The notes beneath the pieces were generated by a model. That model was not told where the DNA came from. It saw only the letters and a program-made list of their open reading frames with translations, and did no database searches. DNA of 64,000 bases, from assembly GCA_973895155.1 (NCBI GenBank), contig OZ316894.1, forward strand, positions 7,030,234 through 7,094,233, in the 5' to 3' direction. The translations under genes and the position numbers were made by a program. Positions within the stretch are counted from its first letter, which is position 1; the number at the start of each line of letters is the position of its first letter. This DNA is from Marsupella aquatica (lineage: Eukaryota > Plantae > Marchantiophyta). Below, in pieces: positions 1 to 64,000 of this stretch.

Positions 1-56
1 TCAACTGTATGGTTTGGAAGAACTTGCTCAGATGTATCTGATTGGCTTCGCTACAG

Positions 57-1950
57 ACCACCTGCACACTTGGGCTTAGATCCAGACAACAAGCCTCTAC
101 CATCCTATCCAACTTCATCCTCCCTTGTCACAGATCCTAAGTGGCAAACAAAGGAGTTCCCCGCCTTGCCTAATGTTCTATGGCATTGGTGGAAAGAGCG
201 CCCTAGCAGTGTACCACTTGCCACAAAACCCCAACAGGTGAAGTTTGATACTCTGGTGGAGGCCTTGAAGGACCGAGTTGTGAGACCCTCGGGGCCTTAT
301 ACTCCTCCCACCTCAGCTCCTCCTACAACAGCCCCCACCCCAAGGAGTCGGGCACAAACTCCTCGGGATGTGGTCCCAACATCCAATGGAGAAGCACATC
401 AAAGTAGGGCTCAAACACCTCAATTGCAAGGAGCACAAACTCCTAGGAATCTGGTTGCAACATTCAATGGAGAAGCACATCAAAGTAGGGCTCAAACACC
501 TCAAATGGAAGGGGCCCAAACCCCTCAAAATGTGGTCCCCACATCCAATGGAGAAACACATCAAAGTAGGGCTCAAACACCTCAAGTGCAAGGGGCACAA
601 ACTCCTAGGAATGTGGTCCCAACAGCCAATGGAGAAACACATCAAAGCAGGGCTCAAACACCCCGACTGCAAGGCCCTGGAGATCAACTTGATCTAAAGT
701 CATGGGAGGAATTTCCAATTCGACCTGCTTCAGTATCAAGCTCAACATTTGCTTCTCGCCCGTCTTCAGCAGCTCATGGGGCAACTACAAATCTCCCAAC
801 ATCTACACCTCGGGGTAAGAGTGGCCCAATAGATGGTTCTCCCAGACTTTCATTAGCTCCAAGACATCACTCTGCTGGAGAGAGTCCAAGATCTCCAAAT
901 CCTCTTGGTAAGATGGAATGAAATGTCCTTTTTTCATTGACAACAAGATGTGATAACTTTCATTCAATGAATTTGTATAATATCAAACTTGAAGCACTTC
1001 CCCATATGTAGGGTTCAAAAACAGCTACATATTTTTGGTGTCATCATGCAACTAAGTGACTCTGGATCACACAAATATATGCACCAATTAACTAGGCTAG
1101 AACTAGATACTGTAGTCTCGTTTACCCACCCTTACAATGTATGCAGGGCATTGACTTGTGGTGATGATAAGCATCTGTCAATTCCAGGACAAGCAATCTC
1201 CAATTCACAATAAACTGATATAGTTACTTCAACAGATACTTTAGAATTGGATTGCATCAAGATTTTCAGTAATTGTTCAAGTATTTGGTTTTGGTCAATT
1301 TTCCATGAAGTTATTTTGCATGCAATATTATTTCATCTTTCTCATGATTCTTTAATATGATTGTGTTGTCTCAACTAGGATATGGGTGTGAGAACTCTAG
1401 AGACACACCAAGGTCTGGTTATGGTACTAGAGGCGTGGGAACATCAGCACTTTCTTTGGATGTTAGATCACCTCAAGTGGAGGTACAAAACTGTGCATGT
1501 GATCGCACTTCACCATCACAAGTCCCAATCCCAAGGCTCAATTTTCAGGCAACTGGGGAGACCTCACTAACACCAAGTAAGCCATCAACCCCAACAGTTT
1601 CCTGTGGCAAGCCCCCTCCCTCACCCAGACCATCACACCCTAACCCTCCTCATGTCCCTAGACAAGCCATTCCTCGCAAGACTTGTGGGAGGCACCATGC
1701 TGCAGTTCCTTCAGGTCTTTATGTCCAAGGGCAAGGGCATGGGTCCAGCAATAGAGGGGTGGAAAGAAAGACACCTAGGGCAGAGATTGCAAGAGCAAGT
1801 CAAGGATTGACTGTGGACAATATGAGGCGAATGAGCCCAGATTCCTTTGCCACAAAAATAGTTTGGGCAGAGAAACTAAAGACACAGGGACAAGGATTGC
1901 CATGGCCATTTGAGGAGAAGAAAGCAATAAAGACTGTGAAGGTGTTCTAG
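57..1950 (+). CDS. 3' part of a Pro/Ser/Thr-rich, probably disordered protein with 4 x 27-aa repeats; exons 57-907 and 1379-1950; 5' exons lie outside the window
   Basis: Acceptor ctacAG at 55-56. Donor G|GTAAG at 908 and acceptor ctAG at 1377-1378 are both phase 1, joining ORF 70..921 in frame to ORF 1357..1950 (stop TAG 1948-1950). No family recognised. Confidence 0.7.
352..675 (+). repeat. Coding tandem repeat, 4 x 81 bp (AQTPRxVVPTxNGExHQSRAQTPQxQG)
   Basis: Units start at 352, 433, 514 and 595; frame preserved. Confidence 0.95.
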
Positions 1951-3087
1951 ATAGTGTGATGCAGTGTAGTCTGAGACAAGCTAACGTTCTCGCCATATTG
2001 TTTGCCTTATTCACGGCATGGCCTTCAGTTTATCTTCTTTGTCACAATTTTTGTTCAAGCATTGAGTATAAATCACCTTCCTTATTGATCTATTTGTGAA
2101 GCTAGGGATTATGTTATATACTTAGATAGTGCTTTGAATAATCACCTTCATTTCGTTGTAGCTTTATCATGAGAAAGTTAAAGGAGACACACGGATAATA
2201 ATTTTCTTGTGTATGAGTGTAGCTTTCCAATGGTGAAGATGTATGAGTGCATGACTCACTACTAAGGTAAATGCAGTGGTTTGGAAATGTAAAGAGTACT
2301 GATAGTGGTAGTCTTAGCTAGAGTAAAAATTTCCATAAGATCAAAATGGTAAAATATCCATTCATTTGTCTAAAGAGAAATATGAGTCTGTGTCCCTTTT
2401 GCAATTGATGGTTTGTATTGAATGATCCGTAAGGATTATTTCAAGGGGTTTAAAAAGTCAAGCTCCATATTCTCATTATGGCCCATTTGAAGATCAAAAT
2501 TGTCATTTCTTAAAAAAGCTAACGTTGCATATTGCTATGTATATTTAAGACTTCTGCACAATTCAACTGAGCATATATAGGTTTCTAATTGAATGTCATG
2601 GACAGTCTTCAATTCTTGATAAACCTTCTTTCTCAAAACTCACTTGACTATCATGAAATCTTGTAAAATCAGGTAAAAAGAGGTACTTTACATTCCTTTG
2701 CATTCATTTCACAGTTACAGTAAGCCAGGCAGAACCTTGGCACAATGCAAGGCATTCCATCATTGAAAGCCAATACTTTTGGGTAGAGAAATGTTTTCTG
2801 CTCAAAAACTTAGTTGAAATCAGGGTTAAAAAGGTCACATTTTGCCAATGGGATTGATTGCAGTCATATTAGTGGGAACATCTAGCAATGGTCTTTACTC
2901 AAAGGTGGCGTTTAACAGAAAAAAGCACCTTCTCAAATCTCAACATCTATTGGGAAGAATCTCTTGCCTCCATTACTTTCATTGGTAGACAAACTGGCTA
3001 GGTACACAACGTTTAATATAAGCCAAAAAAGCATTCCCCTAAGCACACCATCTAGCAGAATTTGTTTTGCTTCACCATTTAATCTCA

Positions 3088-6000
3088 TTATAACGAGTCC
3101 TCTATTGTGTCTGAAGATCTGTGAGGGTTAATATGGCCAGGCTCAAGAGTGTAAGTGTACGCTGAGGCAACGAAGGCATAGATTGTGAAGACAAGTACGG
3201 TAAGGACAGCAAGAGTACAATAGAAATAATCTATCCTACCTCTGTTGATATCGTCATGCAACCAACCATTTGCTTCACCAGTTGGACTCTTGGTTACCCC
3301 TTGAAGTATTCCCACCAAGGCACCGCTTAGAATTCCACCCATGCCCAAAGCTGCCCAAACGAAGGATTTCTGCACATTTTGTAATCTAGTGGGAGTCTCA
3401 TCATAGAAGAACTCAAGGAGCCCCGGCACCACAAAGCTCTCTCCTAGACCTGCCATAATTCCAAGTTGTTTGGATAAGTACATGATTGATTCGATTTACA
3501 ATTCTTTACACTCCACAACTAGCTAAATTCGCTAATTCATTACAAGTCTAAAGAATGAGATTCAGTGTGCCCTGTTGCTCTGTATTTCATATTATAAACT
3601 ACTCTTTCGGACAGAAAAAAAAAATGAGTTACTCCAAATCAAGGTTGTAAACCATGAAGTCCAAATTTCGGTAGTGGAGCAACATCGTTTTCTCGTACAC
3701 TATAGTAGAGCAAATATATACCATGAACTATGAGCCACTGATTCACAGAACACAAAATAAAAAAATCAAACTGCTAGCATTCAGGCATTTTGAGACTATG
3801 TAACTATGCTACTCTTATCTTTGCAGTATCATAAATAATGTTTATGTTGAATGGGAAAAACAAGTTGCCTTTGAGATTAGAATAGATTCTGCTTCTTTTA
3901 GGCTTGCTGAGTCACATTCTTCTATCAAATTTTCACCTAAATGGAAGTAGGGAGGTTACATAACAATGAAACACAACTAACATCTGAGGCAATACAATAT
4001 GAGGTTGACACTGAGTTCAAATTCAAAATGAGTCGCCTCATATTTAGATGGTCTTGTGAAAATGTTAGTGAGAGGGACCAAGCCAACTACTGAAATGAGG
4101 ATATTAATCCAAATCAAGAAAAAGTAAAGGTTGAGTTTGAAGATGGCACCTGCTAATACAAATTGTGGAACTAACCAAAAGCCAGAAAGGGGTTTGTCAC
4201 CCATACTGGAGTTAGCCGCTGCTCTACGGCTATTCTCCATTATCGCGGAGACTGACATTGCCAAAATGCCAATGAATATGCCCACACCGACTCGTTGGAG
4301 ACTAGTTAACCCTCTCCGACACCCAGTTAGCCTCCTACAAATCCAAAACACATACACTGCTTAATGATTCTATGACAACTAGCTTGTATATATTGGCACT
4401 TATGAAATAAAACTGATCCATATATCTCAATCATATAATATTCTTAATACAAGCCTTTGTCAACAATCATGTTTTGTATTCTGAATAAGGCCTGAGTGTG
4501 TCAATAACATGTACTGTGTATTTTACACTACTTTAGAGTCGGTGTGTTTAATCTACAATAAGATGATCCAGCTGTCCTATCTTTTCTCCACTAGTCTAAC
4601 TTTCCGTCCCAAAACTTTTCTTGTGGAGAATTAAAGCGTGCTTTAAACTTGAAGATTTGATGACATCTCTGCATTGAAACTCTCTGTAGAAAACTCCTTT
4701 TGTTTGAACCTGTCTTTGATTTGTATGCACTTTATGATGGGACGTTGCTTTTTGTTCTGGATTAGATTCAAAGAAATTATGTCAATTTATTGTTAATTTA
4801 GAGCATCGTTTACATTACGGGCATCGATGCTCAGATCAAGCTTCAATTGACCTCGAGCAGTCTTTCAGTAGGAGCAAACGGCTGTTGAGGTCAGGACCAG
4901 GTTTTTTAAAAGCCATGTGTAAATTTGGGTAATTTGGAAAGAATATTAAAGCATGACTGACTACTTTTCATGGACATTAAATAGTGTCACTGGAGCACAG
5001 ACGGACATTAGACGTCTCAAAGATGGACCTCAACTCCCCTAGTTACAGGTTCATGAAGTTGAAACACAGGACCTCAACTCCCCTAGTTACAGGTTCACCT
5101 AGTTAGAGTTACAGGTTCACAGACCAAGTTAGAGACTACCAAATTCATAGCCATACCATAGTCCATACATTTTTGCCATACTTTAGGTGATATGACATTA
5201 CCATTAGTCAGTATTGAGGCTGGTGAAAAAAGAACAAAAAAACCTTTTAGATTGTGAAAAAAATATGACCGTCATCCCTAATTTCTAAGCTTCAGAGAAC
5301 TTCAGTTCAATGCAATCCCATTGAAGTGACGTTGTTCGATCCAGCTACGAGTCTGTCGTTGATTTCTTAAGCTGAAAACTATTACAATAGCTGAGAGGGA
5401 GATGACGCACCTGAAGACTCTGAAGAGGTAGATATCGTAGATGGGCACAAACAGAAAGAAAGTCAGGATGGAGAAGACTCCCATGCTCGCTGCTGGGACT
5501 TCGAAGTCGGCCACACTCCGGTCCATGGTCAGCGCTTGCTGTGTCATAAGGGTGAAAACCTGTCGAGAAGGCAGGGCCAGGGATTGCACATTCAACTAAA
5601 GAGAAAGACCCTTCTGTATGCCAGTTTTTGATCGGCTTCTTCGGTCTCCAGTGTTGAAATAACTCTCTCCTTTGAAATTAGATAACCCCGTAGGTAACTT
5701 GTTTCTCTCAAATCCTTCTGTTCATTTGAGCGTACTGGCCGGGCGTACTGGTCCAAATTTTACTGTATCAATTACATTGAGTCTTTATTGATGGTTTTGC
5801 AACATTGACAGACCATTGATGTGTTGTTCAGTGGCAAGTGGAGAACCGAGCGATTGATAGTGACCAACTTTGGCATCCTCTAATTTGCGAATGTTACACT
5901 CACCAAGTCACAACCAGGGGATTCAAAATCGGGTATTACAAGTTTTCTAGTGCTGATTGATCGATCATAAGAAAAGTTTACTAACAGGAGTCGTGGCAGA

Positions 6001-9000
6001 CATACCTGAACGTAGACGATGGCAGATACACTTGTGCAGAGCCAGACAGGGGCCATTGTCAAGACCTTTTTGAGTTCTTCCACTTGATGCACGGTGCAGA
6101 GCCTCCAGGGATTGCACTCGTTAATATCGATGCTGTCGTTCGAGTCCTCTAAAATAGCTGCCTTATCCAGCCACCTGATGCCATGTGTTTAGATCTATAT
6201 GTCAGGCTCTCTTCCATCTCATCTTATTATAGACCTTATTAATAATTCTCCACCTTTCTTTCCCGGAGGATATTAATTTTAAAGCTCTCCAACTCCACCT
6301 TCACTATATCAGTTCAGATAGTGCAAACGGTTGTCCTTACTGTATGTAGAAATCGGATTCAATGATGGGAAACTTCATCCTTCGCCCAGCGAAGTGTTTG
6401 GAGGATGGTAACATTGTACTGTACGTCGTTCACCTTAAAGACATGGATTTGGGTCCCACAAAATGTGACAATAATTGGTTTCGGTGATTTAAACAAAATA
6501 ATGTGATTTATCATGGTATGAAGTTACATTACAGAGTATATTGTCACGTTTTGATGTACAATTAACGAGACGCCATGTATTTACTTCGGCCCTTTTGTAC
6601 CTAGAGCTCTTCGCGATGGGTCGGCGGTTTTCGTAGCACGAAATTAGCTGAATTTTTCGGCTCAGTATCTATTTGTTAATTATACAATTCAGGTTATTCC
6701 CCCTAAAGTGGCAAGTCAGAGACCAATGAGTTGATGTTGTACCAGTTGGTGGATTGCGTCTCATCTGTATCGGCCTTTTACAACCACTTTTGTACACTCC
6801 AACTTTGTGTTCATGGTAATGAGTGCCAGACTGGGATTTTTGGCGTTAGGAAGCACTTTCTATACATGCAAGCATTCTCGATCTGAGAGTGTACCACTTG
6901 ATCCCTATAATGATAGGCTTGTACTGAAAGTGATTTCTTGTGACTTTTAGCCCTACTTTCCATTAGTTTCTGCCGCACGGTCCCTTCAAGTCGATTCTGG
7001 TCCTCGAGGAGAAGAAAAGTTTATTCGAAATCGTGAAGTGGTTTGTTTGTTGTCAGCTTATTAACTTCCTAATCATGGCTGGTTATTGAGTTGGTCACTT
7101 CAGCTATTAAATGCTCTTGTCAACTGTCTCAATCAGAGCTGTACATGTCGCCTTTCATAATCATTTCCTTTCTCTATCAATATTGACAATCGATCGATGT
7201 GAAAACGTAATTTCATTCCGTTTCTGTATTTATATATCAGTGTCAAGTTGCACTTGGACTCTCTGCTTTGTGTTTTCAACATGACAGTGAGGTCTCAAGC
7301 AGCCGCCATATGCAATGCATAATGTACACCGACGTATGAAAGACCAAGGCGACAATGAAAACTTAAGGCAACTGCACACCATACACGTTCATGAAAAGGA
7401 GCCCAGAGTCGACAATAAACGTACTTCATATTCTCGGTATGGACGAGACGATCGTTGTTGATGCCGTGTGTTTTCACTTGATACAGTGCGTCCGGATTCT
7501 CTGGCAAGCTCAGCTTCCGTTTACGAATTGCAGCAATGAGGACTCGGACGAGACTTGTCAGAGGGCTACCCGTGGCATAGACGCAACGATAGAACGTGCT
7601 GCCGCAAAGTAGCGCTATCAGTGAAAGCCCCATTGTTATGGACAGAATAAGGGACCCCCATCCCCAGCCAACGTCGGTCTGAATCCAAATGACCACAGTG
7701 ACCGCAACGATCGTTGTGGAAGCCCTGCACGCTTTGTACCAGTTGAAGAAGCTCTGGATCTGAATTTGGTGCATGGGGTTGCTCTCATCAAATTGGTCAG
7801 CTCCACATGGTGCAGCGCACGGCCGAACACCACCCGAACCCAAAGCTTGCAGTGTAAGAGATAGGAAGAGGACTGCCATTTGTAACGAAGTCGCGTGGTG
7901 ACACTGGTCATCCCGGTTCGAGGTGCAAGCACTTGGTCGCAGATTGGATGCCATTACGAGCAGGTTGAAAAGAACTAGTCCCTGCACGCATTGATGTTCA
8001 TGAAGCTCGTGTGAAAAAACAATGTTCGTTCACCTCTCAATTAACGATCGCTCGAAGTTGCTTTACAGAAGTTATTCACTCTTTTCGGCATTTGTCTCAA
8101 CAACTAATGTTCCGTCTGACTAGGGCACTGAGCACGCAGTTCCGCGTGCATCTCATCTAAGGGCACTAATAGAGCATTTAACCTGTCTGTGATTCATTCT
8201 CTGAATTTATTTTGATCTAGCTTGGATTTCGAGTTTCAGAGTGAAAAGTACCAGCTTTTATTGGTCAACAAGGATAACAGGATCAAAAACTAGGAGACGT
8301 GAACAGTGGAGGACATAGTTACAAGTCAATTCAATGGAATCACTGGCAGGAGATGCGGCTGTCCCGGCCTGTCAATTAGTCAGTTGTTATGTCCAAATCA
8401 TTATCTCTCAGATATTTGGCATCAGCTGGACACAAATTCCCTAAACGTCAGGTTATTACCTCTAAGGCTTTACTCAGATGTATTTGATCCACCGGCTATC
8501 TTTGCCTATAAGAACAACTCCGAAGTTCAAATGGTAGTGGGTTTTCATTATGTGATTGCTATGGAAGGATTTCCACTCTCTGCTCTGCTCTGCAATTTTC
8601 TCTGTAAGTGTGTTTCATCGTTTCGCAATTTCTGGTTCAATATAGTCAAACTTAGTTCAGTAGGATCTCTCTGTTGTGCATGAATTCTTCAATTTGGTTT
8701 ATTAATTCTTTTCTTTTAACCAGTCCCCCCCTTTTATATAAAACCAATACAGGGCTTCCCAAACCCAATTCGTGGTTATTCACAAGTATAGTCTAAAGAT
8801 CAAGATATTATATTATCAAATAAATTCATTCTCGTGTTCGTTTTCATTCACAAGTCGAAATATAAAAGAAATTCTTTTACTAAATAAATTACAACGTACT
8901 ATCGTTTTCCACTGTTTTCGATCACTCTATGGAATAGAAATCTAATGAGTACTTCGTGTAGACTCAGTAATCGATGAGAAAAAAGGTTCCTTTCATTTCT

Positions 9001-10530
9001 TAGCCCCACGTACCTAGATTATAGGATTCTGCCCAGTCTACTGGTCCTTTGAACTTCACTGATTGATGAGAACAAAAAGAAGTTCCTCTCATGATTCCCC
9101 ACCTAGATTGTAGGCTTCTGTCTTTGGACTTCAGTAAACGATGAGAAAAAACGGTTCTTCTCATTTTCCAGCCCTACGTGCCAAGTGTAGATTATGTGTT
9201 TCTGCCCAGTCTATCGCTCCTTGGACTTCACTAAGTGATGAGAACAGAAAGACTACCGGCGATGGTCTAGCTGCCCTTGACAGTAATTAGATAAAATAAA
9301 ATGAGTTGGACGGAACCACTACTTAACCGTCCTAGCCTGTGGTCCTGCTCTCTTTGTCTCTCTGTCGACATTTACGGTGTGGAAATTGGTAGTGAGTTTT
9401 GATGTCAAGATCTTCGAGATCTGATTATTGTCCGAGTTCCAGTAAATCTTCTCAGAGCTAGGCACGGGGCTAGGCATCAAAGTGTGTCCCTGGTTAGTCA
9501 AGTCTTATGAGGAAAAGAGTTGATTGTGCGTTACCCCTAAATAAAATACGGACCCTGCGGCAACTGCGGTGAAGCGGCCGAGATGAGCATCTGCAAGAAC
9601 CTCTCCAAAGAGTGGAGCCAGATTTGATGCGCTGAATGAGGCCGTAGATATACAGATAGCTTCCACGAGAGGCAAGTTCATTTGGCTCGTCAGGTATACG
9701 ACAAGGTTATATGTTATTGTAGTCGATCCTAGCCTTTCGCCAATTTCGCTACCTGCAATACATTTTCATAACGTGCCCCAAACCGTTGTCTGTTAATTAG
9801 CCACTGTTGCACCTAAACTAGGCATTCATCACCAATCAAATGACATTTGATGACATTTGATCTTCAACATCGATCCGAGACTCTTGCTACGCCTCTCTAC
9901 GCATTGGTCTTCTCCTGACAGCAACTAAGATGTGAAACGCGACCGAGAGATTTGATCAGCCTGTCGTTCCAGCTACCACCTCTTTCTTTAGCGTTATTTA
10001 TTTAAACATTATCCGAGTCTCTGATCATTTAACGAACTTGCCTTGTAGCCGTCATTCGGAAGTGAGATTCTAGCGTACTTGTGGAAGCAAGTTAAGGGAC
10101 ATGACTCCCTCAAAACATTGATCAACATTGCTCTGTGCCTAAACTATCAACATGGATAGGGCTGTCCCCATCTACACGTAATCCACATAATTATGTTGTT
10201 CTCCACAGCCATGGAAGTTCTCACGTCACAAGCTTCATCAGTCAGCGCTTGCAAATAGAACGACTTACCCAAGATAAGGGGGGCTGTCTTCCGTCCTCTG
10301 GGCAGGACGATCCTCCAATTCGTCTCTCGGCCGAACTTGGTTCCAGGCTGGCAGGAAGCATTGCAGCAGCACGCAAACCTCGCAAAGAGTCTTGATCCGA
10401 GATCTAAAGAATTTTCCGCGGCAACATTCTCGTCTGTGTGATATTCAGCGGGAGGGATCACAACGCTGAGTCTCGCTTTCCTTGCAAATTCTGCTGTTGC
10501 CTCAGCTGCGTCTTCTAAAAATCTCTGATA
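3088..10530 (-). CDS. NPF (NRT1/PTR) family nitrate/peptide/hormone transporter; exons ~10530-10269, 9752-9535, 7981-7425, 6174-6006, 5559-5411, 4334-4150, 3449-3088; start codon unresolved
   Basis: Motifs KTAPLILG|SEIGERL (ExxER), LGSGGVRPCAAPCGADQFD, SFFNW, GSPLT, WLDKAA, LCTVHQVEELK, LQRVGVG, WLVPQFVLAG|LGE, LEFFYDE, GRIDYFY. All six internal GT-AG junctions are phase-compatible. Confidence 0.92.
5025..5119. repeat. Short direct repeat (ggacctcaactcccctagttacaggttca x2 plus a partial third copy) in an NPF intron
   Basis: Copies at ~5025 and ~5069; partial agttacaggttca at ~5107. Confidence 0.8.
8960..9250. repeat. Degenerate ~75-100 bp tandem repeat with an A-B-A-B (~170 bp) higher-order pattern in an NPF intron
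   Basis: Recurring gatgagaa...ttc..ctcat...ccc..ac..tagatt.t.g...tctg...ttg.acttca units; units 1 and 3 share tctgcccagtcta. Confidence 0.7.
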
Positions 10531-13226
10531 CCCACGAACGTCATCCAAAGGAACAAATTAACGTCAAGCATCCGAGCATCATTTAATATTGTCTGTAAGT
10601 TAGTTGATTATAACTGGAGGATGACGACATATGAGACAACTCAGACATGTAACGTAATCGCAAGATAGATACTATTAGATGTTCAGGAGCTCACTAATTT
10701 CTTTGTTTGGAGAGCAAGTTCTTAATGATTTTCCGTCTTTGCGCTTTTGACATGCACAGACAAGGCATTGATCGTCCGAGTATTGATCATCTCGTCTCGG
10801 ACGATCAACACTGTTGCTACACCAATGGCCAGCGACAAAATTCAACCTCGTATGTCCTTCCCCTACAACCCCCTCTACCTAACAATTGACTGTGTTGTGT
10901 GAAGACAATGGGCTCTACGTTCAAGTTCGATTCACAATCCATCCCTCCGTCGCTCCTTCCTTCGCATTCGATCCAAGTTACCTTAATTAAACCTTGCCTC
11001 CGTCTCTCTCCTGGGCCATCTCGATCTCCTTTCTAATTCCCCCCGAAGTATTTTTCAAGCTAGAAGTCTCAATTCAAAGCTGCACATCAAGTAGCAAAGA
11101 AAGCTCAACTTGCTGTAATGTGGTTCTGGACACTATAGCGTTCAAGAATAGTCTACTCCCAAGTCCAATTGATTAGCTGATTCAGATTCGTGCTCTTCAT
11201 TATCGAGTCCAATGTGGATGACTGTAAATCTTCTGGTATGGTACGTTGAGTCTCAATCACGTCCCGGTGGTTCTCAATTTATCACTCATGTGTTGGTGGT
11301 TTTTCTTGCTCAATGCTCATAATACATTTACGTCAATGCCAATGCAGGGATCGATCGATGGGATTGTTCACGTCAAATACCTGAATATCAGGTCCGGATA
11401 CCGACTCGTTTTTCGGCGAGATTTCACTACCCATCGGCTCATCAACGGACCCCTGACGAATAGCGCTGCAGTCTGAAATTCTGTACAATTTACTCTCGTC
11501 TCCCCCTTTTACGGAATCAGGCTCATCAACTGAACTCCATCAACTGCTTTCCTTGAATCCCCTTTGTACACCGTACGCATGTTCCGGTACACACTTCCTT
11601 AAAGGACGAATCCATTTCGTGACCTATGCGGGGGCTCCGTGAACGCGAGAACTGTAGGTACGCAGATCCATTTCGTCGACATCAACCAGACTGGATTGAG
11701 TTTTCCTGTGCAGGAAGTGCGCGGGTATCCTCGATCGCTAGAGGCCAAGTCTCACTGCACTAGTAGCTCTGTCCAAGTTCAGGAACAATCACGATCATTC
11801 GATCCGGTTCACAGCATTTCACACCTTACCTCCCCAGTCAAAGTACCAAAAACAGGTACGGCACTAGCTGGCAGGTTGTGTAGATGGGTGAAAGCCACGG
11901 GTGAGTGCACGCTTGCGTGGGAGTTTCGCCAGGTACAGTAGAAGAGAAATAATGAATATCACGTCACCATCAGTGGTGCCATTCTTCTCCTGGACCAGTG
12001 ATTCTCAGCCAAACTCATCACTATAACCTGATCAGCCACAGCTTGCCGTTGCCAGCTAGTTGCTAGTCATCCTGATCGATCGAGTCGAGACTAGGATTCA
12101 ATTCAATTCGGAAGCACCCACTACCTGGCCATGATCTCGGAGGCTCTGACTGGCTTCCTCCTTGTGAATCCAACAAAGTACCTTCTGTCCAATTGGAAGT
12201 CCATTAAACGTAATCGTTCACCGTATGATCTCTGACTCGATCATTGGCCGAGCTTGAGTAATTGCATGATCACTGAACTCCGTGTGTGACTCCGTCGAGC
12301 TCACCCCCCTCCCACCACATGAAGATCAGCTAACGTCGGCATGTGGGTAGACAGGATGTGTTGGTGAACATATCCGACGTCCAGATCTACAGTAGCTGTA
12401 GCTCTTGGAGAGCTCCCGATTCACACTAATTAAGCCTTGCCTGAGTGTGTGGGAGGATGTGCAAAGATTCACAATTTTGAGAGACCAGTTTTGATGCAAT
12501 ATGCACGGGACAGGAATCAAGTGGGGTCAAGCACCAGAGAGTAGGCCGGCCGACAGTGGATCATACTCTTCGATATCATCGGAGCCCACGTTCGGCGAAA
12601 ACACACGCCACAGAGTATCGATGATGATTAGATTGCTCCTTCGTCCCTGCTGCAAGCTCGGAATCATGGAGCATCTGGACAAAAGGGGCAACGCGATCAG
12701 TTCAGAAGGCTGTTTGATATAGTTCCCGTCTGAGTCTGCTGCTGAAATAATACTCCCTTGGTTGTCTGGCTGAAATAATACTCCGTTGGTTGTCTGGAGT
12801 AGTACTAAGCTCAACCTTTTCCCCATTAAAGAATTTATATTTCAATGTACGTTTTCAGAGCATTTTTTAAAGTAGGCTAGGATAGACACAAACTTTAGAT
12901 GTGATGCGCAAATAAACAGACACGTGGACACAATGAAGGATTCATGCTTCCTTGGGGATTCTTTCACATGTTTATTAATTCTGTGACCAGTCCAAATAAG
13001 AGGACAACCCCACGCAGGAGACCAGGGAAAAGAAAACGACCCCTACCTACACTAGTAAAGTAACTAAAAGCAATAAAAGCAAACTAGGGAGGGGCTATCC
13101 AAGGCCCACAATAGTCATCAACCTTCAAAGCAGCCCAGGAAGGAGAGCCACAAAAAACACTAGGAGAAGTCACCAACTTCCCCTGAAGGAAGAAGCATCA
13201 CCTCCACACCTACAGGTGAGCAAAGC

Positions 13227-13523
13227 GACAAACTAGGGTATCTCAAAAGTCAGGTTTGGCGGTCACCGGCCACCCCCTAGGAAGATGTTAGAGTACATTG
13301 GTAACACTTACCTATGGCAGTCATGACCAAACTAACTTACTTTTATGTGGGAGGTTACTTCTGAAGTAGTTGAGACAAACTAGGGTATCTCAAAAGTCAG
13401 GTTTGGCGGTCACCGGCCACCCCCTAGGAAGATGTTAGAGTACATTGGTAACACTTACCTATGGCAGTCATGACCAAACTAACTTATTTTGATGTGCGAG
13501 GTTACTTCTGAAGTAGTTGAGAC
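13227..13523. repeat. Near-perfect tandem duplication, 147-bp period
   Basis: gacaaactagggtatctcaaaagtcagg...ctgaagtagttgagac starts at 13227 and again at 13374, with about 3 mismatches. Confidence 0.95.
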
Positions 13524-13827
13524 GCCCTAGTAGAACTCTAGCTAGGACCATAATGACATCTACAACTTACAAAGCAACTGCCAGTTCAATCCTTGTCTCC
13601 CATATCATGTTTTTTTACATTTCAGTTTCCAAACATGACATGTAAACATGCATTCAACCTGTTATGAAAGGTTTTCAGTGTATTCTTCCTTCATTTGTAG
13701 TTAGTCGAGTATTAGAACGTTTTCATTGAATTCCTCTTACATTCTTACTCTGTCCAGGCAGCAGTCTTCTGCTGTTGTCATTCAACTGATGGAGTTAGAT
13801 TCCATTGTTCTGGTGTAAACAACCTCT

Positions 13828-15038
13828 TACCCTTTCATATCATGACACTGTAAGATTCTGAGAATATCTAGGAACATCCTGACCCTACAAAGTTTTAGTG
13901 TGAGATATATGCTTGATGGGCCCCCTGGTGAACCTTTCTTACCTGATGGGCCCCTAGGTAACTTTTTTTACCAAGTAGGACCCCTCTTAATGACCAGTAC
14001 ACCTGTTCTTGTGTGGTGCCTATACCTGTCCTTGTGTGGTGCCTACTATGTATGGTGACTCCAAGCAAACTGCACAGTTGAACCGTGCGGTCAACCTTGC
14101 ATGGTCGCGCGACCAAGAAACCACGGAGATGATTTGGGAGAAACTGCGAAAAGCAACTGCCGCTGTCAAAACTATTAATGATTTGAAGACAATATGCATT
14201 ATGTCTTTGGATTCAATGGGTTAATGCCTGAAGACTCAATGGATTATGTCTTCCCGTGTTTCAAGGTTTAGGGTTTACGGTGTACCCCGACACCTTTGGG
14301 TCTGTCTTCTTTTGAAATTGTTTGTATGCATGCACAGGGGAATATTACCATTTTTTGAGTACAATTGTCAATCATTTGCCAATTTTTGTTGTGGCGGCAG
14401 TAGGCAAATTTTGAACATTGAACTTGAATATTCTTTGTGGACATTTGGAGGTACCCCACACTGACGCTGACAGTCGTGCATGAAAACATCGTGAAAAACC
14501 CATGTGCGCAATGTGAAAAATATACCTAATAACTACCCCACGATACGGTAAAAATTTGAACCCAAAGACATAATCCATTGTGTCTTCAGGCATTAACCCA
14601 GTGAATCCGAAGACATAATGCATATTGTCTTCAAATCGCAGTTTTGACAGCGGTAGTTGCTTTTCGCGATTTCTCCCGAATCATCTCCGTGATTTCTTAG
14701 TCTACCATGCAAGGTTGACCGCACGGTTCAACTGTACAGTTTGCTTGGAGTCACCATACATAGTAGGCACCACACAAGGACAGGTGTACTGGTCATTAAG
14801 AGGGGTCTTACTTGGTAAAAAAAGTTACCTAGGGGCCCATCAGGTAAAAAAGGTTCACAAGGGGGCCCATCAAGCATATATCTCTTTTAGTGTCCATCCC
14901 AATAACTTAATTTTGGAAACAATCCTCATACCCTTTCATATCATATCATAACAGTGTAAGGTTCTGAGAATGTCCGGGAAGATTTTGACCCTACAGGGTT
15001 TTGGTGTCCATCCTAGTAAACTAATTTTGGAGACAATC
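13828..15038. repeat. ~110-bp tandem repeat (2 copies); the first copy is split by the MULE
   Basis: taccctttcatatcat...gaccctaca..gtttt.gtgtccatcc...taattttgga.acaatc at 13828-13901 + 14894-14927, and intact at ~14928-15038. Confidence 0.85.
13902..14884. mobile_element. Non-autonomous Mutator-like element (MULE) with long TIRs
   Basis: Inverted repeats 13902-14252 and 14565-14884 begin GAGATATATGC and end GCATATATCTC. Perfect 9-bp TSD TTTTAGTGT at 13893-13901 and 14885-14893. The ~310-bp internal segment has no transposase. Confidence 0.9.
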
Positions 15039-15542
15039 ACTGATGGTCATCATTAATTAAGCACTTAACTTCAAACCAGACCAAACCAAACCTTTGAGCA
15101 ATGTCCACACCTCCATGAACCACAGGAGCTGTTAGACCAGGGGCAGACTTTTGGAAGGCTTCATTTTGGAAGACACCATGAACGGCGCCGTACAGGAGGC
15201 CAAAGCTTTGAGTGTTGCGGGCTCTAAAAACTCTAACCATGTAGAATTTATAATTTAAGAAGAAACTTTGTTTCCCACATAAGAAATGAGCAGTTTTCTG
15301 TTTGCCCAGGTAACCTTTCACACCTTGTTATGGAAGTTCCAATAGGAGAAGGTGGTGCCTCTACCACAAGCAATGCAATTGCAATGGAAGAGAAGGAGAA
15401 GATTAAGCCGACTAAGTTAATTGAAGTTTGACGAAAAGTGAAATGTTAAGATGCCAGTTAGGATGTCTGATAAATGAGGTGGACTAGGAGAATTAGGAGA
15501 ATGCGCCTGACGAGCTGTGTCTTACCGGAACTGTCCCACCTC

Positions 15543-15733
15543 CATGTAGAGAACTCACTATACTGTCTGTGAAACCTGTGTATGAAATCGATATGTGAAA
15601 CCAGGATTTTCATGTGTACATGAGGCTGATCAGGTGTCGTCACCTGGACCTTCCCACCTCATGTTCTCACCATACTGTCTGTGAAACCTGTCTGAAACCC
15701 CGGATTTTCATGTGCTGATCAGGTGTGGCCACT
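15543..15733. repeat. Imperfect direct duplication (atactgtctgtgaaacctgt...ggattttcatgtg...ctgatcaggtgt)
   Basis: Two copies at ~15560-15640 and ~15672-15730. Confidence 0.7.
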
Positions 15734-16202
15734 TGCACTCTACGCCGTTAGACAGAGCTTGCACTCATAAATAGACAGATTTCATTGTACAAAGGACAGA
15801 TCCTGGGATTCAAACTGGATGGCAGAAATTTTGGCGGATGGTTTTCTCTCTTAGTGTCCCTGAACTAAAGTGTGGACACAATTTTTCTTCTGTACAAATA
15901 TGGAAAACATCAACAGACGACATGAAATGATTGAGAAATAGCTTAAGGCTTTTAGATATATTGGGACTGAATGTTTGGCTGTATTTCTGCCATCACTCTA
16001 AAGTTTTCAGCTCACATTTCCTGGTTTTTCCCTGCTCTTGGGTGTTTCAATATGTGTGCAAGGACCTCCATCTTCCCTACTGAATTTAGGGAGTACATAC
16101 TCCATGCCAATGGTGCAACTGATTCTGTCGAATTTGTCCATCATTTGCTACAGCCACACCACTTCCAAGGTACATACAACATTTGACCATGATCAGGCAT
16201 TC

Positions 16203-19200
16203 TCAATAAAATACGTACGATTGGTCGAAGTATCCACTCCTGCACACAAAAAGCAGACGTCTAAGATTTCCCGCCTCACAACATGAGATCAATGATTAGA
16301 GGCATATTTGAGTTTGCTGAATACATTTCCTTATAAGCTTTCGAGACTTTCTCGATGGCTTGGCCATTAACATAAAGAAAGCTTTATCTAACGATGTACA
16401 TACAGAGTCGGAACATAAGATGAATCTCTTTATTAGCTCTTCCGTAAACTGGCAAGCCATTCAATCGCCAATTCTATCACAGCTGTAGTTCCAAGAGATC
16501 TAACCAAAGCAGATGAGCATTGAGCACACTTACCCATCTTTACCAGAGTATACTGGATTAGTATTGTAAATAAGAAACTCCTGCTCTTGTTTTTGAGAAG
16601 ATGGAGCATGTTGCGACTTCCGAGCTTCACTGCAAGGACAAGAGACACTTGGTTAGAGCTAGCGACACTAATAAGAACAATTTCGAAGTTGAGATAACCT
16701 TAGATGAGCGGGTTTTGGAAGGCCTAAGTTCTCACCTGATGACGTAGTTCGCCACGCTCTGAGTGAGTAGGCCTGCTGCAGAACTATGTGGGATAGTATC
16801 ATATCCCCATTCAAACATATTTTTCTGCAAGCACAGGTCAATTTACAACAAAACACGTGAGTGGGCAAAACCGAACACCAAGTCATATTATTCTCACCCT
16901 CTTCCGATGCGTGGTGGCCCAATCTTGGACTAATTCAGCAGTCAGGGAGCCCGATCTCATAGATGTATCTTTTAGCTGTGAGTGCCCACTACGGTTCAGG
17001 CAGCTACACAAGCTCGAAAAATACGTCCTACATTTTCCAGGAAACGGCTAAGAAAGGATGGTTGCTTATAACGGATTGAAATCTGCAGCGTTGGCTTTAC
17101 CTCGGGATGATACTGTACAGCCGTCACCGGATACTTCCTGCCTTGGACAGTAGATACGTACATCTGTAAAACACAAAGAGTTGGTCAATGCAATTTCAAT
17201 CTTGCAACAAACAACCTCAGACATTATGTTTCCAAGCCCACTCCAAACCGATTTCGTTATGGGAGGCTCTAGTTGAATTGTAATTTAACCGATCATCAAC
17301 ATGGACAAAACAATCGATCCTTAGTAAAGGAAGAAGGGATCACCTTGTTGTTGTCATCTGGCGTGATGGTGAGCACCTCGAAAAATTCTGAAAGCGGTTT
17401 CAGAGCAGCGAACTTACTTGGGCTCAAACCCCACTGCCAAAAATTGACACCCCATCAGTCTTTAATTCAATGACAAAAAGATATCCGCAACAGTAAGAAA
17501 TCAAGGAACTTTTATCCAGACGTCCATACGTTCAACTTGCAATCACGGCGAGTGACAGACCTCACTTCTGGCAATGAGGTGGAAGGAGACTAAGCTAGAG
17601 CGACAGGATCTCAGAAAGATGAAGCTTGAGTTTCAGGTCTGGACTCGTACAGACAGCTGAAATACTTCCATGACTTGACTGTCCACTGCAAGAGAACATG
17701 TAATAGCATCATAAGCTAGTGGCGATTTGTCGTTGTAGTTTAAGGCGATACCTTGTGGTTTTCCAGTGCCAGATTCTCGGTGCTAACTTTCTCGATTAGG
17801 GCATCAGGGAACCTGTGAGAGAGATACGAGCAACCGCATAATTTCAGTTCAGAACTGTTATTGATCTGGAATATCCAACCAAACTAATCTCAGGTTGCCA
17901 CTATACATCTCGGAACCCTGTATTCACTCCTTGTGCATTCGACTCTTTAAGAGACACTGGTATCCCATCGAAATTTCCTAATATGTCACTTGAGAGATAA
18001 ATAGTCTTCAATGTCTGTGTGAGGCATGAATCATTAATTAGATCCTTTCCGTAGGGCAGGAGGCTATGCGTGTAGCATCACAGAATCCAGTGGCCGAGCT
18101 TTTAAGTTATTAAATCAGGTTGACGTACAATCCTCGATTATGTACTGACACTGTATATGCCAATCAATGAAAACAGAAGAAATATTCTTAGAGCAATCTA
18201 ATACACTGGGGCGATTGCGGCACCAATCGTTGAACTAGCACTCTGCAAATGGGAAACCAGGACGCACTTTATGGCCCATTTTTTCTTGTCTTTCGTTTGA
18301 AGTTTTGAACTTTAATTTTGTGGCTCCTTTCCATCTCACCGAACCCCCCTCAAACCCACTGATCTCCCCCCGTCATTAAAGATGGAGGATCTTCGCCATT
18401 CTCCAGAAGTGGAAGCAACTGGAGCTCATTTTTGGGAGAAGGGCACTTCGGAACGGAATTTTTTCCGTCCCTTTCTAAAACGAGCCTCTATTCAAAAATT
18501 ATTGCAGAGGGCTCAGTATGGTTTTCCATTAGGTGCCAAGTTTAAAATCATCCGACGGGGAATGTCGAAAGGAAAACAAGATCTGTTCTGTAAACCCTTG
18601 TACCTCGACATTACAGAAAACATGTCCTGTGCTCATCGAGGCTCGAGAGGGTCTTAGTTGAGTCTAAGTATAGGTCTAGGAGGAAACGATATGCAAGCCA
18701 TGAATGAGTTCACAACAAACGAATGTGAGGCTTCCTGGAAATCTTGACTCGCTTGTTAGAAAGAAAATTTTACCATTTGAAAAAGCTCTTGTCTTTGGCA
18801 GCTTCGTTGACGAAAAGCAAAGGAGCTGGTTTCTTCTGTGCTTTGAACGGCTCCAGCACGTTGTGGTCCTACGATCCCAAAGGAAAACACTAGTCAGACG
18901 CCATGCTACTCTGAAATAAAATCCTGACCAATCCAAAGACATCCGTGTGCCACGAGCATTCATACTGTAAAACACTTCTGTTGGCCCGATACAGAAGCTA
19001 CTTAACGTACAGAAGGCAGATGGCTGTGTACCTACCGTAGTTCAATCAGTACAAAGCGGAAGCGTGCACTATGCATTATTTACTAAATTTCTAAAACACT
19101 ACACACAAGGGTACATTGTCATGGGACAGACGCAACCGCATTGAGCTGTTGTCTCTCTATTGAGAAAGACAAGGTATTAAAGTGCAAAACGCGTACACCC

Positions 19201-21013
19201 TAGTGCAGGTGAGAGACTTACTATTTTTGAACTTCGATGAGTAATGAAGGGCAGATGGTAAGCAAAAAATGACACTGTGACCGTGGCAGACGATGGTCAT
19301 GGAAACAAACATGACAGCCAGTCTAGGTACCGTTAAGTGATGAATTGATCGATTCCTTGTGCAGCGAAGCATACCTTCGTGGTGAGAACGGCGAGAAGCT
19401 CGTATCCCAAACACACACCGTAAATGGGGAAGTAATCTCCATTATCGTTCGCCTCTAAAGCCCACTGCACAATGCAGTTGGATCATGTTAGGACAAACTC
19501 TTGCTTGCTCTGGACTTCCAAGCATTGCCCTGCCCCGCCTTCTATCTCAGTCGTGATTGGGCTATCTGTCACGAGGACGAGGTGTGTCGTAAAGCAGAGT
19601 GCGCTCAAAGAGAGATGACGAATACTCACGTTGAAGAGCTTCTCAGCTGTTCGGTAGAATGGTCCGTCTTGCAGGCTGGCATCACCTCCAGGGAGTAAAA
19701 TTCCGTTAATAGCGGCAAATTTCTGCACAGATCAAGCAGCCAGTGACTTAGGACTTACTCATGTAAATTACAAGGATTGTCGAGTTGCAGGGTATATTCA
19801 GGTTTTACGCTGCTCAGCATCTAGAAGACATTCTGCTGAAGAGGAGCAAAAATTTGGAATTGAATGAGATTCTGGACGACGGCGAGCTAGAGAGCCTCCG
19901 TCTTTGCCCTCCCCTAGGCTAAGGGCTGCTGAACCATGAGCGAGAGACCGATACGAGTCGCAGAATGCACATGTGCATTCCTTTGGTGATTTAAGCCTGT
20001 CACCGGCATCAGGATTTCGACAGGTTTCTTCTCCCTCGCATTGAAGTGTAGCGCAAATTTTGCCCATTTTTGGATCCATGGTCTGATTGTATCTATGGGC
20101 ACAGAAATTTCCATTCGTTCCCGTGGCATGGGCAAGGGACATCACGTGAACAATCCTCCTTTCCTCTGGTCATCATACGTACCAAGTTCAAGTTCCGTTC
20201 AATAGATTGACAGGACAGAAGGCACGAACGATTTCTTTCCTCTGTTACCCACTTAGAATTACACTCCTTCGCCGGGCGTATGAGAAGATATGACTCACTT
20301 CTTTGTTCTCCGCTGCCCACTCAAGGACCACCAATAGCGCTTATAATGTTAACGTTCCAGAGGGTCCATTCCTCAACTTCCTCAACTTCGAACTCATCAT
20401 CGTCGGGTGACGACATGGACCCAAGTACATCCACTGATGTGAAGTGAAAACGCCCAATGAATTCAAGGACGGGACAACTACACCAAAGAAACCAAGGAAC
20501 CCAAATGCAAGAGATGCACGGGGGCAATTGGAGGAAATGGCGCAAAGAATGGAAACAATAACCTTGTCATGCTTCCGACTCTCTCCGAAAGATTTCCAAA
20601 TTCCAGATGAGATTGGAGAAGAGGGAATGAACGCAGAGTACACCTGGTGGAGAAGAGGGAATAAAAGCAGGGTGTACCTGCTTCAGGATCTCTTCGGGCT
20701 CGTTGTAAATAAGGGGAACCACACGAGCTCCACCTGACTCCACGAACTTTACATAAGACGCAGCAATATAAGAGATACGAGCTGGGTCACTCGTCCTGGA
20801 ATTGATAATCTTTGAGCCGTCTCCGTCTCCAGGCTGGGAGAGAATCCCAATCAAGGGTCTGGAGTTGAGCACCTTCTCTTCACCCCAAAATGGACTTCTT
20901 CTCTCGGAGGGGAGCTGAATCGGCCGCATCCCATAGACTTGGAGGAGGAGAGATTGTGCACAAAGCACAACCGCCACCTTGCACACTGCTGGAATTCCCA
21001 TCCTTCTTCCCAT
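16203..21013 (-). CDS. GGH: Gamma-glutamyl hydrolase (folylpolyglutamate hydrolase, peptidase C26), 10 exons, with an N-terminal signal-peptide-like segment
   Basis: Exons encode [34 protein letters not shown] (to 20678); INGILLPGG (~19724-19631); [15 protein letters not shown] (catalytic Cys, ~19465-19374); DHNVLEPF (~18868-18773); LALENHK (~17812-17752); WGLSP (~17433-17344); [11 protein letters not shown] (catalytic His, ~17163-17100); KNMFEWG..IPHS (16824-16736); EARKS..LIYN (16629-16533); [10 protein letters not shown] (16239-16203). ATG at 21013 or 21001. Confidence 0.95.
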
Positions 21014-22388
21014 ACTGCTTCTGCTTAGAGGGAGGGAGATTTGAAACGGCCCCCGCACTTAGAACCCACTGGAGCAAAAGTTGGGCCAAATGAAGGGCTC
21101 TACTACACCATTCCTCTGTTGCAAAACGAAAATACGGTCTGACCACCAAATGAAGGTTCCACACCAGCCACGCGAAATCAGAGAAGTAGAAAAGCTGGAC
21201 GGATGCTCTGTTCGGCACAAGGAGACAAAAATTCTCCCATGAGGAGCCTCACCGGAGGTAAAGAGTGTTACGCCCGCCAACAATTGACTGGCACAGTGTC
21301 ATGCTCGTTTTTACCAATCAGCTGCCTCCTCTCATATGAATTGCATAATTACAATCAAGTGAGTCCAGCGGTGGGCTCTCTCTGTCCCTCTCTCTCAACT
21401 CTCCCAATCCATAAAACACTACTGCAAAATGTAGCCTTTCTGAAAATGATGGCTTGCTGATTGTCCTTCCCACTTATCTCAATCAGAGGTCACCATCATC
21501 AGCAGTTCTCTGAAATGGGAGGCTCAGCACGTTATCGCAACACTGAACGCCAAGAACGCTGACTTGTCTATCTCGGTCCTCTCGATCCGAAATTAACATA
21601 ACTGTTCATCTAAAATGGAGCCAAACCCTCCCTCGACCGTGGGGCCTTTAACTGGGAGGGGATTCACTGATGAAGAAGCGAAGTACGTCTTCTTTCTTCT
21701 CTTCTTTCTTCGTTGCTGTGAGAGCGGGAACGAAGAAGACGAGGCAAATGGTGACTCCCAGTGTGTTGGTCGAGCACATACGCAACGAATTTCACGAGAA
21801 AGACGGCGAATCGGCGGTGGGCCAAGTGAATCCATGGACCACAAATCCGAATCTGTCTCCTTATTCAACATTGGGCCATCTTCAGGCATGGCCACACACA
21901 ACACGCCAATGGAATCCATAAATTTCTTATTAACGCAGACAAAACGAAGAACATCATGCATAAAGACTACTCTACAAAAGACTCTCCCTACGGACAGTTT
22001 TATTCCGGTTTTCTCTGTTTGTATATCGAGTTGCCTTTAGTTGGAATCTCTACTGTAGGTTATTTTTAACAAACAACAAAATCTCAATTTAAAACGATTG
22101 TCCCTGCGCTAAAACAACCTGAGGCCCTCCGGCAGTAGTCGGAGATCTCCCAAAATAGGGAGCACCCCTGGCGAAAGCCCTCTGCTTTATCATTTGGGTA
22201 AATGCCCTCCTTCCCGAGCTTTACCTTACACTGTTTCCTTTGAACTACAGACAGGATTCGTTCCTACTGTACTATTCTTGGTTTTTTTCCTTGAAGACAA
22301 ACTCAAATTTCGTTTGAGTTGAGAATTTAGTTATTCTACCCAAGAAGAGTCCATACCAAGGCCAGTAGGAGAGAAATCTTAAAATGCT

Positions 22389-22550
22389 CTTGCACAGCCT
22401 TTACTAAGCATTCTCTTAGAGCATCTTCAGCGGTTATTGTAAGGAGTAAAACTGAATCCCAGACACGACAATGCCCTTGCACAGCCTTGCTAATTCTCTT
22501 AGAGCATCGCCAAGTTTAGTGTCAGGAGTAAAAATTGAATTCCAAACAGC
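22389..22550. repeat. Degenerate ~88-bp tandem duplication
   Basis: cttgcacagcctt..ctaa..ttctcttagagcatc...aggagtaaaa.tgaat.cca.aca occurs twice. Confidence 0.75.
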
Positions 22551-25149
22551 ATACCCAGAAAAACTCTACATGAGGCAAATTCCTGGGACAACGGTGTTGT
22601 CTTTTGAAATTGGCCGGGAACACATGTTTTGGCTAAGTATAAGCGAAATACCAGAAAAACTACAGTACTTAGAAAACTTTTTGGCGATTTAAATGGTACT
22701 GCGAAAGTCTGGAAGCTAGCGAGCCAAGTTACCACTACGATAGAGTAGGATGACAGGAAAAGGAAAGACCCTGAAGCCTAGAACTACCATTGCTGGAAAA
22801 ATTCTGAAGTGCGTGGCTGTCCAATGGAGGGCACCTGGGAGTCGATTGGAGCAAGGCAGCTAAAAATACACGTCGATAAACCGCCCCGCATCTATCACTC
22901 CGAGTCTGACCCCACGCTCTTGACTTGGCGTACCGTAATAAAACCCTTCGCCAGTTCGATCTCTGTTGGCGCCGACGTGGCTCGGGAATTCGACAGATGA
23001 GAGGCTGTCGGATCCTCACTTGCTCACAGTGCGGTGCCAATCGAGACCCTTGTCTCGGTTCTCACATTATTTTCCTTTTGACGGAACATCACAGTATTCA
23101 CCACGACTGATTGTGGACTGTGGACTGTGGAGCTTCTGAAGAACAGCAACAACCTGAGTGGAAAAGGAAGCGCACGTGATGACGTGAACGAGAGACTGCG
23201 CTTTTCGTCACGCCTACGCTACAGGAATCTCGTTTCAGCTCAAGTCCATCGCTGGATTGGTTGAATGGTTCATTGTTTTTTGCATCTTTCGACGGCGAAT
23301 TGAATCCTGGAGGGAAGAATCGCGGTCCCCAAGTGAGAGTTTTCCACGTAGCGTGCTGTGCACATTTCTGAAAAGTGCTTTGCTGCAAGAATTGGAAGGT
23401 GGCAACATTTCCTTCACCCTGGGAGATAACAGGACTTTATCGTCAGGAACTTGTTGATCTGCATGGTCGGAATTTTTGGCGATTTCATCAAATCCCCACA
23501 ATCCAGCGAACTGCAAATAAGCGTCACATCCAACATGGCTTGTGATTTACACTTCCAATAATTTTGTTGAATTGATTCAGCCAAGTTGCCCAGGAGGGTT
23601 TTAGTGGTTTGGCAGTGATGGGGCGCTCGAGATTTTTGGCTCTTTGGTCTTCTCTGGATTTTCCCTGGTTTAATCTCCTCTATTGGGTCTCTGGTAGCCA
23701 TGCTTTTGTGGGCAAAATTTTGCCAATCACTGACCCAATAAAAACTACAGTGGCTGGCTAATGACTCTGGGGATTAGGTGTCTAGTATTCCCCACCATTG
23801 AACGGGGTTTAGTTCTCTGGTGTTCTCCACCACAGCCCAACTACCCATTCTTTGAATATGAATAGAGGGGACCTGAAATAGAGAGGAGTACAATAAAAAT
23901 ATGACCAAAATATATTTTTTATTCACATTCTTTGAATGATTGAAAAGCCCATCATGGATGCCATCATTTTAATAACCATACATAACATACTTTACTCTTT
24001 TCTATGCACATGTGTTGTGGTGGACCAATAGAACCCATTTTTTTAATGTAAATAAAAATCATGACAAAAAGTATGCATGATTGTCATTTGACATGTATCA
24101 TAGTCATGAGTTTTCCCGTCCATACAATGACCCATGGAGGTCCAGTCTAGAGACTTCACTCTAAAAACCTAGTCCCTAACTCTAACTTGTAGTTGGTGCT
24201 TTAACTAAGATTGAATCCACTTTTGGGGAGCATTTGCCAGAAAAAACTGTACAGTTCCAACAAGTATTGTATGGTTGATTATCCAATATCACGCTGCCAA
24301 AGGGCAAAAAATGCCAAATTGGGAGCCAAGATCCCAAAGGCAAAACAACCCAAAGAAGGGGAGGAAAAGAGGGGAAAGGGTCCAAGAAAAAACAATTGAC
24401 TATCTGTACTGCATAACTACACTAAATGCCTTTCCTTATTGTAGAGTTCTTGCCATCGTTCTAGGTGCTAGTCACCACCATTGCAATATTAAAATTAACA
24501 AACCAAGGAAAAAGATGGCTTGTCTCCAGCCTTTGGGATCATGTCTCCCTGGTAGAAGCATTGCATGTTCTTTGGTAGCATTATATATCTCAGGAACTTT
24601 TGCTAGATTACAGTGTCTAACAAGGTGGACAGAACCAGGAAACAGATTTTCCCGAGCCTGAACGAGCCTGATTAGTTTGGCTGTTTTAAATAAATTAATT
24701 GTAATGGGTCCGCTACCTCAGAACCAATCATTTTTATAGCACCCTAATCCTTCCCATGATGCAAATCATATTTGTCTTCTCTTGAAAACTGTCCGCAGTG
24801 AAGGATAGGATGCAGTGGATAAAGAGTGGAGAATGTTTTGTCTGTACAGGTCTACTTTGTCTACAAACTTCTATAGTCAGAATATTTAGTACTCCTTTTC
24901 CTATGCTTCCTGCCCGTGGTGATTTTTATGGTCTTTTCTTTCTGGCCAGGGTGGCTAATGTCACCTTGTGGGAAAGAAAAAGATGCTAGGATTATTCCTT
25001 ATCTAATCTCCTAGATTATTGTCTGAGCATCAAATCTCCCTGGATTTAAGGATAACCGTTACATTCCAGCTGATGGAATCTGTGGCTAGGTGGGGAACTG
25101 GCTAGTGAAAGACTACACATTTAGCAGTGTTTATGCCAAAAGTGGTGAG

Positions 25150-25760
25150 AACTTTTTCTTTTTTGCCTTGAAAAAACCAGAGAATTCCATTCATTTAGTC
25201 AGCATACAAAAAGGGGGGCCTAAAAAACAGAGACACCAACCCAAGGGGATCAGAGGTCGACGTGCCGGGAGGCCGGAACCAGGTAAGAAACTGGGTCTCC
25301 AGAGAGACAAACCAAACAAGCAATTTGGAGACTATGACAGGAGTAGCACACTCCCAAAGACCGGCCAGTGGTCTGGGACTGGTGGGGTCCCATAGAGTGG
25401 GTCCATGATAAGAAAGAACCTATCAGTCTAGAAGTAGCACAGCCTCAAAACCTGAGGAAGAGAGAGTCTCATGGTGGATGGGATGGGACTGGCTGAACTT
25501 GGAGCAGATCTTCGTGAATTTTCCAGTCCATCCCAAGTCCCAAAGGCCATTGGCATCTCATGGTGAGTTTCACCATATGTGATCTTCCCATTTTGAACCC
25601 TGGTTCTAAGCCTGGCCCAATCCCTTCGGAGGTAAACTCTTAGACGCTGCCAGGTTTTCCGAATAAGTCCTTGTGGTTTGGGCTGGGTGTGCTCAATCCA
25701 GTGGTGATAACTTTTTCAGTGAAGTGGAATCCAGCAATTTTCCATACTACAGAAAACCCT
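25150..25760 (-). mobile_element. 5'-truncated LINE-like (non-LTR) 3' fragment
   Basis: Minus strand gives a disrupted Trp/Arg-rich frame (GLIRKTWQRLRVYLRRDWARL...WKIHEDLLQVQPVPSHPP*), then a T/G-rich UTR-like stretch ending in an A-rich tract (T-run at ~25153-25165 on +). No RT motif is visible; assigned by resemblance only. Confidence 0.45.
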
Positions 25761-27743
25761 GTTGCCACTGTGTATCCTGCTCAATCCTCACCCTCCCTAG
25801 TTCCTACCAACCTACCTATCTACCTACTACCGTGTTGAATAAACTTATGCCATGCCAGATAATTATATTTATACAGACAAGAGAGTGGCACCAATTGGCG
25901 CTGCGGCTTCCACCAGTGCCTTTGCCTTGCTCCTGGGCTTTGCTCCTTGTCCCTGCTGTTCCTGGGCCTTGCTCTATTTTGAGTAAACTTATGAAGAAAA
26001 AAAAATGGCACCAAAAGTAATGCAATAATAAAAAGCATTGCCGGTCTTTCAGAAACTGTCACTCTAACATTCTTTGGGCTACTTACACTTTTGAAGCTGC
26101 TTAAAATCTTGACAGTTATTCAACGTTTTTATTGTGGACCTCTCCGTGGCTCCTTTGCACTGGTACCCCATCTCGAATTACCCCCCTTTTTTGGTGCTTT
26201 TCTCTTTCAATCAAAGCACACTTCAAGGGGAAAAAGAAGAGGCCCAATCACATCGACCTTTGTCTGACAGATGTCAAATCTCTACAAGTACATTATACTC
26301 TCAGGACACATTCTTTGAACCACCATGTAGACCATCACTGGCCATATATAAGGGGAAGTGTCCAAGACCTCCACCTTTTTCCACATTCCAACCACTTTTC
26401 TCCTCTTTTGTGCCAGTTTGCTCTACCATTTCAGGAAAAAATGCATGGCTGCGGGTAATCCACAGCTTTTTGAAGGACAGGTGTGATTACAAGCAAAATC
26501 ATTCAAGAGCAAGCCATACAACTGGCTAACAGCCAGGGAAACCCCTTTGTTTATATTTTTCTTTTTTGTTTAGGTAAATCTTACAACTATCACAAGTGCC
26601 TACCCGAGACAGTTTGGAACATAACCCATGTACAAATTGGTCAATAGACCAGGCCAGACCAGAATGTAGTTGAAGGCAGTTTCCTTACTTTTACACAGAA
26701 AAGGCATCATACATCTGTTCAGGTGTTCGAAATCCGCCATACAACTTGCAGAAGGACTCTTGTAATCTGTTCATGTGGTCCGGTATCCAACAAACAAGTT
26801 CCCCCATGGGAATTCATGATAGTGGAGCTTGATCAGGGCCCTGGTTAGAGGTATCAGCCTATATGCACTCAAGAATGTCACACTCGTTGTGAACCGGTAT
26901 GCACTGACAAGAATTGTTTAAGGGGTAATCGCTGAGAATAATGCATATTGTAGTTCGTTTCAAATGTCACATTTCTCCCAGGTGGGGCTGCTCATAAGAG
27001 ATACACAGTCGTCTTGTTCAGCAGAATTCTGCAATTTCATGCACCACCGAGCATTGATATTCTTGGCTCATAGAGTAATGCTGTTCAGCTGAGATTTCGT
27101 TCATAAATGATCACAGTCAATTATGTCGCGCATAAACGGGCACTACTTCTCTCCCACTTTTAGCTCATGCAGCATCATGTTCTTGGTTGAGGCTTTCCGG
27201 TACTCGCGGACAACAAGGATTGCAAGCGAGTACATGAAGAACTTTGTTCTGTCTGCTTGCAGGTACTTCTCTTCATGGAGTGGTAGTCGTAGAGCCCTTA
27301 ATTTGAGAAAGAATCTTGCAACAATGAGAATATCCGCAGAAGAGATAAGTTTCTGAGCTGGCAGAGGTAAAGCAGTAGGAGAGAAGGTCAAAGATAATGA
27401 CCCGTACTTCAAATTGAGGCTTGCCCTCATTTCAAGATTGCACCTGCTGAACAAATTTTCGGATATAACACAGATTATTGATACAGTGTTTACAAGATGA
27501 GAACTAAATCATGCTGTCCAAAGCACGAGACCTTGAAACTCTTCCTTATACGACACAGAACTATTACTGGAACCAAGACAACGCAGAATAGCGGACATAG
27601 ATTTCAAAACTTAATTGCATGTCCTCGTCAATAGCACTACCTTTCAAATTCCTACGAACCAGTGCCCCATACGTAATCCAAACCAACTGCAAGAAAGCCT
27701 TCTCCAAATATACACCTCTGAGCAAGGTTTCGTCTATACACCC

Positions 27744-30700
27744 TTACGATATCGTGCCAGAGTAATCAGTGAAATTGGACTCGTTATCCCAGGGATCATC
27801 CCACCCCTTTGGCCCTTCTCGTTTTACGAAGTCTACAATTGCACTAACTGCATCTTGCACTCGGTTTGAAAGGCTATGATTGCCGTGCTGAATCTCCACC
27901 TTCTCAGCTCCACCCATTGCATCACATAACCTGCATAACAGGCGAAATGTTGAAGGTCTACTATTAGAAAATATAAACCCCAAGGCATTGAAATATTACA
28001 AATTTGGGTATCCAAGAGGAAGCTTCAACTCCAACGGGGAAAAACAATGCTAATTAGAAGAAACGAAACACCAATACAAGAGTAGCAAGTTCCACATAGG
28101 TCCTGACCACTGACCCCAATTGTTGAAGAAAGTCACGAGAGTCTTCTGAGACTCAGAAAACAAGCGTACTCCTAGAAGGAATTCTACATGAAATTTGTGT
28201 CTAAACTTTAAACAAATCGATTTAAAAGTCGCGAAGCTCCTCTCTCACCGGTGTACAAGAGCTTTCTTATCCACATAATCTGGAACATACTCGTCCATCA
28301 TAGAGAAGATCACCTGTAAAATCGCAGTGTCGGACTTTTGAGTTCCACTCTGTGGACTTTTAAAATATCACTGCATTGTATGAATAAACTAAGGGGTGCC
28401 AAGTTATTGTCTCTTAGACAAGCACAACTAACGAGTTAAGTTCATAACAGCCGTCCCAATTTTATGAAATATAACTTGAGAATAGACACATGAAAATGAA
28501 TGATGCGCATTACCTATCTTTATGATGAAATTCGTTTACCAGCTCTCACAAGCCTACATTGGGCAGAAATTCTTCAGAAACATACCTGGCAGGGAAACCG
28601 TTCCATATGACCCAATCTACTTTTTAGCTGTGCATTTGTTAAGTCGGAGCTGAACATATCGTCGTCTCCTAGGAAACCACTCAAAGACCGATATCTGCAC
28701 AGTACAACGGAATGGAAAACAATTGCTCAGTGTCTTAGAATCTATAATCAATCCTTGGGGCGCCTGGATTTCAATCGTGGTAAGTCTATATCCTAAATAT
28801 TGGGCAATACTATGAGAAATCAAATAAACAGACTTGCACGCTTGAGGAGGTCAGGTGGGATATACAGGGAAACGATCACCAGGCGTATCAAATAAACATA
28901 AGACTTGGAGCGAGTTAAACTTAGGAGACTGCTTTGGTAGCTGGTGGACATGAAGACCTCAGGCCGAGGAACTTGGCAACTAGAACAACCAATTGAGACA
29001 GACGAATTTTGTACGGACTCGACGGATCAAACCAGACGGGGAATACCAGTTGATTCACTAGAGGAGCTATCAGAATATGTCCATCTCAAAAAGAGAAAGT
29101 CCCTCGGTGAAAGGGACATTGAAATATTTATTTGTTTTACAGCAGTATGTAATACCTAAGAGCAGTAATTGGAGCATCAGGATTTGCCTCCCTGGGCATC
29201 AGGTCCTGTCCTCTCCCAACCTTGATGAGACTGTCTGCCAGATCTAACATCTGTGCCGTATCCGGTAGCAAAGCTCTAAATTCTCTATCACTAACAGGTG
29301 CCTGCAAGAACCACAAACGATCATGAGAGTTTGTTTTCCAATTTCACTATTTTGGCTTTTCACATAGTCAAAATCAAGTCTTACATAGACCAGACAGCAA
29401 CAAAATACGCATAAAACCATAAACCAGAATCACCACATTATCTCCAGAGGAAAAGTACAAATTGTTGGTTCTCATACCTGTAGAATGGCCCCCCTAACAG
29501 CTCGTGAACCACTACTTCCTTTTTTAAGATAATGAACAATATCCTGCAGACGAGAAATTATGAAAGACTTGATTAGGCTCATTGTCCTGGAAGAGCGGGG
29601 AGTCGAACACAAATGGCCTACAATTCATTTATGTATGTCATAAACATCCAACATACTCTGTCTTCTAAAATGCCTCATGAAAGATCAAGATATACAATTT
29701 ACCGCAAAAGAACCTATACCTGGCAACCAGTACTGTGACCGATCAACATTACTCCTTCAGACTCTTCTTCATCTATCAGATAGTGCAACAGTTGTTCAAG
29801 TTCAGATGAGTCCTGTAAGAGCACAAGACAAAGCAACAGACCCCTTGGTAAGAAACGGTACGAACATTCTTCTCGAATCAGCTGTATCAATCACTTTTCC
29901 TTTAAGGATTGGGCTGTTACCTTTAAGGAATTGGCCCAATTTCAGCAGTGAGACCACAATTGTTTTCATTCACAATATCGAATTGAAGTTTCAAAATGCA
30001 ACAGAACCAAAGGGCACCTGCTGAAGGCTTGATGTGCCATATCCTGAGTATGAAGATGACAGCAATGGCTGTACCAATGACCACTTCTCATCTAGAAGAG
30101 CAGTAGCTAGTGGCTCAACGTACCTGTTGACACAGAGGAGTACAACAGCAGCCAAGAATAAGTTATCGACAAAGTACCTGTCTGGTACATCAGATCTTCA
30201 CAACAAAAAGTCAGACAGAGACTAAAAACATAAGTGAAGAGTGCCGTCTAGTGAACAACATTCGCTGTGGAGTAGTATGAATGAACAACTTGAGATGCTG
30301 AATAAAACTCTATAGAGACTGGAATCAAGCTGACATCAGATCGCCCTGCCACTGTATATCTTGTTGAAAGAAGCTTTATGACCAATCGCGATCACAAACC
30401 AAATATACATCAAATTAACTTACTCTGTAGCAAGAAGACCATCAGTGAGGCCACCGATAAAGATCACTTGCTTTTTAAAGTCGCCGGATCGAAAAGCAAC
30501 CTGAAAATATCAATACCAAGTCAGACTCACCAAGTACAGATGCATCACTCGACCAACCGGTCGTGACGTAAAGTGAAATTTCCAAATCTGAGAAAGATCG
30601 ATGTATTTTGTTCGAGACACAAGTTTGGAGTCCTGAAAACGACGACACCCAGTTTTCGTGACGACGAGTCATCACCAAAAGAAAACCGTAGAAAAGAGGC

Positions 30701-31904
30701 CTTAAGTAAGGCCTTCTCTTCTTCTTCAAGCTCGTGCAGACCTATCTGATGTAAACAATGTTTGTTGAGAAAGCATAGACCCAATTTGCCGCGATGATAA
30801 TTCATCAGCTCCAGTAACCCCAACGTAGAGGAGAAACTACTTCCATATTGGTCCTGAACTGAGAAATGTCTGGATTTGCTAACTCTAACCAATAACATAG
30901 GCACGTCAAAACCTGGAGCTCTGGATCTAGCTGATTTTGAATCTCAAGCTGGAAACATTCCTTCAGGAAGGCTTTTTTTTCCCTATCTCCACGCCATAAG
31001 AGAAGTGAATCAAAGTTTTCAATTACTCGATTGCTCTACAGCCTGTCAAGGTTTACCATCCGATTTCAACCTCAAGACTCGGTGTTCTGTGCACTCCACT
31101 CCAAAAGAGGCACCCAGTTTAGCTCGGTCCAAACCCACTCAGTCACCTTCACAGCTCCCTCTACATAAACCTTCAACGAACGTGATTCTTCATTTCGAAT
31201 TTAGCGAGAATTCCATGAGTGAGTCACTCAGATTTTTGGGGTCCTACAGTAAATGAAAGAATCCCCTCGCATGAATCCCTGGAAACTTATTGACCACGAG
31301 AACTATTGTACTCGAGTCCATTCTTTCATCCTTAATTTATTGCCAATACAGAGGAATCTGAAGTACGCAGATCTGGATCATTTCAATCCTTCCAGGAGCG
31401 TCCCTCACTGCCAGCTATGTCAAATTTTTCGCGCAATACAGCTTCATCACAAATTTCCAATTGCTTCAAGCTATCATATCATCAAATGGCTCACGGCGCA
31501 CGCCCATGACGTAATTCAGCACAGAAAGTGACATCCCCGGCTGTGCATCTCTAACATGAGATCTTTCAAGGCTTCTGTGTTGGTTGAAAATCGATGCACT
31601 CAGGCTGCAAACTTGCTTCTTCACATTAGAACTTCATCTTCCAAAGTCCACATTGAAGGAGGGAGGTGGAGCAATGCTGACTACCGTGGTCCCCGTGTCA
31701 GGAAGGTCCCAAGTCCAGCAATTCAAAGACAAAAGCCCCAAAAAGTGAAACTGTGACTCCTCTCCGCATGCATTGCTCACGGAAGACAATAGTGCAAACA
31801 GATGGGGCGGGGAATACGAACGAGACAAGAAGGCTACACACCTGAACACTTTTAGAGCCATATCTGAAGAGCTTGCCCACTAATTCGGCTTTCGGGGCCA
31901 TCAT
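27744..31904 (-). CDS. DUF1749/UPF0613-family alpha/beta-fold hydrolase, 9 exons
   Basis: Exons read GKLFRYGSKSVQ | VAFRSGDFKKQVIFIGGLTDGLLATE | YVEPLATAL..WSLVQPLLLSSSYSGYGTSSLQQ | D..ELEQL..MLIGHSTGCQ (GxSxG nucleophile) | DIVHY..GAILQ | APVSDRE..PITALR | Y.SL..GDDDMFSSDL | VIFSMMDEYVPDYVDK | LC.AMGGAEKVEIQHGNHSLS..GWDDPW..*. ATG at 31904, or in frame at 31952. Confidence 0.9.
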
Positions 31905-32586
31905 CCGGGAAGGCGTCCGCGTCAGCTGCTGAGGCAGAACGCCGCAGGACATACCGGATGGGTATGTGTGCCCAACTCCGCCTCCGTGCGTCCTCTCCAC
32001 TCCAATCCAATCCACCCCCAAATTAACCGACTAACCAAGCTCATCAGACGACCACCTCTTCTTCCCTCTACTGTGTTCCGAATTCCTTGAACGAACGACT
32101 GAACGGACACAACATGGATTACCGTTATCCAAGCTGTCCTGTGGAGTTTAATGGTGAACCTGCTGAGCCTTTCAAATTCTTTCGCCGAATCTATGCACAG
32201 AGCGATGAAGATCAACAGTGTGTATCGATGCTTCGACCCGACGCACCAGCCAGAGAGCCCTCACTCAAAGGACTCAAAAGCAACCCACGCCTTCACGCCG
32301 TCTCTCACCCACTTCGTTCCCTCTCCTCCCCTCCCCTCCCCTCCCCTCTCGAGACTTCTCCCTTTGCCAGAATCCACAACTCCAGGGGTAAATTTCTATG
32401 AGTAATGATTCGTTTCCTCTTTTGCTGCCCTCTTTCCCTCGTCCCTTCTTCGATTCTTGCCTATCCGACTCGGCTCTGCGGAATTCCGAGTAGACTTCCT
32501 TCCTTTCACTCTTCTGCTCTCCGCCACTTTTTCTCTTCTTCCACTCTCTTCCTCTTTGTTTTCCCCGTCTTCACCTCCTTCCTCAT

Positions 32587-32609
32587 CTCTCTCTCTCTCT
32601 CTCTCTCTC
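32587..32609. repeat. (CT)n/(GA)n microsatellite inside a ~350-bp pyrimidine-rich tract upstream of the DUF1749 gene
   Basis: tctctctctctctctctctctc, about 11 units. Confidence 0.85.
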
Positions 32610-32893
32610 ACCTTTTCTTCTCGAGGCTCGTTGCTCCTCTTCCCTGTTTTCGTTTCTCTCTCGAAAGCAAACGAGAGAACAGATTTTCTCTCTTCCTTTC
32701 CTTGCCTTCACAGTCGTCACTCTGCTGTTCGTCCTTGTCGTGATCTCATCCCGGCCTTCTTTACGGAAGCCATTCTTTCAGCTGGGTCGTCTCTTCTTTG
32801 TGTGTGTCGCCATTCTTTCAGTTGGGTCAACATTCTCTGGAGCTGCACAAAGTAAGGCACAGTAGATAGGAAGCAAAGCACAGTAGATAGAAT

Positions 32894-32995
32894 CCTAATT
32901 TCCAAGAAATAATATTTTTAAGTACTATTCCTGGCCAATGTCACCTAATTTTCAAGACATAATATTTTAAGTTTTTATTCCTGGCGAATGTCACC
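32894..32995. repeat. ~50-bp tandem duplication
   Basis: cctaatt.caaga.ataatatttt.aagt...tattcctggc.aatgtcacc occurs twice. Confidence 0.75.
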
Positions 32996-33442
32996 TTGTG
33001 TGAGGACCAAAGACTCCTGTTCATGCTAATTAGTGTTGCTCACAATAATTCGAGAGCGGCCATTTTTTGGGCTCCATTTGTGAATTAGTTTTACTTACAC
33101 TAATTCTTTAGGAACACTTGTTCTGCATACAAGAATTAGTGTTACTTTTGACTCTAGAGTGTAAAAATAGTGGGGGGGGGAAGACAATTTTGAAAACCCA
33201 CAAGAAGTATTGTTACTTTGGGTGGAAGATCACCCATTTTTTACAAGCATTTAAAATAAAAGTGAACATTTTTATTATGAAAACCTGACAAAAATTAGGT
33301 TACTTTGGACTCAAGATCAGTTTCACCAAAGTAAGTGTTAGTAACACTAACTTGGTAGGTAACGCAAACTCTTGCTTAACACTAATTATGGTGAACAATG
33401 TAGGAGTATTTGCTACCTCAGTTTCCTAGAATTACAATTGAA

Positions 33443-34345
33443 TGTAAATCTCCCTATATAGTCGGCTACACTACCACTTAGCTCCTCTATGGTCCAGGCT
33501 TGAAGGACAGCCATCCAGAGGGGACTAAGTATGAGGAGACTTGTGGGCAAGGGATTGTTGCACTAGCAAAGGCGATGCGTTGAGCTAGTGGTGCGCACAA
33601 GAGACTTGGACTGGTGTTAGGAGCTGGTCAGGTCATGAGAAGAGTCAAGCTCAAGGCAAACCGTCCGGACCCCCGAACAGACTCCAAGTTTTGAGGACTT
33701 GTGTGAGAGCTCCTCTTGGGCCCAAGTGCATAGAAGTTCTTCATGAGAAATGTGTTGAAGTATGACGTCTTCCTTCATGACGATCCAATCATAACTCATA
33801 CCATGCACAAGTAGTCGACACAATCCATACATGGTTCACCTCTTCTCCAAAGCTACGTCCACACGAACTCTCCAACTTTACTTCAGAGTAGTTGAACACA
33901 CGGGGAACACACAAGCTCTCTCTCTTCCTCAAGTTGCTCCATTACAATGAGCAAACACCACATACCAGCGGCTTACACTAGCCCTGGTATATACAAGGTC
34001 ACACACGACTAACCTAACCTCAGCTAAGTCCCTAACTGAGGTTAACCTAATTGCCGTAACCTTTGAGTCACAAAACTAAGAGCAATCCTTAACAAAACGG
34101 ATGCTTTGTGCATAAGCAACGATGCAGCTCAGGTGGAGACGTCCGGGACCTCTAGCTGACGATGAGTTGTAGGAGCCCAAGCATGAGCACTGCATCAGTC
34201 CAATCACAATGGGCAAAGGCATTTCACCTATGAATATCTAACTAAAAAGTTATGGACGTAACAAGTTAGCTTCATGTCTAGTCGATTAGGTAGGAGTCCA
34301 AGTAGAGGGCCAAAAATAGGGGACCAAAATTGGTCCAGGGTGACA
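33443..34345. mobile_element. Possible solo or partial LTR relic
   Basis: Begins TGTAAA and ends GGGTGACA, with LTR-like composition. No matching TSD found, so the boundaries are uncertain. Confidence 0.3.
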
Positions 34346-34799
34346 GGTCACCGGAAGCATATGTGAGGGGAGTGATGCCATGAATTTGCTATAAAATTTG
34401 CAATGAATTTTTAACTTGCTGCCATGAATTCTATGTGACTAGCTAAGGTCCCCACCAAGGTGGCAAATTCATGCAAGCAAGTTCAAAAATGAACTCTTTC
34501 GTCTCTTTGTAGACCCTCTTAATTTGCTCCATGATGTTCTGGCAGAAATTCATCAAATAAAGTGATCACGCCATAGTAGTGTGAGCAGCTACTTCTCCTC
34601 TTCCCTAAGAAGTAGAGTAGTTATGTCATACAATCTATATCATGCATGTGAACTTTTGATTTTCCTACATTCTTTTAAAAAGACACTTAGATCTGGCCAT
34701 TAATCCTCTTAGCTACGTAAGGATTTGGCAAATAGGGCTTCTAGTAGCACTAGAATTGATTAGCTGGGGTCTTTGTTGCTTGTACCTCCATCTAGACTG

Positions 34800-35000
34800 T
34801 GTTAGTGTCACCCTTACCTTTGGGCAATAGTATTTTGCCTTTCTTCCGTGTGGTTTTGTTTTGGGTTTTTACTCCCTCTTGGCCCTCCTGTTGGTTGGTT
34901 GTGGTGTTTCATGGCCCTCGACTTGTTATTGTTTTGTGTCCTTCTGGTCTTCGCTGCAGTGGTCATTTTAATAAATTGCCGAGTTCCACAAAACAAAAAC
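34800..35000 (+). mobile_element. Probable LINE 3'-UTR remnant
   Basis: T/G-rich tract followed by AATAAA (~34969) and an A-rich tail (acaaaacaaaaa). Composition resembles segments at ~13000-13200, ~25200-25400 and ~35580-35760 on the opposite strand. Confidence 0.35.
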
Positions 35001-36332
35001 CAAATAGGGAGTCTTGGGGGAGGGAGGTGTTGACTACACAAGTTTATAGGAGCACAAAAAATAGATATATTTGAATAATATTTGCAAAAACTATATAGTC
35101 ATAGGAAGGAAGTATTGCCCATATATTAAGAGTTTGCTCTAATATATACCTTTTAGGCCATTGCAACTAAAATAAAAAAATGTTCTCAAACCATTTTATA
35201 GTAAACAAAGGTATACAAATATGATTGTATGTGGTATAATGTAATATACAAAAACTTAACCCTAAGGGAAAATCTGTTTGACTTTGTGCAGATACTAACC
35301 AAAGCATTTTCCACTACTGTTTAGATGGAAAATAGGGTAGAAAATTAGGCTGCTCCACCCCACCTTATAGTATCCAGAAAGTTGTATCCATTGGATGATG
35401 CTAAATCAATTGGTGCAAGGCACTAATATTTGCCCATTTGGTAGAACACCTACCCTCAAAGTTTGTCAGTAAAATTCCCAATGAAATATTACATTTCCAA
35501 CAGTTGGACAGCGTAAGATAAGTAACACCTCATAGAAACCAAATAAGGTACCAACTCTGAGATCCCAAACACTTTTGTGGATGCCAAACAGGAGCCACTG
35601 GACCCAAAAGGCAAGAGACCCAAAAGGCAAGAGACCCAGGAAAAACCCCAATGGCACACTAGGAAAAACCGCAAGAAGATCAAAGAGCCAAACCCCCAAG
35701 ACTCCCCTACAAGACTCCCCCACACAAGCCCCCAATTCCTAAAGAGTCCCCTACAAGGGCAAACTAAATCCACGGTTTTGTCTTTCTTGCCTTGTCGAGT
35801 TGTCACACATAACCAGGGTTTCCTCTTTTACCTTGGGCACGTGCCACTTATAAAACCCATAATCTAGTCATAAATGGCAAGCTGAGAGGCCCGAGTAGCA
35901 AAAACTTTACATGGTCATATTATGGTAGATCTATGTAGATTCAGATCTGGACCATTGATTTTAACAAATCATCACTAAAACCATTTAAAAACCTCTCTGA
36001 ACCATTAGCAACCCACTTCACCTGGTTGCAAGTGTGCGAAATTTGGCACAGAAAGGAAACACTGCACACAACACTAAGCTCTACCATTATTTAATGTGTG
36101 TAAGGAAATTGGGCATGCCATTTGGCACGAGCAGGACCAAGCCACGACACGAACAAAAATGTGTCCCTGGGGCTTGCCTGAAAAACGAGACACAAGCCTG
36201 GCTTAAACGAGTGGGCAGGTGCTGCTTTTTGTTGCGGTCAAGGCTTATTGATTTCCTGATCGTGTTTTTGTGCAGGGTCCACGGAATAAAACCAATACAA
36301 ATCTTTCGTTGACTCGGGAAAAATTCGAAATC

Positions 36333-39300
36333 TCACTGTGCTGGTATGGTATCATATAATCTTGAAAGGGCTAAATCTAGCACAGCCCTGAAGAACATCC
36401 GAGGGTAAATCGGAGGGTTCTCTGCAAGAGCCTGCAGGGCATGAAATCATTTCAGTAACAGTGCACTCTGATTTCCCAAAACAGGCAAGCACTTGAGTTG
36501 GATCCTCGGTTGGGTCTCGGATTTTACAAAGGAGTCTCGATCACGCAACATAAGTTATTCAACTGGTGATGCCATCATGCACACTCCAAAGATGGAGATT
36601 TTTTACCTGATGGATGAGCACCGTCGAGGGAGTCATCCCTGGAACTGTATTTGCTTCAATGATGATGACCTTTTGCAGAGAGCCAAAGATCAAGTTAAGA
36701 CTTCATTTGCTTGCAGAAGCAAAACAATCCCACAACATTAGACTGATCTGCCAATTTTTGCTTGAGTTGCAAAAATTGCATCACACTGGTAAACGCGGTT
36801 CAATCCCAAGTCACTCCGGCAAAACTCAAACTTGAACCAAAATCAAATAATTTACAGGAAGTTATTGGAGCCTGCCTGCCCTTTCATAGTCAATGGAAAT
36901 GAGAGTAGCTGACAGAATCAGAGTGTGCACCTCTCCCGTGTCCACTTGAAGAAATGCATCGATGCGCGCAAATCCCTCAATTCCCAGCGTGTTTGCTACA
37001 AGCGCAATTCTCTTCCTGCAACTTGAAATTGCCTCCTCCCTGCAATAGTGAGAGACGATCACCGTGGTCACTGTCTCCTCTCAGAGGCCCCACATAAGAA
37101 GAATACATGAATACTTTCAGAAGGACAGAGAATGACGGGATGATATTAATGAAATTGCAGCTTCTCAGGCCCCAATCAAGGACGAAGTTAACATAGGGAA
37201 AAGCAAGCAAGTTAGTTAGGATTTTCAAACCAACCTGACCAATGATGCTGGAGGAGGAGTTAAATTCACACCTGTACCACCTGCCAAGCGGTCCAATTTA
37301 GTTAGCGTTTAGTATTTTTAGCAGCAGAACCTTCCTATTGCTAACAGGACATGATAGTCCTACATCATACGGTCTTACCGCACTCTTTCGTCTGAGATGT
37401 CAAGCTACTGGCTAGTTGCCTAACATCTCACTAGTCGAAACCAAGGACACGCACAGTTTAAAGATCATGAGAATTACTTAAACACGAAAATGAACCAGTG
37501 AATCACACCTAGGTGGAGGAAGAGAGAGAACCTTGAAATTTCTCCTCAAGAGATAGGATAGCTCCATTCTCTTTCACTGTGATGCTGGGATTGAGAGCAT
37601 ACATTTCACCTTTTTTGCCCATGACACCAACTGTCACCTCCAACCAGCGACTCTTTCCAACCCATGACAGACCACCTGAATTCTTATCTTCTGCAACTGC
37701 CCCAGTGCGTCCGTTGTGTGGAGATGTAATTAAAACATCATCAGTTTCTATAAAATTCTCAAAAAGTAATTTTTCAGGCAGAGGATCTGGCATCTCGATG
37801 ATGCTGTGTACCTGCAAAAGTTTTTCCCATTGAATCGAATGAATTGTCTACCGAAAGATGAGAATAACCGCTATACCAACCAGAAATTAGATGGTATTGA
37901 CACAAAAACCATAGGTGGCGGTTCCCCAGATCTCGACATTGACACGACAAGTCTAACAGGGTATTTAGTGAAGAACCACGAACCGCACTCAAGCTGCCAG
38001 GTAGTATGCGTGGAACTTTCTCCAGCACGGCTCTCAAATAAACTTCAACGTCTTCCGGACAACTGCACCAATTGAACTGGAGTATCTTCAGCATGCAGTA
38101 GAGCCAAGCATACTTTTTACATTAAAGAACACGTAGTATACCATGTCATTTCCACACCAGTAACTTCGAAACTTTGTAACATTAAGCACCTGCAGGTAGA
38201 GAGGCTCAGATTGATACCAGAGCCTGACCTATAATTAGGGCTCCGATCATTTAGGACATGTATGATTCGAATGCATACCGTAGTCTGGCAACTCCAGTAG
38301 AGCAGCCATCACTTATAGGCTTCACACATATACTACTTGCCCGCAGGTCCTCACAGAGCACATCCCACATTTTGCCTGAACGGAATGTGCCCGTTATGAC
38401 TGACTTGGCGTCTCCGAACTCTGAGCCATTCTTCGACAGTTCACTCATGCTAAAAACTCTCTTAGTTGCAGAGAATATTCCATCTTCAGAGAGCTGCAAG
38501 AAGGTACCAAGAAAATACAAGCTTCAATACTGTGAAGAAAAATTCTGTACAGTTGAAATCCTTTCCAACAAAAAAGAGCAAGAAAATAGATACGGAAGAC
38601 AATCTTGACGAGACCATACATGAGCCAAGGCCAGTCCGGTTGCCACTTTATCCATGCACAGTCTCGATGCTTCCACACCAGACCCTGTTCGAAGATTTTT
38701 GTCACCACATCAATGGGCATTTCAAACTCAATTCAGATCTCTTCCAAAAAACGAATTAGATCTTAAATTCTGACAAAAAACCTACGGAAACTTCTTTAGA
38801 AATGCCCTTAAATGACAAAATCTAACTCATCACTTTAGACAACTTGAGCGTCGGTGCCAGTCATACTGTTTCCAAAAACAAACCATCATATGGTGACCAA
38901 TATTCCAGCTTCACAGCTACAATGAACTTGCAGGCGTCTTGTCAAGAGAGAACTACAGATTGCAGAAACAAACAGCTGAACAATGGCATGCTGACACAAG
39001 TGCAAGAGATCTGCGGTATACTAGTGTATAAGAGTTACCTGTATAAGGTACACCCGAAGCCTCCAAAACTTCTTGCAAAGTGCCATTCTCTCCAATTCCA
39101 CCATGCACTACGGTAAGCGCAAACAAAGCCACATTTACATGGTGAAAATTAGAATTGCAAAATACCGTTAAATGCAATGCTGATGAAGCAGCCAAAAAGG
39201 TGCTGCCAGCACATATTAGTGGCCAACTCTGTCTTGTTCGTTTAAATCTATGACGAATCTGCGTGCAGTCACTTTACAACTGTCAGTCTGGCATAACAAA

Positions 39301-42300
39301 ATGCCACTACAATTCATTACAACTGTCTGTGAATAGTCTTCTGAAGATAGCTCGCAAATGTTGAGGCATTGGCTTCACCATTCTCGCTCCTGCCGCTGTT
39401 ACATCTACTTGAAGAACTTCTTATTCTACCTCTTCTCGAAGTTGTCGAAGGATAGCATGGAGTTGAATTGACTTTAAATGTCCGCAGAACTCTATAACGG
39501 ACGTGAGGCGGAGAGTGCAAGAGGGGAGGAGAGCTTGACAGCAGCAAGAGAAGGATTACCTACCTAAATACCTGAGGACGACTAGTGCAGTATCCAGAAC
39601 TATGTAGTATAGTGAGCGATCTCTCAATGGAAAGAATGCTTTTACTATACTGCACGCCAACAAACATCTCGATGTACGAAGAAATAAGAATACCATTATT
39701 TAGACTCAGAGTTTGGATAAGAGGTAGAAGTTTGAGCTTCACCGGCGATAAACACAACTGCACCACATTCCCTGGCTTCTTTGATCCACTGTTCCAAAGT
39801 AAGCTGCCTTGGTGTCTCAGCTTCTAGATCCACCTCAGACACGAGATTTGAATACCCAGATCTTTTGAGTTCAGCAAGGGCTTGCTCCCGCAATTTTGAC
39901 AAAGCAAAAGCTGTGCTTGGCTGCAGTGCTGCCTCGCAACCTTCTACGATTTCTTCGACGGTGTGCCTCAAGACCAGAGAATAGCTGCCGCAACAAACAT
40001 GTCACGTGGGATAAGGGCATTCATATAAAACCCTTGACAAAACATTCATACACATGAAGCAAAACAATGAATCCTCAGATTTAAAACGAAAACAAACCAG
40101 ATAGAAAATGGACGTGGCTCCATGGGTTAGAAATAGACACTTACGGAAGTCCCCAGATTGTTCCTCCTATCGTCCCTTTGCCTTCGCTACCATGAATTGA
40201 GGGCGCCAGCACAAACGGGCTGACATCGAGCTGCAATGGGTAACATTCAGGTTGCGGAAAGGAGAACCGGGATCGGCTTGTAAATTCGTGAGAACTCAGA
40301 GACACCTAACCACGCATAGCTTTTCTAGTAGGTATCCAGCACTAGTGAGCATGCCCTATGGATAAAAGGTGGACTAACATAAGATGAAAACACTTGAAAC
40401 CAGGCAATAGAGAACGAAGTAGAAAAACGGCTGTGCACTAGCGAATTCATTCTAGAAAGTAACACAACAATCATGGCTAGATTGCACTCACGTCGTTGCA
40501 ACCATGCAAGTTGAGCCAGACATTTGTGCCACTTATTAATGAGACTTGTCGCTCAGACGAACTTCCTCCGAACAACACAAAAACTTTCTTCTTGGTTTTA
40601 TTCCTAGCAGTTGTAACTGGTGTGGTTGAACATCCGCTGAGGCTCAAGGATGGAAGCTGTGGATACCGTGAGCAAGCCTTACCAAGAATGGATTGGAGGA
40701 TACCCCCATGAGACAAGCCCACCTGGTTGCAAAGGAATTTGGAATTAGAACCTTGTTCTCTCAGAGTACGCAACGCATCTGCACAGAACACGATCTCAAA
40801 ACAACCGAGTAATTCAAACTACGACAGTGCTGCCTGGTGAGAAAAGTTGATTGTACTTAGAATAGACACTGATGAGATTGCATTCTTCTGGCACTCACGT
40901 AACACGGCTTCCTGGGAACAGTATGAATCCTATTCAGAGTTAACAATTACGAACCTGTGCAGCCTGTTGGAACAGAAAGCTCGTTTGCTCCATTCCACTC
41001 ATCTGGATGTACGTCAATATGCAGTATTAAGCAACACGGAGGCTGTTGCTAAAAAACTTCACAGTAAAAGGGCCGCTAAATACCAGATCTAAACGTAACA
41101 ACTGCTAGAACTACTGTGGCCACTACTACAGCAGCCGTTTGTCGCACATATGTTTCTGGCTCTACATTACTCTTCTAAACTTTTGTAGCCTATCAGCCAT
41201 TCTACTCATTATTTAGAGTAGTTTTTGTCAAAATTCACTTCCGCTTTCCGGTGGAATCTGAAGTCCACGAGACGTTAAATAGGCCAAAGGACAGAAAGTG
41301 GACAGAGATCTAGGGACAAAGGCAAACTGGATATGTTTCAGCACCCGTCTTGTCGTTTACTCTCATCTTCTAGCAATTTATGCTTTGAACTGTGTGCGAT
41401 GTCCACCTGAGATCTGGTGGACTTAAGATCCTTTCTATACAATTCAGTCTAAATTTAGACTCCCTGACTCAGCCAAACTTGCAACCAATTTCCTCCCTCA
41501 GACACGTCTCATTATGCTCCCCTGGTCGGCCTGCTCGGATTGTTCCTTTCGACAGTCAATCTAGATATAAGAACCTTGTCCAACGAAAGGCATGATTTTA
41601 TATTTCTTAATTACCCAGAAGTGCGAGAAAATTGTGTGCCTTGTGGCTCACAACATACCAGATTTATGTCAGAGAAGACCACAGTCCCTGTCTCAAATTG
41701 ACCGAGCAGTTTACGGCTTTTATCCTGTCCATGGCTGCCCAACGAAATTGTTGTTGAAGTAGGCAAAAACCAGCCATCCACCCGAGCAAAATCACGTAGC
41801 CCTAGTTGCTTAAATAGTGCTGCTGCACCGCTGCGAATTTCTGCAATTGCCTCCATTGGAAACCGGGGAGGACTGTGATAGTGTACCTGATCGAACACAA
41901 TAATACAATCCCCAATATTTAATGATCAGATCCACTACAAGCTGCATCCTGAAATGCACGGTCCACATCCTTTCACACCACATTTCACCTTTGCAAAGTG
42001 ATTGACCCAGTTCTCTAGTGTCATGTAGTGGAAAATGATAATGACGATAAGCGGAACCATTTTTCTTTATTCAGCTCAATTTATAAGTAAGCGTACAACA
42101 TACGAAGTGGACTTTGGGAATCACAATCCACCAATGGCGGCTAGTGTTGTGATACAAGTAGAAAAAGTCCAAGCTTCAAATACCTGTCTTGTGGGAAGGT
42201 ATTTCCTTCTATAATTGAAAATTTCTTCTTCACCTCCAGAAGCACCATCACCGGTCACCCTGAGTTCCACCTATTTCAGAGATGTCAGAGCGGTCAATAA

Positions 42301-45300
42301 TTTCTCATTCAATTCCAAGGCTTTCAAATGTACAACATTTTTGGAAGACCTGCCAAACTTGATTAGCAGAGGGCTCCTGGTCACCTCGAGGTCCGCACAT
42401 TGCTCTTAGTGCATATAATTAATGACACCGTATAGATGTTGCAAAATCTCGACACAAACCCGGACCATCTAATGCACGAATAGATGCTAGAGATAGCACT
42501 GAAGACGCATTGACCTTGCTTCTAGATCAGTGCAGACGTGAATATTAATTACACGTTCCAATAAATTACTTGATAAATAGATCCACCTTGGAGTCTTAGA
42601 CATATAACTTTCAATTACCACATATTTTCCTATGACTTCAGAGAATGACATTATCTAGTTTTACCTGAATGATTTTCAAGTTTGAAACACAAAGAGCTTG
42701 ATACATGTTCCATTTCAGCAAGGAACATGTCAGTATGGGAGCTCCTTTATCTCATTGACACCGTGTCTTTTAACCATGCAAAGGTGACACCCTTTTTCTC
42801 TTCGGGTTGCACATTGCTGTCAGTGTTTAACACTTCATTCAGAACGCCGTTATAATACTCTCTGGGGTCATTTTAAGGGTCAAGTTAGAACCTCAGTTGG
42901 CACTACCGGGTCATTTTAAGGGGTCAAGTTAGAACCTCAGTTGGCAGTAGTGCTACTGGATCTGATGTGTCTCCAGTCCCCACATCAAGAACAATGGTTG
43001 TAAACTCCTTCCCACCCTCTGCAAATGCTTCAACCAATACTCGCGCATCCACTCCCTGGAATTACCAGATCATACGTTTGGATCATAGTTCGAAGGAGAT
43101 ACAAATTTTTCAAATACACTTTAATCTAAAAGAAGGCTGTACACATGGAGTTAAATTAAAGAAAACCGCTAAAGAATAATATTTGTGATATATGATCATA
43201 AAGCATATTCTTTATCCTATTTGTATGCATGTTAGGGGGCAATTTTACCTGAGCAATAAGAGCCTCCGCTTTCTCGACAGCAGCTGCCACACCGAAGGCT
43301 ACACTAACTCCCACACTAGACCCTGCTCGCGCTGGTTTCACCTGCTCCGAATCCAGAGGTAATTTCAGTTCAGCAGTGTTGCTCACTACATGCTTTTCCC
43401 AAGGAAAAGAGGAATCGAAGCCCACCGACAAGATTTTACCAAGACCAAAGACTCTTGCTACATCCTCAGATTTATTTGCTGCCTGCTGAACAAGTATGCC
43501 ATATGACTGGTGAACTCGTAAACTTCACCTCCAAATTTATCCACTGCACATTTAGAAGGCCCGGGGCTTTGACATGTGTCCCGTCGACACAAAGTGTCAG
43601 TTAGATGCACTCACCACCACACGCCCAGACATTGCATCAATGCCGTTGCTCTCGAACCATTTGGTCAACTTATTTTCATCTGCTTTGGTTGCCTGTCATG
43701 TTACACAAAATGGATACCTTATAAATTAAAACACTCACCAAAATGACGATAAAGCCAGCTAGCTCTCGATTGTGAAGGTACCAATATATTCAATGACAAA
43801 GGGAGTTAGCATATACAATTCCGAAATAGGATTGAGGTGGATACAGAAAGACAGCATCCGACAAACCGCATGCTCAAAACTGATGAAAAGACGCTCCAGT
43901 AGAAACCTATGATAACTTTATGAAAAATAGACATGGATTTTTGAGTACCTCCAGAAGAAAAGAAGGTATTGTCGCAAACCCCAAGCTCCCAAGCTGCTCT
44001 GCTGCAGTGGCCTGACATTGCCAAATGTGAGCAACACCTATACCTCGAAGTTGTCACCGGCATCTTCACTGAGTTCGATCCAGACAGTCGAATGGACAGA
44101 AGGTTGATGATAGAACTTCTTCATCACAATCACTTACTCTCTGCGAACTGAGCCACCAAATGATTCAAGGAGGGCCAAGAGCTTTACCTTGTCAAAAGCT
44201 GACTCTGCTGCAGCTGCACTTGTGCCGACAAATGGGATGCCTGCACTTTCGAGAAGTTTCTGTTGCAAAACCAGAAACGGTTTACTAGAAGTTGTATCCG
44301 CCTCTATTTGGTTCTGTTTAACACTCTATCATCGTCCTACGGGGATTTTTAAAACATTCGAACGAAGCAGCTCAAATTCACTGTTGACTTAGTATTCCAA
44401 TCAAACAACGAGTAGTTGCCCACCTATCCCAAGGCTAGTTCCAAACAATAGTGAACGCAGTAACAATTGACAAGGTTGTGGCCAACCTGGATGCCACCAT
44501 CTTCACCAAACTGTCCATGAAGGACTGGGAAGACAATATCTGCTGATGCTCGAAGGTGTTGTAGAAATTCTTCGGTTGACTTGAAACCCTGTGCAGTACT
44601 ACTCATGAACAGGGTGTGATAAGAACTTCACTTCTGTAATGAGAAGAGTGCTGGAGCACTACCAAACGCAATTTAGAGGATGCCAGATATTAACAGCAAC
44701 TTGGCAGGCGAACCCAAGATCCACTCCATCGGGCTTTCAGCAACTCAAGCGAAAGAGAAGGCATGCAGAGCCTATAGTGATTAAAACGGCCCTCTGTACA
44801 AGGGAAGTCCCAAGAGCTAGAACTAACCTGGAGAGCTTGTAGTCAAAATCTGAAGGTGTATTTGAGTACATCTGTGTAATGTACCAACAAAGTTATTAGG
44901 TACACTGGTTGGAAGCGTCTTGCAATGCCATTCAACACTGAGTAGTAGCCAAGAAGCTACTACTCATTAGAATAAGTACCATCACTTTTAAGTGTGCTGA
45001 CGAAAATGCCAATCAAAACTTCTGAACAGTTACCGAAAGTCTCATGGCTACAAGCAAATACCGTGAAACCAAGCAATAATAATCCAGGTTAGCTGATGTA
45101 TCTCCCTCATGTGATGCACAGGAAGGAATATAAGTCAAAGTGAAGCAGTGCCTAGGATTTGGACATATTGAATAGGAATCCAGGTGATTGGTAGAGTTAT
45201 ATGGTTGACGAGGATAACCTGGCTATCTAAAATAGCATATGCTTGCAAATTGGTGTCCAAGTAAAAGCAGCTGATTAATATATCATCACCCTGTACATTT

Positions 45301-45743
45301 CCAAGATATAAGTCGGTATACTCTCGAATGTACACAACAAATTCAGCCTGGAGTTAGGGTAAATAGTTTGATGATCAAGTTGACTGAAAAGAAGTTCATG
45401 AGAACAGGCCATAGAAATGAGTGCAATGCTCAACCAGAACATCAGCCCACGCCAGACTGCCTTTCCAATATGCGGGAAAGACTAGGAGTGCTTAAAAATA
45501 GTAGTAAGAAACGAGGTCTTTGTATCTTCCTACAGTCACGTTTCGTCAAACCCGTCAGCCAACGACAAAGGAGTCGAAATGTGAGAAACAACATGGCAGG
45601 AACAAGACCTGCAGATGATCAAGTACAGATCGAGCTGAATTTAAGGAAATTCCCCTCTCCTGAGATGGCCCCCCACAGATTAGCCCCACTCGCAACTTCC
45701 CCGCTCCATTGGTGCTGCGTTCTTGAGAAACCGATGGTCTTAC
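36333..45743 (-). CDS. DDL: Plant-type D-alanine-D-alanine ligase with duplicated ATP-grasp/Ddl domains (~25 exons); no own ATG, predicted to be fused to the upstream dUTPase
   Basis: Exons encode KLRVGLICGGPSQERGISLNSARSVLDHLQ (45743-45609), MYSNTPSDFDYKL, IVFPVLHGQFGEDGGIQ, VKPARAGSSVGV, LLPTE|VEL, FNYRRKYLPT, LGLRDFARVDGW and SDINL|MSGMEQTSFLFQQA. The second domain has VFVLFGGSSSERQVSLISGTNVW, VHGGIGENGTLQ, CMDKVAT, CVKPISDGCSTGVARL, LSLEEKFQG|GTGVNLTPPP, EGFARIDAF and IIEANTVPGMTPSTVLIHQ|ALAENPP. Stop TGA at 36333-36335. Confidence 0.95.
42865..42949. repeat. ~43-bp tandem duplication covering a DDL exon end and its 5' splice site
   Basis: gggtcattttaaggg(g)tcaagttagaacctcagttggca.ta at 42865-42905 and 42908-42949. 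Confidence 0.9.
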
Positions 45744-45999
45744 CTGGGTTTACAAAGTTCAGTAAGAATTCATCATTCCCAGCTCAGAAGTCAACCCGCC
45801 GTCTCGCTCCATCACTAGATGTCATCTATATTCCTTCCAGGTAGAACCCACTTGGAAGGTGTAAAGCGTGGAGCTAGTATTTCACGTTGGGAACCTACAA
45901 GACTCCGCATAGAATGCCACCAAACTAGTTATCCAGTAACGTATACAACGTGACTCTGCGGTATTTCAATGTCTCACGCCGAATTACACCAGGGAGAGC

Positions 46000-46005
46000 T
46001 TTATT
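46000..46005 (-). terminator. Candidate AATAAA polyadenylation signal in the dUTPase-DDL intron
   Basis: tttatt on + at 46000-46005, about 135 nt past the dUTPase stop. Plant poly(A) signals are loose, so support is weak. Confidence 0.35.
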
Positions 46006-46138
46006 GTCAAACCCATTCCTGAACTGAGATTGCTATCATCGCTCAAACAGTACGTCGAGGAGATAATGAACCTTCTAAAACGGATCCGTTCATACGGATT
46101 CACAGTCGACGTGAACTTCGCCGGATTTGTCTCATCTA

Positions 46139-47494
46139 CTATTCTACTGTATCCACAGTACTTACAGCCTCCGCAACTGCAGCTGCGACAATTTCAGCTT
46201 TGTTCTTTATTCCCGAAGACCCGACGCCGCCAGCACCCCTTTCAGTCGACTCCAAAGAATCCGCTTCAACCACCTCTGGAGTGGCGATTTTCTCCAGAAT
46301 AAGCTGTGCGATTCTGTCACCTTCCATGATGTTAAAGTCTGTATCTGAGTGGTTAAAGAGTATAACCGCCACAGGTCCTCTGTAGTCGTAGTCAATGACT
46401 CCTGCCCCTACGTCAATGGAATGCTTCCAGGCCAACCCTGATCTTGGAGCTGTCATATCACCGCAGACAAGGCACTCAGTCGACGTGCCGACAAACAGTC
46501 AAAGATAACGATTACGAGGTGTATGCGAAGAAATGTATGCACGAAGACCTCCGCCTTGTGGACCACCGAGATGGACAAAGCAGAGAGCTGACGAGGCTTG
46601 ATTGCGAACTTCAGGCAGTGGAAGAATTAACAAAATTCAACCAAAACTTCTATGTCAGGATGGTGCAATGTTTACGTAGTGCCGTAGAACGGACGGGCAG
46701 ACATATATGGATCACCAGTTCCTACACTCCAAGAATGTGCAGGGAGATCGGTCACCACGAGAAATTAAACCAATTCCATGCTAATTGTGAGTTCATAAAG
46801 ATGGAAATCGTCGCTTACCAATTCGTGCATAGGTGCCCTCCGGAATTGCTATCGATAGTTCAGTCTTTACGAGAGATTTCCCGCGAGCAGGAACGATCGC
46901 CTCATAAGCACTGCATCATCCAGGACCAACACAGACAAGGGGTCAAGAAGACCAAAGCACGAAATCTGTGTCAGCCACCCCCAACAGTAAAAATGTACAT
47001 TACACATTTTTTGCCCTCCAGAAAGCATCATCACCGAGCCAGTGATCACATCGCGTTTGGCTTTGAAAGTCTAAGGAAAATGAAAAACCTCTACGAGAAT
47101 TACTACAACGGAAAGTCATGCAGTGGCAGCATTCAGTACATACCAACAGTGCAACAGTTCACAACAGCAGCTCCGCTTTAGTGAGCATTTGCACAGCAAG
47201 TGATGTAGGACAATGAAAATGAATTGGTGGTGAAGAAGACAACACAGACCTGCACAAATCGTAGCCTGCGGCGTGCTCCGACCGTCTCCTAGGCAGAAGA
47301 GCTTCAGGAGCAAGCTTCTTGACACGGAGGGCCCCAATGGCGTTCCCACCCCTGTTGCCATTGGACGAAGAATCAGCAGCCACCACCACTTTTTGCTCTA
47401 TAATTTGCTTCTTCAGTCGGGGCTCTTGCGGCTCTTCTTGCTCCGAACCGTCGTCAGCTCTGCTGTCATCGCTGCGACTTTCGCCTCCCGCCAT
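46139..47494 (-). CDS. DUT: Trimeric-type dUTP pyrophosphatase (dUTPase); exons 47494-~47250, 46910-46819, ~46449-46139 (or to 46166 when spliced on to DDL)
   Basis: Motifs AAGYDL (I), ARIAPRSGLA (II), [11 protein letters not shown] (III), GDRIAQLI (IV), [11 protein letters not shown] (V, variant). N-terminal EPRLKKQ is NLS-like. ATG at 47494; TAG at 46139-46141. Confidence 0.95.
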
Positions 47495-47694
47495 CACTGC
47501 TCACGAACTACTCAATGCAGGTCTTCCTCCTGCTCCTTCGCCTCTTCCTCTATCACTCAAATTCCTTCCTCTTCTCGTCCTCTTCTATCAATTTCTACTC
47601 CTCGACGCTCCTCGTCTACTGCTCCTGTTAACCCTTTGCATCAGCTCACCTCCAAATCTTCGAGCGAAGTGGAACGCACAACACAAACAGAGCG

Positions 47695-47742
47695 GCCCGC
47701 AAGAGATTCTCTCGTAAAGACTGAGCTATCGATAGCAATTCC
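47695..47742 (+). repeat. Inverted (antisense) copy of part of dUTPase exon 2
   Basis: 47708-47742 is the reverse complement of 46842-46876 at 34/35 positions; the + strand translates [12 protein letters not shown], the same peptide as exon 2. Confidence 0.9.
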
Positions 47743-47821
47743 AACTCTCTTTGGTCATTCCTTCGTCGTCTATGAACAGAATTCCATCGCCTCTCTCTAC
47801 AGTAATTGTCCTGTCCGCCAT
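47726..47821 (-). promoter_or_regulatory. Candidate 31-codon uORF upstream of the dUTPase ATG
   Basis: ATG 47821 to TAG 47726: MADRTITVERGDGILFIDDEGMTKESWNCYR*. Relevant only if the TSS lies upstream of 47821. Confidence 0.3.
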
Positions 47822-48960
47822 ATCTCTGCTCTTGAGGAAAATCCGGTTTCGTTTCTGTCGTATGATCGATTTCACATCAGTCTGATCTGCTCTTGCGGAT
47901 TTGATCTTCCCCGCATGAGGAGAATGGATTTGCGCAACAAATCATTTGGTGATACGATAATGCGCCGCCAATTCGAGGAAATTGCTTTCCCATGTTTCAC
48001 ATATGGATCGAAATCGAATTGAGAAAATAGTGGAGTCGAATCGGCTAACCGCACAGTACTATTCAAGAGCGCGAGACATTAAGTAGTGCTATTTAAATAC
48101 TCTAAGTAAGTGACACATATAATTTGCAAGGAAATGAAGGTGGGATTAAGGAATACAGAAAATGATGCTCCCATGGACCAGAACCTTGATCTCTTGAACC
48201 CCCGTGGACCTCATTTCCCAGAGTTTGAGTTTAATTGTACTAACTTCATGTTCATTAGTGAGGGTGAGGAAATGTAAACTAGACAAAGAAATGAGTACCA
48301 AACAAGGAAAGCTAACTATTGATGCATTGTATGTATATTGCGATCCTGTTCATTGCTCACCTAAAACATTTTTTGCTCTAGACTCTCTAATCAATTTTGA
48401 AAATACAAAGGAACACATGGGGAAGGCATAAACTATTTGTAAGTGTGTAAAATTCTCAATCATGCTTGGAAGCAAATGAAACTTGTGTAAAATTTGCAGA
48501 CACCTCTATTTCATCATTCATGACTATAGTGGTCACTTTCATAATCTCTAGTTTCCTGTCGGCAACTGTATTGTGGGAGCTAAGTTTTCTCCACAAGGTC
48601 TCCAAGAACTACTGGATATAGTACATCTGCTACAGAGGTTTATGCTTGATGAACCCCAGAATGAAAAGTATTTTAAGTTTCTTAAACTGAAAAGTTTTTA
48701 AATTTGAATTTAAAAATGATGACAAATCATGATATTTGAAGAAGAAAAAAAAGTGGCAATGAATCCGAGGGTGATGAAACAGTCAGGTTTTCCAAAAAGT
48801 ATATTGTACTACTCTAACCAATTAAGCTGAATCACAAGCTGCTCCCTAGGTCTAATGTCTAGAGTGAAGCATGAGGGAATTTAGACACTAACTCTAAATG
48901 AGTACATAACTGAAAGTGAGGGTGTAGACAAACAAGGAATTTCTACAATGAATTTTTTTG

Positions 48961-49210
48961 CTCCTCTACATTCAAGGAAGGGATAATCAGGCAGGCTAAT
49001 CAGGCCAGCTAATGTAAGTTAATGATACTTGACCCAAAAGGCTTTTCTCCTCTACTTTCAAGGAAGGGATAATCAGGCAGGGTATCAGGCTAGCTAAAGT
49101 AAATTAATCATACTTGACCCAAAAGGATTTTCTCCTCTACATTCAAGAAACGGATAATCAGGCAGGGTAATGAGGCTAGTTAATGTGAATTAATTATACT
49201 TGGCCCAAAG
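48961..49210. repeat. 3 x ~85-bp tandem repeat in the divergent dUTPase/PurH intergenic region
   Basis: ctcctctac.ttcaag.aa.ggataatcaggcagg...tacttg.cccaaa units start at 48961, 49047 and 49132. Confidence 0.9.
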
Positions 49211-49630
49211 AGGTGGCAACGGAGTAAAACCCAGATGGTCCAAAACCCCCACAATCATAATAAGAAAATGCAGCTCTTCAGCTCCGCCAAAAGTCGGCAT
49301 GGAGACTCCACAGTCCACAATCCTCAGTACATGACGGTTCTGAGCAATTCACAGGAGAATCTGAAATTCTGGATCACTTTTCTGAGCAGCTCACGAGCGA
49401 ATCTGGACTTCTGGACTCTGGAAGCAATTTACAGTGGAGCTGAGTTGAGAATCGTTGGACCGAATGTAGGAATCTCAGCTGCAGCTCCAGTTCTCCAATA
49501 AACCCCAGCCGAGGTCTCTAAAACCCTCAGCTCAGTCCAGCAGAGCAGGGCGGAGAGCAACGGCCTTTCCTCGACGAAAAGAGAGTTGGGTATCGTCCTG
49601 CAGACTCAGGGGAAGTGCTAGGGTTCGGCT

Positions 49631-52600
49631 ATGGCATGCAGGTTAGCTCCAGCTTTGTCACCTGAGCTCGGCCATTTTTCTTCTTCCTCGCTCTCACCTT
49701 TCTCTCAGTTGAGGAGGTCGTCGACCGGGAATTCGTGCACCGGATTGGTTTTTTCGGTCGGTGGACCTCAGCCTCTCAAATTGAGGATCGCTATTCCGTC
49801 CCAAGCTGGTGGAAGCGCCACCCTTGCCCGTCGCCGCGTCATTATGGCTTCTTCGGCAACGGACTCTGTTTCTGATGCTTCCACGATGATTATTGATGTT
49901 TCTGCTGGTGAGATTGAGCTCTTCCTTTGATTTTTAGGCTATTTTCGTTCTCTCGCTTGTTTTCCTCGACATGTTTTTGTTAAAGCAGCCACCGGACTCT
50001 AGCTCGGGTAGGCAGACAGCAATTGAGAGGGAGACTGGTATTGTACAATCCTTTGTATTCCTGGAGGAAGATTACGGAATTAGTGAATTCATAATGAATA
50101 AAGGGAAAGCTCGATGCTGGTCTGTAGGTCCGAAGCAAGCTCTAATTTCACTCTCTGACAAGAGCGATCTGGATAGTCTTGCAAGCGGCCTCTCCGACCT
50201 CGGGTGAGTGATGCTCTCTCGTTCCTCACTGACCGTACTGTTAGCGGATCCTTCCAGTGAAAATGATTTCAGATGTCGAGTCTGATTTTCTTCCAAGTTT
50301 TTTGTGAGGAATGAAAAGTACGATGATCATGTTGGAATGGACTGAACGATGTGGCCATCAATTTCTTTGGCAGAAACCACAAATAATAATCTAGAGTAGC
50401 TTTGCTTGCTTCTTTAGAGTAAACGTATTCGACAACAGAAACTTGAAGCTGTGACACGAACATGTACTGCAGTCCAATTTTAGTCCAAATTTACATAACT
50501 GTTCGACTAAAATCCAACCAAAACTGTTCGAGATGCTTGTTGACCCGTCTGTCCCTAAGATGACAAATTTTCAAGTCAGAGGTATGATCAATATTACAAT
50601 AGGAGTTAATAGACACCAGGTATACACTCGTCGTTTCAATATACCACCAGCGAGAATGATTTGTAACATGTCCAGGACGGCTCCATGACCTGACAGCGGC
50701 TTTTGGCTCATCTTGCAGCTATACCCTGGTTTCCACGGGTGGGACTGCAACAGCTCTGGAAAAGGCCGGTTTTAAAGTTACAAGGGTGGAGCAGATTACA
50801 TCCTTTCCAGAAATGGTGACAAGTCTCTCCTTCACTCCATGTTCATTTGTTGTCAATGCATTTCGCACAGAAAAGATTCAACGTGTTGGCCAATTTGGAA
50901 ATTAGACATTCCGGACTATGAACCGTTGAAAGCTATGTATAAGACCAAAACAAGGGGTTCTAACAAGGATATGAAAGTGGTTCAGCTTGAAAGTTGTTTT
51001 TCTTCTCTTCTTGCAACGATCCCATCATTTGCTAGCAGTGAATAAACTGAATTCACTGCTGGCTGAAAGCTATTTTCTTGTAATTAATATCTGCTGTTTT
51101 CAGCTCGACGGTCGAGTCAAAACTCTCCATCCCTCAGTGCATGGAGGGATACTGGCAAGAAGAGACTTGTCCGAGCACATGGAAGCTTTGCAAGAGCATG
51201 GAATAGGTAGTCTTGCTAACCCAGAACAGCGAGGTTCCCATTCCATTTGGGGATGCTTCTGAAATATACTAGAGAGCCTTTCTTTGTTTGCGTTTGAAAC
51301 CACCTAGCTGCCGTTCGATGTTTGCTTAAAGGAGTGGAGGGCTGCTCAAGTGAGGCATTTCAGACAAGCTCACGGAACATTTTGGCCCTGATAATCGTAA
51401 ATGGTTTCTGTTATCTCTCCGAGTTCTAAATGTTCATACGTTTATCTGTGAGCAGGAACCATTGACGTCGTAGTAGTGAATCTATATCCTTTTTACAGCA
51501 CAGTCACTGCTCCTGGGGGAGCAGATTTTGAGACAGGTGTTGAGAATATTGATATTGGTGGACCAGCTATGATCCGGGCAGCCGCAAAGGTGGGGTGGGT
51601 ATCTCAAGCTCCGCTGGCAGTCTACTGTTCCATAAAGTAGAATCCAAGCTTAGATTCGATTGTGCCCCCAAATGAGCCCTATCAGTTTACAAAAAAAATA
51701 CTCACGGAGCCTTGGTTGTGATTTGTTCTTGCAGAATCACAAAGATGTTTTGGTGGTAGTAGATCCAGTTGATTACCCAGCTCTTTTGTTGAATTTGCAA
51801 GGCAAAGGACCAGAATCGAATGAGATATTTCGCAGGAGGTTGGCTTGGAAGGCATTCCAACATGTGGCTTCATATGACACTGTTGTTGCTGAATGGTTTT
51901 GGAAGCAGACAAATAGCTCTGGTAATACTTGTTGCAGAGCGAGATATATTAGAGAACATTGCTTAAGCAGATCAAGAGGGCCCTATGGGTAGTATCGTTT
52001 GTCCTGTGCAGTTTACCTATGTGCATCTGTCGTCTTAATATTGAAACATCCTGTGAAATGTTTTTTTTCATACTTACTCTGTCTACAATTTGGGATCCTA
52101 GAATACACTCTAAGGTCGACTTCATAATAGGTGGCAACCTAGTCCTTGCAAATGGCAAGATTTTGACGTCAGTGCTTCTGCAGGCACACAAAACTGGAAC
52201 CCTTCTCCTAGTATGAGCGTTCCTCTTTCTCTCAAATCTGTGCTCCGGTATGGGGAAAATCCTCATCAAAATGCTGCCTTCTATTCTGACGATTCTCTTG
52301 CGGAAGTTGGATCCGGAGGGATTGCCACTGCTATTCAGCATCATGGCAAGGTATGTTCAAGGGGGGAGCTTCCTCCCACTAAAGATTTGGACTGGGAAAC
52401 TTTGAAACGGTGATTTGTTGTGAGCTGTTTAGTTGTTCAGAATTGTCTTGAAAATAAATGGTTTTCTATTACTGAGAGCTGAATTCTCTAACATATTATA
52501 ATGTGCCCATTATGGCAGGAAATGTCCTATAACAACTATCTAGATGCAGATGCTGCCTGGAATTGCGTTTCGGAGTTCAGCTCCCCAACATGTGTAGTGG

Positions 52601-54080
52601 TCAAGCATACCAATCCTTGCGGAGTAGCTGCAAATGCAGATCTTTTGGAAGCTTACCGTCTTGCAGTCCGAGCTGATCCAGTTAGTGCATTTGGTGGCAT
52701 CGTGGCTTTCAACGTAGAAGTGGATGAGGTAAACTCCGACTTCCTCAAGTTGGATGTGACCTTGTCAGACCACGTTAACTTTTTTCAAAGGCCCGCCCTT
52801 ACCTATAGTGCCCCTGTATGTATGATTCATTGAACTAGACTCTCGAAGTGAAATATTTTGAGATAGAAAATCACTTGGTTGCAGGGGCCTTGATCTGCTG
52901 CTCTTCAATTATAAAGGATAAGGAGCAATCTCGCGCTTGTAGGATTACATATTTGTGGATTTAGTTGCATGAGGGAAACAAAGCTTTGACGTTTGTTTGG
53001 TGCATCTTTCAATTTCGCAGTTTTTCTCATTTACTCACCGATCATGATGGTTTTGGAAAGGGCAGGTTCTTGCTCGTGAGATACGTGAATTCAGGAGTCC
53101 AACAGATGGAGAGACAAGAATGTTCTATGAGATAGTTGTCGCTCCTAAGTATACTCCGAAGGGATTGGAGGTACTCAAAGGAAAGTCTAAGACACTCCGG
53201 ATACTGGAAGCTCAACCAAGCACAAAAGGAAGGCGCTCCCTGCGACAGATAGGAGGAGGGTGGCTATTGCAGGAGTCGGATGATTTAACTCCCGATGATC
53301 TTGGGTTTCGCTTAGTGACTGAGAAAATCCCAACAAATGAGCAAGTTGAGGATGCCAAGTTTGCTTGGCTCTGTTGTAAACATGTCAAGAGCAATGCAAT
53401 CGTAGTTGCCAAGGTTGATTACCTGTCCTTTTCTCTCTAATAAGCATCGATTTTGAAATGAGCATTCATTGCCCAAGAAATTATGAAATTTCCTTGATTT
53501 ATCATAATCAGCAGTTACTAGTTCCTGATGTCCTCTTGTTGCAGGATAACAAAATGCTCGGCATGGGCAGTGGACAACCAAATCGGGTGAAGAGTCTCCA
53601 AATAGCTCTAGAAAAGGCAGGGGATGCTGCTCGAGGAGCAGCTATAGCAAGTGACGCTTTTTTCCCGTTTGGTAACCGTCTGCCTTATCTTTTGTCTTGT
53701 AATCAGAAGCTATTGTTTTCATTCAACCTTGGATTCATGTAACTGACTACAAGGTTTGCGTTGTTTATCTGTTTCTTACAATCAGTTCATTGGAAAGTCA
53801 TGAGCCACTTTAACTCGGTTTCGCCCCGGTCCTTGCTCGTATGTACTCTACTCGTAAAAAGGTTCATACTCAAGGTTAACCTGTAATAGTTAAATCACCT
53901 AACTATTTCCTGGTTTCTTTTCCGGCAGCCTGGAATGATGCTGTGGAAGAAGCTTGCAAAGCAGGAGTGAAGGTGATAGCACAACCTGGTGGTAGCATGA
54001 GGGACCAGGATGCAATTGATTGCTGCAACAAATATGGTGTGGCAATGCTTTTCACAGAAGTGCGCCACTTCCGACACTAG
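49631..54080 (+). CDS. purH: Bifunctional AICAR transformylase/IMP cyclohydrolase, plastid-targeted, 11 exons
   Basis: Ser/Arg-rich transit-peptide-like exon 1. Motifs [24 protein letters not shown]|[44 protein letters not shown]|[13 protein letters not shown]|[77 protein letters not shown]. Confidence 0.97.
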
Positions 54081-55553
54081 TACCTCCAGCGGATTAGGAG
54101 GAAGTCTCGTCGTACGTGATGAACATGTTTGCATATCATCCCCAATTTTGACCTTGTTCCAGGAGAAAGATAGGAATTTGACGACCATCATACTTCACCC
54201 ACAATTCTGATACTTGTATTGTCAGATTCTGCGAATTGCAGACCTTGGTTTCCGATTGTTCAGCTGTTTTGCAAGAGAAACGTAGAGTGCCTACGAGGGG
54301 GAAGTGTTTTCGTTCAGGCAGCTATTAGTTGGGTTATCCAATCTACATATGCTAGAAGGTTTGAGTCTGACATTCATCACCTGTGAAAGAGTTGCGATCA
54401 TAAAGTAAAGGCAACTTGGAATTCAGTCGTGAACTATTCTGAAACCGATCCTGAAAGTGTTGCTTTCTAATATCTGTGCCTCTTCGACCACTGGGAAAGT
54501 TTGGGCTATCATTGCTTACGAGTCGGAGACGCATACATGGACTGTCGACAAGATAGAACGTGCAACTTCTAATTTTTCAAGCAGTGGTATCGTAGTCCTT
54601 AACTTCCCTGTCATTGCTCATATCAGAGCCCAAACATTCGTACTTTTTCAGGAGCATCACTGCCTATGCTTCATGACTCTTCGCCCGTCAAAGGGTCTGG
54701 GAAAGGGATTTCGGACCCCGGAGTCGCTAAGAAGCTTGAACACCCTCCGGAGGTAACTGAAACTAACAAGAAAAGTCCTAGTGATGTTCCTGATGTCCAG
54801 TGGGCATGGTCTAAAAGACACTTCAGCCCTCCAGTTGGGAAATTAGTTGTGAGTCTTGGTTTCTTCTCAAGTTTACTCCCAAAAGTTTGACAAAGTCGGT
54901 TTGTAAGTAATGTGTCTGGCAATCTGTCCTAGAGACTCTCGGGGGGAAACAATGATGATGTCCTTGGGGAAGTCCAGACCAGAAGGCACTCACAAACGCC
55001 ATTAAAATGTGTATCTGGAAACCACATAACTATGGATCAATTCTTCTTGATTTTAGCTATGGATCTTGTCTTTCAAGAGAAGTATCAGTAGAGATAAGAA
55101 GTTTCCCGAAAGGTTTGACAAAATCTGACCAAGTGATACCTAGTTCAACGGAAACCCAGGCAGCACTGCTGGTCTAGCTTTCACAGGTCAATTTTCAGTA
55201 GAACATGTAAAACAATAGTATCGGGGAGAATTCAGATGTCTAGTGAATTCGTGGGGGCATCATGAAAAACATGCCAGTCCCTCCAGGCATTGCTGTCTCA
55301 TCCTAAGGTACAAACAAAGTTACTTGGTGTGTAATTTCATTGAAGTCTATGAACCATAACCCCTATATCAACCTGGCTCCAAGGTTTTCTGATTTAGTTT
55401 CTTTGTTACTAGCATGGATCAATGTCATGACTACTCCCCAAACATAATTTTATGAAAACTTACAATTAGGGGGGTTTACTTTATGGGCTGTTTGGGGGTT
55501 ATGCATTATAACCCAAGTACTTGCACGGATGAAGGTTGCGAACAAATCCTCCT

Positions 55554-55830
55554 CATAACTTTTTGAAGACTCACAAGGAGGGTTTACAGTCAGTAACCCA
55601 TGCGCTGTTTTGGGGTATGGGCTGTACCCCATTACTAGCAGTCTTGACTACTCCTGAACATAACTCTATGAAGACTCACAAGGAGGGTTTACAGTCAGTG
55701 ACCCTGTGCTGTGTGAGGTTATGGGCTGCACCCCATTACTAGCAGTCTTGTCTAATCCTGAACATAAGTCTGTGAAGACTCACAAGGAGGGTTTAAGCTT
55801 GGTAACCCAACATTGTTCAGGGTTATGGGT
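55554..55830. repeat. ~105-bp tandem repeat, about 2.6 copies, with a more degraded copy from ~55440
   Basis: cataa.t...tgaagactcacaaggagggttta... starts at ~55554, ~55659 and ~55763. Confidence 0.9.
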
Positions 55831-56536
55831 TACAGCCCTCTCAGGCTCACCACTCTTGAGGATTACACCCCACCAGCCTGAGTGCTCATTCTTAGAACAT
55901 AAATGGAGGTGAGGTCACTCAAGCCCGTGTTGGGACTTAACTCTAGTGTCTGTTTAGGTTAATTTGATTACCAGTTAACCTAGTCAAGGATTATTGAGAT
56001 TAGACTAGTGGAGACCGCCAGCCTATACCACTAGTGATCAATCTTTTGGAGTTGAAGGTTTGACAGAGAAGAAATAGTGCCATAGAGCAGGTTGTGTTTT
56101 GGCAAACTATGGTAAATGTACATTGTTAGTGCATAGTATATTTGTTCAATGGTCCATGGATGTAGCCCAGATGGGACAAACCATATATCTCTCTGTTGGT
56201 ATCAATCATATGTTCTACATTTGTTTAGTGTGAGTCGACGAGTCGTGTTGTCCAATTTTGTCTCCACACCAGATATGCCATTTTCAGAGCCTCACTTTAC
56301 CCCCAATCCAATATCTAAATGCACCACTTCAGTTTTGCCCCAAGACTCAGGGTCTAGAGGCTTCACTAGACTCTAAGCCCTCAATTGTAAGTTTCAATTT
56401 ACAGTAGGTGTCTCAAACCAGCTCATTTCCTGAGGTTTCCTATGACTGCAATGTTGCAGGCCTGGTAATGGACCAAAAATATGCAGTTCCCACAAAAGGT
56501 GATTGTCAGTAACTCGGGCAGTCACACACTCCGTCC

Positions 56537-56859
56537 TGTAGAGGTTAACTCAGTCTTGGGTTGAACTGTGGTTAGTATGTTAACTAGGGTTAGAGTAAAC
56601 CCTAGTTGAAGAGTTGGTCCTTATCTCTTCAACTTCTATGTGGTGTGAGAACACACAAGAGAGTTCTCAAGAGAGAACACAGTGATATAGCAAGAGATGA
56701 GAGCTTGAAGAGATGAGAGCTATGGTGATGCTTGAGTAGACACATAACCGTTAATAAAGCTTGGTCTTCCCATGGACATAGCCCACCTTGAGGCGAACCA
56801 CGTAACTATTGAGCACGTGTATGTTTGGAGTGTTTTTCCTGATCTGATTTCTCTCCACA
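56537..56859 (+). repeat. 5' LTR (323 bp)
   Basis: TGTAGAGG...CTCCACA; matches the 3' LTR. Confidence 0.97.
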
Positions 56860-56861
56860 AT

Positions 56862-56873
56862 TGGTATCAGAGC
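56862..56873 (+). other. Primer-binding site complementary to the 3' end of initiator tRNA-Met
   Basis: TGGTATCAGAGC, 2 nt after the 5' LTR. Confidence 0.95.
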
Positions 56874-58029
56874 TCAGATTTTTTCAGTCGATTAGGAACT
56901 CCATAGAACTTGCTTCAAGCAAAGCGAACAGCGGATGATTTCCTCTTCGAAGCGGAGCTATTGAAAGAAGATCAGACTCAATCTTCTCACAAGTGTGGAG
57001 CACACAACCAGGGGCTCATTTCAGTGAAGCAATGAAGGCTTGAGGTCAGAAACGGAAACAATTGTAAGTGACGATTTTCAATTTACGTTATCGGGCAAGA
57101 GATAAATTCAATTTCTCAGATCAGTCTTTTTTATTGTTCTATCGGGACTTGAAACTGAGATACGCTTGAGCGCCTTGTCTTTCTAGACGTTTCGATATCA
57201 ACATCGTTGAATTCCGTCAAACGGTTGAGAAGCAATCTTAATTTCAATTCTCGTTTTTTGAGCTCGAAATTTTGGCTATGGCGGATAACTTAATATCAGT
57301 CACTTTCACCGAATTGTTTCTCCCTCATTACTCCACCGTTTTGCGAGTTATTTATATCAATCTTGATGCCCTCGAAATCTAGTTTCTGAATCTGAAATCA
57401 GAATTGGATTTCATCAAAAACTGAGACGGGAATTTGAGTGAATCCGCCGAGGGGTACTTTCTGCCGCGAGTAGTCGCGACTTCCGCGGACGCGCGAGGAG
57501 GTCGAAAACTTCGAGGAGGCCTTTTAGCGTTCGACAGGGCTCGGGCAGGGGGAAGTGCCCCCTGTGAAGTCCCCCACAGGGACTGTACAAGGGCGGACGG
57601 AATTTCCCGAAAAGATTCTTTTCCAGAGGCTTAAATTTTTACCGAAGGTCAAAGATTCCGAGCGGCAAATAAAATCGGATCAAATTCAACTTTTGGAGAG
57701 ACGTACTTGGGGAAGCTAGGCAAGTATTGGTGCGTTCGATTCTGAAAAAGTACACTAGTGGAATCTTTGGCATAAGAGATTCCCTCGAGGGGTAATTATT
57801 TCATCTTTTATCCCCCTCCGGTCGGAGTAAAAATTCTTGGCACTCGAGAGTCCATTTGACAAACCATTTTCAGAATTTGGAGCGTTACCTTGTGGGCTAC
57901 ATGTAGGAGTGATCAGTTTCAAAATTCACGAACTTTCATTTTTGGCCTTATTTTCACACCCCACATCTGAGCATTCGACGTTTATTTCTTGTCGAAAGGC
58001 GACTCCACACTACATTTGGCATTCCAGCG

Positions 58030-61000
58030 ATGGCGACTACTAGGATTGGAGGTCAAAGGTTTGAGGTGGAAAAATTTGATGGTCGGATGGACTATACAAT
58101 GTGGGAACGTAACGTGAGGGATGCACTTAGGGCGATGGGTCTAGGCAAGGTACTAAGATCTCAACCCAAGGAGATGGAAGATGATGATTGGCATGATCTC
58201 CAGGATCAAGCGGTAAGTATTGTTGGCATGTACCTGAAAAACAATGTGAAGAAGAAATTCGAGGAAAAAACAACACAAACGGTGACGGACTTGTTTCAAG
58301 CATTGCGCAACAAGTACTACAAGAAGGAGATGTCAAACCGAATGTATGCAAGTCTGAAGCTCATGCAATTCAAAATGGCTGATGGAGTCAAGATTCAAGA
58401 TCATATCGATCAGTTCAATGATCTTGTGGTTGACCTAGAGAATTTGGGGGAGCATTTGAGCGAAGAAAAGAAAGCCTTACAACTCTTGGGCTCACTACCA
58501 CCTTCGTACCAATCTTTGTCTCGAGTTCTTCTATTCCGTGATAAGACAACTATATCCTACAATGATGTGGTGAGTGCCCTGTTGACCGATGACATGCAGT
58601 CTAAGCTGGTTTCTTCAGCTCATCCTACCTCAACCTCATCATCAACAGCACTGTTGGTAGAAAGAGGCAAATCAAGGGAGCCATCTCATGAAAACAAAAG
58701 GTTCAACCCACTTCCCATGGAGCGAGGAAGGTTCCACGACCGATCTTTTGGTAGGAGGAGGTTTAGATCCAGATCTAGATCTCGATCCAAATCACCATCC
58801 AAGTCTACTCGTGAGATAAAGTGTTGGAAGTGTGACAAAGTGGGCCACATGAAGAAGGATTGTCGGGTCAAAGACACATTCAAGTAAGTTGTCGGTTCTT
58901 CAGCCCAAGTAGTTGTTCGAGAAGAGGATAGTGAAGGATTTGCATTATGTACCACTTCCCAAGTTGAGGATTGTCAATGGATCTTGGATTCCGCTTGCTC
59001 GTATCACATGTGCTATATGCGTGAACTTTTCTCATCCTACACTCCTATCAACGGATCTGTTTTGATGGGAAATAATCATTCTTGCAAATTTTAGGGATTG
59101 GATCCGTAAAGATTCAACTACCCGGTGGCAAGTACTGTACTCTATCAAATGTCAGACACATTCCAGAAATGTGTAAGAATTTGATTTCTCTTGGCTACTT
59201 GGATACGAAGGGTTATCAATGGAGTGCAACTGATGGGGTGTTAACAGTCACGCATGGATCAACTGAAGTTCTTATTGGCAAGAGGAAAAGAAACATCTAT
59301 GTCTTGGAAGGCACCACACTTCTTGCCGAAGTCAATTTGGTCACATCTCAGGAGGAGAAAATCAATTTATGGCATGCTCGGCTTGGTCACATGAGTGAAA
59401 AAAGTTTGGAAATCTTACACAAGCGACATCTCCTACCAGGATTGCAAGCATGCAAGTTGAGTTTTTGTGATCATTGCATTGTCGGCAAGAAAACAAGAAC
59501 TCCATTTCCGACTGTCATTCATCATTCTAAAGTTGTACTTGAGTATATTCATTCCGGTGTGTGGGGTCCTGCTCCGGTTTCCTCACATTCAGGCAAACAA
59601 TACTATGTATCGTTTATCGATGATTACTCAAGGTTTGTTTGAATTTATTTCATTGCCCATAAGTTTGAAGTGTTTTCCATCTTCAAACAATGGGTAGCTC
59701 AAGTTGAGACACAGACTGCAAAGAATGTGAGATATCTACGATCAGATAATGGTGGTGAATACACCTTTGGCGAGTTCAACACGTATTATGCAAATAAGGG
59801 AATTACTCACCATCTCACAACTGTGTACACTCCTGAGCAAAATGGTGTTGCTGAGTGACTCAACCGCACATTGTTGGAGCGAGCAAGAAGCATGTTGAGC
59901 CACTCTAAATTGCCATAAATCTTTTGGGCAGAAGCTGTCAACATAGCTGCTTATCTAGTAAATCTCTCTCCTAGTCGGGCAATTACTTACAAAACCCCCT
60001 TTGAGCTATGGCACAATCGACCTGCTGATTATTCAAAGCTTAAGGTTTTTGGTTGTGAAGCATATGCACATGTTCCTAGCAACAATAGGACTAAGCTAGA
60101 TCCTAGAGCCCATAAATGCATTTTTCTTGGTTATCAGCGTGACGTTAAAGGATATCGATTGTGGGATCCAGTTGATTGCAAGGTACTTGTTAGTCGGGAT
60201 GTATCCTTCAATGAAGACAAATCATTGAAGGAGGGGGAGATAGGTCAATTCCCTACTACTAACAACGAGCAATCTCCTCCTGTAGAGGATTTAAGGGGAG
60301 AGGATGTGTCAAATGAAGAATATGTTGACACTACTATAAGGCAAAGCGCACTACAATCAGATCAGCCAGAGTCTTCAGTGCGAAGAGGAACTCGCAAACG
60401 TCAAGCCCGGGAAAGGTATGGTACTTGGCTTCCTTCTGATCAAGTGGATTTGGATGAAGAATCTATTGATGCATTGGTGACAGAAGATGGAGATCCATCC
60501 TCATTTCGAGAGGTCCTAGCTTCTATGGAGAAGCAACAGTGGCAGGCGGCGATGCGCATGGAAATGAAATCACTTCATGATAACAAGACTTGGGAACTCA
60601 CGAGTCTACCTAGTGACAAGCAGGCTGTTGACAGCAAGTGGGTGTATAGGAAGAAAGATGGACCCACGGAGGATGCTGAGAAGATATTTAAGGCTCGGTT
60701 GGTAGCCAAGGGTTTTACTCAACAAAAAGGTATAGACTACAATGAGGTTTTTTCACCTGTAGCAAAGTATTCAACAATACGTTTGCTATGTGCTCTTGTA
60801 GTTTTATTTGATCTGGTTTTAGATCAAATGGATGTTGTCACGGCATTCTTATATGGATCGTTGGATGAGGTGATTTACATGAGGCAACCAGAGGGTTTTG
60901 TGCAAAAGGGCAAGGAAAATTTGGTATGCAGGTTGCTAAAATCCTTGTATGGATTAAAGCAGAGCCCAAGGCAGTGGAACAAGCGTTTTGATGAATTTTT

Positions 61001-62059
61001 GAAATCGCTTGGATTTGTGCGAAGCGTGTACGATCCATGTGTTTACATAATGTGAACAACACAGGTTTTAAGCTTGTCATCCTTGTACTTTATGTGGATG
61101 ACATGCTCATTGCAGCACAGGATAGGGGCGAAGTTGATAAGCTTAAGGCCCAACTCAATTCTGAGTTTAAGATGAAGGATTTGGGCACAGCCAAAAGGAT
61201 CCTAGGCATGGAGATTGTCAGGGATGTTAACAAAGCCAAACTTTGGCTGACGCAAAAAAGATATGCAGAGAAGGTACTCTCAAAATTCAACATGGCAAAT
61301 GCTAAGGCTGTGAGTGTTCCTTTGGCAAGGAATTTCAATATTTCTGTAACATTTTGTCCATCGGATGCGACAGAAAAAAGTTTGATGTCCAAAGTTCCTT
61401 ATGAAAGTGCTGTAGGTAGTTTAATGTATCTCATGGTATGCACCCGACTAGACATAGCTTATGCCGTTAGCAAGGTAAGCAGATACATGGCAAATCCAAG
61501 AAAAGTTCATTGGGAAGCAGTGAAATGGATTTTGCGCTACATCAGAGGTTCCACTAAGAAGGGTTTATTGTTTGATGCAAGTTCAAACAATATGAAAGTG
61601 CTTCAAGGTTATGTGGATGCAGACTACGCAGGTGATCTGGATAAAAGGAGATCGACAACTGGATATGTATTTACACTTGCTGGTGGATGCATTAGTTGGA
61701 AGTCTACTCTCCAAAAGTGTGTTGCAAAGTCTACTATGGATGCCGAGTATGTAGCAGCAACAGAAGCAGCATCAGAGACCATTTGGTTGAAAAAGCTTGT
61801 CACGGAAATGGGTTTATCACAGGAGTGTGTATATCTTCATTGTGACAGTCAAAGTGCAATTTACACTGCCAAGAATCAGGTGATGGATGGCAGGGTAAAG
61901 CACATTGATGTCCGCTATCATTTCATCCGACAGGCATTATCGGATGATGAATTTGAGCTTGTCAAGATTGATGGAAAGCTTAATCCAGCGGATGCTTTTA
62001 CCAAAGTATTAGACTCCAATAGTTTTTCAAGGCATTGTAATTATTTACAAATATTGTAA
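58030..62059 (+). pseudogene. copia gag-pol polyprotein with nonsense and frameshift lesions
   Basis: Gag with a CX2CX4HX4C knuckle (CWKCDKVGHMKKDC); protease WILDSACSYHMC; GAG-pre-integrase WHARLGH..CDHC; integrase LRSDNGGEY, PEQNGVAE; RT KARLVAKGF, QMDVVTAFL, LYGLKQSPRQW, LYVDDML; RNaseH YVDADYAGD, CDSQSAI, KHIDVRYHF. Stops at 58885, 59640 and 59856; frameshifts near 59080 and 61050. Confidence 0.95.
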
Positions 62060-62242
62060 ATATAGAGTTAACCAAGAAAATGTCTCTATATGAGTACTCC
62101 ATCCGATGGCTTATCGGCTACGGCTTAGTTCTAGTTAACTCTTACATTAGGGGGAGGGTCTTTTGGCCCTACTGTCTTGAACTTCCCGCGGAGGGACTTG
62201 TAAGGAAAAGACAATGTTATGAACCCTCCCAAGACATGAGTC

Positions 62243-62251
62243 AAGGGGGAG
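62243..62251 (+). other. Polypurine tract
   Basis: AAGGGGGAG, 2 nt before the 3' LTR. Confidence 0.9.
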
Positions 62252-62253
62252 TT

Positions 62254-62590
62254 TGTAGAGGTTAACTCAGTCTTGGGTTGAACTGTGGTTAGTATGTTAA
62301 CTAGGGAGAGTAAACCCTAGTTGAAGAGTTGGTCCTTATCTCTTCAACTTCTATGTGGTGTGAAAACACACAAGAGAGTTCTCAAGAGAGAACATAGTGA
62401 TATAGCAAGAGATGAGAGCTTGAAGAGATGAGAGCTTGAAGAGATGAGAGCTATGGTGATGCTTGAGTAGACACATAACCGTTAATAAAGCTTGGTCTTC
62501 CCATGGACGTAGCCAACCTTGAGGCGAACCACGTAACTGTTGAGCAAGTGTATGTTTGGAGTGTTTTTCCTGATCTGATTTCTCCCCACA
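62254..62590 (+). repeat. 3' LTR (337 bp)
   Basis: By eye it differs from the 5' LTR by 7 substitutions, a 2-bp indel and a 16-bp duplication (gagcttgaagagatga). Confidence 0.97.
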
Positions 62591-64000
62591 CGTCCGTGCC
62601 AAAAGTCCTTTGGTGCAATATGCGACTGCACCCTTCAAGAATAGTTTGCACCCTTTGAGAACCCTTTGAGAATCATCAAGGACCATTCTAAAATTGTTGG
62701 CGCCCAGTTGACCCACGGGAGCTTGTCGAACCCCATACAAACCTACTCTAGATAACCTGCTCTAACCCATGGGTTACCCCACCTTAAACCCCTCCGGCCC
62801 ACAGTCCCACACACACTAAAACCCTGCAGTAACTCCAATCGATTAGCATTATGTTTTGTCGCCATGAACTTCTCCGTTGAAGTATGAAGTTCTCCATGAT
62901 TGAACAGCCCCACCAAAGGGCTCTCGACTGAACGAGCTCCCTTTCTGATCCAGCCCTTTCTGATCCAGCCCTGTACTGTGTGAGAAATCCATCACCGGGT
63001 CTGCAAGACGGAAAGGAACTCACTGCAGAAGCTCGATCGAGGGTGCGATAATCAGTCAGCGGCGAGGAAGTTTTGATCATTCTCTTGCCGTGCCACCTCG
63101 GTTGCAGAAGAACGACGCTGAATCTGAAACTGAAAAGATCAGTGCATTGATTGTGCTCTATCGCCTCGCCAGCACTTCCAGAGACGGTGGTCGACCAGAC
63201 GTGGCTCGGATGGGAAGGCAGCAGATCGCCCCTGCGGCTGCCGCTGCTGCTTTCAGAAGCGTGCGCCGCGTCTTTGCGGGTATGGACGCGCGGTTCTCCT
63301 GCTCCTCTGCTGCTGCGCGCTCTGTGTCTATGCCCAAGTCGTCTCCCCGCTGTCGACTGGATCGGAAACATTTACTTGATAACTGGATAAGAACGAAATT
63401 CTGATTTGGCTTCATAGGACTTAATGAGTGCGAATGCCAGCGTGTGTGTCTGGTTTGCTCCCCTCGCCTGGTCTTCTCTACTCTAGGTGGAATTCAGCAG
63501 GCATTTTCTTGATAGTATGAACCCTTAGGTCTTTCGTGAGATGATCAGTTTTACAAAGTCAGGAGAAATTGAGCTTGGGTGAGTTTTCCGGGATTTGGGT
63601 GGTTGAATGTTTAGATTGGTGACAATTCCAGATCTGACAGAGTTTGTCTAGATTTGGCTTCGTTTGAGCCGTAGGCCATTTATGATAGTCCTTGTTTTCG
63701 CTACTTTGGTTTTTAGGTCTCTGGTTAGCAGCCCGGGTTTTTATACGTCGATTATTTGGCTCTTTCAGTTAGGTCAATAGAAGGTTTGTAGGACATTCGC
63801 ATAATCCACGATAAAAGATTCACCAGGTGAGGCTTACACTAACTTGAAAACTTGGAATTGGGAACAGGTTCTTCTTTGAATGAGCGAGGCCTACAGTATG
63901 GTAGTCCTCTCGTGACTGTGGAGAATGGTTTCTGCAAGGGTGTGAAGGAATTGGGCGTTGCAAGGTATCCGAATGGCAACCTCTGTAGAGCAAACAATAG

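What the first reader, a model, noticed from the sequence alone, without database searches (positions are those of the whole stretch)
36333..47494. dUTPase and D-Ala-D-Ala ligase form one gene: in-frame splice fusion versus intron-retained free dUTPase
Seen: the first DDL exon (from 45743, VRPSVSQERSTNGAGKLRVGLICGGPS) has an in-frame TAA just upstream and no ATG. It starts at an acceptor, tttgtaaacccAG. The last dUTPase exon has a consensus donor GCT|GTAAGT at 46165, 8 codons before its TAG. Both sites are phase 0, so removing 45744-46165 (422 nt) gives ...[17 protein letters not shown]..., a single dUTPase-DDL-DDL polypeptide. Not splicing gives a standalone dUTPase with its own stop and a candidate AATAAA at 46000-46005. 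Established: Ddl makes the D-Ala-D-Ala dipeptide used in plastid peptidoglycan of moss, and dUTPase is a homotrimeric, usually S-phase-linked enzyme. Inference: a splice/poly(A) switch could tie the supply of chloroplast-wall precursor to a DNA-replication promoter, and dUTPase could trimerise the ligase. Caveat: I may recall a dUTPase-linked DDL from moss and cannot check it, so the fusion may not be new. The two-isoform switch is the part to test.
Basis: partly seen in the sequence, partly recalled or inferred. Interest (0 to 1): 0.85.

Follow-up and report, generated by a model that had tools for sequence, protein, structure and literature searches.

The report
Chloroplast-wall ligase hitchhiking on duplicated dUTPase
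In this likely leafy liverwort, the intact gene for the enzyme that makes a chloroplast-wall building block has no start codon or targeting peptide of its own and lies just behind a spare, decaying copy of a DNA-metabolism gene, to which it is probably spliced as one fused protein, a pairing seen in none of the related proteins checked but not yet confirmed in RNA.

Summary
The coordinates check out. [quoted passage not shown] The DDL has an in-frame stop before it and no ATG until codon 70. The 422-nt splice would give an open 1118-aa fusion. No RNA run was available, so the splice is inferred.

For the splice: DDL exon 1 is conserved up to the acceptor and not beyond; no second DDL copy was seen; other plant DDLs start with their own N-terminal extension in this exon. 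The dUTPase is one of at least three copies and keeps its frame while changing 6 of 85 near-invariant residues, including the motif-V Phe.

Against: both splice sites are middling, a stronger rival acceptor and a four-codon ATG mini-exon lie in the spacer, and AATAAA is at chance level.

No dUTPase occurs in 404 DDL-type proteins, including moss, so the moss recollection is not backed. The best reading is a young chimeric gene in which the dUTPase copy lends promoter and start codon. An S-phase switch or a trimerising enzyme is unsupported. The scan's earlier notes hold no such pairing.

The parts
47690..47745 (.). Inverted (antisense) copy of dUTPase exon 2 in the upstream leader; core 47708-47742 matches 46842-46876 at 34 of 35 nt; predicted 46-bp RNA duplex if co-transcribed
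   Evidence: blastn E 3e-10; duplex -75.6 kcal/mol; z -3.25
47497..47649 (-). Predicted 5'-leader intron (best-scoring donor of the upstream 2.2 kb, 8.6 bits; acceptor 3.7 bits just before the ATG)
   Evidence: predicted only
47250..47494 (-). dUTPase exon 1 with ATG; acidic N-terminus (11 D/E in 45 aa), not transit-peptide-like
46819..46910 (-). dUTPase exon 2
46139..46449 (-). dUTPase exon 3 with own TAG; PF00692; motif V carries F188V and T191S; four phase-0 GT donors (46411, 46366, 46273, 46165)
46160..46165 (-). Candidate internal donor GTAAGT, phase 0, after all dUTPase motifs; kept in organism B's orthologue, changed in the paralogous copies
45744..46165 (-). Candidate 422-nt intron: dUTPase tail and 3' UTR (homology to the paralogue reaches about 46050) followed by non-coding sequence, possibly a decayed transit-peptide exon (weak signal only)
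46000..46005 (-). AATAAA, candidate poly(A) signal; chance-level, altered in one haplotype of organism B
45895..45910 (-). Rival signals: ATG at 45910 with a 4-codon mini-exon and weak phase-0 donor at 45898 (2.4 bits); strongest acceptor of the spacer at 45895 (7.7 bits), which would give a 213-aa dUTPase with another tail
45744..45752 (-). In-frame TAA (45752-45750) and candidate acceptor AG (45745-45744), lying inside what is one continuous first exon in other plants
45609..45743 (-). DDL exon 1: 16-aa linker homologous to Calypogeia plus start of ligase module 1 (PF01820); no ATG
36333..45290 (-). DDL exons 2-24: rest of module 1 and module 2 (from 40722), all GT-AG, no stop or frameshift, TGA at 36335-36333

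Best explanation
The intact double D-Ala-D-Ala ligase gene has no start codon or transit peptide of its own and is probably made as a spliced dUTPase-DDL fusion from the promoter and ATG of a duplicated, decaying dUTPase copy that likely landed just upstream in this liverwort lineage. Shown: gene anatomy, open fusion frame, intact ligase, at least three dUTPase copies, relaxed constraint on the linked copy, no such fusion in other DDLs examined. Inferred: (1) the dUTPase copy displaced the DDL promoter and start; (2) read-through transcripts use a latent phase-0 donor in the dUTPase tail and a cryptic AG inside the old DDL first exon, cutting out the dUTPase stop and the dead transit-peptide sequence; (3) selection keeps the dUTPase frame open because the ribosome must cross it, while its catalytic residues drift; (4) the fusion would be cytosolic or nuclear, so D-Ala-D-Ala would be made outside the plastid and imported; (5) free dUTPase transcripts likely also arise, by termination in the spacer or use of the 45895 acceptor, as by-products rather than a regulated switch.
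For: DDL is whole: 24 exons, 911 aa, 781 of 902 identical to Calypogeia P0121, ligase motifs as in Physcomitrium. It deviates at 13 of 343 conserved columns, the same as Calypogeia. Exon 1 is conserved although the first Met is codon 70. The 17-aa linker scores +25 bits against Calypogeia versus -3 to -7 for 10 shuffles, and clear similarity stops at the acceptor. In other plants this exon runs on from an ATG: 45 of 72 exon-1 read-through ORFs have Met and at least 60 aa before the ligase motif. No second DDL exon 1 at 80% likeness in three runs, while two more dUTPase copies appear in X1. The linked dUTPase changes 6 of 85 near-invariant columns (1 of 64 homologues has 6 or more; 51 have 0 or 1), 10 versus 2 unique changes against P0054 (p 0.039), yet has no frameshift where roughly 8-24 indels would be expected if neutral since duplication (rough estimate). 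The paralogues have lost the consensus donor. Loss of the motif-V aromatic ring cuts kcat about 20-fold in human and mycobacterial dUTPase (PMC2978360 Results; Ala mutants, not Val). A truncated Arabidopsis DDL is cytosolic and its mutants keep normal plastids (PMC9954125 section 3.1; the authors say activity is not shown).
Against: No junction read: all four runs are contigs that cover introns like DNA. The donor is only middling on the local matrix (below 23 of 25 true donors scored leave-one-out), and a stronger acceptor (45895, 7.7 bits) and a stronger out-of-frame donor (46071, 6.4 bits) compete in the spacer. The V-S pair that spells the donor is also in a stand-alone Calypogeia dUTPase, so the hexamer may be inherited, not selected. 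Conservation in organism B says little: at 13 substitutions in 395 nt, 8 unchanged letters are expected about three times in four. Rate acceleration is not significant against P0309, P0056 or P0059 (p 0.07, 0.30, 0.42), nor in the dUTPase-versus-DDL contrast (Fisher p 0.20). The orthologue in run X4 keeps the motif-V Phe. The transit-peptide relic is not statistically established (p about 0.04-0.25 over four tests). A 46-bp leader/exon-2 duplex could hinder translation through the dUTPase part.
Confidence: 0.6

Rival explanations
1. Two separate, tightly packed genes: DDL is transcribed from its own start inside the spacer or the dUTPase body and begins at a short ATG exon (45910-45899, four codons) spliced to 45743, giving a free ligase without a transit peptide.
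For: Seven ATG-plus-phase-0-donor combinations exist in the spacer; the 45910 one gives a 155-nt intron, within the locus range of 126-665 nt, and shows no listed change in organism B. It explains the conserved exon 1 equally well.
Against: Its donor scores 2.4 bits, below 24 of 25 true donors. The ATG lies 229 nt behind the dUTPase stop, and dUTPase 3' UTR homology fills the first 90 nt, leaving little room for a promoter. The better mini-exon (ATG 46016) is frameshifted in one haplotype of organism B. It does not explain a dUTPase that keeps its frame but loses conserved residues.
Confidence: 0.2
2. One reading: a regulated splice/poly(A) switch makes either free active dUTPase or a bifunctional fusion, tying wall-precursor supply to a replication-linked promoter, with dUTPase trimerising the ligase.
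For: The 46165 donor is the only one of four phase-0 donors that keeps all dUTPase motifs. The stop codon and an AATAAA remain. The frame is intact and X4's orthologue has the motif-V Phe. Trimer formation with motif V on a C-terminal arm is established (PMC5519681 passage).
Against: Relaxed constraint on the linked dUTPase and two further copies; AATAAA at chance level and not conserved; the architecture is absent from 404 DDL-type proteins, so it is not an old conserved device; no expression data.
Confidence: 0.1
3. Nested arrangement: an upstream leader exon (donor 47649) splices straight to 45743 and skips the dUTPase, which then sits in DDL intron 1.
For: The 47649 donor is the strongest upstream (8.6 bits), and one frame before it is open for 35 codons and in phase with DDL.
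Against: That frame has no ATG and is closed by a TGA; no similarity to the Calypogeia N-terminus upstream (143 and 222 of 300 shuffles score as well). Other upstream ATG mini-exons are 6-13 codons, 700-1000 nt further away.
Confidence: 0.05
4. DDL here was recently decapitated and makes no full protein (pseudogene in the making, or only a form starting at Met70).
For: No ATG and no transit peptide; 4 of 10 listed coding differences to organism B are non-synonymous (truncated list).
Against: No stop or frameshift in 24 exons, normal rate against Calypogeia (18 vs 22 unique changes), no second copy seen, while the sequence upstream of the acceptor is already unrecognisable.
Confidence: 0.05

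Closest known systems
Plant double DDL (Physcomitrium PpDDL BAE45860.1; Calypogeia fissa CAM6120126.1 and CAM6083079.1; Marchantia, Riccia, Arabidopsis At-DDL)
   Same: Two ligase modules in one chain, conserved motifs, 87% identity to Calypogeia. The double architecture is in print (PMC9954125, section 3.1 read).
   Different: All full-length bryophyte proteins inspected start with their own Met and a 70-120-aa extension; none carries dUTPase. Calypogeia's two DDLs and two dUTPases lie on four different contigs.
Homotrimeric dUTPase (PF00692; Calypogeia CAM6087956.1; PDB 4OOP-type plant enzyme)
   Same: 124 of 136 core residues identical to Calypogeia, same acidic N-terminus and C-terminal tail.
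   Different: Motif V Phe to Val and Thr to Ser plus four more changes at near-invariant columns; lies 395 nt before an ATG-less gene.
Chimeric mRNAs from read-through and cryptic intergenic splicing at rearranged plant gene pairs (Pontier et al. 2019, PMC6545605, passages read)
   Same: Same-strand pair made by recent duplication or translocation; cryptic splice from gene 1 into gene 2 competing with gene-1 polyadenylation.
   Different: There chimeras appear in mutants and the duplicated partner is usually gene 2; here the duplicate is gene 1 and the chimera would be the only route to a needed enzyme.
N-terminally truncated, cytosolic Arabidopsis DDL of the ddl-1/ddl-2 lines (PMC9954125)
   Same: DDL without its targeting peptide, with apparently normal plastids.
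   Different: T-DNA artefact holding the 3' part only, activity untested; here a natural allele with both modules.

Membership tests
Plant double DDL | Two tandem Ddl modules (PF01820 start in each) | tested here: met
   PF01820 N-terminal matches at 45743 and 40722 exons (both under the curated cut-off as single exons); end-to-end alignment to P0121
Plant double DDL | Conserved ligase motifs and intact frame | tested here: met
   911 codons without stop; motifs as in Physcomitrium
Plant double DDL | Own ATG and N-terminal, transit-peptide-like extension in exon 1 | tested here: not met
   In-frame TAA two codons before the exon, first Met at codon 70, no homologous open frame upstream
[quoted passage not shown]
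   Known for moss only through citing papers
Trimeric dUTPase | PF00692 domain | tested here: met
   96.7 bits on exon 3 alone, cut-off 22
Trimeric dUTPase | Aromatic residue in motif V | tested here: not met
   Val in the window against Phe in 64 of 64 homologues; Phe in run X4's orthologue
Trimeric dUTPase | Homotrimer and dUTP hydrolysis | not tested
   No fold or complex job was run
Chimeric gene by intergenic cis-splicing | Recently rearranged same-strand pair with a duplicated partner | tested here: met
   Three dUTPase loci in X1; genes unlinked in Calypogeia
Chimeric gene by intergenic cis-splicing | In-frame donor and acceptor | tested here: met
   Phase 0 on both sides, 1118-aa open frame; scores middling
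Chimeric gene by intergenic cis-splicing | Junction seen in RNA or protein | not testable with these tools
   No RNA holder listed
Chimeric gene by intergenic cis-splicing | Relic of gene 2's lost first-exon part in the new intron | tested here: inconclusive
   z 0.8-1.7 for the whole Calypogeia N-termini in anchored tests, other bryophytes mostly lower; local tests not significant

The most novel reading that the evidence does not exclude
A land plant whose only DDL has become an obligate dUTPase fusion without a transit peptide, so the dipeptide for chloroplast peptidoglycan is made outside the plastid under a captured dUTPase promoter, with splice-versus-poly(A) choice and an antisense hairpin in the leader setting how much ligase is made; a chimeric gene caught while its 5' partner turns from enzyme into leader.
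Probability: 0.3. Interest if true: 0.75.

Novelty: new variant of a known kind. Interest (0 to 1): 0.5.

Why it matters
If the splice is real, this is a natural test of an open point in plastid peptidoglycan biology: whether D-Ala-D-Ala must be made inside the plastid. Tran et al. (PMC9954125) left that unresolved with a cytosolic Arabidopsis fragment. It would also be a clear case of read-through splicing at a rearranged plant locus becoming indispensable instead of being suppressed, and a new domain partner for plant DDL. It looks lineage-restricted and young, so it does not change the general picture of DDL or dUTPase.

Tried and rejected
No RNA holder listed; all four runs laid as contigs covering introns. 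The one joint near the junction (45620/46440, run X3) does not have intron ends and falls on GATC at both sides; I read it as a ligation artefact (inference). No whole genome held, so synteny and a genome-wide DDL count could not be done. Hirano et al. 2016 not held under DOI, PMC id or PubMed id; its localisation data and supplements are unseen and may bear on the moss recollection. Paper searches for the pairing: dUTPase + D-Ala ligase; 2 dinoflagellate papers, listing only; 2 papers; PMC4815162 passages show dUTP only as library chemistry; 0 papers; searches gave no fusion in the listings; (Marchantia neighbour ids) gave 0. Fusion searches: 0 of 120 listed (of 1880) long dUTPase hits carry PF01820; 0 of 90 and 0 of 120 listed (of 2046) DDL hits carry PF00692; 150 of 237 representatives listed; a dUTPase profile over 405 stored proteins hit only the dUTPase control P0309. 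ESM Atlas plant DDL clusters list no PF00692 (families under 10% are hidden). Transit-peptide relic: looked convincing by eye (short collinear words), but five tests gave at best 13 of 300 and 46 of 1000 shuffles; kept as suggestive only. The bacterial promoter scan is irrelevant to a plant. No structure or complex prediction was run. Earlier scan notes: none by words or relatives; eight double-Ddl notes from other genomes by sequence.
Full report
Observation. On the minus strand a three-exon dUTPase (47494-47250, 46910-46819, 46449-46139; 215 aa) is followed after 395 nt by a DDL whose first exon begins at 45743. The spliced frame is open for 1118 aa. The exon model came from tblastn of the Calypogeia protein with automatic GT-AG refinement; I moved one junction (exon 7/8) by one codon by hand. 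One 11.4-kb contig of run X1, possibly the source of this DNA, spans DDL, spacer and dUTPase exon 3 without a difference, and overlapping contigs of X4 (other study, other organism label) cross the spacer.

Organism and relatives. The best matches of both genes are from Calypogeia fissa, so the window is likely from a leafy liverwort. Calypogeia has two DDLs (992, 999 aa), each with its own Met and about 90 extra N-terminal residues, and two dUTPases, on four different contigs. Marchantia, Riccia, Sphagnum, Ceratodon, Physcomitrium and Psilotum DDLs also start with their own extension. A dUTPase profile run over 405 stored proteins (206 of at least 850 aa) hit only the dUTPase control. The searches list only their best hits (120 of 1880, 120 of 2046, 150 of 237), so absence is shown for the listed rows only. 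The moss recollection is not backed by the Physcomitrium records; Hirano et al. 2016 could not be read.

The ligase is alive and needs an upstream start. It has 24 GT-AG exons, no stop, 781 of 902 residues identical to P0121, and motifs as in moss. It deviates at 13 of 343 conserved columns, as both Calypogeia copies do, and shows no rate excess (18 vs 22, 22 vs 24). No second DDL appears at 90% likeness over the gene or at 80% over exon 1; a more distant copy would be missed. The first in-frame Met is codon 70, yet exon 1 is conserved, and even the variable linker in front of the ligase motif scores +25 bits against Calypogeia (10 shuffles: -3 to -7). Upstream of the AG that similarity is gone, and organism B differs there by 13 substitutions and 4 frameshifting indels in 395 nt. 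In other plants this exon is continuous from the ATG: 45 of 72 exon-1 read-through ORFs have Met and at least 60 residues before the motif. I infer that the AG at 45744 is a recruited acceptor inside the old first exon. Whether the spacer still holds the decayed transit-peptide sequence is open: anchored tests gave 13-28 of 300 and 46-201 of 1000 shuffles at or above the observed score, local tests nothing.

The dUTPase is a spare copy. Run X1 holds two further dUTPase loci; one shares the tail and part of the 3' UTR. The linked copy changes 6 of 85 columns that are at least 95% conserved in 64 homologues, among them motif-V Phe188Val and Thr191Ser (both 64 of 64); 51 of the 64 homologues change 0 or 1, and 1 changes more than 4. 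Against P0054 it has 10 versus 2 unique changes (p 0.039), but against P0309, P0056 and P0059 the excess is not significant, and X4's orthologue keeps Phe. Removing this ring lowers kcat about 20-fold in two other dUTPases (PMC2978360, abstract and Results read). The frame is nevertheless intact; a rough estimate from partial variant lists expects 8-24 indels had it been neutral since the duplication. An open frame with drifting catalytic residues is what a translated leader would show. Its N-terminus is acidic (11 D/E in 45 aa versus 2 in 45 and 2-3 in 60 for bryophyte DDL N-termini), so a fusion would not be predicted to enter the plastid.

Splice signals. On a matrix from the locus's 25 introns, the donor scores 4.0 and the acceptor 5.0 bits; 90 of 740 and 60 of 701 decoys do as well. 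The matrix ignores compensation: 9 of 25 true donors lack AG before the GT, and one has the same perfect hexamer. The paralogues read differently at this hexamer, and one in organism B has lost the GT; organism B's orthologue keeps donor and acceptor and adds two pyrimidines before the AG, which is weak evidence at about 3% divergence. Three more phase-0 donors in exon 3 would also give open fusions (1036-1082 aa). Competitors are an acceptor at 45895 (7.7 bits; gives a 213-aa dUTPase), a donor at 46071 after the stop (6.4 bits), and ATG mini-exons at 46016 and 45910. AATAAA is expected in 12% of shuffled spacers, occurs twice in the 23 DDL introns, is absent from the 430 nt behind the DDL stop, and is altered in one haplotype of B.

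Mechanism. Most likely (0.6) a duplicated dUTPase displaced the DDL promoter and start, and read-through with cryptic splicing rescued the ligase as a fusion lacking the transit peptide. Free dUTPase is then a by-product. Tolerance of an extra-plastid ligase is plausible but unproven: a truncated Arabidopsis DDL is cytosolic with normal plastids, and labelled D-Ala-D-Ala given from outside reaches the moss plastid wall (PMC9954125, section 3.1 and passages read). Rivals: own start with a mini-exon (0.2), regulated bifunctional switch (0.1), nesting (0.05), decapitated gene (0.05).

Extra element. A 35-nt, 97% inverted copy of dUTPase exon 2 lies at 47708-47742 and extends to a predicted 46-bp duplex. 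It differs from the local exon at 1 site, whereas the paralogue differs from the local exon at 4 listed sites in the same stretch, so it derives from the local copy. A strong donor at 47649 suggests that it is part of a leader exon. It may be a scar of the rearrangement or may damp expression; untested.

Known context and verdict. It works like the chimeric transcripts of rearranged plant gene pairs (PMC6545605, passages read), but membership needs a junction read, which could not be tested. Other papers were seen as passages only: PMC9434261, PMC7432710, PMC12681378, PMC10784329, PMC4815162, PMC5519681; no supplements were read. Nine searches showed no report of this pairing; most subscription journals are outside the library. 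The reading of the Calypogeia extension as a transit peptide rests on composition and general knowledge, not on a predictor. Verdict: real anatomy, probable young fusion, regulatory story unsupported; new variant of a known kind; interest 0.5.

Noticed in passing
window 47690-47745 and 46838-46895: Inverted copy of dUTPase exon 2 in the upstream leader, predicted 46-bp duplex (-75.6 kcal/mol); derived from the local copy, not the paralogue.
   Followed up: partly
window 47497-47649 (-): Predicted 5'-leader intron with a strong donor; the frame before it is open for 35 codons, in phase with DDL, without ATG.
   Followed up: partly
window 51654-53739 (+): AICARFT/IMPCHase (purH-like) exons, PF01808, transcribed divergently from the dUTPase; synteny with Calypogeia could show which gene was here first.
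   Followed up: no
window 57913-62056 (+): Copia-type LTR retrotransposon (gag, zf-CCHC, pre-integrase, SH3, RVT_2) in several frames.
   Followed up: no
window 3980-8029 (-): POT/PTR2 peptide-transporter exons.
   Followed up: no
window 42876-42936: Tandem duplication of about 45 nt covering a DDL exon end and its donor; run X4 has a contig that skips 44 nt here.
   Followed up: no
window 46223-46225 and 47282-47284: Motif-V Phe/Val differs between runs X3 and X4 of organism B, and a Gly-to-Arg change is seen only in organism A: decay of the linked dUTPase looks ongoing.
   Followed up: partly
P0333, P0437, P0374: Double-Ddl proteins from elsewhere with other long N-terminal additions (about 190-250 aa), none dUTPase.
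   Followed up: no
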